A DNA stretch of 40,000 nucleotides, taken from NCBI RefSeq assembly GCF_014764715.1, contig NZ_JACXXE010000012.1, forward strand, positions 18,248-58,247. The letters are read 5' to 3'. The stretch's first letter is position 1, and each line of letters starts with the position of its first letter. Origin of the DNA: Bacillus sp. 28A-2 (lineage in GTDB: Bacteria; Bacillota; Bacilli; Bacillales; Bacillaceae). Below, piece after piece: positions 1 to 40,000 of the stretch. Both the position numbers and the translations under genes were made by a program. The notes below the pieces were generated by a model. The model was not told the DNA's origin. It saw only the letters and a list, made by a program, of their open reading frames with translations, and searched no databases.

Positions 1-134
1 TGCGCTTCGATTTGTTCATTGAGCTTGTTTTCTCGTTCCTTTGTTGTGTTTAATACGTAAAACAGCACCCAACAAAAAAGAACCGCAAATGGTCCTTGTG
101 TCATCAAATATTGAGCCAAATCCATTTCCACCAT
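1..134 (-). CDS. bhlA: BhlA/UviB-family holin-like protein, N-terminal part (gene runs off the left edge)
   Basis: Hand translation from ATG 134-132 gives MVEMDLAQYLMTQGPFAVLFCWVLFYVLNTTKERENKLNEQIEA..., open to the window edge. A GAGG Shine-Dalgarno lies upstream. The sequence is close to my recollection of SPbeta BhlA. Its position after the XkdW/XkdX genes fits the start of a lysis cassette. Confidence 0.6.
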   Translation of the reverse strand, partial: MVEMDLAQYLMTQGPFAVLFCWVLFYVLNTTKERENKLNEQIEA

Positions 135-171
135 ACTCACCTACCTCACTTTGTCCACCCCCTTAAAGAAG

Positions 172-200
172 GCAAAATAAAAAGCCTTTCTACTAGGCTT
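172..200 (-). terminator. Weak intrinsic terminator overlapping the xkdX-like stop codon
   Basis: A 6-bp stem (aagcct 182-187 / aggctt 195-200) with a 7-nt loop is followed on the minus strand by TTTTTATTTT. Confidence 0.3.
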
Positions 201-381
201 CTGACGTTTCTTTATATACTTCACCGGTTATTTCTTTGTATTGATCATGTGTAACATATTCCTCCTGAACGCCCTCTTCTAGATCTTCAATTGAACAATC
301 CTTGAACGACATTGCTTGTTTAACCATTGCAGTTGTGGCCCATTTATAAAATAACGCTAACACCCAAAAATTAAGATTCAT
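193..381 (-). CDS. xkdX: XkdX-family small phage protein
   Basis: 62-aa ORF. The segments WATTAMVKQAM and VTHDQYKEITGEVY fit the XkdX family pattern (recall). It follows the XkdW-like gene, as in PBSX. Confidence 0.6.
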   Translation of the reverse strand: MNLNFWVLALFYKWATTAMVKQAMSFKDCSIEDLEEGVQEEYVTHDQYKEITGEVYKETSEA

Positions 382-718
382 CTGTAAACCCTCCCTTCAA
401 TTTAAGGATGTCTATTCGCATTTCTGCCAGCTGCTGTCCTAACATTGCATTTACTCTTTCTGCCTGTTGACGAGCAATTTTTTCTTTCGCTAACTGTTCA
501 CCAATAAGAAGTAATTGCTTTTCGACCTGGGTCATAGGTTGTTCATTATCTAATTTCAGATACTCTTGCCAAGCAGCATCCAACTCTTCAACTGAAGGCT
601 CCGGTTCTTCTAAGAGCCATGTATCTATGAATTGTCCCTCTCCATCATCCCGAACCGAATAATCCTTACCTAATTCCGCATTCGGGTATAAATATTTGAT
701 CGCTAGCGCCTTATTCAT
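371..718 (-). CDS. xkdW: XkdW/YqcE-like phage protein
   Basis: 115-aa ORF. The N-terminus KYLYPNAELGKDYSVRDDGEGQFIDTWLLEEPEPSVEELDAAW resembles PBSX XkdW (recall). The C-terminus is coiled-coil. Confidence 0.55.
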   Translation of the reverse strand: MNKALAIKYLYPNAELGKDYSVRDDGEGQFIDTWLLEEPEPSVEELDAAWQEYLKLDNEQPMTQVEKQLLLIGEQLAKEKIARQQAERVNAMLGQQLAEMRIDILKLKGGFTDES

Positions 719-728
719 CTTTTCCCTC

Positions 729-1931
729 CTATCTCATATATCTCAATTGAGACATCGTTACATAAGCTGTGTTTATTGATACTGTTTTGTTGGTTCCTCT
801 TGGTGTTATATAGAAAGTTACCTTGTCTCCAGCTTTAAATTTTTGTAATAAATAAAGCACGCACGTACTTGATGATGTCGCTGGATTCCAGTTTCCGAAC
901 CTCTGGTATTCTGATCCGTTGACATAACAGGCCAAGATATTATCTGATCCGACTGTAATATTATTACTAGTGACATATAACCTGATTAAATAAAGACCAC
1001 TGTTTTTCAGTGTGATCTCAGCACGAGAGCGGTTATACTCTGATAAATCATCCGCTCGTGATGCCCCAAAAACAAGCTTTGTTGCAACATTTTCAGCGGC
1101 TGAAACAGATGAATTATCTTGATCATAAGTATCAACAAAAGTGCTGTTTGCCAAATCCTCCACTGTTAAAACTTGTTTCCATCCTTTGAAAACTCCATCA
1201 GTGTGAACAGTGCCATACCAGTACATGTTGTCAAAACTTCTCCATAAACGAATGTCTTTTCTTGTTCCTGCGGTTCCGACATCAATATTGAACCACGATG
1301 AATCATTTGTGAATGGCTTGTTTGTAAGATACTGTCCAGCTGCATAATAACTCCCAGCGGGTAAAGATAAGATATCCGTTCCATCCAAAACAGTTGGGAG
1401 CGGCTTACGATCTCCCGAATCTTGCGTCAGTTTATAGAGTTGTCCACTATTCCATTTATCTTTTTCAGCTGATGTTGGAAGCTGCGTCCAGGTAATTGAA
1501 ATATGATTAGAATTATAGTAGAAGTAATATGCATTGCCTGACGTGTCTACTGCAAATCCAGTTCCGATGTTGTTTTGTCCCACCGTTTGTATTCCTCTTA
1601 AATAGGCGTTACTAGGGGCAGGGGAATCTTCTACACCTGGAGAAGCGATAAAAGTACAAGTTCCCTTGTCCTTGATTGAATCAAAAATACTTCCGTCAGC
1701 CGGAACAGAGATCAAGTATTTGCCGTCATCAGCTGTGATCTTATATAGCTGTGATTCATTCCATTTCTTCTTCTCTGCTACAGATGCATGTGGCTTGGTG
1801 TCATCAACATGGCCAATGATCTGATCTAACAGTCCAGAATCATTTTCAAGTAATACCTTCACCATATCATTGAACAAATCCGCATGAGCTTTATCACTCG
1901 TTTCAAACACTTTAGGAGATTTAATGTCCAT
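729..1931 (-). CDS. Tail fibre / receptor-binding protein (XkdV position)
   Basis: About 400-aa ORF directly after the baseplate genes. It is beta-rich with a Gly/Asn/Thr/Ser-rich C-terminal half and carries an internal duplicated motif. AAAGGAG lies 9 nt before ATG 1931; the track start is a TTG 3 nt upstream. Confidence 0.5.
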   Translation of the reverse strand: MDIKSPKVFETSDKAHADLFNDMVKVLLENDSGLLDQIIGHVDDTKPHASVAEKKKWNESQLYKITADDGKYLISVPADGSIFDSIKDKGTCTFIASPGVEDSPAPSNAYLRGIQTVGQNNIGTGFAVDTSGNAYYFYYNSNHISITWTQLPTSAEKDKWNSGQLYKLTQDSGDRKPLPTVLDGTDILSLPAGSYYAAGQYLTNKPFTNDSSWFNIDVGTAGTRKDIRLWRSFDNMYWYGTVHTDGVFKGWKQVLTVEDLANSTFVDTYDQDNSSVSAAENVATKLVFGASRADDLSEYNRSRAEITLKNSGLYLIRLYVTSNNITVGSDNILACYVNGSEYQRFGNWNPATSSSTCVLYLLQKFKAGDKVTFYITPRGTNKTVSINTAYVTMSQLRYMR

Positions 1932-1948
1932 CAATGATCGCTCCTTTC

Positions 1949-2332
1949 TTAATAGATGTCATCAATCTCAAAGATGAATTCAATGTCACCATCTTTTTGC
2001 TTGTCTGTCATGGTACGGATGGCCGTAAACTTTCCATCTTCATCAACAAGAGCCAATTCGTTGATGACTTCTCCAGCAAGCTCCCCTTCTGCGATGGTGC
2101 ACGTGTACCGGATTTTCGCTGGCTCCATAAACTCATATGAATCAATTTCTTTTTGAGCAAGCTCACTCTTTAATTCTTGTTCTGTTCCATCAAGGGAGAT
2201 TGGCTTTCCGTCCTTCGTTCCTCCATTGCCAAAAGCCATCTTGACCACTTTCGTGAGCTTAGTTCCCTCCGCTCTAGCCTTCGCCATTTGTTGGCGAGCA
2301 TAAAGCGTTGTAACGGTTAATTGATCAGCCAT
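1949..2332 (-). CDS. Tail-collar fibre N-terminal-domain protein (stand-alone)
   Basis: 127-aa ORF. MAFGNGGTKDGKPISLDGTEQELKSELAQKEI...INELALVDEDGKFTAIR fits the N-terminal collar domain of P2 gpH-type fibres (recall). Confidence 0.45.
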   Translation of the reverse strand: MADQLTVTTLYARQQMAKARAEGTKLTKVVKMAFGNGGTKDGKPISLDGTEQELKSELAQKEIDSYEFMEPAKIRYTCTIAEGELAGEVINELALVDEDGKFTAIRTMTDKQKDGDIEFIFEIDDIY

Positions 2333-2344
2333 TATGATCCTCCT

Positions 2345-3268
2345 TTATAAATCTATTTTTTTGGACGTAGCAGCTAGATATTTTGAACCGTCGAGCGGTA
2401 CCGATCCATCAAGCGTCCAATATTTCTGTTTGATAATGACACTGCCACTCTGATCATTTGATACATGAGCAGCCATGCGGAATGTTACTTTCCCTTTTTC
2501 TTTATTTTCGTGTTTGAAACGAGAGCGAAGTGTAAGAGCTGCTTGTTGATCCGTTTCGTTTCTGGCTCCTACCATGACATATCTTGTACGTCCAAGAACT
2601 TTCATTTCTTTTTTGAGTTTCATGGCCAGCTTTAAAGATTGCCTGAAGCGCACTGGAATATCTGTTGAGTTACGCGATCCGCTCAAATAAAAAGTGCCAT
2701 TCAGCAAAAACTCTCCATTCAGCAAGATCGGTATATGATCAAAAAAGCCCACTCTGCTGCGCAGTGTGAGCCGGTTATGATAATCTTTAATTTCTTTTAC
2801 ATCAGTATGATGAACGCTTGTGAATTTGTAAGCCAAGTGTGCAGGCTTTAAGTTTTCAAGCGTCTCCACAATGTATCTGGTGTTCTGCAGGTCATCCAAA
2901 TTAACACGAAGGGAGAAATGATAACGGCCTGCCGTTAGACGAATCACTGCACTAGGATTCTTCAAGAACCGGTTGACTGCCCTCTCTAAAGAAGCATACG
3001 TAATCGGTGGAATGTTGGACATGAGATTCAATATACGTGCCCTGCGCAGTTCAATTGAATCACCTGACTCACGCTGCACCTTCAGCATCCTTTCCCATCG
3101 ATCCAACCCCCATGTTGCTGTGATCGGAAAAAGCTGATCAGTCATATCAAAAATAGAATCATCTAGCCTTTCCATCTCTGGAGCCTCTGATCTCATTAAT
3201 TCATCAAATTCAGTGATCTCCGTTAGGTAGGAAGGTAAATAGGCTTTCATATCATCATACTTGCTCAA
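2345..3268 (-). CDS. Baseplate wedge protein, DUF2313 / XkdU / P2 gpI-like
   Basis: 307-aa ORF. The N-terminus YLPSYLTEITEFDELMRSE...ITATWGLDRWERML is typical of the YmfQ/XkdU family (recall). It follows the baseplate J gene with a 14-nt overlap. Confidence 0.55.
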   Translation of the reverse strand: MSKYDDMKAYLPSYLTEITEFDELMRSEAPEMERLDDSIFDMTDQLFPITATWGLDRWERMLKVQRESGDSIELRRARILNLMSNIPPITYASLERAVNRFLKNPSAVIRLTAGRYHFSLRVNLDDLQNTRYIVETLENLKPAHLAYKFTSVHHTDVKEIKDYHNRLTLRSRVGFFDHIPILLNGEFLLNGTFYLSGSRNSTDIPVRFRQSLKLAMKLKKEMKVLGRTRYVMVGARNETDQQAALTLRSRFKHENKEKGKVTFRMAAHVSNDQSGSVIIKQKYWTLDGSVPLDGSKYLAATSKKIDL

Positions 3269-4301
3269 TGACGTTCACCTGCCCTAGACGCGGGATTTCA
3301 ATGTCTTGGAGGGGCAAGTTTTTGGCTTCGCCGTTTATCAAGACATCCGCATAATCAGATACACTATCCGCATGATATAAAATGTCATTGATCGCTGACA
3401 TTCTGATCACATTTTCTTCAAAAGCAAGTGATTTTAGGAGAGCCTTGATCTTCTCCTCTATTTCTTGTTGAGCATCTTCAAGTGAATAGTCCATTTTAAG
3501 CTCTACAGATACAGACACCTCTACATCTTTCCATTTGGCACTTTCAACAGTTGCGGTCGCTCCAATCGGTGCTTGACCTTCCCCTTCCCCTGGAACCGGA
3601 TCAATGTACTCTTGGACCTTATTGACGAGCAAATCCGTCGCAACATCAAAATTCCCATCTGTGATGACAACTTTCACTGTGCCTTCCCCGTTCCAAAGAG
3701 GAAAAACCTTTGCTCTGCCAACTCCTTCTACTTCTTCAGCCCACTTTTTATAATGTGCTTTATTAGCGCTAACAGCCTCCCGCCTTGCCCTCATCAAGTA
3801 CCGCTCATAAAGAGCTTCATCATCTTCTTCCTCTTGCCCTGGTATCTTCAATTCTTCAAATATGACAGACTCCAGCCCTGGTATGTTATCGAGTGATAGG
3901 AGCGGCAGCTCTGCAAAATTCCCGTTGCCTACAGCACCAGTCGTTTCACATTTCAAAGTTCCATCGGATTGAAATTGAAAATATAGACTATCAATGTAGA
4001 ACCTTGATCCAGTTGGTATTCTGATAGTTTTAGGTGTCACATCAACGGACCATACAGCACTTGTGGCAGCTTTACGAGTGATTCCAACTTCAGCAGCTCG
4101 TCTATCTAAAAATTCTCCCTGCGCTGTATCCGCAAAGACAAGATCGAATACCTGATCAAGCCATATATAAGATTGAGCAAGTTCCGCAGCTGCAGGAGCC
4201 AGCGCATTCCATATAACGCTGTTTTCACGTTTATCAATATCATCGGGTATACGTTCCAACATGCGTTCCATGATGGCTTCATACGATTGTTCTTCAAACA
4301 T
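3255..4301 (-). CDS. xkdT: Baseplate J-like protein
   Basis: About 348 aa, matching the size and position of PBSX XkdT. The start is set at ATG 4301, 10 nt after GGAGGTG; the track TTG start sits only 1 nt after the SD. Confidence 0.65.
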
Positions 4302-4725
4302 CTTCGCCAATCACCTCCTCGATCTCCAAGGTTCCCTCATCTGTCACCACTTCAAATATCACCTTAAAGGCTGCCCCCTCTTTAGTGATCTCAAAATCTT
4401 GAACACTTTCGATTCTCTCATCAACAAGAAGTGCTTCTTCAATGAGCCGCGGGATCTCCATCTCCTTGTATTCGTCCGTTGATTCTTCATCAGACACAGC
4501 TTCTTGAACCTCACATCCTACATCATGGCTATAAACGGCATGTGAATATCGTTCCGTTCGCAAAGCCATATAGACAAATTGGCGAATGGCATCGAGACCA
4601 TTAATCTTTTCATTGGTTAAACGGCCAGACTCAAAGTCGATTCGGTAGGTGGTCGAAGGTTCAACAATATCCTCTTCATCCTCCTCGAAATCTTCGATTT
4701 CTTCTTCTGGAGAGAGTGCCATCAT
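4294..4725 (-). CDS. XkdS-like baseplate protein (DUF2634)
   Basis: 143-aa ORF with an acidic N-terminus. An ATGA overlap couples it to the preceding gene. Its order matches xkdR-xkdS-xkdT. Confidence 0.5.
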
Positions 4726-5003
4726 GAACCACCTCCTACTACTTTATCTAAGATGTAAAACGTCTGGCCGCCTGTCATTGCAAGGACCATGACACTATCG
4801 CCTTCTTCTAGCTCATCATCTTCCCCCTCATCTAAGCGGGCTGGCCATATAAGCAAATCTTCAGGAATGATGAGTTTGTCATTTTCATTTAATCGGATGC
4901 TTAGAGGAGAAACAGACACAACATCACCGAGTATCAATTCAGTTGGCGATTGTGCATCAACCGCATTGACGGCCAATCGCTTAATTGCATCGCTTAGTTT
5001 CAT
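4722..5003 (-). CDS. XkdR-like small tail protein (DUF2577)
   Basis: 93-aa ORF between the XkdQ-like and XkdS-like genes. Its size and position match PBSX XkdR. Confidence 0.5.
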
Positions 5004-6097
5004 GACTGATTCCCCGTTGGGATTGTATTCTTTTCAACGACATCGATCGTCATGGTGTGTTTGGTTCCTTTAAATTCATGGCTGTCTTGATCGATCCAGT
5101 ACGTTTTTTTAATGCCGATATCAGGAATGATAATGCGTACTGGCATGCCGCTTTGTAATCCAGGAATACCTAGAGCTTGAATACTTTTCAGCTCTTTTTT
5201 TACGCCTTTCTTTTGAGCCAGTCGGACATCTGCTCTCTTTTGCAGCTGTGCTTTGTTGATCTCTCCTGACACTCTTTCAACGTGCTGAAGGATACCGTAT
5301 TTACTTCTAGCAGCACTATCATTCGCCACAGCCAGCATCTCAATCTCTTTCTTTTGCGTGACAGTTTTCGGCTTCGTAGGTTTGGTCGTTTTCTTATCTT
5401 TTTCTTTATCTTTGTCAGTAGTCTTAGATTTCTTTTTTTCCTTCTTCAGCACCTTAATTTTTTCCACATGTGTCGCTCTCATCTTCACACGTGTGGCTGT
5501 TTCCTCAATCGAGGTGCTGTACTGATAATCAATGAGATTCACGCCTGATTCAATGACCCATACTTCGGACGGATCAGGCCAAGCTCTCAGCCCCATTTTG
5601 CCTTTAGAAGAATAAATCTGATAGTTACGTCCTGTTTGTTTCTTTGTTTCTCTTAGAGCCTGCAAGATGATGTCATATAGGCTTGTATCGTTTTTGAATA
5701 CAAGTGATTTAATGACATGGCCAGTGTTAGCGATCGACGTCATCGGGATCTGAAAATCTTGACCAAGCCGCTTCATTATCTGATCAGCTCTCTTATTGGA
5801 AAAGACATAGACATCCTGGTTCTTCACCAAGTACTGAAGCATGTCATAAGCAGTAAAAGTGAGCTTTTCATCTTTGGGCGTTCTTGCAAACACCGTTCCT
5901 CGAAAGAGTTCTTTTCCTTTCCATTTGAAAAGAACAGTGTCACCCTCTTTGATGCTGTAATACTTTTGACTTCCTTGCTTTGTAACGATAGTCGCTTGAA
6001 TTGAGCGGGGGGCCTGATACCTTTGCCCCCGAAGTGTCACACTCTCTGTCACAAGCTCGTACATGGTCCCGCTTCTGATGGCAAAAAGCTCAATCAA
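5000..6097 (-). CDS. XkdQ-like tail/baseplate hub protein
   Basis: The ORF follows the LysM gene. The start is set at TTG 6097, 6 nt after AGGGGGG, giving MIELFAIRSG... It contains a Lys-rich low-complexity insert (KKEKKKSKTTDKDKEKDKKTTKPTKPK). Confidence 0.5.
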   Translation of the reverse strand: MIELFAIRSGTMYELVTESVTLRGQRYQAPRSIQATIVTKQGSQKYYSIKEGDTVLFKWKGKELFRGTVFARTPKDEKLTFTAYDMLQYLVKNQDVYVFSNKRADQIMKRLGQDFQIPMTSIANTGHVIKSLVFKNDTSLYDIILQALRETKKQTGRNYQIYSSKGKMGLRAWPDPSEVWVIESGVNLIDYQYSTSIEETATRVKMRATHVEKIKVLKKEKKKSKTTDKDKEKDKKTTKPTKPKTVTQKKEIEMLAVANDSAARSKYGILQHVERVSGEINKAQLQKRADVRLAQKKGVKKELKSIQALGIPGLQSGMPVRIIIPDIGIKKTYWIDQDSHEFKGTKHTMTIDVVEKNTIPTGNQS

Positions 6098-6108
6098 TGT
6101 CAGCCCCC

Positions 6109-6771
6109 CTATTGTGGTATTTTTAATTTTTGACCAGGGAAAATCCAATGCCCTGGTTGTCTAATATTGCGTCTACTTCGTTTGATCATCGCGGCTTTAT
6201 TCGCATTCCAAATGCGGCGCCATTTTGTGCTATCACCATAGAAGCGGCCAGAAATATCCCACAAGGTATCACCCTTTTTAACGGTGTACACTTTTGGTGC
6301 GCCTTTTGAGCTGCGTTTTTTGCTGCTCTTTTTGGCTTTCCGTTTAATTTTTCTAGGTGATGCGGTTTTGTATTCTTTCAGCTGCAGCGTGAATTCTCGA
6401 TCACCAACATCATAAGTACCTTCATTGTGATTGAAGCTTTCTATGCTGCATTGCATATTGATTTTGGTTCCAGTAACGATAAAGCGTACAGGCTTCTTTG
6501 AACGCATCATTCGTTCAATTTTCGCTATCGCATTCTCTGGTGATGGAATGCTTTTATATTCAGCGATCGGTGTATACTTCTTGGGAAAAAAGGCTGTAAA
6601 TGAAATTTGGCGAGCCCCTGGTACATCCAAGAATGTGAGCTCGCCAAATTTTGATACTTTGATAGATTCATTTTGTACGTTGTTATTGAGTTCCAATTTC
6701 TCAGGAAGAACAGGGAATCGTAATTTGTCCTTCCCTTGCGAAATCCACAATTGATATTTTGATTTAGCCAT
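6109..6771 (-). CDS. xkdP: LysM-domain tail protein
   Basis: 220-aa ORF with a C-terminal LysM motif ([31 protein letters not shown]...[10 protein letters not shown]). It lies immediately after the tape measure gene, as XkdP does. Confidence 0.7.
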
Positions 6772-9700
6772 CGATCACGACTCCCTTCGTTCCTGTGTTG
6801 ATTTCATTCTCTAACTCATCAATCAACATCTGTTTGATCTTCTCTGCAAGCCCTTCTGCATCTTGGCCATTATGATAATGCTGTTCACCATTAAAATTAA
6901 TGATGATCTGTTTTGATCCACCAGAAGCAGAAGGTGCATTCGCTGTGCCGGCTGTTACTGTTTGCACCTGCCCTTGTGAAAGCTCAGATGATGTAGCGGT
7001 GGCCGGATCGTATACGTCCATTCCTAAAGCCTGTGCAGCTTGAGCCAACAAGTAGCGACCACGTATGCCACGCTCTTCAGGAATAATCCATTCACGCTTG
7101 TTTCCTTCACCGACTCTAGCGATTTGTTCTTGCGTGATTAGACCACCGTTTGCATACCCCTTATATGGTCCACCGTTTCTGATACTTCTCAATCCAGGTG
7201 TATTATAGACACTTCCATATCTGCCTTTGATGTAATTGATAGCAGCTGCAGCATTATGAATCGGGTTCCAGATGTCGTTCATGCCGCTTGCCTTATTAGA
7301 ATTAAAGGTCGGATCAATGGTTTGCATCAATCCTTTTGACGGCGTTCCTCTCTTGGCATTTGAATCCCATAGGTTGATCGCTTTCGGGTTTCCACGTGAC
7401 TCATTCTGTGCGATAGTCATCAAACCAGGTAGCCAGCTCATAGATGTGCCGGTTGCCATTAAAGCAGCCATCAGCCATTGTTGAACACTCAGGTTAGATG
7501 CACCCATTCCGCTAAATGCAGCAATTAAGGAACCGGCTTGATTCTCTGCGAATTTCTTTACATCAACTGAATCAAGACCTTTGACGACACCGATTGATGC
7601 GAATTTCCCAAGACTCATCATGACGCGTGAAGGAGAATGTATATCTAATTCTTCTCTAAACGCCTGTTCTACTTTCTTCGCCATTTCTTTAGCTGCTTGT
7701 GTCACTTCGCTTCCTTTGGAACGCATACCGCTGTTGAATGAGTCAATCAGTCCACTGCCCCATGTAGGTGACTCTTGTCGGGCAGATAAGAAAGGTTGTC
7801 TTACATTTTGATCTAAGAATTGACCTGTACCGGTTGGTGTCATGTTTTGACCTGCGGCAAAGCCAGTGACAGTTTGTGCTCCATACTGCGGAGTCGCTGC
7901 CTGAATTTGAGTAAATGGCTGCTTGATATTAGCTTGTTTCCACTGTTCAAGTGAAACGACTTTGCTGTTTAACCCTTTTTCAAAGTCAGTGCTAAACTGT
8001 TCCCCGTATTTTGATGCGTTGGCCGCGTCTCCAATTGATACCGATCCACTTGTAGAAGTGGAAACTGATGAAGCGGCTGCCGGTCTCATAGGAGATGATG
8101 AACCAGTTTGAGAAATTGGTGAAGCACCGCTTGGCATAACAGACATTCCAAGGTGAGAAGCAGCCTGAGCAAGCAACATCTTCCCCCGTCCTTTATTGTT
8201 TTCAGTTGGGATGACAAACTCTTTTCCTGCTTCTCCGATCCACGAGAGTGTTGGCTTTGTGATATAACCACCGGTGGCTTTCTGATCTGGCTTTTTTCCC
8301 TTAGTAGGGATTTTTTTATACCCTGTCTTTTCTTCACCTTTTTTTTCAAAAATTTTAAATACATTTCCGGTGGTTTCTTTAATTTTACCGACTACATTTC
8401 CTACAACTCCAAAGATACCTTCCCATGTTTTTTTTAAGTTTTCAGCATGTTTTTTTAGTGGATTAAACACTTTTTCCTCAAACCATCCACTCACTACTTT
8501 CCAAATACCTTTGATGATTGTCCATGCATCCTTAAATTTCTCCCACACGAAGGTAATCGCTGGCTCTGCATACTTTTTATATGGTTGCCACACATACTCA
8601 TCAAACCATGTTGCGAGCACCACCCATGATGTTTTAATCCAGTTCCAAGTGTTTTTAAATAGGTTCCAGATAAACATGATGGCTGGCAGACCAACGTTAA
8701 TAAAAGGCTGCCAAACGAAAGTATCAAACCATACCGCAAATGTACCCCAGACAAACTGAATCCAATTCCAGAACTCGGTTAATTTATTCCATACCCATAC
8801 GATGGCTTCAATCGCCACTGATCCAAATGGTTCCCAGACATATGTCATAAACCATGCTGAGAAAACGGACCAGGTGATTTGTATCCAGTTCCACAATTCA
8901 ACGATCTTGTTCCATACCAGGGTGATTGCAGTAACCGCCACTTGTCCGTACGGAGTCCATACATTGTCCATGAACCAAGTTGATGCAGCTCCCCATACGG
9001 TACTAATCACTTCCCACGCAACGACAAAAACACCAACTACAAAGTTGATGATCGGTACTGCAAAGTTATAAATCGGCAGCCACACGTTATTCATGAACCA
9101 TGAAGAAAGCTGCCCCCATTTCTCTGTGATCCAGGTCCATGTGTCGCTGAAGAACGTTGTAATAGGAGTTAGCACATTATCATTGAACCAACCGGAAACA
9201 GTGCTCCATGTGTCTTTAATCCATTGGACTGCATTTTCCGCCCCTTTTACAAGCTCATCCCATTTCTTTTTGATAGTTCCGTCATCGAACATCTTGCCGA
9301 TCCAATTACCGAGATCGCCGCCAAAGATGCTCCCTAATACTCCACCGATAGCTGTTCCGATTCCAGGGGCGATCAATGTACCAAGCGCAGCTCCACCGAT
9401 ACCGCCGCCTAGATTTCCCATGAATCCACCGATCTTTTCGCCTTTGTTGTCATTATTCATGCCAATTAACTCGGTGGCTGCTATAGCTGTACCGAGAATA
9501 GGAATACGTTTCCCGATGCTCTTTGCACCTTTACCGACTTTACCTAACAATCCACCGCCACGCGCTTGGTTTGGTGTGGTTGGTCTTACTGGATCTCCTC
9601 TATTGATCCAAGGCTGACGATATTCAGGAGTTCGTGGGTTCCTTGGCGGTCGCCCTGCTCCTCCAGCTCCGCCGATTACACCGCCGCTGGTTCCTGCTCC

Positions 9701-11740
9701 CATTCCTCCTCTTAAACCTTTGCCCCATTTGTAGACAGCAAAAGCGCCAGAAAGAATGGATTTAAGCGGCTTTAATAAAGTGGCCACTTTTCCTAAGAAC
9801 GCAAGCGCAAACGCATTGGCAATCAAAGCACCAGCAATTGAGCATTCTCCAGTAAGAGCATTCCAGTTGATCTCACCGATCTTTTTGGCAATACGGATAC
9901 CTAATTTCACAGGATCAAGGGCTTCAAGAAACGATTCAATGAATATCTTTCCTGCCTTAGCTCCTGCATCAGTGAAACTGTCCTCGGATGATTTGTCATC
10001 AATACCAAGTAGACCGTTAATTACACCGTTTATGATGCCACCGTAGGTCTTACCGACATTCTCCGCCATTTTGAAAAGACCAGGTTTCCCCGTCTTCTCC
10101 CACCACGCTCCGAAAACATCCTTCGTGTTATCAAGGACGAGCTTCCATCTTGTCTCAAAGCTCATATCTCGATATTTCTCAAGCTGTTCAAAGTGCTTCT
10201 GTAATTTGGGGTTATCCTTAAATTTCACCTTGAGCTCTTTCATTTGCTTCTTGGAGAGTTTTTCTCCAGGAAACAGAATTTTAAATTGATCACCAATAAA
10301 TCCGAATACGCTTTTGGTCGGATTTAAAAAGCTATTTGCAAAGGCTTTACCAGCCTTTTCAGCTTTATTGGAAAGGTCGGTCAGTACAAAGGAGTATTCC
10401 CCACGCCATGTTCTAAACGCTTCGAGAGCGGGTTGAAACGCAGCTGCAAGTCCTTTACCCCAAGGCATAAGAATGCTGTTGTTGATGAATGATTTGACAC
10501 CAAGGAATAAGTTGGCTAGGTTGTCGGACATTTTGATCATCATGTCGTTGTATTTGCCAAATTCCTTCGTTACTTCCGGCCATGTTTGCTTGATGTCTTT
10601 TCCGCTCTTTGCAAGTTTTTCGAGCTTACCTCTGGCATCACCAGAGATCGCCCCCATTTCCTGAAGCGCTGCCGTTGCGTCACCGATAGGACGCCCCGAT
10701 TTAATGCCGTCATATAAACGCCCCATCCATAGCGCAACTTCGGAAAATGGCCGCTGAACACCTGCAGCAACATCCCCGACTAGCTTCATGCCTTCAGTCG
10801 TAGAAAGGGCATTGCCCGTAAATACTTGGAGGACGCGAGATGACTCGAAAATTTCATCACGAGTAAATGGCGTTTGACCAGCAAATGCCGTCAGTTCATC
10901 CAGTCGTGCATCTGCTTTACCCCTGCTTCCGAGCAAAGTTTCAAACGCAGTGGTCATATTCTGTCGATCCGCTACCATTTTGAGCGGCACGACAATACCA
11001 CCTGTTGCACCGGCACCGACTCCAAGCAATCCAAGTGTGCTGGTGACAGCTGACACAATCCCCCTCAATGGCTTTGTGATAAGGTCAAGGACCTTGATTG
11101 TGGTTGTGTAAGTCCGTCCCAAATGGGTATTTGCAAATGAGACAGCCCCACGTACTGGAGCCGTAAAACGATCGATCGCATTGATCGCTACCCTGTATTC
11201 AGTACCGAGGGTATTCCGAGTATAAGACGCTATACGGCTTACCGTGCGCCGGACCATATCAACGGCTCTAATGGTATAGCTGTAGCCCCGACCAAGCTGA
11301 CGTGCTGCATATGAAGCAATACGTCTGATTCCTGCGGTTGCCCGATCATGGACCGTTATGGCAAACCGTTCTACTTTGCCAAATTTCCGATCGATGTAAC
11401 GACGCAGCCGGACAAGTCCTGGTGTTGCCTGATCTTTAATACGCATCAACACGCTATGAGTACGCGGCATCTTGCGTTGTAAGAAGCCATTGAACTTTCT
11501 CAATGCTTTTGTGGCCAGATCATTTACATCAAGCGTCAGCTGATAAGTTCTAGCAAGATCACGCAATATGAATCGCTGCACACGTCTTAATGCAATTGTG
11601 GCATTGTCCCGTACTCTCAATGTGATTGGCCGCTCTGATCTGCGGCGCAATCTATCAAGTCGTTCTAAGTCCCCTCTGATCAAACGCAATTTACGCGTGA
11701 TCCGGTCTTGTAATTCAAACCGAGCGGTTAAACGAGCCAT
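6764..11740 (-). CDS. xkdO: Tail tape measure protein with C-terminal lytic transglycosylase domain
   Basis: 1658-aa ORF with AAAGGAGGA before the ATG. It has Arg-rich N-terminal repeats, Gly-rich hydrophobic segments and seven WF..NVW.P repeats. An SLT-like motif ([30 protein letters not shown]) is present. Confidence 0.85.
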
Positions 11741-11743
11741 GTC

Positions 11744-12369
11744 TTATCCTCCTTTCTTCGATTCCTTTTCAAGCACTTCTAATTTGTGGGCTATTAACCC
11801 AAACAAAAAGGCCTTGAATCGCCTTGGCGCTTCATAGACCTCTAAGAGTTCAGACGGGGAGTAATGAAGCTCATGCATGCAGTAATACAGATACACAGCC
11901 TCTTTGTTCCCGTCTTTTATTAGTTTTTTGCTTCAGTTTCAAGGTCCTCAATTTCATCTTCAAACCCATTGACCTCAATTGCTTTGTTTAACCAGTTCGC
12001 ATATTCACCGCCGACAGACAGGACACGCTTTGCCACTTCGACTGGATCTTGGGTGCTGTATGCCTCACGCAATTCCTTTGATTTGAAATCAGGGTAAATG
12101 GTTGATTCAACCGCGATACGTGCATAGAAGCGTTGAGAATCCAAGTCTTTTACACGTCCACGACCTTTAACATTTTTGAACGTTGTGTTTTCCTTCTCCA
12201 ATTCGTCAATACGTTCAGTTGTAATGGCTTTAAATACGAATGGGATCACTTTACCTTCTTTATCAACGAAACGCTTTGAAATGATTGATTTGACCTCTTC
12301 CGCTTCTGTTGTTTGTCCTGGCATAAAGAATGAAAGATCATATACGTTGTTTGTTTGTTTTTCGCTCAT
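11744..12369 (-). CDS. Tail assembly chaperone, long isoform by predicted -1 frameshift
   Basis: After a slip at 11929-11923 the reading continues ...KKLIKDGNKEAVYLYYCMHELHYSPSELLEVYEAPRRFKAFLFGLIAHKLEVLEKESKKGG. It stops at 11746-11744, 3 nt before the tape measure ATG. This fills an otherwise gene-free 180 bp. Confidence 0.5.
11920..12369 (-). CDS. xkdN: Tail assembly chaperone, short form
   Basis: 149 aa from ATG 12369, which lies 9 nt after AAGGGAG (MSEKQTNNVYDLSFF...). Its position between the tube and tape measure genes fits. The track's longer 176-aa start lies in the intergenic region. Confidence 0.6.
   Translation of the reverse strand: MSEKQTNNVYDLSFFMPGQTTEAEEVKSIISKRFVDKEGKVIPFVFKAITTERIDELEKENTTFKNVKGRGRVKDLDSQRFYARIAVESTIYPDFKSKELREAYSTQDPVEVAKRVLSVGGEYANWLNKAIEVNGFEDEIEDLETEAKN
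11923..11929 (-). promoter_or_regulatory. Slippery heptamer A_AAA_AAC for a -1 programmed frameshift
   Basis: On the minus strand, GCA AAA AAC TAA places A_AAA_AAC in X_XXY_YYZ phase, ending directly at the chaperone stop codon. The -1 frame stays open for 59 more codons. Confidence 0.55.
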
Positions 12370-12403
12370 GTTTAAAAACTCCCTTTGATTTGTTTTTTTG
12401 AAT

Positions 12404-12438
12404 GCAAAAAAGCACATCCATTTTTTGAATGTGCTTTC
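12404..12438 (-). terminator. Intrinsic terminator-like hairpin just upstream of the chaperone gene
   Basis: A perfect 9-bp stem (aaagcacat 12410-12418 / atgtgcttt 12430-12438) with an 11-nt loop reads on the minus strand as stem, then a TTTTTT run that includes the last three stem bases, then GCATTC. Confidence 0.45.
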
Positions 12439-12451
12439 CAATCTTTTCATG

Positions 12452-12457
12452 TATAAT
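12452..12457 (+). promoter_or_regulatory. Candidate -10 box (TATAAT) for the toxin mRNA
   Basis: A perfect TATAAT preceded by TG lies about 70 nt upstream of the toxin ATG. No good -35 is present at 17 nt. Confidence 0.35.
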
Positions 12458-12527
12458 TGAGAACGTACAATTGAACGGCTTGCTCAAGGGTGTCTGGCTC
12501 ATCCCCGATAGGAAGGGGGTGATGCTC

Positions 12528-12611
12528 ATGTCAACGTTCCAAGCGATTTCCCTAATGCTTTTATTCGGGATGTTTATCCTTGCTTTGTTGACGTATATAA
12601 ACAAAAAATAG
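12528..12611 (+). CDS. Type I toxin, 27-aa hydrophobic peptide (Hol-Tox / BsrE-BsrH-like)
   Basis: SD GGAAGGGGGTGA lies 7 nt before ATG 12528. Translation is MSTFQAISLMLLFGMFILALLTYINKK, a single TM helix with a basic tail. It is on the opposite strand to all neighbours and resembles my recollection of B. subtilis BsrE. Confidence 0.65.
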   Translation: MSTFQAISLMLLFGMFILALLTYINKK

Positions 12612-12648
12612 ACTCCCCTTGAGCTTTGGACGGTTGAAGGGAAAGTCT
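12602..12648 (-). terminator. Intrinsic terminator of the candidate antitoxin RNA
   Basis: On the minus strand AGACTTTCCCTT (12648-12637) pairs with AAGGGGAGTCT (12620-12610): 11 bp with one bulge and a 16-nt loop. TTTTTT follows, which is the complement of the toxin's last Lys codons. Confidence 0.45.
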
Positions 12649-12730
12649 ATCCTTAAAACTATCTAATTGATAAGCCAGCCCCTTGAAGGGCCTCATTGTA
12701 CATTGCCGGGATGTTGACGCATCCTGGCTT
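12603..12730 (-). ncRNA. Candidate antisense antitoxin RNA (about 125 nt) complementary to the toxin mRNA 3' UTR
   Basis: It is bounded by a minus-strand promoter (TTTACA, 16 nt, TACAAT) and a minus-strand terminator. It contains no ORF. It fully overlaps the toxin 3' UTR and terminator. Confidence 0.4.
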
Positions 12731-12736
12731 CTTTTT
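12705..12736 (+). terminator. Intrinsic terminator of the toxin mRNA
   Basis: gccgggatg (12705-12713) pairs with catcctggc (12720-12728), including one G-U pair, around a 6-nt loop. TTCTTTTT follows. Confidence 0.6.
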
Positions 12737-12764
12737 ATTGTATGCAAATCACTTTGCATGTAAA
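12737..12764 (-). promoter_or_regulatory. Sigma-A-type promoter for the antisense RNA (TTTACA, 16 nt, TACAAT)
   Basis: On the minus strand the -35 TTTACA is at 12764-12759 and the -10 TACAAT at 12742-12737. The 16-nt spacer is itself a palindrome (tgcaaa tcac tttgca). Confidence 0.45.
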
Positions 12765-12802
12765 CAAGTTTTTTCTCGAATGGTGAATGGTGGGTTCACT
12801 AT

Positions 12803-12829
12803 TATCCCATGTATCCCATGTATCCCATT
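12803..12829. repeat. 9-bp tandem repeat x3 (TATCCCATG TATCCCATG TATCCCATT)
   Basis: Read directly from the sequence. It is intergenic, about 40 bp upstream of the antisense-RNA promoter on the minus strand. Confidence 0.9.
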
Positions 12830-12928
12830 TATCAAAAGTATATCATATTTGTACAAAAAAGTGAAAATACCTTATTTAAAAACACTCATAGTCAGTTCTT
12901 TTGTTACATTTTCTATGGTGATTAAATT

Positions 12929-13372
12929 TTAAAAGGAATCTTTCAGCTTCTCAGGAAGATCAAAGTCCTCAAACGTGAAAGGAACCTCTTCTTCAAGTGC
13001 CTCTGAATCGACATCTAGTCCAGCAATTTTAGCTGAATCAAAGTTCACATCAAACAATGTGACACGCTCTGTGCCGCGGCCAGATGATTTGTCATCCAGT
13101 ACAGCTTGAATGGTGAAGTATGGATCTTGTCCTTTCTTTACATAGTTCAGCATGAGCTGAACGAAACGTGATGTGACTTTATAGAAAGTCGCTGTGCCAG
13201 TACCATTCGCACCGGTTGTCTTGTGACCGGTCATACGACGGCCCATGACATTGACCTCTGATTTGTTTTTCTCCACGTTCGCTTCAAATGTTTTAATAAA
13301 CGCCAATTCCTCACCATCGAGGAATAAGCGTCCTTCCTTACCTGAAATGGTATTCTGCGCTTTAAAAGCCAT
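12929..13372 (-). CDS. xkdM: Tail tube protein
   Basis: 147-aa ORF (the same length as PBSX XkdM) immediately after the sheath gene. The N-terminus is MAFKAQNTISGKEGRLFLDGEE... Confidence 0.8.
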   Translation of the reverse strand: MAFKAQNTISGKEGRLFLDGEELAFIKTFEANVEKNKSEVNVMGRRMTGHKTTGANGTGTATFYKVTSRFVQLMLNYVKKGQDPYFTIQAVLDDKSSGRGTERVTLFDVNFDSAKIAGLDVDSEALEEEVPFTFEDFDLPEKLKDSF

Positions 13373-13373
13373 C

Positions 13374-14720
13374 TTATTTCACCTCTACATTGAAATAGAA
13401 TTTTTCAGCTGCATCAACAGGTTGAACAGCTAGATCAATCAAGAAACCGTCACGATCTTCATTTAAAGCGATCGTAATATCTGTTTCAGAGTCAAAGCCA
13501 GTGATTCCAGATCCATCTTGGAGCTGCGTGAGATATTGTGTGATGAGTGTTTTCACCAGCTGCAGCCCATCATCAGATGCAGGAATGTCATTGCCGTTGG
13601 CTTTGCGTAATTTAATCAGATTCTTCAATTCTCTCGTTAGATCGTTGTTGATCGCATCGAGCACTCGGACAATTTTGTTTTTCCCGAATGTCTTGTTCTT
13701 CTCGGTTGTGTAAGTCGTTAAGGAGTTAATGTCCTTTTCAACGCTTACTGTGCGATCTCTCGCATCAAATGTGAACAAGAATTCGCCTTGTGATAAGCGG
13801 TATTCCACTTGATCATTATCAAGACGCTCTAACGTATCCACAGCACCCTCATATTCAACAAAGGTTAACGACTGATTGAAGTTGGCTCCTGCAGATGCAC
13901 CGGCAACCCATGCTGTTGCTTTTGCTGGCGTGATCTCTGTTCCATCTTCTAGCAAGACACCGCTTGTGACATTGATAATTCCTTCATGATCAGCCGGATA
14001 GTTTGCCAAAACTCCTTGCACCTTACGTCCTTGATCATCACGCAGCCGCTTGACGAAAGCCACAAATGTCGCTTTTAATTGCTCACTAGTGTTATTAGGC
14101 AGCGCGATCACGTCAAAGTATTCTGTCTCAGCTGCTTCAAGAAATGCTGTGTAATCTGCCACGCTTGGAACACCATTTTTCCCACCGCTTAGTGTTACAC
14201 CAGCGGTGATTGTCACTTCACCTTCACCAGAGAACGAAACATATTTGTTTTGCTTCAGCTCTTTGACATCAGTGACAACCTGCTTATCAACAATGTCTGT
14301 ACCAACGTAAGTCACCACATCACGCTTGGAGCTATCCAATACGTTTTCAGTGACTTGGATCGTGACCTCATTCCCTTTCTGTCCACCATAATTAGCAAGA
14401 ACGTTGAAATTCTCGCTGATCTGAGCCTTTGCTGGCTCACCTTCATTCAGGCGATACAAAAGAACCGTTTGTGCTTTTTTCTTCGCTTCTCGGAAAAGAA
14501 GCAGTGATTTGTCATCAATGTTTAATCCGACTTTTTTATTTAAGTCCTCGATGCCTGAGATAGAGATGAACGTCTTAGGCTCTCCCCAACTCATTGTGAT
14601 TGGGAGTGCAACGGTGCCGCGATCACCTAACGTGATACGCTGCTGTGCTGTGGTTTTGAAATTGAAGTAGATACCAGGGCGCTTCTTTTCTGTACCTGGT
14701 GTAAAAGTACCTCCATTCAT
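13374..14720 (-). CDS. xkdK: Contractile tail sheath protein
   Basis: 448-aa ORF. The N-terminus MNGGTFTPGTEKKRPGIYFNF is typical of sheath proteins. It is followed by the tube gene. Confidence 0.85.
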   Translation of the reverse strand: MNGGTFTPGTEKKRPGIYFNFKTTAQQRITLGDRGTVALPITMSWGEPKTFISISGIEDLNKKVGLNIDDKSLLLFREAKKKAQTVLLYRLNEGEPAKAQISENFNVLANYGGQKGNEVTIQVTENVLDSSKRDVVTYVGTDIVDKQVVTDVKELKQNKYVSFSGEGEVTITAGVTLSGGKNGVPSVADYTAFLEAAETEYFDVIALPNNTSEQLKATFVAFVKRLRDDQGRKVQGVLANYPADHEGIINVTSGVLLEDGTEITPAKATAWVAGASAGANFNQSLTFVEYEGAVDTLERLDNDQVEYRLSQGEFLFTFDARDRTVSVEKDINSLTTYTTEKNKTFGKNKIVRVLDAINNDLTRELKNLIKLRKANGNDIPASDDGLQLVKTLITQYLTQLQDGSGITGFDSETDITIALNEDRDGFLIDLAVQPVDAAEKFYFNVEVK

Positions 14721-14722
14721 GC

Positions 14723-14947
14723 TTAAACCTCCTTAGACAAAAAAGCATCAATCTGCTTCTTTGCTTCTGTTTTTGTAATTGGTTGATCTTTGATATAAAA
14801 AAGAGCACCCTCAAGGATTTCAGGCTTTACGCCAAACAATTCCTTGCTGTGCTCTTTCAAGGCTTCAAATGAAAATGCTGCTTCTTTAGGAAGAACCGGA
14901 GCGGCTTTTTCTTCTTTCACCTGTGATTCATTTTTAGTTTTGCTCAC
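14723..14947 (-). CDS. Small phage protein of unknown function
   Basis: 74-aa ORF with a GTG start 6 nt after GGGGTGA, packed between the tail-completion and sheath genes. Confidence 0.45.
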   Translation of the reverse strand: MSKTKNESQVKEEKAAPVLPKEAAFSFEALKEHSKELFGVKPEILEGALFYIKDQPITKTEAKKQIDAFLSKEV

Positions 14948-15389
14948 GTTTGATCACCCCGTCTGAAAAATTTATGTCGTCAAGGCTTGGTTGCTCATCT
15001 CGGTTGTACCAATAGGCGCTATCCCATGTGAGGACAATCGTTGCCACACCTTGATCTGCAATCCTAGTTTCCGCCCTCTTAATGCGAACATATTGATCAA
15101 GCGGTTCACCTTCTACACTAATCATCTGAATGATATTCCGATCAGCTGACAAGGCATCCACTATCGACTCAGCTGCATCATGAGCCTGTCCAGAATCTTT
15201 ATGAAACACTTTAATATGCAGCGTGTAGGTTTTAAGGAACGTTGAAACAGTATCGTTCCTTGTATTGACCCATGCTGCTGGAAAGTACATCGATGGGATC
15301 TGAAACTGTTCAGGAATCTCTTTTTCATATACTTTCACCGGAAACCGCTTGTAACAATAATTCATGATGGCGCCGACTTCTTGATTCAT
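14934..15389 (-). CDS. XkdJ/YqbJ-like tail completion protein
   Basis: 151-aa ORF in the conserved position between the HK97 gp10-like and sheath genes. Confidence 0.45.
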   Translation of the reverse strand: MNQEVGAIMNYCYKRFPVKVYEKEIPEQFQIPSMYFPAAWVNTRNDTVSTFLKTYTLHIKVFHKDSGQAHDAAESIVDALSADRNIIQMISVEGEPLDQYVRIKRAETRIADQGVATIVLTWDSAYWYNRDEQPSLDDINFSDGVIKREQN

Positions 15390-15393
15390 CTAA

Positions 15394-15900
15394 TCACCGT
15401 CCAAATCGTTCATCGATCCATTGCTGCAGCTTACGTTCCAATGATTGTTCAAACATCTGCTCAAAGATAGATATTGCATTATCCCAATAGCCGCTGCCCT
15501 CAACCCACTGGAACTTTAGAAGCATTCCTGTTTCAGAGTTTGGATCGTATTCAAACCGGTCACCAACCCATCTGCCAGGAACCCATCGCCTGTCCTGATT
15601 TTTACTAGTATCAATCGTAAAGTGTCCATCGTTTGTGTAAGATGCATATTCCAAGTTGGTCCCTACATCTAGGGTGAGACCGCCACTGCTCATCGAAAAG
15701 ACGTTTTCTTGGTCTCCTTTTTGGAATGAGTTGAGCAAACGACGAGCATCCACTGTTTTTGTACGAATGACTTCATCCTGAACAATATCAAGAAACTCAT
15801 AGCCCATTCCTTCAAGCCATTCTTCATATTCTGCTTGCAAGCCGCCATTAACAGCTGCATTCAAATCCTCTATGAACTGATCAAGACCATCAATCCTCAT
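15394..15900 (-). CDS. HK97 gp10-family head-tail joining protein (XkdI-like)
   Basis: 168-aa ORF whose position and size match XkdI/YqbI. A 4-nt overlap couples it to the upstream gene. Confidence 0.5.
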   Translation of the reverse strand: MRIDGLDQFIEDLNAAVNGGLQAEYEEWLEGMGYEFLDIVQDEVIRTKTVDARRLLNSFQKGDQENVFSMSSGGLTLDVGTNLEYASYTNDGHFTIDTSKNQDRRWVPGRWVGDRFEYDPNSETGMLLKFQWVEGSGYWDNAISIFEQMFEQSLERKLQQWIDERFGR

Positions 15901-16253
15901 AGGCTTTCACTCCTCATCGCTATAACCTCAATATGATGGTTTTTAATCTTCCTAGGCTTTTGCAGTTTCAAAGTAATGCCTTCCCATACTACTTTGTCAT
16001 TTATTCGGACATCAGCATTACTAGGAAAATGAACAAGGTACGATTGATGAATGGTTGCGTTTGGCTCCTGCTGTGTGATGTTTTGATTTCTCTCTGTGAA
16101 GTAACATGCTTGATCAACTTGATCAGGCTCATCAGGATATGAAAAGATCGGCTGCGCATCCTGAACCGGCACGCCAAAACGATCTTTTGACAGCTGCTCA
16201 TTCTTTAGGTGGAAAATATCGCATCGATCCGTTAATAATGATTGATAGCTCAT
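15897..16253 (-). CDS. Head-tail adaptor (XkdH/YqbH-like)
   Basis: 118-aa ORF in the head-tail connector block, with a 4-nt overlap on both sides. Confidence 0.5.
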   Translation of the reverse strand: MSYQSLLTDRCDIFHLKNEQLSKDRFGVPVQDAQPIFSYPDEPDQVDQACYFTERNQNITQQEPNATIHQSYLVHFPSNADVRINDKVVWEGITLKLQKPRKIKNHHIEVIAMRSESL

Positions 16254-16642
16254 AGCGATCTCAACCTTAACTTGACGTTACCTGGATCTTCTGGCGCTTC
16301 TCCTGGCTCAATGAAATCTATCAACAGGTTATACACATCTGGTTTTGATATGGCGTTACCATCTGCCAGAGTATATGAATAATCGCCAATCTTTTCAGAC
16401 TTGTACCCTTTGATAATGGATTCATCGCCATTTATTAACGCGAAGAACTGCGCCATTTTAATTAATGCGATCTTAGCCTTTTCAGGAAGCGGCTGATATT
16501 TACCGCTTGTGAAATCATGACCTGCAATCTTAAATACCTCGGCTTCAGCCTCAATGATGTCACTTTCCAATAGTTCATCTGAGCGGTTTTTCACAGATTC
16601 AAATACTGTATATGCCCTAACATCTTCAGGAGAGATCAGCAT
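16250..16642 (-). CDS. Head-tail connector protein (YqbG-like, DUF3199)
   Basis: 130-aa ORF placed as the second gene after the major capsid gene. The call rests on order and size. Confidence 0.45.
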   Translation of the reverse strand: MLISPEDVRAYTVFESVKNRSDELLESDIIEAEAEVFKIAGHDFTSGKYQPLPEKAKIALIKMAQFFALINGDESIIKGYKSEKIGDYSYTLADGNAISKPDVYNLLIDFIEPGEAPEDPGNVKLRLRSL

Positions 16643-16647
16643 CAGCC

Positions 16648-17013
16648 TTACTCTCCTGTTTTTTCTTGTTGCTGTTGATGCTCAAGGATGAAGGCAATTC
16701 TTTCACTCTTATCTTTGAGCTGAGTCGGATCGCCGCCAAGATCAATAACAATGGCTTCTTGTTCAGTTTTGTTCATGCCCTTCAGTTCTGTTTCAGTGTA
16801 AATTTTTACTTCTTGTGCCGGTTCTTCTTCCTCTTTCACCGGCTCATCCGTTTTTGGATCATCAGCAGGAGCTTTTACTTCCTTACAAGCAAAAAACTCA
16901 TTGCCATCGAGATATTGAAAAACCTTTTTCTCGATTTCCTTTACTTGATTAAGAAGAAAGACATGACCCATCACAGCGTATGTCTTTCCCTTGATCAATT
17001 CGGCTGTATACAT
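16648..17013 (-). CDS. Phage protein of unknown function with acidic/Pro-rich middle
   Basis: The start is set at ATG 17013, 8 nt after AAGGAG, giving MYTAELIKGK... It lies directly after the capsid gene. Confidence 0.4.
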   Translation of the reverse strand: MYTAELIKGKTYAVMGHVFLLNQVKEIEKKVFQYLDGNEFFACKEVKAPADDPKTDEPVKEEEEPAQEVKIYTETELKGMNKTEQEAIVIDLGGDPTQLKDKSERIAFILEHQQQQEKTGE

Positions 17014-17018
17014 GTTGA

Positions 17019-17948
17019 TCACTCCTTGACCTTGACGATCTTAGCAACAGCATCTTCTTCCTCAAATTTGCTGTCGAGCTTCGCAGTCAACACAATGATG
17101 AATTTACGTCTGCGAATGTCCTTATCAACCTCGATACGAATATTGCGAGAGAAGCCAAGGATAATGTTTTTCGGATGAGTAAGTAAGATGTCTGAAACAT
17201 CTGTGCCGTCCTCTCCCATTTCATATGGCTGCATGTTTGCAATACCTTTGACTGGAACACCGAATGCGGAAGAAAGTCCACCTTGTACAGCTGCATCCCC
17301 TAGATTTGTTTGACGATCTGCCACTTTGTCCTTCCACTCGACTTCTTGGCCAGGAGACGTATAAAAACGGAATTCTTGCGGAATACGCAGATATTTTGCT
17401 GGAACTGCTTTGTATCCTTGTTTAAACACTTGGCGTGTAAGTGGTTCACCAGCTACATCTACGATATGAGATGTTGCTTGCTTACGAATACCATCTAGCT
17501 GAGCAAGGTAAGCATCAGATGACGCTGTGTCACCATTAAGGATTAATTCTTCAATGTCTACTGCCGCTCGTTCCGCAAGCATTTGCATGATAGTATTTTG
17601 TAAATTATCACCCTCGATGTTATTTTCAAGCGTGTCATATGTGATATTTACTTCAGCGATGACTTCTTTTGCATTAAGCTCCACAGTGCTTGTTGTTGGC
17701 GCAGTCTTTTGCTCATTAGTTAAACCTACACCTTCTTGACCAGGACGAAGAATCCGCTGACCAAAACCGATTTTTTCAATTTTTTGTGCATCACTATCCA
17801 TTGGAATGACACGTGCATCTTGTAGCAGTGTTGGTGCATTTTGCACCATACGAATAAATGTGCTAGATTGGGTCGGATTCATGAGACCGCCTGTTTTTAA
17901 AGTAGCAAGCGTCACTTCCGCTTTGTTAATTACCTCTTGATTTCTCAC
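17019..17948 (-). CDS. xkdG: Major capsid protein
   Basis: About 309 aa from GTG 17948, 5 nt after AAAGGAGGAA. It follows the scaffold/protease gene, and its size matches XkdG. Confidence 0.75.
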
Positions 17949-17971
17949 TCTAGTTCCTCCTTTTTCTCGGC

Positions 17972-19132
17972 TTAAAGCAAGCCGTCCCATACCGTTTCAG
18001 ATTTTTGTAGGTCTTGTTGTTGATCTCCTACTCCATTACCTTGCGGACGTGCTTTTTCAAGCGCTTCGACTCTTTCAACAACTGGAGCCAATGCCTTTTC
18101 TACAGCTGCGGCCATTTCTTTTGCAACAGCTTCATCCGGCTGATTTTCTTGCGGATCAGGTTGCTGCTCGCCTTCTCCTTTTTCAAGGTCATCCAGACGC
18201 TTTACGACCGGTGCAATTGTATCCTCTAGCATTTTTTGTAGATCTTCTTTTTTCACTTCTTCGTTCTCCTCCTTCTCTTCCGCTTGACTCAACAGATTGT
18301 CGATAGCGGCTCTGGCATTTTTCAATTCAGTTAAGTTAGCAGCTGAAAACTTTCGGCCAGCTTTTGCGACTTCTTCAGGTGGATCAGTTTGGATCCCCGC
18401 TAAGTCATCAGTAAGCAAAATCTCTTGTGTGATTTCCACAAAATCTTGCAGTGCTGCCCTTACCTTTTCAGGATCAGTCTCCAAGTCTTCATCGTCGTAA
18501 GAATCCCATTTAAACAAAACGGAATTCAGTGCATCTTGTGCCGCCCAAAACTCCCGACGCATGCGGCCTTTGTCGTATCGGTTCTTCACTTCTCCTTTAG
18601 AAAAGAAGTTTTTAAGCAAAGAAAAAAGCCCCTTCTCATCAGAAGCTGGCTTGTGATCCTCTTGTTTTCCTATATCCGCTGTTCCGGCCATTGAATATCC
18701 GGTGATCTCGCCCTTTTGAATCTGTTCCCAAATTTCATCGGAAGCCTTCGTCACAAGGACCCACGATCCTTTCTTGATAACTTCACCGCCCATTTCAAAA
18801 TCGGAAGGAGCAATGTAAGATTCAACGACTTCCCCGACACCGCCTTGGAAATCATGCTGCTTATCGATCTCACGTGCATCTTTCAGGAACCCATGAGCGG
18901 CTTTTTCAATTTCTTCTGGTGTCATATAGTCTCCATGTGCATCCGCAACGTTTGGTTCGTATACAATACCGTATACAAGACGCTGCGCATCATCAGCCTT
19001 CGCAATGACCTTGATCTCTTTTTGAAAGTCTGGCTGCTTTTCTGACTTCATAAAAAAGAACTGCTTTTGATTAGCAGCCTTGTCTACATATGAAACGTGT
19101 GTGATCTTCGCATTAAACAATTCGCGTGGCAA
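17972..19132 (-). CDS. XkdF-like prohead protease/scaffold fusion protein
   Basis: The N-terminus ...[23 protein letters not shown] fits the XkdF family (recall). The C-terminal half is an acidic coiled coil. The start is probably TTG 19132, 6 nt after GGAGGTG; the track's GTG start lies inside the SD. Confidence 0.6.
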
Positions 19133-19133
19133 T

Positions 19134-20051
19134 TCATTCACCTCCTTTCAAAACCGCTTCTCTAATTTTTTCTTTTTCCTCTGCTGACAATCCTAGAATA
19201 ACAGGATCAACCACAGGACCAACCGCACAATGACAGTTTACCCTCTCTTTCGGCGTGAGCTGTGTATCTCTCGGAAACATGCACCGCTCTCCGCTGCCTG
19301 GTATCTCAAATTCTTCATCCAAAGGGATGATCGTCCCGTCCAGTTGCACATGACTTTCTCTTGACTGATTCTTCTTCCCGCCGCTGTGCTTCCATCGCTT
19401 TGCCGTAACCGCCGGTGATTGTACATATGACTCATGTTGAGCGACGGAAGAAGCAGTCAACACTTCAGTTACAGCTGTCACACGTGCGCGCTTGCGGCTG
19501 AATTCAGGAAGGTCCTTCAGCTCCAATTCAATCTCCTGGATAGAACGGCCTTCTTTTATACCCTCTTTCAGCGTTTGCTCTATGGCTGTATGAGTATTCA
19601 GCTGCATCAGCTGCGCCAATTCCTGTGACCATGATTCAATCCACTGTTCAGTTTTCTCAGAAAGCACCTTGAATGGAATATCTGCATCGATGGAATGCAT
19701 AATCTTTTCGGCCAGCTGCGTGACAGTCAAAGTCAAGAATATGGCCGTTTCTTTTCCGAACAGCTCCGCAAATTCATCAGCTGCAAACAAGTCATTTTGA
19801 AAAAACGCTAGAATTGATTCTAATGTCTCCGAATCGTCTTTGGATATAAAACCATTTAGTGCTTTCAAAAACGTCCTGTGTTGCAATCTGAACAATTTAG
19901 CGGTGATTTTTTCGTATTCCTCCACTAAAGATGGAATGTCTTGTAGTTCAGGGAAATCAGCCACCGCCGCTTTGAGTTCCTCAACCTCATCTGCCTCCGC
20001 TTTTTGCACAAAGGTATTGATGTTTTTTATCAGCTGATCAATCTTGCTCAT
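19134..20051 (-). CDS. Head morphogenesis protein (SPP1 gp7 / Mu F-like minor capsid)
   Basis: 305-aa ORF directly after the portal gene. The C-terminal motif ...FPRDTQLTPKERVNCHCAVGPV is typical of the gp7 family (recall). Confidence 0.65.
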   Translation of the reverse strand: MSKIDQLIKNINTFVQKAEADEVEELKAAVADFPELQDIPSLVEEYEKITAKLFRLQHRTFLKALNGFISKDDSETLESILAFFQNDLFAADEFAELFGKETAIFLTLTVTQLAEKIMHSIDADIPFKVLSEKTEQWIESWSQELAQLMQLNTHTAIEQTLKEGIKEGRSIQEIELELKDLPEFSRKRARVTAVTEVLTASSVAQHESYVQSPAVTAKRWKHSGGKKNQSRESHVQLDGTIIPLDEEFEIPGSGERCMFPRDTQLTPKERVNCHCAVGPVVDPVILGLSAEEKEKIREAVLKGGE

Positions 20052-21568
20052 TTGCGGATCTCCTCTAGTTCATCCCTAACATCTTTTAAGAGATGGATCA
20101 GATCTTCCTGGGAACCCGCAGACTTTTGAAAAACCGTATCAAGCAAGCTAGTTGATGCCTTTGGCTTCGCCTCAATTGGTCGGTGATATTCTTCCTCTGG
20201 CCATTCTTCAAGTGTCTTACCAAGAATACGGCCAGCCAGATCACGCAGGTCATTCGGTGAAACCGCTCCTGCTTGAATAAACGGTGTAAGAACCTTTGCG
20301 ATTTCGAGCGGATCACGAAAGTCAGGTCCATTTAATATGAGTCGCACATGCCAGAGATCGAGATCAGGAAGGAAGAGTGTATTGAGCTTGCCGGTGATGA
20401 GCATTCTCTCCGGCTGAAATACCTGCTCTTCAGTTGTCTTTCGAGCGGTGTCAGCTGTCGCCTTGTTATAATCCTGTGATTCGCCAGTATAGATCGGCGG
20501 CAGACGGAATGAGGAACGTATCTTGTTTCTCGTCTTCTCATCATATTCAAGGAACAGCGCATCCTCCTGGAGAATCTCGGCCAGTGATTTTATATCCACC
20601 TTTACATTAGCCGGCTCTTCATCGTTCGATAGCTCATCCTTCTTCGGAATCCCTTCCACTTCGAGTAACAGGAATTTATGTGCATTGTCTGATCCTTCGA
20701 TGCCGTTCATGTATTCCTGCAGCTGCTGATATGAAGATTCAGAAAGCATTCCATTCTCTACAGTAATTGCAGCCGGCACATGCCGCCCTTGTTTAAAGTA
20801 CAGATAGTTCAGCTCTTCAGCTTTGCGCGCTCCATACATATTGACGATGTTACCAATCCAACGAGGAACACCATATGTACCGCTGCCGATCTTGAAGTGA
20901 ATGACTTCGCTTGCTACAAGATTAGAAGGAGTTTCTTCACTGTATTCTCCCGTAGCAGCGTTCAATGTTCTTGGATCACCGTACTCCTTGAAGAATACTT
21001 TTTTAGTGTTGACTTGCTGCACATACTTTCTGAACCGTTTCATTCTTTTCATGGTCTTAACTTCACCATGATCTGTATATTTAAAGTCGATCTCAACGGA
21101 ATCGCCTAACTTACAAATACGAATATATTGTGCATCCAGATATTCAATACCTGCAGGCTTCCCTGTACCTTCTCGAAGCACTTCGACAAATCCATTACCT
21201 GTTTTCTCTCGGTCTTCTATCACATAACCAAGGACCACTTCGGCTGACTCATCATAGTTCATATATCTGGCGAATTCTTCGAGTCTTGTCCATTCTTTCT
21301 CAGCTGCATCTTTCTTTTCTTTCGGTGCGTTCTCTGCGTTGAAATCGAAAGTATACTCAATTCCTAAGCCGAAACCTAGAATGTTGGTTTTATAAGCATC
21401 TATACATTGTTGAAGAATGGTAGAATACTCGGCTATTTGTTTGAGCTCCTTGATATTGTATGGCGGCTCAATAATGCCATCAGCCTCATAATTAAATCCA
21501 TCCTCATGAATTTGTTTGGTCGTTTCAGAAACAGTTGATTTAATCACAGTCGCTTTCACTTTATTCAT
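20048..21568 (-). CDS. Portal protein
   Basis: 506-aa ORF with a 1-nt overlap with terL. Its size and position are canonical. Confidence 0.85.
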   Translation of the reverse strand: MNKVKATVIKSTVSETTKQIHEDGFNYEADGIIEPPYNIKELKQIAEYSTILQQCIDAYKTNILGFGLGIEYTFDFNAENAPKEKKDAAEKEWTRLEEFARYMNYDESAEVVLGYVIEDREKTGNGFVEVLREGTGKPAGIEYLDAQYIRICKLGDSVEIDFKYTDHGEVKTMKRMKRFRKYVQQVNTKKVFFKEYGDPRTLNAATGEYSEETPSNLVASEVIHFKIGSGTYGVPRWIGNIVNMYGARKAEELNYLYFKQGRHVPAAITVENGMLSESSYQQLQEYMNGIEGSDNAHKFLLLEVEGIPKKDELSNDEEPANVKVDIKSLAEILQEDALFLEYDEKTRNKIRSSFRLPPIYTGESQDYNKATADTARKTTEEQVFQPERMLITGKLNTLFLPDLDLWHVRLILNGPDFRDPLEIAKVLTPFIQAGAVSPNDLRDLAGRILGKTLEEWPEEEYHRPIEAKPKASTSLLDTVFQKSAGSQEDLIHLLKDVRDELEEIRK

Positions 21569-22872
21569 CAGCGTGACCTCCTTTCTCTGTTCGGGCGTGT
21601 ACGCTCTTTTGGTTTCTCTTTCAGATCGGTGACCTCATAATCATCTAGCGCATACCAGATGGCTGAAAAAGTATGAGGGTCAATCTGAAACTCGTCCTCT
21701 ATGATATTGCCGCGCTTGTCTGTCTTGTACGTGAGTGGCTGAAGCTCATAGATCGTGTTTTTACATGAATCGGAACAAATGATTTTCTTAAACCGCTTGA
21801 TCTTCTTGGTGTACTGCAAGCGTGATCCTTGGAACTTATGAGCGGCCACCATGTTGTATCCCATCTTGCGGAAATATGCGATTGTCTTCTGCTCATTATC
21901 AGCCTTGATCAGCTCTTTTGTTTCAACGAACTCTTTCAAGTCCTCGACAGTGACATCATCAGTCTTGCCACGATCGTAATACTCCCAATAGATATATAGA
22001 TACTTCTTCTCATGATCTACAGCCAACCTAACCACAGCGTTATATGAATCAACGAAACCAAAGTCCATACCTGCTCTAAGCAAAGGACGATTGATATTTG
22101 AGATGGCCAGCATGACATCTTCATGCGGCTGCACCTCGAATTGTGGTAGGACGCGAATTCCGTTAACGCCAAAATGACCTTTTCGGGCTATGCGATAAAG
22201 GTCGGGATCGTATTCTTTTAGTTCGTCCAGCTGCTTGATATAGCTCACAGGTAGAAATAGGTTATCTTCTGCCGTCGAGTGGTGATAGTACGTATCGTTG
22301 ATGGAGATCGTTCGCTCTTTGTATAACCTTTCATCATCCAGGATAAAGCGGTTGTTTTGATCGTCCTTAAAGAAGTGACGGTATGTCCAGTTGTCTTGGC
22401 CAACAGGGTTCGTCGATAGAATCATGTGCAGCTGTAACGTTGGATGACGCAAACGACCAAGCAGCTCCTTGAATCCCTCGTACTTCACTTCTGAACATTC
22501 CTCAATCCAAATAATCGAGATGTTGTTGATCGACTTCAGCTTGGCTGGCTTGTCCAAACCTTTGAAAATGATCCGGCTGCCGTTATGGAATTTAAGCATG
22601 AGCGGTGATGTCCGGCACTGAATGACATGATCGAGTCCAAGATCATTCACGATCTCTTCAAACAGCGAAAAGGTTGAATCCCTGTGTGTGTCATAGACTT
22701 CACGAATCACAAGGGCTGTCCTCTTTTCATCCAGTAACTTTAAGATGAGTTTCAACGCAATGTGATAGCTTTTAGATGATCCATAACCACCCACCAAGAA
22801 CTGAAACTTCTGATCCCAGTCAAAAAGAAAGTCCTCAAAGTGTGGATTGACCTCTTTTTCCATCAGTTGCAT
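21568..22872 (-). CDS. xtmB: Terminase large subunit (PBSX XtmB family)
   Basis: 434-aa ORF with a Walker-A-like GGYGSSKS near the N-terminus. It lies between terS and the portal gene. Confidence 0.9.
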
Positions 22873-23756
22873 CAGCCATCACCTTTTTTCTTTGCTCTCT
22901 TTATAGTAATTTGAACCGAATCATCGACAGGTCGAGCGGTGATCCGCTCCAGCTCTGCTTCTCTCGTTCGGTTTGCAAGATCAAGACCACGCAGCCTCAA
23001 TTCATGCTCTGACATAGTTTTCATTATGTCGTGTTTCTGCCTAATGGCTTTAAGACGCTTGTCTGTTACTCGCGTCAATGCTTCCTCTATTTCAAGGATG
23101 CGGTCAATCACAGGTAATTGAGTTTCTTCCACCTCAGTGACTACAAGACGTTCATTGATAATTGGAACGTATTTAACAACACCATTCTCGCTTGTCGAAG
23201 GTGCGACATCTTTTGTTTTCCTAAGTTGCTGAAGAACACGTCGCTGATTATCGGTTAAACCATTTTCATACTTCATGATCCTGTGCATCATGCGCCGCTC
23301 TCGAATACTAAGCTCACGTATGGTCAATTCAATTTGATAGAGCGGATCAGTCTCAATCTGCTCAAAGAGCTCCTTTTCTGTGTCGTCCATATAATCGAAC
23401 AAAATAGATTCATATTCACCTGTCCGCACAGAATTTCTGTTTCCTTTTGGAGCACCACCAGTATTCCCTTTAGCATTTTGGTTACCTGGCGGTGCTTTAC
23501 CACCTTTATTCCCTTTGGCGTTTTTACTCCCTTTGGGAGCCCCAGGGCGTTTAGTAACGTTACCATTGGTTTTCTCTTTGGGTTTAGTAACGTTACCATT
23601 CAATTTCTCATCCCAAGAGTCTTGGTTCTTCCATTTGCGGATAAGCGATTGTGAACACTCTAATTCTTCAGCAATGTCTTTCAGCAAACGGGTTCCGTTG
23701 CTTTCTTTCCACAATTGGAACGCCTGATCTCTTTTGGGATTTCGCGGTCTAGCCAT
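22872..23756 (-). CDS. xtmA: Terminase small subunit
   Basis: 294-aa ORF. It has an N-terminal HTH ([25 protein letters not shown]), a Gly/Asn/Lys-rich linker and a coiled-coil C-terminus. A strong SD is present. Confidence 0.8.
23549..23600. repeat. Two exact 19-bp direct repeats (GTTTAGTAACGTTACCATT) inside terS
   Basis: The copies are at 23549-23567 and 23582-23600. Each has the 10-bp palindrome GTAACGTTAC at its core. Confidence 0.9.
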
Positions 23757-23802
23757 TACATATCACCCACCTCCGAACTGCTTAATTAAGTTTGAGTTGT
23801 TT

Positions 23803-24051
23803 TCAAATTTCATCGTTCTTGAGTAAATACATTTCTAGCTCAATGAGTTTTTTCAAGTCTTCCACAGTAGACAATTTGATGTTTCCTGCTTTAAAGTCTC
23901 TGACCCATTGAGCAATAGCCGCCTGCGTGATTTTTCTTAAATTCGCAGTGGCTTTCTCTATGTCTTCAGCTTGTTCAGCCTGTAATAAAAGTAGTATTTC
24001 TTCTCTTTCTTCATCATAACGAGAACAAATGTTCTTATTATCTGTTGTCAT
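23803..24051 (-). CDS. First gene of the late operon, unknown function
   Basis: 82-aa ORF with SD GGAGGACAGGGAGA before the ATG. The protein is predicted helical and acidic. Confidence 0.45.
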   Translation of the reverse strand: MTTDNKNICSRYDEEREEILLLLQAEQAEDIEKATANLRKITQAAIAQWVRDFKAGNIKLSTVEDLKKLIELEMYLLKNDEI

Positions 24052-24073
24052 TCTCCCTGTCCTCCATTACAAT
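24045..24073 (+). promoter_or_regulatory. Near-consensus sigma-A promoter on the plus strand (TTGTCA, 17 nt, TACAAT)
   Basis: The -35 is at 24045-24050 and the -10 at 24068-24073, with an exact 17-nt spacer. The spacer is the complement of the SD of the 82-aa gene. Confidence 0.5.
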
Positions 24074-24079
24074 ATGGTT

Positions 24080-24192
24080 TGAGAGCGTGATATTTTCCCA
24101 CAAACGCGGCCGCGTCTTGATCACGCTCTTGGGCAGGGAGTTTCTTTCTTTGCCTTTGAAAGGGAGGGTGTTGTCAGCACCCTCTTTTTTTA
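24080..24192 (+). ncRNA. Candidate antisense sRNA of about 110 nt at the early/late junction
   Basis: It runs from the plus-strand promoter above to a canonical plus-strand terminator. There is no plus-strand ORF (ATG GTT TGA only). Predicted internal stem-loops are present. Confidence 0.4.
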
Positions 24193-24195
24193 TTT
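24164..24195 (+). terminator. Canonical intrinsic terminator oriented on the plus strand
   Basis: gagggtg (24164-24170) pairs with caccctc (24178-24184) around a 7-nt loop, then TTTTTTTATTT. On the minus strand the same hairpin has no U-tract. Confidence 0.6.
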
Positions 24196-25471
24196 ACAAC
24201 GAGTCAACAAGCTCTGGAGTGATGCCTGTGAATTCCGTGAATCGCTTCTTAATAACGTCACAGAAATACGGATCAAGTTCTAATAGAAAAGCTTCTCTAT
24301 CCGTTTGCTCACAAGTCATAAGAGTTGAGCCGCTACCTCCAAAGAAATCTACCACTCTATCACCTTTTTTACTGTTGTTACTTAATGGAATATTTATCAG
24401 TTCAAGTGGTTTTTGTGTTGGATGAACATATTTTGAAACGTCACCACGCGAAACTTCCCATACAGTTGCTGGACCCGTTTCTTCTGTTAAATCAGTTCTC
24501 CAAACTGTAACTTGCTTTTTATCACCATACCAATGTGGTGAGCACCCCTTTTTGAATGCATAGAAAACAGGCTCATGCATATATCGATATTGGCCCCACC
24601 CAAATGTAGCTGAATTTTTCACCCATATGCATTGCGACCTAACTTTTATACCAGCGTTTAGCATTTCTTTTTCAAAGTTTAATTGATAAGTAGGCGAGTG
24701 GAATACATAAATGGCTGCTTTCTCATTCATGACCCTAGAATAATTCAGGAATGTATCCCTTAAAAAAGTATCGAACTGTTCATCATCCATCGAATCATTC
24801 ATGATTGTTGCATGACCATCCTCATTTAATTTCTTACTATTACTTTTTACAGCTACATTATAAGGTGGATCAGTAATAACTAGATCGGCTTTATATCCCG
24901 ACATTAGACGATCAACGTCAGCTGCTTTTGTGGCATCACCGCACACTAAGGTGTGGCGGCCAAGCCGCCACACATCTCCATACTTTGTTTCAGGCTCACT
25001 GATTTGTGATAGAGCTTCAGAAACATCGAAGTCATCATCTTCTACAACTGTATTACCGTTGTCTACAGACAGGTTTTCTAGCAGCTCCTCATATTCTTCT
25101 TGAGAATACCCGATGATGTTTGTATCAAAATTGTTTTCCTTCAGCTCTGATAAAAGAGCCTCTAGTTTTTCCTCATCCCAATCGCCTTCAATTTTGTTTA
25201 ATGCAATATTGAGCGCCTTCTCTTCTTTTTCGTTCAAAGAAACCACAGACACTTTGATTTCAGTTGGGTTCGATTCTAATAAGATTTTGAACCTTTGATG
25301 TCCACCTACTAAATTACCTGTCTTCTCGTTCCAGATGAGCGGATCAATATATCCGAAATGCTCTATCGACGCTTTCAACTCTTCGTATGCTTTGTCTCCT
25401 GGTTTCAGATCAACACGTGGATGATAGGCAGCGGGATTTATTTGACTGACGGGTATATCTTTTATAATCAA
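24194..25471 (-). CDS. ParB-like nuclease domain fused to an N6/N4 DNA methyltransferase (beta class)
   Basis: The N-terminal ParB-like block carries GGHQRF. The MTase motifs are ITDPPYN (IV) followed later by VVDFFGGSGST (I). The start is set at TTG 25471, 6 nt after GAGGTG, giving MIIKDIPVSQINP, parallel to the paralog's MNIKTIPVHKINP. Confidence 0.85.
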   Translation of the reverse strand: MIIKDIPVSQINPAAYHPRVDLKPGDKAYEELKASIEHFGYIDPLIWNEKTGNLVGGHQRFKILLESNPTEIKVSVVSLNEKEEKALNIALNKIEGDWDEEKLEALLSELKENNFDTNIIGYSQEEYEELLENLSVDNGNTVVEDDDFDVSEALSQISEPETKYGDVWRLGRHTLVCGDATKAADVDRLMSGYKADLVITDPPYNVAVKSNSKKLNEDGHATIMNDSMDDEQFDTFLRDTFLNYSRVMNEKAAIYVFHSPTYQLNFEKEMLNAGIKVRSQCIWVKNSATFGWGQYRYMHEPVFYAFKKGCSPHWYGDKKQVTVWRTDLTEETGPATVWEVSRGDVSKYVHPTQKPLELINIPLSNNSKKGDRVVDFFGGSGSTLMTCEQTDREAFLLELDPYFCDVIKKRFTEFTGITPELVDSL

Positions 25472-25503
25472 TTGAAACACCTCTTGTATTATTTCATGTT
25501 GTT

Positions 25504-26526
25504 TTACTTAAACCATTGCAAATGTATCTGTTCCGCGATCCGCTTCATCATCACTGGAGGCACGCTCATACCACAGACATACTGCGTTGATGCATCCATA
25601 AAGTCATAATCCAACGGAAAAGATTGCATCAGAATAATATCCCTTGTTGAGATGTAATATGGTTCGTCGTATCTAATAAAGACCGAACCACTTGCAAGTG
25701 TTGGCGGAACTAAACTGTTTTTCACTAATACTGTATTGAAATTCCGCTCTTTACCTTCTGTTCGTTTAGTTATGTCTCCAATGTTGCCGTCAGATGGCTG
25801 CCGCTTAATCCATCTTTTATACGTTTTACTCGATTCATTCAGCCTTGACCCATGTCCACTTCTAAACTCTCCATATGTGATCGGTGGTTCATTGAAAGCC
25901 AATTTCAATGGTGGTAAGTTCAGGTCCTTTCTGCGGCCAATGAAAAAGACCCGCTCTCTTCTCTGCGGGACTCCCATTGTGGCAGCGTTCAGCAAGAACA
26001 GCTGAACGTCATACCCTATTTCTTTTGCACGCTCTATGACAAGTTTCACATACCCTTTAGCTTTTCCTTTGATCATGCCGCTTACGTTCTCAGCTACAAA
26101 GATTTTAGGCTTCAAACGTTCTACAGCATCTAGGTAATGAAAGAACAGATCGTCTAGTTTTTGGACAGCTTGGCCCTCTCTGAACGCCTTTTCTCTTCCC
26201 CAATCCTCTTCTCTTTTTCCGGCCGTTGAAAACACACTGCATGGCGGCGATCCGTCAAACACATCAAGATTCATGAGTTCTTCAGGAAGATCGGAGAGCG
26301 GGATCTGATTAAACTCTCGAATGTCCATGAGATAAGGATATTTCGGCTTGTGATTCTTTTTATAGATTTTCATCATTTGCGGATCGATCTCACAGTTTCC
26401 CAGCAATTCAAACCCTGCTAATTTGTAGCCCATTGATGAGCCGCCACCGCATGAGAATGTACTGAACACTTTCAACCCATTGGAAGAGATGTTTTTAAGA
26501 TCACTCAATTTCCATCTATAGTTCAT
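25504..26526 (-). CDS. DNA (cytosine-5) methyltransferase
   Basis: Motifs FSCGGGSSMGY (I), GSPPCSVFS (IV), AENV (VI) and QRRERVFFIG (VIII) are all present in a 340-aa ORF. Confidence 0.9.
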   Translation of the reverse strand: MNYRWKLSDLKNISSNGLKVFSTFSCGGGSSMGYKLAGFELLGNCEIDPQMMKIYKKNHKPKYPYLMDIREFNQIPLSDLPEELMNLDVFDGSPPCSVFSTAGKREEDWGREKAFREGQAVQKLDDLFFHYLDAVERLKPKIFVAENVSGMIKGKAKGYVKLVIERAKEIGYDVQLFLLNAATMGVPQRRERVFFIGRRKDLNLPPLKLAFNEPPITYGEFRSGHGSRLNESSKTYKRWIKRQPSDGNIGDITKRTEGKERNFNTVLVKNSLVPPTLASGSVFIRYDEPYYISTRDIILMQSFPLDYDFMDASTQYVCGMSVPPVMMKRIAEQIHLQWFK

Positions 26527-26534
26527 GTTTTCAC

Positions 26535-27053
26535 CTACTCATTGTATGAAAAACCGCATTTAGGACACGTATGTTCAAATTGATCATCCCCAAAGTCATC
26601 TAAGTCAATTTCTTTACTTTCAGATACAGTCCCACCTTGCCCTGTATGCTCTAGTTGTTGAAGAATGTCCTCTAGTTCCGTATCACTGAATCCTGTTGCG
26701 CTGAGATCATATCCTGATTTCTCTAGTTCCTTGATTAGTTCAGAGAGTTTGTATTCATCCCAATCACCATCTATCTTATTAAGGGCAATATTCAAAGCTT
26801 TTTCGTCTTGTTCATTAAGCGATACAACAGATACAAGAATTTCACTTGGATTATCCTCCATCAATACTTTGAAACGTTGATGACCGCCTACAAGGTGACC
26901 TGTCCGTTCATTCCATACTAAGGGATCAATGTATCCAAATTTTTTTATTGAGTTTTTCAGAGAGTCGTATTCTGGATCTCCTGGCTGCAGATCAATTCGA
27001 GGGTTATAAGGTGATGGGTTAATTTTATGTACGGGAATTGTTTTGATATTCAT
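26535..27053 (-). CDS. Stand-alone ParB-like nuclease-domain protein with a C-terminal CxxC element
   Basis: 172-aa ORF with a strong SD (TAGGAGGAA). It aligns by eye along about 135 aa with the N-terminus of the ParB-MTase fusion. It ends ...HTCPKCGFSYNE. Confidence 0.75.
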   Translation of the reverse strand: MNIKTIPVHKINPSPYNPRIDLQPGDPEYDSLKNSIKKFGYIDPLVWNERTGHLVGGHQRFKVLMEDNPSEILVSVVSLNEQDEKALNIALNKIDGDWDEYKLSELIKELEKSGYDLSATGFSDTELEDILQQLEHTGQGGTVSESKEIDLDDFGDDQFEHTCPKCGFSYNE

Positions 27054-27069
27054 CGCTGTTTCCTCCTAT

Positions 27070-27103
27070 AAAAACAAATGATGCCGCCCTAGAGGCGGCA
27101 TCA
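27070..27103 (-). terminator. Intrinsic terminator after the 114-aa moron
   Basis: A perfect 10-bp stem (tgatgccgcc 27079-27088 / ggcggcatca 27094-27103) with a 5-nt loop is followed by a T-rich run on the minus strand. Confidence 0.7.
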
Positions 27104-27108
27104 GCTGC

Positions 27109-27453
27109 TTACTTGATGTAAAATTCGCTAGTGTAGAATGTTCCAAGGGTTGCAACATGATTGCCCTTTTTGTCGTAACGTTCCACATCAACTTTAAAGC
27201 GATAAGTGCCTTTCTTGTTATCAAGTGATTCCTTGATACCGAATTCATCGTACTGTTTTTCACCTGGATTAAGCGGGTTAGGTGAATTCGTTTTGATTGT
27301 GACCCATTTCCCTTCAACTTTTCGTTGAGGAATAAGGTTGGGACCAGCACTAAAGTCGTTGTGGTTTTGTACCGCAATTCGTACAACCTTATCCTCTCCA
27401 ATTTTGTGATTAGCTTTTGTCGGGTTCGCCGACACTCCAAATCCTGATGCCAT
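27109..27453 (-). CDS. Stand-alone moron protein, beta-rich, unknown function
   Basis: About 114 aa from ATG 27453, 9 nt after AAAGGGAG. It has no signal peptide. Terminators flank it on both sides, so it forms its own transcription unit. Confidence 0.5.
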   Translation of the reverse strand: MASGFGVSANPTKANHKIGEDKVVRIAVQNHNDFSAGPNLIPQRKVEGKWVTIKTNSPNPLNPGEKQYDEFGIKESLDNKKGTYRFKVDVERYDKKGNHVATLGTFYTSEFYIK

Positions 27454-27540
27454 GCTCTTCATCTCCCTTTTTATATTTTTGCGCTCCTATCCCTCACCAA
27501 AGCACGTGCAGCCATACACCCAAAAGACGACTGTTCCCAT

Positions 27541-27565
27541 AAAAAAAGACGCCCCAAGGGACGCC
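27541..27565 (-). terminator. Intrinsic terminator after the CotD-like gene
   Basis: On the minus strand GGCGTCC pairs with GGGGCGTC (7 bp including two G-U pairs, 4-nt loop), followed by TTTTTTT. Confidence 0.55.
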
Positions 27566-27590
27566 AGTACAAAGTATTAATTTTAAAATA

Positions 27591-27875
27591 TTATCTATCC
27601 ACACGACGGCAACAAGGATTCTTCAAGTCACTTCCACAATCGTATTCTTCGACATAGCATTTATTCTCATAAGATTCTGTTACAGGATAGAAATTCTTAA
27701 TTCTTTTGATATGTTTATTTACATTTGTAATGTGAGTCGGATGGATTCGTCTGATAGTGCTCTCGCTTGTTGTTGTTCTTACAATATTACGTGTTGGAGA
27801 AACAATTGTTTCGTCCTGACCATTATTTCCCCTACGAGAACCAAAGAAAAAATCGTCCATTCTGTTGCGGCTCAT
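27591..27875 (-). CDS. CotD-family (inner spore coat protein D-like) protein
   Basis: 94 aa from ATG 27875, 8 nt after GAAGGAG. IHPTHITNVNKHIKRIKNFYP and the Cys-rich tail (CYVEEYDCGSDLKNPCC) resemble the CotD family (recall). Confidence 0.55.
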   Translation of the reverse strand: MSRNRMDDFFFGSRRGNNGQDETIVSPTRNIVRTTTSESTIRRIHPTHITNVNKHIKRIKNFYPVTESYENKCYVEEYDCGSDLKNPCCRRVDR

Positions 27876-27911
27876 ATAAAACACTCCTTCAACAGTTTTG
27901 ACTTTACGTCA

Positions 27912-27938
27912 CATACTATGAAAAAAAAGTCAGGTTGT
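27912..27938 (-). promoter_or_regulatory. Possible mother-cell (sigma-K-like) promoter: AC, 16 nt, CATAgtaTG
   Basis: On the minus strand AC is at 27938-27937 and CATAGTATG at 27920-27912, about 30 nt upstream of the CotD-like SD. This is one mismatch from my recalled AC-N16/17-CATANNNTA consensus. Confidence 0.25.
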
Positions 27939-27984
27939 CCTAAGCACTTATCATAAAAAATGAAAAATCCACTTAATAACTATG

Positions 27985-28164
27985 TTACTTTCTTCTAATG
28001 CGTCCACCATGTCGTTTGTAAGTTTCGCGTCTCGTTCCCATGATTTCTTCCCAATCCCTATTCGTAATGGGATCAGCATCGCTCTTCTTCTTTCTAATAG
28101 AACCAGAAGCAATGCTTTTAAATTGCTTTAATGTCTCTTTAGAAACAGAATCCCTGATCTTCAT
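27985..28164 (-). CDS. Small basic protein, unknown function
   Basis: 59 aa from ATG 28164, 8 nt after AAGGAG: MKIRDSVSKETLKQFK...RHGGRIRRK. Confidence 0.4.
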   Translation of the reverse strand: MKIRDSVSKETLKQFKSIASGSIRKKKSDADPITNRDWEEIMGTRRETYKRHGGRIRRK

Positions 28165-28417
28165 TTCACTCGCTCCTTGCCGAATAAGCACCACCTTACG
28201 CTATTCGCTTAAATTAGATTTTGCAATGATGACTACACTCCGAGAGGATGCCAAGTACAGTCAATCATCAAGTAAAATGAAAAACTGTCCTCGATACGGC
28301 CACCGCAGACCAGCTGCTATCCAGGCTCAGAATGTCCCTCTCGTATGACCACATTCCTCAACACCTTTGTTCCGTATCCAGATACGCCATTGATAAGGGA
28401 AAGACGCGTCTCCCAAT

Positions 28418-28473
28418 AAAAAAAGCGGACACCAATCAAGGCACTCTTAAAGTGCTCAATGATCAGCGTCCGC
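28418..28473 (-). terminator. Orphan long hairpin plus T7 (terminator-like) with no upstream ORF
   Basis: Outer stem GCGGAC pairs with GTCCGC (28473-28468 / 28430-25) and inner stem GCACT pairs with AGTGC. TTTTTTT follows on the minus strand. Confidence 0.5.
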
Positions 28474-28542
28474 AGGTTCTTCCTTCTGGACAAATATTCA
28501 CGTTCGTTTTGCTTGTCTCTATCATACGATGATCCACTTAGG

Positions 28543-28600
28543 AAAAAAGGTCCCCTTTTTATCCCCCTTTTTGTCGGCTTTTTCTCGGTTTTTTCTCGGC
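28543..28600. repeat. Helically phased T/A tracts with degenerate direct repeats of about 11 bp (ctcgg(c/t)ttttt)
   Basis: T-tracts start at 28556, 28568, 28579 and 28589, a spacing of 12, 11 and 10 bp, after an A6 at 28543. Read directly from the sequence. Confidence 0.8.
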
Positions 28601-28605
28601 AATGC

Positions 28606-28637
28606 AAATAAAAAAAGTGCCCATAAACATGGACACT
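28606..28637 (-). terminator. Intrinsic terminator after the immunity gene
   Basis: agtgcccat (28616-28624) pairs with atggacact (28629-28637), 8 of 9 bp, with a 4-nt loop. T7 follows on the minus strand. Confidence 0.6.
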
Positions 28638-28646
28638 TTGGTTCTA

Positions 28647-29132
28647 TTATTCCCAAAACGCATCTCCTTCAGAATCAATATAATTCTGAAGGAAAGTTTC
28701 AAAATCTACATCAAGCAGCCTATATTCTAAACCATCTTCAAATAGATAAAGGTTGGAATTTTCCTTATTTAGTATCAAGTGGCACCCTTCAAAAAGAGCA
28801 GCAATAGCTGTTCCATCAACCTGATCAAAAAAATCATTAGACAACTCGGATTCGATTTCTTCTAAACTGAAAACGTGTAATCCTCCACCAACCTTGTTCC
28901 CAAAAACTATGTCTTCAAATATTCTTGCGCCATTATGTAGACATAAAAACTCTTTGAGATCGTCAGGCAATGTATGATGTTTCTTTTCAAATTGTTTTAT
29001 ATTTTCTTGATCGGCTGGGGCATTGAAGGTACAGCACTTTTCATAGACTTCACCGTCTACCGAGAATTTGATGATGTTCTTCTCATCTAATTGATTTTCA
29101 AGTTTTTCTAATATCTGCACGATCCTACTCAA
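28647..29132 (-). CDS. SMI1/KNR4 (SUKH-1) family immunity protein
   Basis: 161-aa ORF. LPDDLKEFLCLHNGARIFED is the hallmark SMI1/KNR4 core. A TTG start 4 nt after AAGGTGA lies 12 nt after the toxin stop. Confidence 0.7.
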   Translation of the reverse strand: MSRIVQILEKLENQLDEKNIIKFSVDGEVYEKCCTFNAPADQENIKQFEKKHHTLPDDLKEFLCLHNGARIFEDIVFGNKVGGGLHVFSLEEIESELSNDFFDQVDGTAIAALFEGCHLILNKENSNLYLFEDGLEYRLLDVDFETFLQNYIDSEGDAFWE

Positions 29133-29143
29133 TCTTTCACCTT

Positions 29144-30127
29144 CTATCTATATCCTCTCCACCAAGGAGAAACCTCTTGTTGATGCAGCGTTCTTGTGAG
29201 TGCATATAAATTACCCATTTTATTATCTCCACCATATTCTAAAGGAATAACATGGTGAATGTCTAAACCAGACCAATCCCATTTAGGATCGCCGTATTTA
29301 CCAATATACCATCTGATATATTTATTACGGATATCCTTATCTCTCTTAACTCTATCTTCAGGCTTATACCATTTCATATTTGCTTTTGTTGGTGCAGGCA
29401 ATGATTTACCACTATGACTATTATGAATTTGCGGATATTGATAAGCATTTTTATTAACTAAATATGTTTCAGTTGTACTCTGTTTAGTACCTGGGGCACT
29501 TCCGACCCAACCGGCTGTCAGTATATCAGATTTGTACACAAATTTCGTTTTCACCATTTTATACGTTTTAGATGCTGTAGCACCAACTTTTATCTGAGAA
29601 CCGGTAAATTCTTTAGTATACGTTGAAATTGCGTTATATTTCCCCGCGTAATCATCTCCTACAAATAGGGTGCTTCCTACAATTACAATAACCGGCTTCG
29701 CTTTGCCTATAATGCTACGAATTGTGGAACTATGAGTAATTGACTTTTTCGATTGATCTAACTTAAACAATGTATCAATGACAATTGTATTTGCGACTTT
29801 AGTATTAGCGTCTGGAGTCTTATTAGTATTTTTATTCTTAGTATTTTTATTCTTAGTGGATGGTTGCAGCACTACGGTGTCACCCTGTGGCATATTTCTT
29901 TGAGGTGGCTCATGAGGTTGGTTTTTAAATTGTTGTCTTGCTTGGTCAATTATATCAGATTTACTCTGTATTTCTTTTGCATGTCCATTTTCGTCAACTT
30001 CTAGTACATGTGTCTCTTTGTATGTTGTGATACCGTCCTTTGATTGACTAGCTTCAGCATCACTTGTCCATAACCATGCCGTCAACAGAAAAACCATAAA
30101 GAAAATCGAATAAGCAAATTTCTTCAT
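29144..30127 (-). CDS. Sec-signal protein with a C-terminal HNH (colicin-DNase-like) nuclease toxin domain
   Basis: The signal peptide is MKKFAYSIFFMVFLLTAWLWTSDAEA. The C-terminus is LDIHHVIPLEYGGDNKMGNLYALTRTLHQQ (HH...GG...N...H). It is followed by a SUKH gene. Confidence 0.6.
   Translation of the reverse strand: MKKFAYSIFFMVFLLTAWLWTSDAEASQSKDGITTYKETHVLEVDENGHAKEIQSKSDIIDQARQQFKNQPHEPPQRNMPQGDTVVLQPSTKNKNTKNKNTNKTPDANTKVANTIVIDTLFKLDQSKKSITHSSTIRSIIGKAKPVIVIVGSTLFVGDDYAGKYNAISTYTKEFTGSQIKVGATASKTYKMVKTKFVYKSDILTAGWVGSAPGTKQSTTETYLVNKNAYQYPQIHNSHSGKSLPAPTKANMKWYKPEDRVKRDKDIRNKYIRWYIGKYGDPKWDWSGLDIHHVIPLEYGGDNKMGNLYALTRTLHQQEVSPWWRGYR
29824..29853. repeat. 15-bp tandem duplication (TAGTATTTTTATTCT x2) encoding KNKNT-KNKNT
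   Basis: Read directly from the sequence. It lies inside the toxin linker region. Confidence 0.9.
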
Positions 30128-30211
30128 TCTGATACTCCTTTTCCAATTTATTTACAACAAATCCAATATACAATATATGTATCTATTTATAAATGATCCT
30201 AAAATACCATA

Positions 30212-30248
30212 TATACAAAAACAGCACTCATATGATTCCGAGTGCTGT
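30212..30248 (-). terminator. Intrinsic terminator overlapping the ArpU stop codon
   Basis: A perfect 9-bp stem (acagcactc 30221-30229 / gagtgctgt 30240-30248) with a 10-nt loop is followed by a TTTTT run (its first T is the last stem base) on the minus strand. Confidence 0.6.
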
Positions 30249-30611
30249 TGAAAGATTAAACGTCGCTTGCTTCTTCAATTTGTAATACCGGTCTTTCTTC
30301 AGACCCAGTTCTTCACACACCTCCAAATCCTTCACCACACGTGATGTCAGGTATTTCATACGGATGATGTCTTGCTCAATTTCATCTAGGCTGTTTTCTA
30401 GCGCTCTTTCTATCTGCCGGACCTTCAGTTCGTTTAAAGCTTCCTGGTTCCTGAGAGAAGGAAAAAGGCCTGTTGCGCCGTTTGCCTCCTGTTCCTTTCT
30501 GTTTTCTTCCTTCACCTTAAGGGCTCTATAAACCTTCAGCTCCTTGATCAGAGCATTCCGGACTTGTTTCTCATCGATCCCTGGCAGTAAACACAATTGT
30601 TCAGCTCTCAT
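30228..30611 (-). CDS. arpU: ArpU-family phage late transcriptional regulator
   Basis: 127 aa from ATG 30611, 9 nt after AGGAGGAGG. The C-terminal LDEIEQDIIRMKYL...GLKKDRYYKLKKQA fits the ArpU/sigma-region-4-like pattern (recall). Confidence 0.65.
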   Translation of the reverse strand: MRAEQLCLLPGIDEKQVRNALIKELKVYRALKVKEENRKEQEANGATGLFPSLRNQEALNELKVRQIERALENSLDEIEQDIIRMKYLTSRVVKDLEVCEELGLKKDRYYKLKKQATFNLSTALGII

Positions 30612-30776
30612 GCTTCTCAACCTCCTCCTATAAACAATGAAAGACATAAACAAACACTAATCTCTTATACAAATTCGAAAGTCTAAATTTGCGCATAAAA
30701 ATAAAAAAATTAAAGACTTATAAGTTAATAAACCCTTTAGTAAACTAAAAATAAATTTAGCACTGGAGGGAAATCA

Positions 30777-31160
30777 ATGTCTTTTTTATATTTATTTCTA
30801 GCAGTAATAGGTGAACTTATTGGGTCATCAATGCTTAAAGCATCTGAAGGATTTACAAAAATATATCCCACTATTAGTTTAATACTCTCTTTTGTAGGAT
30901 CATTCTTCTTTTTATCATTAGCTATGAAAACTATTCCATTAAATACTGTATATGCACTTTGGTCTGGTATAGGGATAATTGCTACAACTATAATTTCAGT
31001 TCTAATCTGGAAAGAAAAAATAAATGTGGCCAGCTTTACTGGAATTACTTTAATTCTTATAGGTGTAGTAATACTAAATCTTTTCGGGCCTGGACATGGT
31101 GAAGCAAAAAGTGATGAACACACAAAGACAACATTAGAATATTCAAATGAAACGAAATAA
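30777..31160 (+). CDS. SMR-family (QacC/Smr/EmrE-like) small multidrug efflux protein
   Basis: 127-aa ORF with four TM segments, the conserved membrane Glu (IGELIGSSMLK) and the LKASEGFTK and WSGIGI motifs, like staphylococcal Smr. SD GGAGGG precedes it. It is on the plus strand. Confidence 0.85.
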   Translation: MSFLYLFLAVIGELIGSSMLKASEGFTKIYPTISLILSFVGSFFFLSLAMKTIPLNTVYALWSGIGIIATTIISVLIWKEKINVASFTGITLILIGVVILNLFGPGHGEAKSDEHTKTTLEYSNETK

Positions 31161-31171
31161 AGATGTACAAG

Positions 31172-31200
31172 AGAAGAATCTTCATTGAGAAGATTCTTCT
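31172..31200. terminator. Perfect 12-bp hairpin between convergent genes (probable bidirectional terminator)
   Basis: agaagaatcttc (31172-31183) pairs with gaagattcttct (31189-31200) around a 5-nt loop. TATGTTTCT follows on the plus strand. Confidence 0.6.
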
Positions 31201-31283
31201 TATGTTTCTATACGCCATTTGATATCACCCAGCGCCATCCAAAGCCCTTCATATGACATGTTTTCAGATGGTTTAAATTCCAT
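31200..31283 (-). CDS. 27-aa micro-ORF (MEFKPSENMSYEGLWMALGDIKWRIET)
   Basis: It is not in the ORF track (under 60 aa). A strong SD (GAGGGAGGAAC) sits directly before ATG 31283. It ends in the terminator hairpin. Confidence 0.3.
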   Translation of the reverse strand: MEFKPSENMSYEGLWMALGDIKWRIET

Positions 31284-31294
31284 ATGTTCCTCCC

Positions 31295-31495
31295 TCAGAA
31301 AAGTGTCAGCTGTTCCTGGTGTTGTTCTTTTTCCTTTATTAAAAAATGCCTGGCTTCAAATGCTCCATAGTGTGAGCCAGGACTATCAAATTTTGATACA
31401 TAATAATGAGCGGAACCGAGAGGAAAGAGAAAGTATTCTACGCCCTTTTCTAACGGTGTAAACTCATCAGTGAGACATATTCCCTTCAAGCTCAT
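31295..31495 (-). CDS. Small phage protein, unknown function
   Basis: 66 aa from ATG 31495 (MSLKGICLTDEF...). An ATGA overlap couples its start to the stop of the upstream gene. Confidence 0.45.
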   Translation of the reverse strand: MSLKGICLTDEFTPLEKGVEYFLFPLGSAHYYVSKFDSPGSHYGAFEARHFLIKEKEQHQEQLTLF

Positions 31496-31716
31496 GCCAC
31501 GCTTTCCCATGGCAACCGCTCGACCCTTTTCATACTTCCGGCGCAACCGACTCGACCGATATTTCGGCGTGCTGCTTGATAGGTAGAATACGTGTCATAC
31601 TCGCTCCATTTTCCTTCTGCAAGTAAATCAGAACGCCAATAGGCAACATATCCGCTCGCTGTATTGACGATACAAAATTCAGCATCCGGAGATTTTGAAT
31701 ACCAGATTTCTTTCAT
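31492..31716 (-). CDS. Small phage protein, unknown function
   Basis: 74-aa ORF with GGGAGG 8 nt before the ATG. Confidence 0.5.
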   Translation of the reverse strand: MKEIWYSKSPDAEFCIVNTASGYVAYWRSDLLAEGKWSEYDTYSTYQAARRNIGRVGCAGSMKRVERLPWESVA

Positions 31717-31748
31717 TTTGACTGCCTCCCTGCAGGAGGAAGCTCCTG

Positions 31749-31952
31749 CTATTTTATTTTGTGTGAACTCGAGTAATTTAAATTTGTGAATTGGCCGTCA
31801 CGTGTAGTGATTTCCGTTTTCCCGTAAATAGGTGCTTCAGCTAAAAATGCTTCGTTGGAATGGCCATCTAGGATAATGACTTTAACTTCTCCTTTTTCAA
31901 AAAGCAGATCAATTGAGATGTTAGAGTCTATATGTTTGTAAGGATTATTCAT
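31749..31952 (-). CDS. Small phage protein, unknown function
   Basis: 67 aa from ATG 31952 (MNNPYKHID...). The track's earlier ATG is part of the GGGAGG SD. Confidence 0.45.
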   Translation of the reverse strand: MNNPYKHIDSNISIDLLFEKGEVKVIILDGHSNEAFLAEAPIYGKTEITTRDGQFTNLNYSSSHKIK

Positions 31953-32024
31953 GCGCACAAGGCCTCCCATGTTATAATGAATTGTCGAGATTCATTAGAG
32001 CCGGAGCCTTGTGCTTTGGTTCTT

Positions 32025-32306
32025 TTATTTGCTCTGGAGAGCTTGCAAATCACGTACATACATTTCAAATAGATGCTTGTCCTTTATGTCTAAGGACAAA
32101 TTAATCAGATCCTTTAAGCCAGCTTCAGTGATTGCCACATCTAAGTTTTTAGCCCAATGTTTAGGAACAGCCGTAGACTTTCCTTTAGGCGGCTTCACTA
32201 AAAGTTCATATTCAGAGATTTTCACGACGTAACCAGATATATGAAACATTCTGCGATTAACTTCACCCAAAGCTTCCACCCAATCGCCTTCTACAATCTT
32301 TCTCAT
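32025..32306 (-). CDS. Small phage protein, possibly IDEAL-domain-like
   Basis: 93 aa from ATG 32306, 9 nt after AAGGAG. The C-terminus LINLSLDIKDKHLFEMYVRDL loosely resembles the IDEAL motif (recall, weak). Confidence 0.4.
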   Translation of the reverse strand: MRKIVEGDWVEALGEVNRRMFHISGYVVKISEYELLVKPPKGKSTAVPKHWAKNLDVAITEAGLKDLINLSLDIKDKHLFEMYVRDLQALQSK

Positions 32307-32461
32307 TTCCTGAAGCTCCTTCCACACTTCGAGCAGTAAGGACCATTGAAAACCCGCGTGCTAAATTCCAACCAATAACCACGCTGCACCGAAACTATAT
32401 TTCTACATTTGAAGCAAAAGAAGTGCTTATTTTTGAAGAAAAACTTGATTTTTTCAATCAT
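32303..32461 (-). CDS. 52-aa zinc-ribbon micro-protein (CxxC...CxxC)
   Basis: Hand translation gives MIEKIKFFFKNKHFFCFKCRNIVSVQRGYWLEFSTRVFNGPYCSKCGRSFRK. ATGA overlaps occur at both ends. It is below the ORF-track cutoff. Confidence 0.4.
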   Translation of the reverse strand: MIEKIKFFFKNKHFFCFKCRNIVSVQRGYWLEFSTRVFNGPYCSKCGRSFRK

Positions 32462-32592
32462 TCGACAACCCTCCATCCTTTCTTAATCCTACTGACTAGT
32501 TCATATTTTTTAAGTGGTTCATAGAGGTGGACGTGCCGTCCACCCTCTTTGCGATAAAGCAAGAACCACCGTTTCGAGCGTTTGCGTGCCAT
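32458..32592 (-). CDS. 44-aa basic micro-protein
   Basis: MARKRSKRWFLLYRKEGGRHVHLYEPLKKYELVSRIKKGWRVVE. The ATG lies 1 nt after the stop of the 232-aa gene. This is the non-overlapping tail of the track's 111-aa ORF. Confidence 0.3.
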   Translation of the reverse strand: MARKRSKRWFLLYRKEGGRHVHLYEPLKKYELVSRIKKGWRVVE

Positions 32593-32593
32593 C

Positions 32594-33292
32594 TTATGCA
32601 GCCCCGTCTTCCTCATCTTTTTGATCATCTTTAGGAAGATCGTATTCATCTGGACCGCTATCCTCTGACCCCTTTTCGTCTTCAGCTGCTTCTTCAGCAA
32701 TTTCCTTTTGCATCGGTTCAGCTTCGTTGGCTTGATCCTCTTTCCAATCCCACCATTTTTCAGCAAGCGGAGCCACTGCCGCTCGGTAATCATTAATCAG
32801 ATCAACGACGGCGCCGGATGACATCTCAAGCTCTGTGGCCAACTTACTGTAAGATTCTCCTTCAATGCGTCGTTTCACGATATCTGCCATATTCTCAGGG
32901 AAACCTTCCTGTTCTGGAGCCATACCTTCAATGATGAATTGATCCACCACTTCACGCTTAATCTCCATCGGCTTTTCTTCAATTTTTGGTTTTTCTTCAG
33001 GCAAACCAAGTTCAGCTTCGAGTTGTTCTGACTCAGGTTTTGCTATATGGACAACGCCGCTTTGATCTACTTCATAATTTACAATTGGTCGTTCGGTGTT
33101 TGCGTTAATCTGCACATTATAGCGGACAATGTCACTTTCAATCTCTACTTTCACGTCCTTATCAATCATTTCTGCAAGATTTTGAATTCTGTTACCAAGC
33201 TCCTTTGTTGGCACTTCCAACACTAATTCTGTAATCCCTTTAGGCTTGTGATTCATTTTTTTAACTTTTCCATTGAAATTTATAAAAGACAT
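32594..33292 (-). CDS. Phage protein with a putative HTH and an acidic tail, unknown function
   Basis: 232-aa ORF with a strong SD (GAGGAGGAA, 5 nt). RRIEGESYSKLATELEMSSGAVVDLI looks like a sigma-region-4/HTH segment. Confidence 0.5.
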   Translation of the reverse strand: MSFINFNGKVKKMNHKPKGITELVLEVPTKELGNRIQNLAEMIDKDVKVEIESDIVRYNVQINANTERPIVNYEVDQSGVVHIAKPESEQLEAELGLPEEKPKIEEKPMEIKREVVDQFIIEGMAPEQEGFPENMADIVKRRIEGESYSKLATELEMSSGAVVDLINDYRAAVAPLAEKWWDWKEDQANEAEPMQKEIAEEAAEDEKGSEDSGPDEYDLPKDDQKDEEDGAA

Positions 33293-33729
33293 ATTTGTTC
33301 CTCCTCGTGGGTTGGTGTAAGAGTAGATACTTCGACTTCAATTCTTGGTGTGCTGCTGTAGAACTTACTTACATGCAGATCAACAATTTGACTATCATCC
33401 TGCCAGATGACCTTATTTAAACCGTCTTTTATTCCTTTGATGTAGTTATCAACATCTGGCTTCTTAGCAGGTCTCAACTCGCCTCTTTCAGCTTCTGCGG
33501 CCTTTTTCTTGCTGAAGCTTTTTAGTAGGGATTTGTAAACTTTAACCCTCAATTCCAGAGGACCTGTAAGGAGTTGTTCGGGACGATGATCACTAGCAGC
33601 CAGCTTCACATAAGACTTAAAATCTCTTGATTTTTTCGGATCATACAGCCTTGTAATCCCATTTCTGTGTGCAGCCCTCGGTCTTCCTTGTGCAACTGGT
33701 TCTGCGTAAATGGTGAATGCTATTTTCAT
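33280..33729 (-). CDS. rusA: RusA-family Holliday junction resolvase
   Basis: 149-aa ORF. AQGRPR near the N-terminus, KPDVDNYIKGIKDGLNKVIWQDDSQIV and its size are typical of RusA. Confidence 0.8.
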   Translation of the reverse strand: MKIAFTIYAEPVAQGRPRAAHRNGITRLYDPKKSRDFKSYVKLAASDHRPEQLLTGPLELRVKVYKSLLKSFSKKKAAEAERGELRPAKKPDVDNYIKGIKDGLNKVIWQDDSQIVDLHVSKFYSSTPRIEVEVSTLTPTHEEEQICLL

Positions 33730-34379
33730 AGTTTTTCTTCTCCTTGAACATAACGACTTTTCGCATGGTACAAGTACCCCTCTTCATCTTCATGATTCCA
33801 ACCGTTTTTCATATCAGCAGGCATGATTTTCACCTTTGTTTCACAGTTGTCACATGCGGTATATCTAAAGCCCTTGTAAACCTGCTTGTCCTCTTTCAAT
33901 CCACACTCAGGACATTGAAACTTAGTCTTACATTTCACGCGGTCAGGTTCTGAATCTTCCTTTTGAACTAGAGCTATGCTTTTGACTTGATCCATCACGC
34001 TCATGTGTTCCCCGATGCTCGCATTCAAAGTCCGTTCATTATTCAAAAGATCAACTGATCTTGATCTCTTTGGTTCTGTTGCTTTTGTAGGAGCAGGAGT
34101 AGCTTTCTTTTCATCCTTTGATTTAGAAACATCTTGGTTTTCTTGAAACCGTTTGATTTGACTGGTCACGATATCGGTATGAATTGGTTCTTCCGTCCTT
34201 TTCACAGAGGGCGGAGCGACTCGTCCAACACTTTGACTTGCATTGATATTTAGTGGTCCTCCATGCATGTATGCAGCCAATTGAATGATCAGACGATTAC
34301 AATCTGCAGCTTTGTAATTATCTGCTTCAAAGTTCACTTCTTTACCCGTAGTGCTGTCTTTGATTTGTAATTTAATCAC
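33726..34379 (-). CDS. Phage protein with a C-terminal zinc ribbon, unknown function
   Basis: 217-aa ORF with a GTG start 5 nt after GGAGGAA. It contains CPECG...CDNC. Confidence 0.5.
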   Translation of the reverse strand: MIKLQIKDSTTGKEVNFEADNYKAADCNRLIIQLAAYMHGGPLNINASQSVGRVAPPSVKRTEEPIHTDIVTSQIKRFQENQDVSKSKDEKKATPAPTKATEPKRSRSVDLLNNERTLNASIGEHMSVMDQVKSIALVQKEDSEPDRVKCKTKFQCPECGLKEDKQVYKGFRYTACDNCETKVKIMPADMKNGWNHEDEEGYLYHAKSRYVQGEEKL

Positions 34380-34576
34380 TCTGCTTCCTCCTCAATCTCC
34401 ATCCTGGCATTGTAAGTTTCAATATCGTTCCCCCGCTCACATTTGGCTGTAATGACTAGCATTTCGATCTCATAGAGCGTTTTTTTTGCGAGACTTTCAA
34501 TCTCATTTGGTTTATATCCAATGCGCTTCAGTTCATTGAGAAGGAACTGTTTGCGCTGATTGCTATTGATTGACAT
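34376..34576 (-). CDS. Small phage protein, unknown function
   Basis: 66 aa from ATG 34576, 5 nt after AGAGGAA (MSINSNQRKQ...). Confidence 0.4.
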   Translation of the reverse strand: MSINSNQRKQFLLNELKRIGYKPNEIESLAKKTLYEIEMLVITAKCERGNDIETYNARMEIEEEAE

Positions 34577-34590
34577 GTTCATTCCTCTTT

Positions 34591-35883
34591 TCACATCGCG
34601 GCTTCCATTTGCCGCGATAGATTTACAAACTTCCCGTACTCTTTCACGAATACTGCGTTTATTGTTCCTGTTGATCCATTCCGTTGTTTTGCAAAAATGA
34701 TTTCTACAATGTTTTTAGTTTCGCTTTTTTTGTTGTAGTAATCATCTCGATAAAGGAAGGTTACAATATCGGCATCCTGCTCGATACTTCCTGAATCTCG
34801 CAGATCAGACATCATAGGTCGTTTATCATTTCGATTTTCTACGCTGCGAGAAAGCTGGGATAACAAGATGATCGGAACGTTGAAACTTCTAGCCATATTT
34901 TTAAGTTCTCTCGTGATCTCACCAACCTCATGGTTTTTGCTCTCAGCTTTACCAATCGGCGTGATAAGCTGAAGATAATCAATGATGACTAAATGATCTT
35001 GATCAGGATGATCTTTCTTTGTCTTACGGATTTTAGAGCGAATGTCTGCGACGGTTTGAGTGGGGTGATCATGAATATAAATGTCTAATTTTTCGTATTC
35101 ACCCATAGCTTTGTTGGCTCTCTCATAATCATCCTCACTAAAATATTTCCTTGGATTCCTCCACTTTGTCCCTTCAATACTCCCTACGCTGCTTAACATA
35201 CGGTGAGTCAATTGTGTATCTGACATTTCTAGTGAAAATATGTCGGTTACTCCACCATTTTGCGCGTTATTATAACCAAGGTTGAGAGCGAATGCTGTTT
35301 TCCCCATCGATGGACGAGCAGCTACGATAATCAAATCGCTTTTTTGCCAACCACCTGTCATAGCGTTCAGGTCCGCAAGACCAGTGTCGACTCCTGTAAG
35401 ATCACCATGATCTTCTTCCATGCTCATGAAAATCTCGGTTAATACATCCATTTTCGTGCGAGTCTCTTTTACACCAACCTCTTGGGCTTCAATTGTTTTT
35501 TGATAAAGCTCAGTGATGCCCTCATCAGTAGGAGAACTGGCAAATGCTAAAGCAGCACTTTGCACATCTCTAAGTCTAAAAGCCTCGTAAATTAATGTTT
35601 CATAGGTCTCGAAAGCATGTTTTGAGGGAACAGTACTTGCAAGATTTGTTAAGTATTCAAAGCCTCCAACTGCATTTAAAGTGTCACCCATAGATGCAGC
35701 GATATTGGCCAATTCAACAGGCTTACCTAGCTTGTCCACTTCCCTCATCGCTTCAAAAATTTGCTTGTGACGCTCTTCAGCAAAATGCTTAGACTCTAGG
35801 GCTGTTTCCTTGATTAGATCGCCTTCAAGGATGATACAGCCGAGCAAAAACTGTTCAGCTTCGCTGTTTCGCAAATTTTGCAT
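34591..35883 (-). CDS. dnaB: Replicative DNA helicase (DnaB family, SPP1 G40P-like)
   Basis: 430-aa ORF with the N-terminal AEQFLLGCIIL motif, Walker A ARPSMGKTAFAL and a Walker B IIDYLQL. Confidence 0.9.
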   Translation of the reverse strand: MQNLRNSEAEQFLLGCIILEGDLIKETALESKHFAEERHKQIFEAMREVDKLGKPVELANIAASMGDTLNAVGGFEYLTNLASTVPSKHAFETYETLIYEAFRLRDVQSAALAFASSPTDEGITELYQKTIEAQEVGVKETRTKMDVLTEIFMSMEEDHGDLTGVDTGLADLNAMTGGWQKSDLIIVAARPSMGKTAFALNLGYNNAQNGGVTDIFSLEMSDTQLTHRMLSSVGSIEGTKWRNPRKYFSEDDYERANKAMGEYEKLDIYIHDHPTQTVADIRSKIRKTKKDHPDQDHLVIIDYLQLITPIGKAESKNHEVGEITRELKNMARSFNVPIILLSQLSRSVENRNDKRPMMSDLRDSGSIEQDADIVTFLYRDDYYNKKSETKNIVEIIFAKQRNGSTGTINAVFVKEYGKFVNLSRQMEAAM

Positions 35884-36142
35884 GTTTTTCCCACTCTTTC
35901 TGCTGTTCTATGAAGTCGTTTGATTCTGGTTGATGTACTTGTATCTCCGCAATAGCAGGAGGGAAACGTTTTTCAGCAATGTGCTGATCGATCTTTTTTA
36001 AAACAGGTTCATATGGTAGTGCAGTTAGATGCTCTAGCCAAAGCCTGATTCTTTCTTTTCCAACGGTGTCAGTAGTAAGTTCAAATCTCGGATACGCAGC
36101 TGCTATCCTGGTTAAGATACTCATCGCTTGTTCTTCAGTCAT
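35855..36142 (-). CDS. Helicase loader/inhibitor (SPP1 G39P-like)
   Basis: About 95 aa from ATG 36142. ILTRIAAAYPRFELT...RLWLEHL...FPPAIAEI fits the G39P family (recall). It lies directly upstream of dnaB. Confidence 0.6.
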   Translation of the reverse strand: MTEEQAMSILTRIAAAYPRFELTTDTVGKERIRLWLEHLTALPYEPVLKKIDQHIAEKRFPPAIAEIQVHQPESNDFIEQQKEWEKHAKFAKQRS

Positions 36143-36147
36143 GCTAA

Positions 36148-36984
36148 TCATCCTCCTCCAAATTTAATGCCTTTTTCTTTGGCATAAGCCTCTAATGCTG
36201 ATAAGTTGTCTTGTTGTTTTTTAGGTTTAAATTCAGATATGTTACTAGGTTGATTGTTTTTGGCATGCCATCGATCAAGAATGCCCTTCTCCAGGTATGA
36301 AAACGATTTGATGCCATCCGCTCTATGTCTTGGTCGGTATTGATCGAATATCTCGTCGATCCATTTCATTATGTCTTCAAGGGGTATCTGTTCCTGAATG
36401 ATCCTATCAATCGCCTGTGCATCATTAGGAGAGATCATCAATCCTCCACCTCTTCGTGATAGATACTTGTCTTCGATTTGTTGGAAAGGAGAATCATTTC
36501 CTCTTGGCGCTCTCTCTTCTTCCTCTTCATATACATTCTTTACATTCTTAACATTCTTGTTTGTGATCATTTGATGTTCAATTGATGATCTTTTGATGTT
36601 CATTTGATGTTCATTTTGGTGATCAACTTCGTTGTTTTCTTGTTGGTAAAGCGCCCATTTATTAATGGTTACAACAGAAAATTTGTTGCTCTTTTTGATG
36701 CTCAGAAAATTCATTTCCTCTAATTTTTCAAGCCACCGATACACTGTAACTTTTCCAGTTACTTGATCACTTTTCCTAAGCCCTTTGTTAAACATTTCAG
36801 CAATATCGTACCTGCCAGTCACAAATTGACCAGGCTCTAATTCCACCACCTGATTACCTATCATCTGCTGATGATGTTTATGGCTCGCTTCAGTAAGACA
36901 GATGAGCCAAAGCCTAAGCAGGTTAGGATTATTGAATACTGGATTTTCACGTAATTTTCGATGTAATTTGATCCACCCTCGCAA
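36148..36984 (-). CDS. Replisome organizer / replication initiator (G38P-like)
   Basis: About 278 aa from TTG 36984, 6 nt after AAGGAGGAAG. The N-terminus is (M)RGWIKLHRKLRENPVFNNPNLLRLWLICL. Internal iterons are present. It is followed by the loader and helicase genes. Confidence 0.6.
   Translation of the reverse strand: MRGWIKLHRKLRENPVFNNPNLLRLWLICLTEASHKHHQQMIGNQVVELEPGQFVTGRYDIAEMFNKGLRKSDQVTGKVTVYRWLEKLEEMNFLSIKKSNKFSVVTINKWALYQQENNEVDHQNEHQMNIKRSSIEHQMITNKNVKNVKNVYEEEEERAPRGNDSPFQQIEDKYLSRRGGGLMISPNDAQAIDRIIQEQIPLEDIMKWIDEIFDQYRPRHRADGIKSFSYLEKGILDRWHAKNNQPSNISEFKPKKQQDNLSALEAYAKEKGIKFGGG
36533..36625. repeat. Iteron cluster inside the organizer gene: 9-bp x3 (ACATTCTTW) plus about five 11-bp repeats (TTGATGTTCAW)
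   Basis: ACATTCTT starts at 36533, 36542 and 36551. TTGATGTTCA occurs at 36571, 36593 and 36604, with degenerate copies at 36582 and about 36616. Confidence 0.85.
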
Positions 36985-37003
36985 ATGACTTCCTCCTTCC
37001 CAA

Positions 37004-37183
37004 CTATTTGAGTCTACAAATAGCGTATTTACCTTCAATTTTTACTACTTCGAGATGCGGTTCATACTTGGCCATATATGTCCTGATATACATAACCAAT
37101 ACCTTTTTCCGCATCTCCGGAGCAGTCGATCTAGCCAAAGTAATAAAACAATAGGGATAAGCTGTTTTAATAAGCTCGTTCAT
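37004..37183 (-). CDS. 59-aa small protein, unknown function
   Basis: Hand translation gives MNELIKTAYPYCFITLARSTAPEMRKKVLVMYIRTYMAKYEPHLEVVKIEGKYAICRLK. An ATGA overlap couples it to the MBL stop. It is just under the track cutoff. Confidence 0.4.
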   Translation of the reverse strand: MNELIKTAYPYCFITLARSTAPEMRKKVLVMYIRTYMAKYEPHLEVVKIEGKYAICRLK

Positions 37184-37884
37184 TTCGGAACATAGACAAC
37201 CTTTCCTGTTTGTTTTGCTATTTCTCGTTTGAATAGTTGCTCATCACTGTTTGTGTCAGATAAGTGCAATAACCATATTTCCTGCACTTTTGACAAGTCG
37301 TTTGCAGCTAGGAATGTCTTTACATTCTCAAGGCTAAAATGCGACTGTATGAGCCGATTACGCATGCTTTTATGGATGCTCCCGTTTTCAATATTCGCAT
37401 CCAAAATGGACTCTGCGTAATTGCACTCAATCATGATGTGCGTGAGTCCAGGAAACTTATATTTGATGTAATAGGTGTCAGTGGCAAAGAGCAGCTTGTC
37501 TCCGTCCTCATTAGCCAATAGAAAGCCATACGGCTCTGATACGTCGTGTTGAACATCAAAGGGCATAATAAGCCACGTGCCGATCCTAAACGTCTGTCGG
37601 GCTTTTACAAGATTGATTCTGTGATGATTTTCGACTCCAAGAGCTTTTGCCGTTCCATGAGACATATAACAATCGATTCCCGCACGTAGGACATCTTTTA
37701 AAGCCTTGCAATGATCACCATGCTCATGAGTGATGAGGCAACCAGAGAAGCTCATATTGAAATCAAAAGCACGTTGCATCTCCTTAAAGGTGATACCGCA
37801 CTCCAAAAGGAGCGGGGTTTTACCATCAGTCACCCGATAGCAATTCCCCTTACTGCTTGACGAGACAGCGTTTATTTCAATCAA
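37180..37884 (-). CDS. MBL-fold metallo-hydrolase
   Basis: 234-aa ORF with the HEHGDH motif. It sits next to RecT, a common phage pairing. Confidence 0.8.
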   Translation of the reverse strand: MIEINAVSSSSKGNCYRVTDGKTPLLLECGITFKEMQRAFDFNMSFSGCLITHEHGDHCKALKDVLRAGIDCYMSHGTAKALGVENHHRINLVKARQTFRIGTWLIMPFDVQHDVSEPYGFLLANEDGDKLLFATDTYYIKYKFPGLTHIMIECNYAESILDANIENGSIHKSMRNRLIQSHFSLENVKTFLAANDLSKVQEIWLLHLSDTNSDEQLFKREIAKQTGKVVYVPK

Positions 37885-38627
37885 AATGGTGGTTCCTCGC
37901 TTAAAGCTGAAGGTTTTGACTCAGATGGCTGCTGCTTCTCTTCTGGCTCCTTTATCGGCTCTTCTGGAACGGTATAATCCATATCAATAGTTTCTGAATT
38001 TGCATTTTCATTTACTTCACGAGCAACTGTTTCAGTTGTGTCCGGTGTTTGTGTTTCTTCGTCCGTATACATGTTTCCAAGAGAATTAGGAAAGGCTTCC
38101 CTTAAAGCATTAACAATGGCTGTTTTGCGGATCATGTTCATCGGCATCGTTTTCCAAGTTGATTGACCTTTGCTGAACTCATCAAAACTAATCCGAACAG
38201 GTGTAGGTGTTTCACGATCTTTTCGATAAACGGTAGCCCATCCACCTAACAATTTGTCATTTGGTAGTTTGATAGCACCTTCTATATCCACCATTTCGCC
38301 GTCCCGTTCAACAATAATTCCTGCACGTATTCCGGCGAATTCCTCTTTGTTTTCAGCACGCTTCATAAATGCTTCTTTTCCAACAATAATTTGTGCTGGC
38401 GATCCCTTAAATTTCACCAGATATGCCTCATTCAAAAATGGATTGAGTTTCTGGTATTTGCAGAGGTTGATAAACATGACCACTTCTTGATCCGTTACAT
38501 CTGCATTACCGCGTACTAAATAGGTTTTCACCGTATTCCCTGTAAGTTTTACCTCTTCTCCATTCACAGCAAATACTGAAGGTTTCTCCATCAATTTTGT
38601 GTTTGGATTTGATTGTTGATTACTCAT
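37881..38627 (-). CDS. recT: RecT/Bet-family single-strand annealing recombinase
   Basis: 248 aa from ATG 38627, 5 nt after GAGGAGGA. FINLCKYQKLNPFLNEAYLVKF is characteristic of RecT (recall). Confidence 0.8.
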   Translation of the reverse strand: MSNQQSNPNTKLMEKPSVFAVNGEEVKLTGNTVKTYLVRGNADVTDQEVVMFINLCKYQKLNPFLNEAYLVKFKGSPAQIIVGKEAFMKRAENKEEFAGIRAGIIVERDGEMVDIEGAIKLPNDKLLGGWATVYRKDRETPTPVRISFDEFSKGQSTWKTMPMNMIRKTAIVNALREAFPNSLGNMYTDEETQTPDTTETVAREVNENANSETIDMDYTVPEEPIKEPEEKQQPSESKPSALSEEPPF

Positions 38628-38847
38628 CCGTATCCTCCTCATATATAAATCTGACCTTTTTGCCTTTATGCTCTCTTAGAAAGGTCTCTAGCAATTCTGC
38701 AAAATCCGATGGACCTTTTAGGTCTCTTTCCAAAATTGCATCTTCAGGACATTCAGAGAGTGGACGAACGTCCATGACCTGTTTATCATCAATCAGAAGT
38801 TTTTCACGTCTACAATCTTCCCAACCTAAACCCGATAGAACTTTCAC
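38620..38847 (-). CDS. Small acidic phage protein, unknown function
   Basis: 75-aa ORF with a GTG start after GTGGGG. It overlaps the recT start by 8 nt. Confidence 0.4.
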   Translation of the reverse strand: MKVLSGLGWEDCRREKLLIDDKQVMDVRPLSECPEDAILERDLKGPSDFAELLETFLREHKGKKVRFIYEEDTDE

Positions 38848-38863
38848 CTCTACCCCACTTCAC

Positions 38864-40000
38864 TCATGCGATCACCTCACAATCTACAGTCAGTAAGTTG
38901 TCATCAGTTTTAACTCGCAGCTGCTTGTCCTTCTCGGATACTATCAAGCTAATAACTTGAGCATTCACATCGATTAGATTCGTGACCGCCTCGCTGTTAT
39001 CAACGAAGATCGGCGCAGAAATACCATAATGCTCATTTAACGTATTAATGATGTCTAAACCGACATTAATACGTGCCGCATTGTTCAACCCTTTAGAGTA
39101 AGGCACGCCTTCATAAAGCGTTTCACAGGTTTCTGTTAAACCGCCGTTGACTTGCTCTTCAAAGAGCTTGAAGCGGGCAAATTTGAATTTGCTGTTTATC
39201 TGTTCTTCCATAAGGTTCATCTTGGTTCTGATGAACTCTTCAATAAGAAATGACTGCTGTTCTACCTCGTTATATTCATCAGCCATTTTTCGTTCTTCTT
39301 CCTTCAGCTCATCAATTCGATTGAGAGCCTTTTGAGCTTGATCGATGCGAGAAAGATCATTGCGGATCAAGGTCATTTCCTGCTGCTTCTCCTTGATCTG
39401 TTCATTAATGGCTTGCACAGTTCCACTTGTCTCCTGCTCATCTGACTGGATCTCGTTTTTGATTTTTTCGATCTCCTCGACCTTTTCTATATATGTTGGA
39501 TTATTGGAGAGCGGAGCAATGGATGCTTCAGCTTTCTCCATATCTTCTTTCAGTTTTTCTAAATTTGAAGCCTTAAATTTCTCTTCCAAATTCAACTTTT
39601 GAATTTGCTCATCAACTTCATACAACTCATTTTGCTTTTTGTCATATTCAATTCCTAATTGTTTCCCCTTATCGGCTATACGCTCAAGAGAATCACTTTT
39701 TTGTAAATTGAATTTCTCAATAGCAGCTTGAATTTTTTCTTCCGGCAATGCTTGTCCACATGTTGGACAATCTGTTTGATGATCCTCAAACGATTCTTCG
39801 TACTTTTTAGACCATTCTTCTCGTAACTCCAAACGTTCTTTATCTATTTGAGATAAAAAAGATGTTAAGTGCTCTTTCTTCGCGATCAAGTTAATGAGAT
39901 CATTTTGGGTTTGAGTAAGACTGTTTTTCGCTAGGTAGTAGGCTTCTTTTTTCTCATTCACTATCTGAAATCTTTCTGAGTCGTGGTCATTCTTTATTTG
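38864..40000 (-). CDS. Rad50/SbcC-like SMC-type ATPase, C-terminal about 378 aa (N-terminus beyond the right edge)
   Basis: The frame stays open from 39961 to the window edge. Long coiled coils flank a CPTCGQ zinc-hook-like motif. The C-terminal ATPase lobe carries PIFVDNSEA. Confidence 0.6.
   Translation of the reverse strand, partial: QIKNDHDSERFQIVNEKKEAYYLAKNSLTQTQNDLINLIAKKEHLTSFLSQIDKERLELREEWSKKYEESFEDHQTDCPTCGQALPEEKIQAAIEKFNLQKSDSLERIADKGKQLGIEYDKKQNELYEVDEQIQKLNLEEKFKASNLEKLKEDMEKAEASIAPLSNNPTYIEKVEEIEKIKNEIQSDEQETSGTVQAINEQIKEKQQEMTLIRNDLSRIDQAQKALNRIDELKEEERKMADEYNEVEQQSFLIEEFIRTKMNLMEEQINSKFKFARFKLFEEQVNGGLTETCETLYEGVPYSKGLNNAARINVGLDIINTLNEHYGISAPIFVDNSEAVTNLIDVNAQVISLIVSEKDKQLRVKTDDNLLTVDCEVIA

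Follow-up and report, generated by a model that had tools for sequence, protein, structure and literature searches.

[quoted passage not shown] In the skin element of B. subtilis, bsrH is placed between yqdB (txpA) and yqbM (Irnov et al. Table 2, PMC2965217). SR4, the antitoxin of bsrG in SPbeta, consists of a non-complementary SL1 followed by SL2-SL4, which are complementary to the toxin mRNA (PMC3834814). In bsrE/SR5 of the P6 prophage-like element, RNase III cuts near the stop codon, and the ribosome-binding sites (RBSs) of txpA, bsrE and bsrG are sequestered by 4-5 GC bp (PMC6562991). A review also noted that some bsrG/SR4-like loci encode BsrH/E instead (PMC6562991).

We analysed a stretch of 40,000 nucleotides from Bacillus sp. 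28A-2 (hereafter the window), in which an insert of 559 bp (12370-12928) separates an XkdM-type tail tube gene from an XkdN-type chaperone gene. The host element is a PBSX/PBP180-like defective phage of the B. pumilus/safensis group, and the tail tube product is 100% identical to its counterpart in B. safensis FO-36b. We conclude, with a probability of about 0.85, that the locus is an ordinary type I toxin-antitoxin cassette, which belongs to the BsrE/BsrG/BsrH family and corresponds in position to bsrH/as-bsrH of skin. The flanking genes, the terminator of the operon and the features of the toxin gene are as follows.

11920-12369, minus strand: tail assembly chaperone gene (XkdN/YqbN type), downstream flank; PF08890, E = 3.8e-38
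12404-12437, minus strand: ancestral intrinsic terminator inside the operon, hairpin AAAGCACAT/ATGTGCTTT and T-run, just upstream of the chaperone RBS
12452-12457, plus strand: -10 box TATAAT of the toxin promoter, with a poor -35; the Rfam model starts 9 nt downstream
12465-12737, plus strand: toxin mRNA (bsrE/G/H-type), about 270 nt; Rfam RF01412
12500-12524, plus strand: predicted Shine-Dalgarno (SD)-sequestering hairpin, CAUCCCC/GGGGGUG, from the Rfam structure line
12511-12522, plus strand: Shine-Dalgarno sequence GGAAGGGGGTGA
12528-12611, plus strand: toxin ORF, 27 aa and stop, MSTFQAISLMLLFGMFILALLTYINKK; ATG at 12528, TAG at 12609-12611, one TM helix and a KK tail
12705-12728, plus strand: stem of the intrinsic terminator of the toxin mRNA, with a T-run to 12736-12737 (terminator scan)
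12929-13372, minus strand: tail tube gene (XkdM/YqbM type), upstream flank in the operon direction; PF09393, E = 4e-53

The sequence features that an earlier, sequence-only reading of this DNA had listed were all found at the positions it gave. Its assignment of the gap between the tube and chaperone genes to a Hol-Tox/BsrE-like type I cassette is supported at the sequence level by Pfam PF16935, a full-length RF01412 match and synteny with skin. The HMM search that it proposed placed the peptide above the Hol_Tox cutoff (PF16935; 49.3 bits against 23.3, E = 4.4e-13, residues 1-27). The peptide is also assigned to PHROG 9488, and its mean Kyte-Doolittle hydropathy over residues 6-24 is 2.43. 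An identical peptide is already present in NCBI under the name 'putative holin-like toxin', and a full-text search of the literature with the peptide sequence gave no match. Differences at the three codon positions of the ORF (798/286/1080 among 16 distinct alleles) show a coding signature. An in-frame ATG at 12522 could give a 29-aa form, but it is missing in loci L002 and L006, and thus ATG 12528 is the conserved start. A few copies look damaged: the start codon of L014 reads AGG, and a Lys is present within the TM helix of L016. Loss of the toxin may therefore be under way in some lineages. Upstream of the ORF, five of the six positions of the -10 box (T, A, A, A and T) are invariant in all 27 aligned copies, and the flanks further upstream are unrelated. 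We dropped TTTTCA-16-TACAAT (12444-12471, plus strand) as the toxin promoter, because the six bases of its TACAAT are those with which the Rfam model opens, and they pair with the 3' side of helix P1; the invariant box is TATAAT at 12452-12457 instead.

The toxin mRNA matches the Rfam model of bsrG (RF01412, "BsrG") end to end: positions 1-259 of 259 were aligned at 12466-12727 on the plus strand (161.7 bits, gathering score 55, E = 6.5e-41). RF01412 is the sole Rfam family matched in the whole window, and ten of ten other copies tested also match it. Weak matches to a snoRNA, RsaE, rliA and FTX_4 (E 0.15-9.5, far under the gathering scores) were judged to be due to chance; those to RsaE and rliA fall on the terminator hairpin at 12404-12437. 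The predicted fold of the mRNA has a minimum free energy of -104 kcal/mol (z = -6.8). In it, helix P1 joins the 5' end to the region before the terminator, the SD lies inside the stem of SL1, the start and stop codons are located at SL2 and SL3, and the terminator is SL4. This fold reproduces the probed bsrG architecture (PMC3834814). The pairs of the SD hairpin are retained in essentially all 27 copies, and the hairpin has the 4-5 GC bp published for RBS sequestration (PMC6562991). The toxin terminator folds better on the toxin strand in 25 of the 27 copies, with a mean difference of 3.2 kcal/mol, and shows many compensatory pairs across copies. The 3' UTR is about 93 nt long up to the terminator stem and about 126 nt altogether. 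Overall, the toxin -10 box, the SD hairpin, a helix closing the ORF, a hairpin at the stop codon and the terminator are conserved, with compensatory changes, among the 27 copies, which come from many species.

Among the closest described systems, bsrH/as-bsrH of B. subtilis skin occupies the same slot adjoining the tail tube gene yqbM. BsrH has 29 aa and the peptide in the window 27 aa, and both are Hol_Tox peptides with a K-rich tail. In B. rugosus (L031), a BsrH-like ORF lies beside the tube gene and encodes a peptide identical to that of the window at 20 of 27 positions, as counted by hand. Skin carries a second cassette, txpA/RatA, beside bsrH, whereas the window has only one. The sequence-only reading had named txpA/ratA as the neighbour of yqbM. 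It was right about the skin-equivalent position and the neighbourhood, as bsrH lies between yqdB (txpA) and yqbM (PMC2965217) and 25 of 70 related loci have the cassette in this gap; however, it is bsrH/as-bsrH that directly adjoins the tube gene in skin, with txpA/RatA further away. That reading had also likened the cassette to txpA/RatA, bsrG/SR4 and bsrE/SR5. The likeness holds for the architecture, but the peptide belongs to the BsrE/BsrH group and not to the TxpA group. TxpA has 59 aa with a long C-terminal extension and belongs to the TxpA/BsrG group, whereas the 27-aa peptide is BsrE/H-type and is thus not a TxpA. In txpA/RatA, the general architecture and the skin neighbourhood are alike, and an antisense overlap of about 120 nt at the 3' end resembles the one predicted here; however, RatA has 222 nt, txpA/RatA is not directly beside the tube gene, and the RBS strategy of txpA differs from that of the cassette, with an anti-SD complementarity of more than 11 bp (PMC6562991). 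The window's peptide shares the BsrE/BsrH toxin subgroup with bsrE/SR5. The bsrE mRNA is 255-260 nt long, against about 270 nt here, the RBS is sequestered in GC pairs there and is predicted to be so here, and the predicted antisense overlap is likewise at the 3' end; BsrE differs in length (30 aa), C-terminus and genomic location. Cassettes of SPbeta-like phages show 73-75% DNA identity to that of the window, but BsrG, with 38 aa, belongs to the TxpA/BsrG group and the window encodes a BsrE/H-type peptide. The defective phage PBP180 of B. pumilus (KC847113) carries, at the corresponding place of its tail module, a cassette that is 96.3% identical in DNA and encodes the very same 27-aa peptide. 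Its record fills the gap with two ORFs of the operon strand (ORF18 and ORF19), each named 'hypothetical protein', and the cassette is unrecognised. In the window, operon-strand ORFs across the gap (e.g., 12338-12604 and 12574-12759) and a 78-aa ORF on the plus strand (12696-12932) were dismissed; sister loci do not conserve the sequence outside the cassette.

The comparative set consists of the 27 aligned copies, extended to 30 copies for counting the extended -10 motif described below. The 70 related tail loci are without B. subtilis 168, and B. rugosus and B. spizizenii serve as proxies for skin. The cassette is present in the tube-to-chaperone gap of 25 of these loci; in the remaining ones the gap is shorter than about 170 bp and holds an intrinsic terminator only. 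Most of the cassette-free relatives examined, distant ones included, have a hairpin and a T-run in a gap of 60-170 nt. The corresponding terminator in the window (12404-12437) folds better on the operon strand in 23 of the 27 copies. The presence of the cassette in 25 of 70 loci and of the terminator alone elsewhere indicates that the cassette was inserted, as a self-contained module, between the stop codon of the tube gene and the ancestral terminator. It is found in one lineage of PBSX/skin-like elements and is absent from the sister lineage, and it also occurs in unrelated contexts, on about 50 plasmids and in SPbeta-like phages. Two sister strains with an identical tube protein (L001 and L004) carry a 35-aa BsrG-like ORF within the same scaffold. 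Toxin ORFs have thus been exchanged inside an otherwise conserved RNA scaffold, which argues for ongoing selection.

On the operon strand, two candidate promoters for an antisense RNA were found upstream of one predicted terminator. These features and a set of short repeats are as follows.

12604-12830, minus strand: predicted antitoxin RNA, long form of about 227 nt (folds, SR4-like layout)
12604-12730, minus strand: predicted antitoxin RNA, short form of about 127 nt (from the proximal promoter)
12648-12610, minus strand: hairpin of the predicted antitoxin terminator (folds; 12-pair consensus hairpin), with a U-tract (T6) at 12609-12604
12764-12737, minus strand: proximal promoter candidate, TTTACA-16-TACAAT, 10/12, the best sigma-70-type match of the region
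12865-12837, minus strand: distal promoter candidate, TTCACT-17-TATACT, with an extended -10 TG (promoter scan); predicted start near 12830
12804-12830, no strand: three 9-bp direct repeats, ATCCCATGT, ATCCCATGT and ATCCCATTT, read from the sequence

[quoted passage not shown] The U-tract of its terminator is the complement of the two Lys codons beside the TAG stop, and AAAAAATAGAC in the predicted terminator is nearly invariant in the 27 copies. A strand preference in the folding energy of this hairpin, which has a large loop of 16 nt, was sought in the same 27 copies and none was found (12 vs 15); additional pairing of this sequence inside the toxin mRNA is the probable reason. The terminator role is predicted from the adjoining U-tract and from analogy, and its site corresponds to the region near the stop codon where RNase III cuts in bsrE/SR5. 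The complement of the toxin terminator would form a stem-loop equivalent to SL2 of SR4. Both forms of the antisense RNA fold only modestly better than shuffled sequences (z about -2.1 to -2.3). The long form would begin with a non-complementary 5' domain of 93 nt containing hairpins, followed by three complementary stem-loops, and matches the published layout of SR4, SR5 and as-bsrH, including the four-stem-loop plan of SR4; the short form from the proximal promoter would be without the non-complementary 5' SL1. The predicted length of about 227 nt fits the 200-233 nt reported for as-bsrH (PMC6562991, PMC2965217), with which comparison is by reported size and position; as-bsrH is convergent at the 3' end of its toxin gene, as the RNA predicted here would be. 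SR5 has 163-171 nt, of which about 48 nt at the 5' end lie outside the overlap; for the long form predicted here the figure is about 93 nt. The 9-bp direct repeats coincide with the 5' end of the predicted long form, and they are shared only by close relatives such as L007 and L005.

According to the sequence-only reading, the antitoxin would be an RNA of about 125 nt, complementary throughout to the toxin mRNA and made only from the proximal promoter, which abuts the toxin terminator. This promoter is the best consensus match of the region (10/12), the block is conserved across the pumilus group, and nearly all of the 27 copies have its -10 box (consensus TAAAAT). Such a short RNA would work, as SR4 still neutralises BsrG in vivo after removal of SL1 or of both SL1 and SL2 (PMC3834814). 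However, the -35 is good only in the pumilus group, and the -10-like box is also kept in SPbeta-like copies, which have no usable -35 there and in which the coordinates of SR4 and SR5 imply a start further out; its conservation need not, therefore, mean promoter function. The box may lengthen the U-tract of the toxin terminator or be a single-stranded linker of the antitoxin. The proximal -35 and -10 flank a palindrome in the spacer (ATGCAAA-N4-TTTGCAT, 12742-12759), which could be the 5' stem-loop of a longer RNA. Further upstream, 20 of 30 copies have the extended -10 motif TGnTA[TC]A[AC]T on the antisense strand, and none of the 30 has it on the toxin strand (shuffle mean 0.99). In SPbeta-like copies it predicts a start about 52 nt beyond the toxin 3' end; this agrees with the coordinates of SR4 and SR5 in Irnov et al., which imply a start about 50 nt further out (PMC2965217), and supports the distal motif. 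In addition, all characterised antitoxins of the family have 163-222 nt and a non-complementary 5' domain (PMC6562991, PMC3834814). Comparative sequence evidence thus makes it more likely that the antisense RNA initiates at the distal extended -10 promoter, near 12830, and has about 227 nt with a non-complementary 5' domain. A short RNA from the proximal promoter as the sole antitoxin is probably not what is made, though it deserves some weight; a second start near 12730 from that promoter, beside the distal one, is possible.

The conservation of the cassette also bears on whether it still works. It could be an inert relic, a homologue of type I systems that is carried along by a defective phage with its toxin no longer expressed or toxic, and the missing good -35 of the toxin promoter and likely inactivating changes in some copies are consistent with this. 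In the window, however, the ORF, the SD, the -10 box, the two terminators and the helices of the RNA are all intact. They are conserved, with compensatory changes, in 27 copies of many species, the substitutions of which follow a coding-type pattern. We therefore regard a relic as improbable. The peptide itself might have another main function. Its best NCBIfam match is the competence inhibitor ComI (NF052249; E = 5.5e-10, 38.9 bits), a related short single-TM peptide from pBS32, and family peptides of ComI size occur on Bacillus plasmids, as does the cassette. The peptide could thus be mainly a ComI-like membrane regulator, e.g., an inhibitor of competence or DNA uptake, with the antisense RNA only tuning its level. 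The score is, however, below the curated equivalog cutoff of 55 bits, ComI is defined by its plasmid context and competence phenotype, and in RNA scaffold and genomic position the locus is of the bsrH/bsrG toxin-antitoxin type; we give this function marginally less credence than the relic. Least probable of all, and by our estimate very much so, is an accessory holin that helps lysis and the release of phage-tail-like particles upon induction. The Pfam and NCBI name 'holin-like toxin' and the location within the late structural operon of an inducible defective phage (PBP180) point that way. The toxin gene, however, runs opposite to the late operon and has a promoter and terminator of its own, and late transcription would be antisense to it. 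Furthermore, no endolysin adjoins the gene, which lies between tube and chaperone genes and not in a lysis cassette, the same cassette is found on plasmids and in SPbeta-like phages, and BsrG, the best-studied relative, forms no pores (PMC6562991).

For the type I toxin-antitoxin cassette that we prefer, we propose the following mechanism, in which the antisense transcript, toxicity and neutralisation at this locus are inferred by analogy with its relatives. The weak -10-only promoter at 12452-12457 would drive a highly structured toxin mRNA of about 270 nt, the 5' end of which would pair just before the terminator, with its strong SD locked in a GC hairpin. The ORF encodes a single-helix membrane peptide of 27 aa with a KK tail. 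As in bsrG/SR4, bsrE/SR5 and bsrH/as-bsrH, a convergent and constitutive antisense RNA would start outside the toxin terminator, most likely near 12830 and possibly also near 12730, cross the complement of the toxin 3' UTR and halt at its own terminator. Through the overlap of about 127 nt it would pair with the toxin mRNA, with loop-loop contacts at the loop of the terminator as the probable first step. The duplex would then be degraded by RNase III and/or RNase J1, and toxin would be produced only while the antisense RNA is less abundant than the mRNA. The bsrH mRNA of B. subtilis is insensitive to RNase III (PMC3531473), and the route of RNA decay is therefore not confidently transferable. 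Judging from relatives, BsrE-type peptides would be weak toxins that are harmful only when overproduced, and the cassette would probably serve to stabilise the element or to respond to stress. The antitoxin promoter would be co-directional with the tail genes, and the antitoxin terminator together with the ancestral terminator would stop it from driving the chaperone and tape-measure genes.

It has also been considered that the cassette is functionally wired into the tail operon and is not a passive passenger, which we hold to be unlikely. The starting point of this idea is that the cassette is found, without exception, after the stop codon of the tube gene and before the ancestral terminator, with the antitoxin promoter in the direction of the tail genes. 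If it were so, late read-through from the tube gene on phage induction would run antisense along the full length of the toxin mRNA and thereby supply a second antitoxin, linked to induction. The antitoxin and ancestral terminators together would then set the amounts of chaperone and tape-measure protein against those of sheath and tube. Frequent swaps between BsrH-type and BsrG-type ORFs in a constant scaffold next to identical tube proteins would, in that case, be a sign that diversifying selection acts on the toxin rather than on the RNA machinery.

For the family as a whole, the finding is a correct recognition of a well-described group at a position known from skin, and it mostly changes nothing. 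Its use is in annotation, because the cassette is either overlooked or overlaid with spurious ORFs in the PBP180 record and in many genomes, and the antisense RNA is annotated in none of them. It is also of use for the anatomy of the tail operon, within which the cassette sits upstream of the ancestral terminator. Lastly, the set of 27-30 copies points to the extended -10 as the conserved antitoxin promoter and reveals the replacement of toxin ORFs in a constant RNA scaffold.

The tube stop codon and the chaperone start codon are separated by 559 bp (12370-12928), and this gap carries a predicted type I toxin-antitoxin cassette with a toxin mRNA on the plus strand and a convergent antisense RNA on the minus strand.

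Features of the cassette and the surrounding tail module (window positions)
13374-14720, minus strand: sheath gene
12929-13372, minus strand: tail tube gene (PF09393)
12865-12837, minus strand: distal antisense promoter, a candidate, TTCACT-17-(TGA)TATACT, with an extended -10
12764-12737, minus strand: proximal antisense promoter, the candidate of the sequence-only reading, TTTACA-16-TACAAT, a good consensus match
12705-12728, plus strand: stem of the toxin mRNA terminator signal, then a T-run
12648-12610, minus strand: hairpin of the predicted antitoxin terminator, then T6, as read in the sequence
12528 (ATG) to 12609-12611 (TAG), plus strand: toxin ORF, 27 aa, peptide MSTFQAISLMLLFGMFILALLTYINKK
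12511-12522, plus strand: toxin SD GGAAGGGGGTGA, as read in the sequence
12452-12457, plus strand: -10 box TATAAT of the toxin promoter, as read in the sequence
12404-12437, minus (operon) strand: operon-internal terminator between the tube and chaperone genes, hairpin and T-run
11920-12369, minus strand: tail assembly chaperone gene (PF08890)
6764-11740, minus strand: tape-measure gene, 1658 aa

The sequence-only reading had listed the TATAAT box, the SD, the ATG, both terminators and the proximal promoter, and all were found where it had placed them. Toxin and mRNA scaffold are homologous to a known family. RF01412 ("BsrG"), the sole Rfam family in the whole window, matched full-length at 12466-12727 on the plus strand (161.7 bits versus a gathering score of 55, E = 6.5e-41). 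The proposed membership of the peptide in the Hol-Tox family was borne out by Pfam (PF16935, 49.3 bits versus a cutoff of 23.3), and the peptide also matches PHROG 9488. NCBI already has the exact 27-aa peptide (13 contigs) and a 29-aa form (207 contigs) under the name "putative holin-like toxin". An in-frame upstream ATG (12522) is absent from two sister loci, and therefore the 27-aa reading from ATG 12528 is the conserved form. Other identities for the peptide fit less well: ComI, a competence inhibitor, is the best NCBIfam match but falls below cutoff (38.9 versus 55 bits); TxpA is ruled out because it has 59 aa and belongs to another toxin group; and the placement is not that of a holin. 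The toxin mRNA is predicted to fold at -104 kcal/mol (z = -6.8 versus shuffles). Its 5' end would pair with the region directly ahead of the terminator, a short GC stem would enclose the SD, two internal stem-loops would have the start and stop codons at their bases, and the terminator stem-loop would close the RNA. This is the same plan as that of the experimentally probed bsrG (PMC3834814).

We compared the anatomy of 27 cassette copies (alignments A2 and A3). The flanks are unrelated between species groups, and the cassette features are kept all the same. Five of the six positions of the toxin -10 box are invariant, with a variable 7-8 nt to the conserved GTACA start. The SD hairpin is unbroken in essentially 27/27 copies; GUCAA (codons 2-3) pairs with UUGAC near the ORF end in a kept helix; and AAAAAATAGAC is kept at the toxin stop codon, where the hairpin is also conserved. 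The toxin terminator is kept with many compensatory pairs and folds better on the toxin strand in 25/27 copies. Substitutions among sixteen distinct 27-codon alleles fall on codon positions 1, 2 and 3 in a split of 798/286/1080, which is, judged from the aligned alleles, a coding pattern. The peptides have 25 to 37 aa, with M[ST]T[FY][EQ] or a near match to it at the N-terminus and a K-rich C-terminal tail, except in locus L014 (3613-3882), where the toxin start codon is AGG and the SD region has an additional A. In L016 (3572-3844), the TM helix carries a central Lys (MSTFQALMLKLAFG...). These changes may inactivate the toxin, and some copies may be decaying.

At three loci whose tube protein is identical or near-identical to that of the window, L001 (3754-3861), L004 (3788-3895) and L024 (~3595-3896), a 35-aa BsrG/TxpA-like ORF (MSTYEAISLMIAFGIYTLSILTLVVALLTIFKKKK) takes the place of the 27-aa BsrH-like ORF, while the 5' UTR, SD and 3' antisense scaffold are unchanged. 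By sequence comparison, this is replacement of the toxin ORF inside a constant RNA frame. Toxin exchange of this kind has been described in the Brantl review (PMC6562991).

The start of the antisense RNA had been placed at the proximal promoter. For 30 copies, we aligned the antisense-strand sequence that lies past the toxin terminator. The extended -10 motif TGnTA[TC]A[AC]T is present in 20/30 copies on this strand and in 0 on the opposite strand of the same region, versus a mean of 0.99 copies (maximum 5) in shuffled sequences; several of the remaining copies have TGTATAAT-like variants. In SPbeta-like copies, it predicts a start ~52 nt beyond the toxin 3' end, in agreement with SR4: from the Irnov coordinates, the antisense RNAs of bsrG (SR4, 184 nt) and bsrE (SR5, 171 nt) would start ~55 and 48 nt beyond it, respectively. 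The motif favours the distal promoter as the start, the one point on which the sequence-only reading needs revision. In the window, this promoter predicts a start near 12830 and an RNA of ~227 nt, a length inside the range given for as-bsrH (200-233 nt). The RNA is predicted to fold into a 93-nt 5' domain, which contains the palindrome hairpin of 12742-12759, and then three stem-loops that are the complement of the toxin 3' end. In SR4, probing revealed a 5' SL1 without complementarity, SL2 as the complement of the toxin terminator, then SL3, and SL4 as the terminator of SR4 itself (PMC3834814).

The proximal promoter is conserved in the pumilus group and may be a second antisense promoter. 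SPbeta-like copies also keep its -10-like box, with no -35 beside it, and there the SR4/SR5 coordinates put the start further out, so conservation of the box needs no promoter function. A short antisense RNA would still work, since SR4 without SL1 and SL2 neutralises BsrG (PMC3834814). For the distal or proximal start alike, the predicted overlap with the toxin mRNA is ~127 nt, and the antitoxin terminator U-tract would be the complement of two Lys codons beside the toxin stop. The hairpin of this terminator showed no strand preference in folding energy (12 versus 15 copies), as expected if the same sequence also pairs within the toxin mRNA. A perfect palindrome, ATGCAAA-N4-TTTGCAT (12742-12759), lies within the spacer of the proximal promoter; its arms are conserved and its centre is variable in the pumilus group, and SPbeta-like and plasmid copies have a looser ATGCA...TGCAT palindrome. 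The palindrome could form an antitoxin 5' stem-loop or serve as a protein-binding site. Three tandem 9-bp repeats (12804-12830; ATCCCATGT, ATCCCATGT, ATCCCATTT), which only the closest relatives (L005, L007) share, would make up the first ~27 nt of the predicted long RNA.

The hairpin at 12404-12437 folds better on the operon strand in 23/27 copies. Most cassette-free loci examined, distant ones included, have a strong hairpin and T-run on the operon strand in their short gap, and thus the cassette is bounded on one side by the tube stop codon and on the other by an ancestral terminator. Most of the PBSX-like tail modules examined have this terminator whether or not they carry the cassette (L027-L056, ~3445-3610), and its stem sequences vary from lineage to lineage. 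This suggests an ancestral attenuator, which would lower expression of chaperone and tape-measure genes relative to sheath and tube. In a cassette-free B. haynesii locus (L028, 3445-3610), an extra hairpin, AAATAGACTGCAAAAGCTGGTCTATTT then a T-rich run, lies upstream of the ancestral terminator and resembles the antitoxin terminator of the cassette (ATAGAC...GTCTATTTTTT); it may be the scar of a lost cassette. Between the chaperone and tape-measure genes lies a 50-aa ORF (11744-11896, minus strand), which gene calls in sister genomes include with 48-50 aa. It has no Pfam match and may encode a second product or partner of the chaperone.

The cassette occupies the tube-to-chaperone gap (428-1245 bp) at 25 of 70 tail loci taken from species-representative genomes: every locus whose tube protein has 95% identity or more, and four of a ~89%-identical lineage. 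In the other PBSX-type loci, the gap measures 74-166 bp and holds no cassette, and in more distant relatives it is below 100 bp. The window tube protein matches that of Bacillus safensis FO-36b at 100% identity; it is also found in genomes of 3.7-3.9 Mb, in which a Hol_Tox gene is already called in the gap. The cassette shares 96.3% identity with part of PBP180, a defective phage of B. pumilus, and the peptide encoded there is the same. In the GenBank record of PBP180 (KC847113, 11935-12374), ORF18 and ORF19, "hypothetical protein", lie over the cassette on the operon strand and are probably spurious calls masking the toxin gene and both RNAs. Relatives at 73-75% identity occur in SPbeta-like phages and ~50 Bacillales plasmids, often by yolD/uvrX-type genes. 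Several pumilus-group genomes have two PBSX/PBP180-like tail modules, ~44-50 kb apart where on one contig (FO-36b contig5, L007 at 15894-22334 and L019 at 60414-66854; also L011/L049 and L008/L020), each with its own diverged cassette differing in toxin allele and antisense leader. B. swezeyi (L018, 3442-4610) has two tandem BsrG-model cassettes in one gap, with 25-aa and 27-aa toxins, separated by a masked N run. The 1245-bp gap of B. rugosus (L031, 3442-4690) holds a BsrH-like cassette and a further ~700 bp with a 69-aa ORF (MTTVQFLQVLAPIALKVVADRYFKKK...), which has no Rfam match and is not obviously TxpA.

By analogy with the B. subtilis systems, the antisense RNA would be made in excess and base-pair with the toxin mRNA in its 3' part, with loops making the first contact. 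Pairing would trigger decay, either by RNase III, whose cleavage site in bsrE is near the stop codon, or by RNase J1, as in the case of bsrH. The peptide would enter the membrane and, like BsrE, be harmful only if overproduced. The antitoxin promoter points in the direction of the tail genes, and we infer that two terminators, its own and the ancestral one, would protect the chaperone and tape-measure genes from its activity.

Among known systems, the closest is bsrH/as-bsrH of skin, which has the same slot beside the tube gene and the same toxin subgroup; the BsrH-like ORF of B. rugosus also adjoins the tube gene. The RNA scaffold is of the bsrG/SR4 and bsrE/SR5 type, and T1TAdb holds one family, BsrE-G-H/as-BsrE-G-H, with the same geometry. 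The locus is an uncharacterised BsrE-G-H-type cassette in a species group where the family is unstudied, and is no surprise to a specialist. What it adds is limited to a better annotation, the anatomy of the insertion site, reassignment of the likely antitoxin promoter and a comparative set of ~30 copies.

What the first reader, a model, noticed from the sequence alone, without database searches (positions are those of the whole stretch)
24045..24195. Candidate antisense sRNA (about 110 nt) at the boundary between the methyltransferase genes and the late operon
This is the only long gap (142 bp) around the packaging genes. On the plus strand, opposite to all flanking genes, there is a near-consensus promoter TTGTCA, 17 nt, TACAAT (24045-24073). 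About 110 nt downstream sits a canonical terminator (7-bp GC-rich stem, then T7, 24164-24191). No plus-strand ORF lies between them. On the minus strand the same hairpin lacks a U-tract, so it is oriented for the plus strand. The promoter spacer is the complement of the SD of the first late gene. The RNA would be antisense to the late-operon leader and to any read-through from the MTase genes. This is reminiscent of phage antisense regulators such as P22 sar or lambda oop, but I know of no described equivalent in PBSX-like phages.
Basis: inference. Interest (0 to 1): 0.65.

Follow-up and report, generated by a model that had tools for sequence, protein, structure and literature searches.

The report
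Conserved antisense small RNA gene in phages
The 142-bp gap holds a self-contained gene for a folded RNA of about 110 nt, read opposite to all neighbouring phage genes; the same RNA gene sits just before the DNA-packaging genes in at least 86 further temperate-phage loci of Bacillus, Enterococcus and relatives, and matches no described RNA family.

Summary
The + strand carries TTGTCA-17-TACAAT (24045-24073) and a GC hairpin followed by T7 (24164-24191).

Comparative data make this much stronger than one locus could. The same layout lies upstream of homologues of the 82-aa gene in 81 of 81 testable phage loci. These include Enterococcus phiFL3A, B. thuringiensis BMBtp14 and a Parageobacillus phage, and their sequences differ.

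- **Promoter:** the -10 reads T62 A61 n A55 A60 T62 in 62 variants. The spacer is 17 nt in 50 of 62.
- **Structure:** three stem-loops follow (SL1, SL2, SL3) with heavy covariation: 97% of cells paired against 82% in shuffles.
- **Strand:** G.U pairs outnumber A.C mismatches 172 to 7, SL2 is more stable on this strand in 57 of 58 variants, and 67 of 70 have a T tail on this strand.
- **Prior description:** Rfam 15 has no match, and I found no paper describing it.

I am about 85% confident it is an expressed small RNA. Its function is inferred, not shown. Most likely it restrains sense transcription running from the methyltransferase genes into the 82-aa gene and the packaging genes, by convergent-promoter interference and antisense pairing.

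SL1 is odd. It has no internal G.U pairs and carries a perfect GC palindrome at its tip, which hints at an extra role.

The parts
24045..24050 (+). -35 hexamer TTGTCA of the small-RNA promoter; it overlaps the start codon and codons 2-3 of the 82-aa ORF on the other strand
   Evidence: scan. TTG is kept in 55-60 of 62 unique family members, and the hexamer always lies over the start-codon region (CATTG).
24068..24073 (+). -10 hexamer TACAAT
   Evidence: family consensus T62 A61 n A55 A60 T62; the spacer is 17 nt in 50 of 62; the hexamer ends 6-8 nt before the first base of SL1.
24081..24191 (+). Predicted small RNA of about 111 nt (5' end inferred from the -10 position, 3' end from the T tract)
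   Evidence: MFE -51.8 kcal/mol, z -5.8, three stem-loops; model R1 gives 80.9 bits, E 1.5e-19 at 24079-24195 on the + strand (the window sequence was part of the model).
24081..24130 (+). SL1: 10-11-bp outer stem (G)AGAGCGTGAT / ATCACGCTCT(T), asymmetric internal loop (12 nt on the 5' side, 4 nt on the 3' side), and apical perfect palindrome ACGCGGCCGCGT (24104-24115)
   Evidence: 7 of 10 outer pairs show changes on both sides; there are no G.U pairs in the 9 inner pairs across 72 sequences; 15 different perfect palindromes occur across the family.
24131..24155 (+). SL2: GGGCAGGGAG / UUCUUUGCCU hairpin rich in G.U pairs
   Evidence: a hairpin is present in 57 of 58 unique variants with many different stems, and it is always more stable on this strand (mean -9.3 against -5.5 kcal/mol).
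24164..24191 (+). SL3: intrinsic terminator made of stem GAGGGTG/CACCCTC, a U.G closing pair, loop UGUCA, and T7
   Evidence: 8 of 10 pairs compensatory; the apical U.G is kept in 68 of 70; 67 of 70 have at least 5 T in the 8 nt after the stem on this strand; only 12 also have a tail for the other strand.
23803..24051 (-). Partner gene: 82-aa helical protein of unknown function (phrog_1476), whose translation start lies under the small-RNA promoter
   Evidence: AF2 model with two helices, pLDDT 74.6; no fold match.
24194..25480 (-). Convergent upstream gene: ParB_N + N6/N4 DNA methyltransferase; its stop codon (24194-24196) lies 2 nt from the end of the small-RNA T tract
   Evidence: 75 of 80 family loci have a methyltransferase or ParB gene within 1.2 kb upstream.
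23757..23802 (-). Conserved motif with a CAAACT-like direct repeat just before terS; a candidate for the true late (Ltr-dependent) promoter region. It is context for the RNA, not part of it.
   Evidence: the motif is present in relatives that lack the RNA and the 82-aa gene. (PMC3753634): Ltr sites lie directly upstream of terS.

Best explanation
Window 24045-24191 (+) is a complete small transcription unit. A host sigma-A-type promoter starts an RNA of about 111 nt at roughly 24081. The RNA folds into three stem-loops, and the last is its own intrinsic terminator.

The unit points against all surrounding phage genes. It is wedged between the end of the methyltransferase genes and the small gene that precedes terS.

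It belongs to a previously undescribed, widespread RNA family of Bacillota temperate phages.

Most likely mechanism (inferred): the promoter sits on the DNA of the ribosome-binding site and start codon of the downstream gene, and fires head-on into incoming sense transcription. It would therefore lower read-through from the early or middle (methyltransferase) unit into the 82-aa gene and the packaging genes. Two effects could contribute:
- promoter occupancy and polymerase collision;
- perfect pairing of the RNA with the roughly 110-nt sense leader, which would then be open to double-strand-specific cleavage.

Strong lytic transcription would override this block.

Shown by computation: the promoter, the fold, the strand, the terminator and the synteny. 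Inferred: that it is transcribed, when it is transcribed, what its target is, and whether it represses or activates. My separate estimates are about 0.85 that the RNA is made and about 0.45 that this is its main role.
For: **Conservation around the window.**
- The element is far more conserved than its flanks, and its boundary sits at the T tract.
- It keeps its identity across at least 5 different upstream contexts, including unrelated upstream genes that carry their own sense terminators (L001, L006).
- Within the closest clade, changes fall in the discriminator (71% of columns), the loops (58-60%) and the linker (75%). The hexamers vary in 17% of columns and the SL1/SL3 stems in 0-9%.

**Distant members with different sequence but the same architecture.**
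- phiFL3A, BMBtp14 and the Parageobacillus phage.
- 81 of 81 testable loci are hit by model R1 at 55-92 bits on the strand opposite the gene. The gene strand scores 28 bits or less.

**Promoter.** The profile across 62 variants matches sigma-70/sigma-A information content: T and A at positions 1-2 and T at position 6 are near-invariant, while position 3 is free. 54 of 62 reach at least 9/12, against about 1.5% of shuffles.

**Covariation.**
- 97.1% of cells are paired, against 82.5% in shuffles.
- 154 cells carry changes on both sides, against 42.6.
- 15 of 20 pairs are compensatory.
- Slid controls reach 62% or less.

**Strand.**
- G.U to A.C is 172:7.
- SL2 favours this strand 57:0.
- The T tail is on this strand in 67 of 70.

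**Synteny.** The order methyltransferase/ParB, then the RNA on the opposite strand, then a small ORF, then terS holds in 73-75 of 80 loci. The same position is kept with a different small ORF (L160, L193, L212), and directly after a sigma-region-4 late-activator-like gene (L148).
Against: - No transcript data of any kind are available.
- The RNA does not overlap the ribosome-binding site, so simple occlusion of translation is excluded.
- SL1 has no internal G.U pairs (0 of about 650 cells, against about 80 non-conserved G.U pairs in SL3). Its tip is always a perfect palindrome, centre included. A plain antisense RNA does not need this. It suggests that the helix is also needed on the other strand, or in DNA, or for RNA dimerisation.
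- The SL3 apex (RYGU-U...-GCRY with a U.G pair) is conserved from Enterococcus to Bacillus, which is more than termination requires.
- Three family members lack a good T tail.
- A homologue of the 82-aa gene exists without the RNA (L002/L003), so the gene does not strictly need it.
- No cognate-specific trans pairing with the partner gene's translation start was found.
Confidence: 0.6

Rival explanations
1. The RNA is real but is not mainly a cis-antisense regulator. It would be a structured functional RNA that acts in trans or as part of a ribonucleoprotein, for example bound by the neighbouring small protein, by terminase or by the ParB-methyltransferase. The palindromic SL1 tip would let two molecules pair, or let the RNA kiss the identical hairpin on the sense transcript.
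For: - SL1 is free of G.U pairs and has a perfect palindrome including its central 4 nt (GGCC, GCGC, TGCA or CGCG) in 15 sequence variants.
- The SL3 apical motif is conserved across genera.
- The internal loop keeps the same asymmetry throughout: 9-15 nt on the 5' side against 2-6 nt on the 3' side.
- Coupling to a small ORF next to terS is near-obligate.
Against: - No known RNA-binding fold or family was found for the 82-aa protein.
- The partner ORF is replaced by an unrelated one in some loci.
- No co-varying trans target was found.
- The fixed position of the promoter over the downstream gene's translation start is most simply explained by action in cis.
Confidence: 0.2
2. The functional unit is the DNA. 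The 10-bp inverted repeat and the central palindrome would be protein-binding sites, for example for a late activator, a repressor or the methyltransferase. The convergent promoter and terminator would act only as a transcriptional insulator, with the RNA itself a by-product.
For: - SL1 is strictly Watson-Crick and its lower stem is conserved in sequence (GAGA.AG / CT.TCTC).
- The palindromes resemble restriction or methylation sites, and DNA methyltransferase genes are adjacent in 75 of 80 loci.
- In L148 the element lies directly after a sigma-region-4 (LtrA-like) gene, where late-promoter control sites are expected (PMC3753634).
Against: - SL2 and SL3 co-vary through G.U pairs that mean nothing in duplex DNA.
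- The outer stem changes sequence freely while keeping complementarity, which is not how protein half-sites behave.
- The palindrome is off-centre within the outer repeat.
- The palindrome type does not track the type of methyltransferase.
- Ltr sites described so far are direct repeats, not inverted repeats.
Confidence: 0.12
3. The structure belongs to the sense (- strand) transcript. It would be a leader or attenuator of the 82-aa gene, in which CUCCCUG (24140-24134) pairs with CAGGGAG (24059-24053) next to the ribosome-binding site.
For: - The - strand also folds well (z -5.8), and the predicted fold includes that long-range helix.
- SL1 forms equally on both strands.
- A weak inverted repeat flanks the -10 hexamer. 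It would be a small hairpin just 5' of the Shine-Dalgarno sequence on the sense RNA: stems of at least 5 bp occur in 47% of variants against 13% of shuffles.
Against: - G.U to A.C is 172:7 in favour of the + strand.
- SL2 is always weaker on the sense strand.
- The model scores 14.4 bits on the - strand against 80.9 on the + strand.
- The seventh pair of the long-range helix is broken in common variants (TAAGGGAG, CAAGGGAG) with no compensation.
- No sense promoter lies inside the element.
- This reading does not explain the conserved TAnAAT and TTG.
Confidence: 0.05
4. It is a chance promoter-like match next to a bidirectional terminator of the methyltransferase operon, or the antitoxin RNA of a type I toxin-antitoxin pair.
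For: - 10/12 promoter matches do occur elsewhere in the window (5 sites).
- 12 of 70 family members have tails on both sides of SL3.
- A bsrE-like type I toxin locus exists elsewhere in the same prophage.
Against: - The promoter is conserved position by position in 62 variants across genera.
- In L001, L006 and L052 the upstream gene has its own separate sense terminator, and the hairpin is still kept.
- No small hydrophobic ORF overlaps the RNA, and the partner protein is hydrophilic.
Confidence: 0.03

Closest known systems
P22 sar RNA (antisense regulator of the antirepressor gene ant); from my own knowledge (Liao/Wu/Susskind 1987)
   Same: A short phage RNA made from a constitutive promoter that lies inside the leader of a small regulatory gene and faces the incoming transcription. 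It ends at an intrinsic terminator. The convergent-promoter geometry is the same.
   Different: - sar (about 69 nt) covers the ant ribosome-binding site, whereas this RNA stops about 28 nt short of the ATG and only its promoter overlaps the translation start.
- This RNA is longer, has three covarying stem-loops, and is conserved across genera.
- There is no sequence or Rfam relationship.
Lambda OOP and aQ antisense RNAs (PMC12197685)
   Same: Small cis-encoded phage antisense RNAs with their own promoter that damp a developmental regulator. aQ lowers Q and hence late genes, and OOP acts through cleavage of the duplex.
   Different: - OOP overlaps the 3' end of cII and aQ lies within Q, whereas here the overlap is with a 5' leader or intergenic region at the entry to the packaging genes.
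- The hosts differ (Gram-positive here).
- There is no homology.
Antitoxin RNAs of type I toxin-antitoxin systems in Bacillus prophages (SR4, SR5, RatA); from my own knowledge
   Same: Prophage-borne, sigma-A-driven, structured antisense RNAs of 100-220 nt with intrinsic terminators in Bacillus. A bsrE-like locus sits in the same window.
   Different: Those overlap the 3' end or ribosome-binding site of a small hydrophobic toxin mRNA. No such ORF exists here, and the partner is an 82-aa hydrophilic helical protein.
Plasmid copy-control antisense RNAs that act through loop-loop kissing (ColE1 RNA I with Rop, R1 CopA); from my own knowledge
   Same: A multi-stem-loop antisense RNA complementary to a structured leader. 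SL1 can form identically on both strands, as kissing partners do. A small helical protein gene lies next door.
   Different: - There is no replication context.
- The predicted protein model gives no match to Rop or to anything else in the PDB.
- The kissing idea is a lead only.
Ltr-controlled late promoters upstream of terS (RinA, ArpU, LtrA-C; PMC3753634)
   Same: Same genomic place, the boundary before terS. One family member (L148) lies directly after a sigma-region-4 Ltr-like gene.
   Different: - Ltr sites are short direct repeats on the sense strand followed by a late promoter.
- The element here is an opposite-strand transcription unit with inverted repeats.
- The likely Ltr site in this phage is the CAAACT repeat just before terS.

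Membership tests
Any Rfam 15 family | A covariance-model match at or near the gathering score | tested here: not met
   Only noise hits fell on the element (STnc390 at 15.8 bits and suhB at 15.1 bits against thresholds of 41-50). Nothing matched for phiFL3A, BMBtp14 or the Parageobacillus members.
Sigma-70/sigma-A promoter | TTGACA-like and TATAAT-like hexamers 16-18 nt apart, with T1, A2 and T6 of the -10 most conserved | tested here: met
   (10/12, 17-nt spacer). (62 variants: -10 T62 A61 n A55 A60 T62; TTG in 55-60 of 62; 17-nt spacer in 50 of 62). Activity was not tested.
Intrinsic (Rho-independent) terminator | A GC-rich hairpin directly followed by a U tract on the transcribed strand | tested here: met
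   67 of 70 variants have at least 5 T in the 8 nt after the stem on the RNA strand, and only 12 of 70 also have a tail for the other strand.
Structured non-coding RNA | Base pairs maintained by compensatory changes, and no conserved reading frame | tested here: met
   (15 of 20 pairs compensatory; 0 of 500 shuffles reach the observed score; slid controls 62% or less). (lengths 105-111 nt, indels of 1-2 nt).
sar-type cis-antisense repressor | The RNA is complementary to the ribosome-binding site and start codon of the target | tested here: not met
   The predicted 5' end is at about 24081. The Shine-Dalgarno sequence is at 24065-24061 and the ATG at 24051-24049, so only the promoter DNA overlaps them.
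sar-type cis-antisense repressor | A promoter inside and opposed to the target's leader, and repression shown genetically | not testable with these tools
   The geometry is met. Repression needs experiments.
Type I toxin-antitoxin antitoxin RNA | Overlaps the mRNA of a small hydrophobic toxin peptide | tested here: not met
   There is no such ORF in 24045-24195 on either strand. The partner protein is charged and helical.
Ltr-dependent late promoter region (PMC3753634) | Short direct repeats just downstream of the ltr gene and upstream of terS, bound by the activator | tested here: not met
   There are no conserved direct repeats in the element. The Ltr-like gene (30228-30653; phrog_248) lies 6 kb away. 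A CAAACT repeat lies before terS instead.
pac or cos packaging site | Required with the cognate terminase, and therefore present wherever that terS is | tested here: not met
   L031 and L037 have terS at 80-85% identity but lack the element.

The most novel reading that the evidence does not exclude
The RNA is more than an antisense brake. It would be a conserved structured RNA whose palindromic, G.U-free SL1 lets it dimerise, or dock onto the identical hairpin of the sense transcript or of single-stranded DNA. Together with the adjacent small protein, the ParB-methyltransferase or terminase, it would then form a checkpoint that couples DNA methylation or early transcription to the start of DNA packaging. 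That would be a new kind of RNA-based early-to-late switch in Gram-positive temperate phages.
Probability: 0.12. Interest if true: 0.85.

Novelty: new member of a known kind. Interest (0 to 1): 0.68.

Why it matters
Temperate phages of Gram-positive bacteria are known to switch on packaging and lysis genes through Ltr activators. How they keep early transcription from leaking into those genes is poorly understood.

This finding supplies a concrete candidate: a small RNA gene conserved across genera, placed exactly at that boundary.

The family is large. At least 86 further loci here carry the RNA, and 406 protein clusters match the partner gene across Bacillus, Lysinibacillus, Paenibacillus, Brevibacillus, Enterococcus and others. 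Covariation is strong enough to define a new RNA family.

A 2025 review of phage-derived small RNAs mentions none of Bacillus, Enterococcus, Listeria or 'Gram-positive' (PMC12197685), so this would fill a gap.

It is directly testable in B. pumilus, B. subtilis-group or E. faecalis lysogens.

It also has practical uses:
- a marker for the start of the packaging module in prophage annotation;
- a possible handle on spontaneous induction and transduction.

Tried and rejected
- **Rfam scans.** The window and three distant members gave nothing.
- **Near and distant DNA search of deposited phages with the window sequence.** Only an unrelated terS hit came back.
- **Packaging site or late promoter.** Rejected, because close terS relatives lack the element and no conserved direct repeats are present.
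- **Sense-strand leader with an anti-Shine-Dalgarno helix.** Rejected on the G.U to A.C ratio, on SL2 energies and on uncompensated breaks.
- **Trans pairing of the RNA with the translation start of its partner gene.** Cognate and non-cognate pairs score the same, -20.3 against -20.5 kcal/mol.
- **Is the 82-aa protein Rop-like or a known RNA or DNA binder?** There are no Pfam hits. The AF2 model is two helices, and Foldseek against the PDB gives nothing.
- **Does the palindrome type follow the type of methyltransferase next door?** No pattern appears.
- **Inverted repeat around the -10 hexamer.** It is enriched (47% against 13%), but it is weak in the window (4 bp) and its strand is ambiguous. 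It is left unexplained.
- **Literature searches.** Searches on PBSX late promoter/Xpf, xtmA antisense, Bacillus and B. pumilus prophage small RNAs, and antisense RNAs near terminase found no description.
- **Second model hit in the window (12670-12737).** It is only a similar terminator apex belonging to a bsrE-like toxin gene.
Full report
**1. What is in the sequence**

All real genes around the finding are on the - strand:
- a ParB_N + N6/N4 methyltransferase (24194-25480);
- a C5 methyltransferase (25504-26526);
- an 82-aa ORF (23803-24051);
- terS (22872-23756), terL and portal.

The gap 24052-24193 is 142 bp. On the + strand the scan finds TTGTCA-17-TACAAT at 24045-24073 (10/12). This is one of five sites of that quality in the whole window, and the window is depleted in promoter-like sites.

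The hairpin GAGGGTG(T)-TGTCA-(G)CACCCTC lies at 24164-24184 and T7 at 24185-24191. The terminator scan misses it. My reading is that stem extension through the AAAGG:T-run pairing swallows the tail. On the - strand the hairpin is followed by CCCTTTC.

The -35 overlaps the ATG of the 82-aa ORF, and the spacer holds the complement of its Shine-Dalgarno sequence.

That ORF is not conserved (see section 2).

**2. Close relatives**

The 82-aa protein is identical to a hypothetical protein of Bacillus sp. 28A-2 and has relatives in the B. pumilus group. I fetched prophage loci carrying them.

The intergenic element is about 90-100% identical among them. The ORF downstream is as low as 62-70% identical in protein, and the sequence upstream is unrelated.

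The conserved block starts exactly at the T tract. It persists behind at least five kinds of neighbour:
- an N6 methyltransferase;
- a C5 methyltransferase;
- unrelated genes that have their own sense terminators (L001, L006, L052);
- a divergent gene (L017).

Among 24 unique versions, variable columns fall in the discriminator (71%), the loops (58-60%) and the linker (75%). The hexamers vary in 17% of columns and the SL1/SL3 stems in 0-9%. RNA lengths are 105-111 nt, so there is no reading frame.

Two loci (L004, L034) are deletion remnants. Relatives with 80-85% identical terS (L031, L037) lack both the 82-aa ORF and the element. It is therefore neither the packaging site nor the essential late promoter.

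**3. Distant relatives show it is a family**

A tblastn search of deposited phages with the 82-aa protein found Enterococcus phiFL3A/phiEf11, B. thuringiensis BMBtp14, a Parageobacillus phage and a Latilactobacillus phage.

In the three I examined (phiFL3A, BMBtp14, Parageobacillus), a gap of about 135 nt precedes the homologue. It holds the same layout with different sequence. On the strand opposite the gene each has:
- a -35 over the start-codon region and a -10 hexamer 17-18 nt later (TTGTAG-17-TATAAT; TTGAAA-17-TATGAT; TTGAAA-18-TAAGAT);
- 6-8 nt later, a 10-11-bp perfect stem enclosing an asymmetric loop and a GC palindrome;
- a short hairpin;
- a terminator hairpin with a T tail.

Using an alignment of the protein family I fetched 80 IMG/VR loci. 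71 of 75 unique upstream regions pass a strict test requiring an outer stem of at least 8 bp and a perfect palindrome of at least 10 nt.

A covariance model (R1) built from 42 representatives (A3) hits 81 of 83 loci at 55-92 bits, always on the strand opposite the gene. The two misses are cut at contig ends. The gene strand gives 28 bits or less, and seven control loci give nothing.

In the window the model scores 80.9 bits at 24079-24195 (+) against 14.4 bits on the - strand. The window sequence was part of the model.

**4. Promoter**

Across 62 unique upstream regions:
- the -10 is T62 A61 n A55 A60 T62;
- the -35 starts TTG in 55-60 of 62;
- the spacer is 17 nt in 50 of 62;
- the -10 ends 6-8 nt before SL1 in 60 of 62;
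- 54 of 62 reach at least 9/12, against about 1.5% of shuffles.

The free third position of the -10, and the placement of the -10 upstream of the sense Shine-Dalgarno sequence, mean that coding or translation constraints of the opposite gene do not explain this pattern.

**5. Structure and strand**

RNAalifold and pair counting on the MAFFT alignment give:
- 97.1% of cells paired, against 82.5% in shuffles;
- 154 cells with changes on both sides, against 42.6;
- 15 of 20 pairs compensatory;
- slid controls of 62% or less.

SL2 could not be aligned by MAFFT, but it folds in 57 of 58 unique variants with many different stems. It is always more stable on the window + strand, with a mean of -9.3 against -5.5 kcal/mol.

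On the model-based alignment of 72 unique sequences:
- SL1 has 683 Watson-Crick pairs, 23 G.U pairs (all at the terminal pair) and 4 A.C;
- SL3 has 551 Watson-Crick pairs, 149 G.U pairs (68 of them a conserved apical U.G) and 3 A.C.

Overall the G.U to A.C ratio is 172:7.

The T tail lies on this strand in 67 of 70. A tail usable by the other strand exists in only 12, always in addition.

**6. Context**

75 of 80 loci have a ParB or methyltransferase gene within 1.2 kb upstream, often ending about 140 nt before the small ORF. 73 of 80 have terS downstream.

I also searched in the reverse direction, using the RNA motif alone. That found 55 genuine copies among 120 pattern matches, and 49 of these had the 82-aa family gene adjacent.
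- In L160, L193 and L212 an unrelated 66-71-aa ORF takes the place of the 82-aa gene before terS.
- In L148 the RNA lies between a sigma-70 region-4 (LtrA-like) gene and a methyltransferase-HNH pair.

In all four, the -35 again sits over the start-codon region of whatever gene follows. The constant feature is therefore the position at the entry to the packaging module, not the identity of the partner gene.

The window's Ltr-like gene (30228-30653; phrog_248, weak DUF1492 match) lies 6 kb upstream, separated by accessory genes unrelated to phage growth. A 50-nt motif with CAAACT repeats directly before terS is conserved even in phages without the RNA. It fits the published position of Ltr sites (PMC3753634). 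The 82-aa gene may therefore lie upstream of the true late promoter.

**7. How it most likely works**

Shown by computation: a promoter, a folded RNA of about 111 nt and a terminator on the + strand, all conserved across genera.

Inferred: host RNA polymerase transcribes it constitutively. The polymerase bound at 24045-24080 sits on the ribosome-binding-site and start-codon DNA of the next gene, and it fires against sense transcription coming from the methyltransferase genes. In most members nothing terminates that transcription in the sense direction. The result would be promoter-occupancy and collision interference, plus a perfect duplex of about 110 bp with any sense leader, which would be open to double-strand cleavage. 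The net effect would be insulation of the 82-aa gene and the packaging genes from early or leaky transcription until strong lytic transcription overrides it.

My estimates are about 0.85 that the RNA is made and about 0.45 that this is its main role.

Because the RNA stops about 28 nt before the ATG, it cannot simply mask the ribosome-binding site.

**8. What this does not explain**

- SL1 avoids G.U pairs completely.
- The lower stem of SL1 is conserved in sequence (GAGA.AG/CT.TCTC).
- The SL1 tip is a perfect palindrome including the central four bases, in 15 different versions.
- The SL3 apex is conserved from Enterococcus to Bacillus.

These features suggest that SL1 is also needed on the other strand or in DNA, or that it mediates RNA-RNA dimerisation or protein binding.

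The 82-aa protein gives no clue. It has no Pfam family, belongs to phrog_1476 of unknown function, and its two-helix AF2 model has no PDB match.

A weak covarying inverted repeat around the -10 hexamer is also unexplained.

**9. Comparison and novelty**

The element works like the small cis-antisense RNAs of temperate phages (P22 sar, lambda OOP and aQ). Its form also resembles the prophage antitoxin RNAs of Bacillus. It fails the defining overlap features of both groups, and it has no Rfam match.

I found no description in the literature searched. A 2025 review of phage small RNAs mentions none of Bacillus, Enterococcus, Listeria or 'Gram-positive' (PMC12197685).

I therefore rate it a new member, in effect a new family, of a known kind.

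Noticed in passing
window 12444-12764: A probable type I toxin-antitoxin locus lies among the tail genes. The + strand carries a promoter-like TTTTCA-16-TACAAT, a strong ribosome-binding site, and a 27-aa hydrophobic ORF MSTFQAISLMLLFGMFILALLTYINKK, which from memory is very like B. subtilis BsrE. A terminator lies at 12705-12728. A convergent - strand promoter, TTTACA-16-TACAAT (12764-12737), could make an SR5-like antitoxin RNA.
   Followed up: partly
window 23757-23802 (- strand) and L031, L034, L037, L040 just before terS: A conserved motif of about 50 nt, AAACAAACTCAAACTTAATTCAGCAGCTCGGAGGTGGGTGATATGTAATGGCT, has a CAAACT direct repeat. It is present with or without the RNA module and is a candidate for the Ltr-dependent late promoter. 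It also contains a two-codon mini-ORF (ATG TAA) that overlaps the terS start codon.
   Followed up: partly
window 27066-30653: Between the Ltr-like activator gene (30228-30653, followed by its own terminator at 30249-30220) and the methyltransferase block lie apparent accessory genes unrelated to phage growth. They are a 327-aa protein with a signal-peptide-like N terminus, an SMI1/SUKH protein, a CotD-like spore-coat protein, and a phrog_17102 protein followed by a strong terminator at 27103-27079.
   Followed up: no
family-wide; window 24064-24077: An inverted repeat flanks the -10 hexamer of the small-RNA promoter, for example TTTCC..GGAAA, ACCATC..GATGGT and CCAAT..ATTGG. In the window it is only CCAT..ATGG. 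Stems of at least 5 bp occur in 47% of variants against 13% of shuffles, and the strand is ambiguous. It could be a small hairpin 5' of the Shine-Dalgarno sequence on the sense mRNA or a DNA-level feature.
   Followed up: partly
L017:3254-3529 and L004:3233-3529: In some relatives a reverse-oriented gene of 91-98 aa is inserted between the 82-aa ORF and terS. Its transcript would run antisense through the 82-aa ORF towards the small-RNA terminator.
   Followed up: no
L004:3001-3100 and L034:1545-1700: These are degenerate remnants of the module. The SL3 hairpin is kept (with mutations), but SL1, the promoter and the first half of the 82-aa ORF are deleted. This shows that the RNA and the ORF decay together.
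   Followed up: partly
L002:2980-3001 and L003: A 43%-identical homologue of the 82-aa protein follows a ParB-methyltransferase gene after only 20 nt, with no RNA gene. The protein can therefore exist without the RNA.
   Followed up: no
window 12705-12728 compared with SL3 of the family: The terminator of the toxin-like gene has the same apex (AUGUU-GAC-GCAU, U.G-closed) as SL3 of the small-RNA family. This gave a 23-bit model hit. The apex motif may be a general feature of terminators in these phages or hosts rather than specific to the RNA.
   Followed up: no

Follow-up and report, generated by a model that had tools for sequence, protein, structure and literature searches.

Polymorphic toxins that combine HNH-fold domains with SUKH immunity proteins were described by Zhang, Iyer and Aravind (2011) and Zhang et al. 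(2012; PMC3482391), and Sec export of polymorphic toxins is a recognised class in the latter survey (Table 1). Examples of Sec-exported toxins include MafB (PMC4287609), WapA (PMC12704120) and the ABP/S8-PTS systems (PMC9424270, PMC12582261), which in Gram-positive bacteria consist of a toxin (AbpT), an S8 protease (AbpP) and an immunity protein (AbpI) (PMC9424270, PMC12582261, PMC13460014). In a 2026 ABP review, the way in which such proteins, lacking an injection machine, enter cells across the Gram-positive envelope is called enigmatic. Here we analyze a gene pair in a 40,000-nt window of the genome of Bacillus sp. 28A-2, a member of the Bacillus pumilus group, for which a preliminary description had proposed a Sec-exported nuclease toxin in a potentially new delivery format. 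The format itself is already represented by the class above, as is the general logic of toxin and immunity; the previously unstudied part is this protein family and its beta domain.

The pair consists of two open reading frames on the minus strand, as are all features given below, and both are found where they had been placed. The predicted toxin gene (29144..30127, ATG start) encodes a 327-aa pre-protein with an exact database match to WP_191098138.1 of Bacillus sp. 28A-2, and the predicted immunity gene (28647..29132, TTG start) encodes a 161-aa protein of the SMI1/KNR4 (SUKH-1) family. Read directly from the sequence, the spacer that separates them (29133..29143, TAG-aaggtgaaaga-TTG) is 11 nt long rather than the 12 nt reported earlier, and contains the AAGGTGA ribosome-binding site of the SUKH gene, a position that suggests translational coupling between the two genes. 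The toxin gene has its own ribosome-binding site, AAAGGAG (30135..30141), 7 nt ahead of the ATG. Two terminator-like hairpins bracket the pair, consistent with the separate terminator and the position between ArpU and other prophage cargo originally noted: one closes arpU and parts it from the toxin gene (30220..30249; an 11-bp stem with 5 GC pairs, then a T run), and the other lies 8 nt past the SUKH stop codon (28614..28639; an 11-bp stem, then TTTTTTTATTT). Shuffles of the region gave an expectation of 2.3 such hairpins; eight were present. A weak sigma-70-like promoter candidate 5′ of the toxin gene (TTTATA-17-TATATT, 30165..30193) has 9 of 12 matches, a consensus match only, of a kind that is less frequent in the region than in its shuffles. 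Rfam gave no match over positions 27000–32500.

The prophage setting of the pair is borne out by a small terminase gene, methyltransferases and PHROG matches, and by the identity of ArpU (TIGR01637, 1.1e-20), which lies upstream of the pair, with small prophage cargo genes past the SUKH gene. Megablast of the 2.3-kb region against phage records returned no match, and only tblastn found a distant homolog in SPbetaL8, plus YokH of SPbeta. Relative to a Bacillus altitudinis prophage, the arpU-toxin-SUKH block is 94.8% identical, whereas the backbone is only 81–87% identical, and that same prophage has an insertion directly after the pair, made up of a gene for an LXG/PT-TG/EndoU toxin and a small gene downstream of it. 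An LXG-EndoU toxin is inserted beside the pair in L010, and LXG-HNH and LXG-WHH toxins adjoin homologs in L012 and L019. The pair has a GC fraction of 0.36, against 0.38–0.44 nearby, and homologs are also found in non-phage chromosomal loci beside transposases. The best reading of this architecture is that the cassette is accessory cargo in a variable slot after arpU, favoring lysogens.

We predicted signal peptides throughout with a home-made hydropathy rule, which in the toxin delimits residues 1–26 (30050..30127), comprising MKK, a 17-residue hydrophobic core and an AEA|S site, with residues 2–19 forming a helix in the structural model. This agrees with the Sec signal and the cleavage after AEA first suggested; by the same rule 47 of 52 full-length relatives have a signal-peptide-like N-terminus, and most relatives have an A-x-A type site after the hydrophobic core. 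The mature N-terminal region (residues 27–110; 29798..30049) contains a strand (33–43), a helix (56–68) and a disordered linker, and shows low conservation and alignment occupancy. The KNKNT linker does arise from a 15-bp tandem duplication (29823..29857; TRF period 15, 2.3 copies, 100% matches), which translates as TKNKN-TKNKN within a segment modeled at pLDDT below 50. This duplication is strain-specific: P0001 and L001, 322-aa relatives at 97% identity, have one 15-bp copy fewer.

A seven-stranded beta domain follows (residues ~111–214; 29486..29797), corresponding to the beta-rich middle region that had been left unassigned and for which structure prediction had been proposed. It is basic (pI 9.8) and modeled at pLDDT 91–98 within a whole-protein AlphaFold2 model built from 68 sequences (pLDDT 88.1, pTM 0.82), which superseded a first model from 7 sequences (pLDDT 58.6) that was too weak for the middle region. 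No Pfam family matched the beta domain in any of the 68 relatives, and Foldseek against PDB and BFVD gave nothing below E 1e-3, the best matches being generic Ig-like sandwiches at E ~1e-2; the colicin N receptor-binding domain and TipC were both absent from the top Foldseek hits. Searching a set of 5.8 billion proteins with the beta-domain profile A3 gave zero matches, a result that is uninformative rather than negative because even known family members were missed. Full-length and N-terminal-only searches, which have limited sensitivity, recovered only HNH-bearing or truncated relatives and no other C-terminal toxin on the N-terminal and beta scaffold, and the classic signature of polymorphism is therefore absent for this lineage.

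The C-terminal toxin module (residues ~215–327; 29147..29485; pI 9.67, net charge +8) is bounded by the point at which RHS, PT-HINT and PT-TG proteins begin to match (profile positions ~204–220), and ends in an HNH beta-beta-alpha core (residues 288–326; 29150..29266) with key residues H291, H292, N306 and H315. In the AlphaFold2 model this core comprises strands 288–292 and 307–311 followed by a helix at 312–326, with pLDDT 95–98 across residues 260–327. Foldseek superimposes the C-terminus on Cas8-HNH with probability 1.0 and an rmsd of ~3 Å across ~75 columns, and the family profile, compared with solved HNH domains, matches Cas8f-HNH (E 3.8e-5) and, more weakly, Rhs2CT, a type VI secretion system (T6SS) DNase effector (PDB 8cm0; E 6.5e-3). 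Although the window toxin alone scores below the Pfam HNH threshold (13 bits, cut-off 21.4, E 0.12), 47 of the 68 relatives match PF01844 (E ≤ 0.01), and across these relatives H292, N306 and G300 are invariant while H291 and H315 are 97% conserved. The colicin-DNase family PF12639 matched neither the window toxin (E ≤ 1) nor the 68 relatives (E ≤ 0.01), and none of the named Tox-HNH subfamily models in Pfam matched. The HNH half of the original assignment to a colicin-DNase/HNH core thus stands and the colicin-DNase half does not: the domain belongs to the generic PF01844 type of HNH, with Cas8-HNH, the HNH of the group II maturase and Rhs2CT of Serratia as its nearest counterparts. Tox-REHH was also rejected, as it is described as lacking detectable similarity to characterized families, whereas the domain here is a recognizable HNH. 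All HNH catalytic residues are intact, from which we infer that the protein would act as a DNase. The module is found on several other scaffolds, including RHS, RHS with PT-HINT, PT-TG, CBM96 and Disaggr_repeat proteins and an S8 peptidase-fn3-HNH protein (P0046) with no encoding contig on record.

The 161-aa partner matches PF09346 (SMI1_KNR4) at 43.9 bits (cut-off 25.4, E 4.4e-11) over model positions 1–124 of 125, which upholds its earlier identification, and also matches phrog_36924 (7.6e-85). An SMI1_KNR4 gene adjoins the toxin gene in every Bacillota locus we examined, representing ~14 lineages besides the window and spanning prophage and chromosomal settings (L001–L005, L006–9, L010, L012, L013, L014/15, L016, L018 and L019), with the SUKH gene convergent to the toxin gene in two loci, an arrangement that the SPbeta-like lineage shows. 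The identity of the SUKH proteins drops roughly in parallel with that of the toxins. The window SUKH protein is acidic (pI 4.4, net charge −21) and the mature toxin is basic (net charge +18, pI 9.7, 301 aa). Opposite charges and roughly parallel divergence give indirect support to SUKH as a cognate inhibitor that would bind and neutralize the toxin.

On balance, we think it probable that the product of one gene is an HNH DNase exported through Sec, that the other gene supplies its cognate SUKH inhibitor in the cytoplasm, and that the cassette is carried as accessory cargo after arpU. The two genes would form one transcription unit between the two terminators, with translation coupled across the spacer. 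Family knowledge and charge complementarity suggest that the acidic SUKH protein would bind toxin molecules that either fold inside the lysogen cytoplasm or return to it. The Sec pathway would export the pre-protein, and cleavage after Ala26 would release the strongly basic 301-aa protein. More speculatively, this mature protein may reach prophage-free neighbors, the beta domain being a candidate envelope-binding or entry part, and the HNH module would then cut the neighbor’s DNA. Lysogens and other carriers of a matching SUKH would be spared, and the cassette would thereby serve both host and prophage. A wider generalization is possible but doubtful: the proteins of Bacillota that combine a signal peptide, beta domain and HNH module could be a second family of Gram-positive diffusible protein antibiotics, one that would not need a dedicated protease, in which the basic beta domain is a new envelope-binding or entry module and prophages spread the pair as a weapon through which lysogeny becomes advantageous.

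The alternative that survives best is that the enzyme is an exported DNase that does not kill bacteria and instead degrades environmental or biofilm DNA, for nutrition, for the spread of virions after lysis or to limit transformation, with SUKH acting as a cytoplasmic safety inhibitor. Streptococcus pyogenes prophages, which carry secreted DNases, are a precedent. In B. subtilis NucA-Nin, barnase-barstar and Anabaena NucA-NuiA, the gene of an exported nuclease lies beside that of a small acidic inhibitor of the cytoplasm, with barstar and Nin providing safety against enzyme that folds before export. To our knowledge, none of these three enzymes enters other cells. Bacillus prophages also carry exported nucleases: YokF of SPbeta has the annotation of a nuclease and putative lipoprotein, and a gene of SPbetaL8 has SNase and Excalibur domains. 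The conservation of the signal peptide among relatives fits a simple secreted enzyme, as do the absence of any recognizable translocation or receptor domain (by Foldseek, and by Pfam across the 68 relatives) and of C-terminal polymorphism on the scaffold. Were this reading true, the cassette would be an ordinary accessory gene pair. It is nonetheless hard to reconcile with the occurrence of the same HNH module in RHS/PT-HINT and PT-TG toxins, whose site of action is the interior of target cells, or with the LXG toxin-immunity pairs that occupy the slot and its neighborhood in related prophages.

It also weighs against a pure self-protection role that SUKH genes outlive their nucleases. L005 retains a 55-aa toxin remnant beside an intact SUKH gene, the toxin is split in L004, and in B. 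altitudinis it is split into 64 and 237 aa with the adjacent SUKH gene intact. SPbeta YokH is 43% identical to the window SUKH protein and has no homolog of the window toxin beside it; literature searches for yokH by name returned only unrelated author-name matches. The SUKH cluster has 125 members compared with 81 for that of the toxin, a 90% cluster in the B. pumilus group. Such persistence without a functioning nuclease (L005, the split B. altitudinis genes and YokH), which would be senseless if the inhibitor protected only its producer, argues for defense against incoming toxin. We regard a plain exported DNase as unlikely, though far from negligible, and the toxin-immunity interpretation of the preliminary description as strengthened by the shared RHS/PT-HINT and PT-TG module, the constant presence of SUKH in the Bacillota loci examined and the truncated toxins beside intact SUKH genes.

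It is very unlikely that the pair is instead an intracellular toxin-antitoxin or abortive-infection module against phage, in which the hydrophobic N-terminus would serve to anchor the protein in the membrane and the nuclease would work in the producer cytoplasm. Prophage cargo slots often hold defense genes, the 17-residue hydrophobic core is fairly long, and SUKH has a weak partial match to the PADLOC candidate family PDC-M40A (E 2.1e-5, residues 35–80). The toxin itself has no PADLOC match and is predicted to be exported, leaving the proposed action on incoming phage DNA unsupported. Its hydrophobic core is followed by an A-x-A type site, as in most relatives, and either topology would place the catalytic domain outside the membrane. 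Some relatives, moreover, form the C-terminal ends of large proteins that have a signal-peptide-like N-terminus together with CBM96 or Disaggr_repeat domains. A phage housekeeping role, as a terminase-associated packaging HNH or a homing endonuclease, is suggested by the position of the gene, with the late activator ArpU on one side and the terminase region on the other, and by its NCBI name, which is only ‘HNH endonuclease signature motif containing protein’, but is highly improbable given the signal peptide and SUKH partner, the homologs in non-phage loci beside transposases, the module’s fusion to RHS/PT-HINT proteins, the ~5 kb and seven genes that separate it from the small terminase gene, and its truncation or splitting in several related genomes (counted by genome, prophage functionality aside).

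As a toxin-immunity pair, the family would provide a small second test case of entry across the Gram-positive envelope: the mature protein has ~300 residues, and the locus comprises two genes and lacks an accessory protease gene. The family occurs in easily handled Bacillus strains, and natural controls are at hand in non-lysogens, strains with split toxins and intact immunity, and SPbeta YokH. It is also further evidence for a fixed slot in Bacillus prophages that holds interchangeable toxin-immunity cargo, which bears on why lysogens outcompete non-lysogens.

Like the NucA-Nin type of pair, the locus places a small acidic inhibitor gene next to a nuclease gene, and DNase_NucA_NucB does not match the window toxin. 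At the level of sequence, an exported DNase with a safety inhibitor and a toxin-immunity pair look identical. Nuclease colicins and pyocins (E7/E9 with Im7/Im9) are likewise released proteins of modular build, in which a binding or entry part precedes the C-terminal HNH DNase, and their immunity genes are tightly linked, but they are released by lysis as a toxin-immunity complex, whereas a Sec signal is predicted here, and the lack of a PF12639 match, a SUKH rather than an Im-type immunity protein and a Gram-positive target envelope set the present pair apart from the colicin-DNase type. WapA of Bacillus and Streptococcus suis (PMC12704120) and MafB of Neisseria (PMC4287609) also combine a signal peptide with a toxin part at the C-terminus and an immunity gene downstream. 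The former is a large RHS/YD protein associated with the wall and the latter carries a MAFB-N domain, while the toxin here has 301 mature residues and neither feature. The LXG/T7SS pairs YokI/YokJ of SPbeta and YqcG/YqcF of the skin element are prophage cargo that combines a nuclease toxin with SUKH-family immunity in the same neighborhoods. In our pair a Sec signal replaces the LXG domain and export would be independent of the T7SS; membership was rejected in that PF04740 does not match the window toxin, although LXG toxins beside L010 and L012 were readily detected.

Among HNH toxins, the characterized Serratia marcescens DNase effector Rhs2CT has weak but specific sequence similarity to the module, but Rhs2 is delivered by the T6SS and its immunity protein RhsI2 has a previously undescribed, predominantly alpha-helical structure that is not SUKH. 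The HNH/SUKH polymorphic toxins share the C-terminal HNH module, the adjacent immunity gene and the RHS/PT-HINT and PT-TG scaffolds on which the module occurs, and differ from the present protein, whose short scaffold has a Sec signal and a beta domain of its own. Of the traits of polymorphic toxins, the family has an N-terminal secretion signal (by the hydropathy rule), a module on several scaffolds, and orphan immunity genes and toxin remnants.

The toxin cannot be counted as a member of the ABP/S8-PTS systems because no S8 protease gene lies nearby, either in the window or in L006-10, L013, L014, L016 and L019. By its description, the BetaH domain of ABPs has a dibasic cleavage motif and consists of an acidic seven-stranded sheet that encloses a C-terminal helix; the window beta domain also has seven strands but is basic, and the confidently modeled helix 56–68 lies N-terminal to it. 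In further contrast to the ABP systems, we found no alternative toxin domains on the scaffold, and the S8-PTS paper mentions SUKH only as a previously known immunity fold. The two nevertheless share a Sec signal, a beta-rich domain of ~100–120 aa, a cationic C-terminal nuclease, which in one ABP class is the HNH-fold ‘XHH’ DNase, and a cytoplasmic immunity gene alongside, as well as the proposed mode of action, that of a diffusible protein toxin among Bacillota.

The 327-aa protein encoded at 29144..30127 on the minus strand (ATG start) is identical to NCBI WP_191098138.1 of Bacillus sp. 28A-2 and falls in a 90%-identity cluster of 81 members from B. altitudinis, pumilus, safensis, xiamenensis and aerophilus. 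Close homologs are scarce, forming six such clusters, Bacillaceae throughout; a profile built from these six retrieved 596 proteins at E ≤ 1e-3, 34 of them at E ≤ 1e-30, from 1.8 billion representatives. The window protein alone matches Pfam HNH below threshold (13 bits, E 0.12) and the PDB marginally, with the best match to 8cm0, in which the HNH DNase domain comes from Rhs2, a T6SS effector of Serratia. Among solved structures the family profile matched Cas8f-HNH (3.8e-5), a group II intron maturase (2.6e-3) and Rhs2CT (6.5e-3), PF01844 is matched by 47 of the 68 relatives, Foldseek aligned the C-terminus to Cas8-HNH with a probability of 1.0, and H291, H292, N306 and H315 are 97–100% conserved in the 68-sequence alignment. 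These observations solidly identify the C-terminus as an HNH module, and its catalytic residue set is complete in the window protein. The preliminary description had proposed a colicin-DNase/HNH core, of which the HNH part stands; the Colicin-DNase model matched neither the window protein nor any of the 68 relatives, and we rejected that type. Tox-REHH, set apart from the HNH module by its description, was rejected as well.

An AlphaFold model from the 68-sequence alignment is confident (pLDDT 88.1, pTM 0.82), with a signal-peptide helix at residues 2–19, a strand at 33–43 and a helix at 56–68 preceding a disordered linker, then seven strands spanning 114–218 and a C-terminal module comprising a helix at 266–278 and a beta-beta-alpha unit at 288–326. 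Structure prediction across the beta-rich middle region, which the preliminary description had proposed and had been unable to assign, thus yields a seven-stranded sheet, and this domain (residues ~111–214; basic, pI 9.8) continues to resist assignment: it has no Pfam match among the 68 relatives, and nothing in PDB or BFVD resembles it structurally below E 1e-3, the best matches being generic Ig-like sandwiches at ~1e-2. The N-terminus, consisting of MKK, a hydrophobic core of 17 residues and AEA|S, reads as Sec-type, in keeping with the cleavage after AEA suggested earlier. A simple hydropathy-plus-charge rule flags signal-peptide-like N-termini in 47 of 52 full-length relatives, and the others mostly lack a positively charged start or hydrophobic core, as if N-terminally truncated. 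The predicted mature toxin has 301 aa, a pI of 9.7 and a net charge of +18. The tandem duplication of 15 bp noted before is perfect (29823..29857) and encodes TKNKN-TKNKN within a disordered stretch of the model; since the closest relatives (97–98% identical, 322 aa) carry one copy fewer, it represents a recent strain-specific slip with no obvious consequence.

The toxin ORF is followed on the same strand by a 161-aa ORF (28647..29132, TTG start), and the two constitute a self-contained two-gene unit. AAAGGAG precedes the toxin ATG by 7 nt, and the ORFs are separated by 11 nt, not the 12 first reported (TAG-aaggtgaaaga-TTG), which house the ribosome-binding site of the second gene. One terminator-like hairpin lies upstream of the pair at the end of arpU (30249..30220, minus strand) and another, corresponding to the terminator previously ascribed to the pair, 8 nt past the second ORF (28639..28614, minus strand); the 4-kb region holds 8 such hairpins against 2.3 expected from shuffles. 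The sole promoter-like match 5′ of the toxin gene is weak (9/12 positions). The 161-aa protein passes the Pfam threshold for SMI1_KNR4 (SUKH-1; 43.9 bits, E 4.4e-11), bearing out its earlier annotation, matches a PHROG family at E 7.6e-85, and is strongly acidic (pI 4.4, net charge −21). A weak match over residues 35–80 to PDC-M40A, one of PADLOC's candidate defence families (E 2.1e-5), is partial and probably reflects a SUKH domain that the two have in common, not a role in defence.

The window is a prophage in which, from right to left, replication genes are followed by ArpU, the pair, small cargo genes, ParB-like and methyltransferase genes, and then the small terminase and structural genes. 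The ArpU gene (30228..30653, minus strand; TIGR01637, E 1.1e-20) and the small cargo genes flank the pair, matching its earlier placement between ArpU and the morons. Compared with a related B. altitudinis prophage (L010), a block from within arpU to just beyond the SUKH terminator is 94.8% identical, whereas the phage backbone is merely 81–87% identical. Directly after the pair, L010 carries a 2.4-kb insertion (11744..13829) that encodes an LXG/PT-TG/EndoU toxin of 548 aa and, downstream of it, a small gene of 139 aa, so that two toxin modules differing in export route are lined up in the slot. The GC content of the pair is ~0.36 versus 0.38–0.44 in its surroundings. The identity contrast, the insertion and the GC content mark the slot after arpU as a variable cargo site that collects toxin–immunity modules, with the pair as prophage cargo. 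Directly past the SUKH terminator, at the junction where L010 holds its insertion, are 11-bp tandem repeats (28551..28600; ~3 copies of CTTTTTCTCGG and a related TCCCCCTTTTA pair), and a nearby 74-nt segment (28421..28494) resembles L010 11543..11612; both may be recombination scars from cargo exchange.

Among the small cargo genes, a 97-aa ORF (27591..27884, minus strand) matches CotD, a protein of the inner spore coat (PF11122, E 4.5e-20) and an unusual type of prophage cargo. Upstream of the terminase, three adjacent genes (24194..27053, minus strand) encode a 428-aa fusion of ParB_N with an N6/N4 methyltransferase, a 340-aa C5 cytosine methyltransferase and a separate ParB-like protein of 172 aa. 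Just upstream of arpU, on the opposite strand, an SMR/QacE-like efflux gene (30777..31160, plus strand; PF00893, E 1.9e-26; phrog_1395) occupies a segment without DNA similarity in L010, and an Rfam search 5′ of it found no riboswitch.

Across relatives, the last ~110 residues recur as the C-termini of RHS, RHS plus PT-HINT and PT-TG proteins, and also terminate large proteins with CBM96, Disaggr_repeat or S8-peptidase/fn3 domains, those with CBM96 and Disaggr_repeat starting with a signal-peptide-like N-terminus. This recurrence on varied scaffolds identifies the HNH module as a toxin cassette. One fusion (P0046, 1239 aa) joins an S8 peptidase and fn3 domain to the module, and a 78-aa protein (P0048) joins a signal peptide straight to the HNH end in what looks like an internal deletion. 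SUKH is a conserved partner, an SMI1_KNR4 gene adjoining the toxin gene in every Bacillota locus examined: Bacillus prophages (B. xiamenensis, B. altitudinis), Peribacillus, Cytobacillus, Shouchella, Caldifermentibacillus (a chromosomal pair beside transposases), three metagenomic contigs, and loci of 1197-aa and 1005-aa fusion proteins. In SPbetaL8 (L012 4548..6119) and a related contig (L019 5001..6577) the toxin homolog has 333–334 aa and the SUKH gene is convergent, not co-directional; these genes adjoin LXG-HNH or LXG-WHH toxins, with an SNase/Excalibur nuclease gene also close by in SPbetaL8. Percent identities of SUKH and toxin to the window proteins run roughly parallel (96/97, ~38/~36, 34/37, 29/32). 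Two metagenomic HNH-module proteins are followed by 161–164-aa genes with no Pfam match on record (RHS/PT-HINT scaffold) or none at E ≤ 1 (PT-TG scaffold).

The toxin gene has decayed in several lineages. Shouchella rhizosphaerae keeps only its last 55 codons beside an intact SUKH gene, the Cytobacillus copy is apparently split, and on many B. altitudinis contigs gene calls break the toxin into pieces of 64 and 237 aa (P0157/P0158) with SUKH intact; the SUKH cluster has 125 members versus 81 for the toxin. In Peribacillus butanolivorans (L003 5034..5861, partly N-masked) the toxin gene, judged by eye, is apparently interrupted by an ORF resembling a group II intron reverse transcriptase. Keeping immunity after the toxin is lost is to be expected where the toxin comes from other cells, and unexpected for an inhibitor that guards only against the cell's own enzyme. 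This retention argues against the main competing explanation, an extracellular DNase that does not kill bacteria and whose inhibitor serves for safety, which we regard as unlikely though worth serious consideration. Set beside the Sec-type N-terminus, an intracellular defence module is highly improbable, and a packaging or homing HNH, set beside the cassette's recurrence, scarcely credible. The closest relative of the window SUKH among phage records is the SMI1/KNR4 protein YokH of SPbeta (L011 4968..5525; 43–45% identical). Its neighbors are the LXG toxin YokI and a Cry6-like gene, and the 327-aa toxin has no homolog beside it; YokH may protect B. subtilis 168 against toxins of this family.

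The cassette module, constant SUKH partner and toxin decay with persisting immunity all point to the 327-aa protein being a toxin whose cognate immunity protein is SUKH; the preliminary observation is confirmed and its core reading, as corrected here, upheld in silico. That the pair encodes an exported HNH nuclease with its SUKH inhibitor is very probable; the antibacterial-toxin model taken whole we consider more likely than not. By family knowledge, SUKH would bind and block the nuclease in the cytoplasm, and Sec and signal peptidase would release the mature protein; more speculatively, the basic beta domain could mediate binding to, or passage across, the envelope of non-lysogenic neighbors, inside which the HNH module could cut DNA. 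The toxin family, which combines a Sec signal, a beta domain and an HNH module with immunity by SUKH and here occupies a cargo slot of a prophage, is uncharacterized. Its biology is expected, yet it is compact, occurs widely in Bacillota, lends itself to experiment and speaks to the unsolved problem of Gram-positive cell entry by diffusible protein toxins.

The pair follows the same logic as polymorphic-toxin HNH/SUKH pairs (PMC3482391). The preliminary description suggested a new delivery format; because Sec is a listed export route for polymorphic toxins (PMC3482391), with MafB (PMC4287609) and WapA (PMC12704120) as studied examples, it is not one. LXG/T7SS identity was rejected, since the protein lacks an LXG domain, consistent with the contrast drawn earlier with prophage toxins of that type. 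One hallmark of polymorphic toxins is missing from the family: full-length and N-terminal searches of limited reach found no relative with the same N-terminal scaffold and another C-terminal toxin. In ABP/S8-PTS systems (PMC9424270, PMC12582261, PMC13460014), a Sec signal, a BetaH domain and a cationic nuclease, HNH class included, come with an S8 protease that is exported too and an immunity protein that stays in the cytoplasm. We do not class the window family with them, since the defining protease gene is absent from every locus examined for it, the beta domain is basic whereas BetaH is acidic, and relative to the sheet its helix is on the opposite side from that of BetaH. These systems of Gram-positive bacteria are the closest characterized analogues of the window family.
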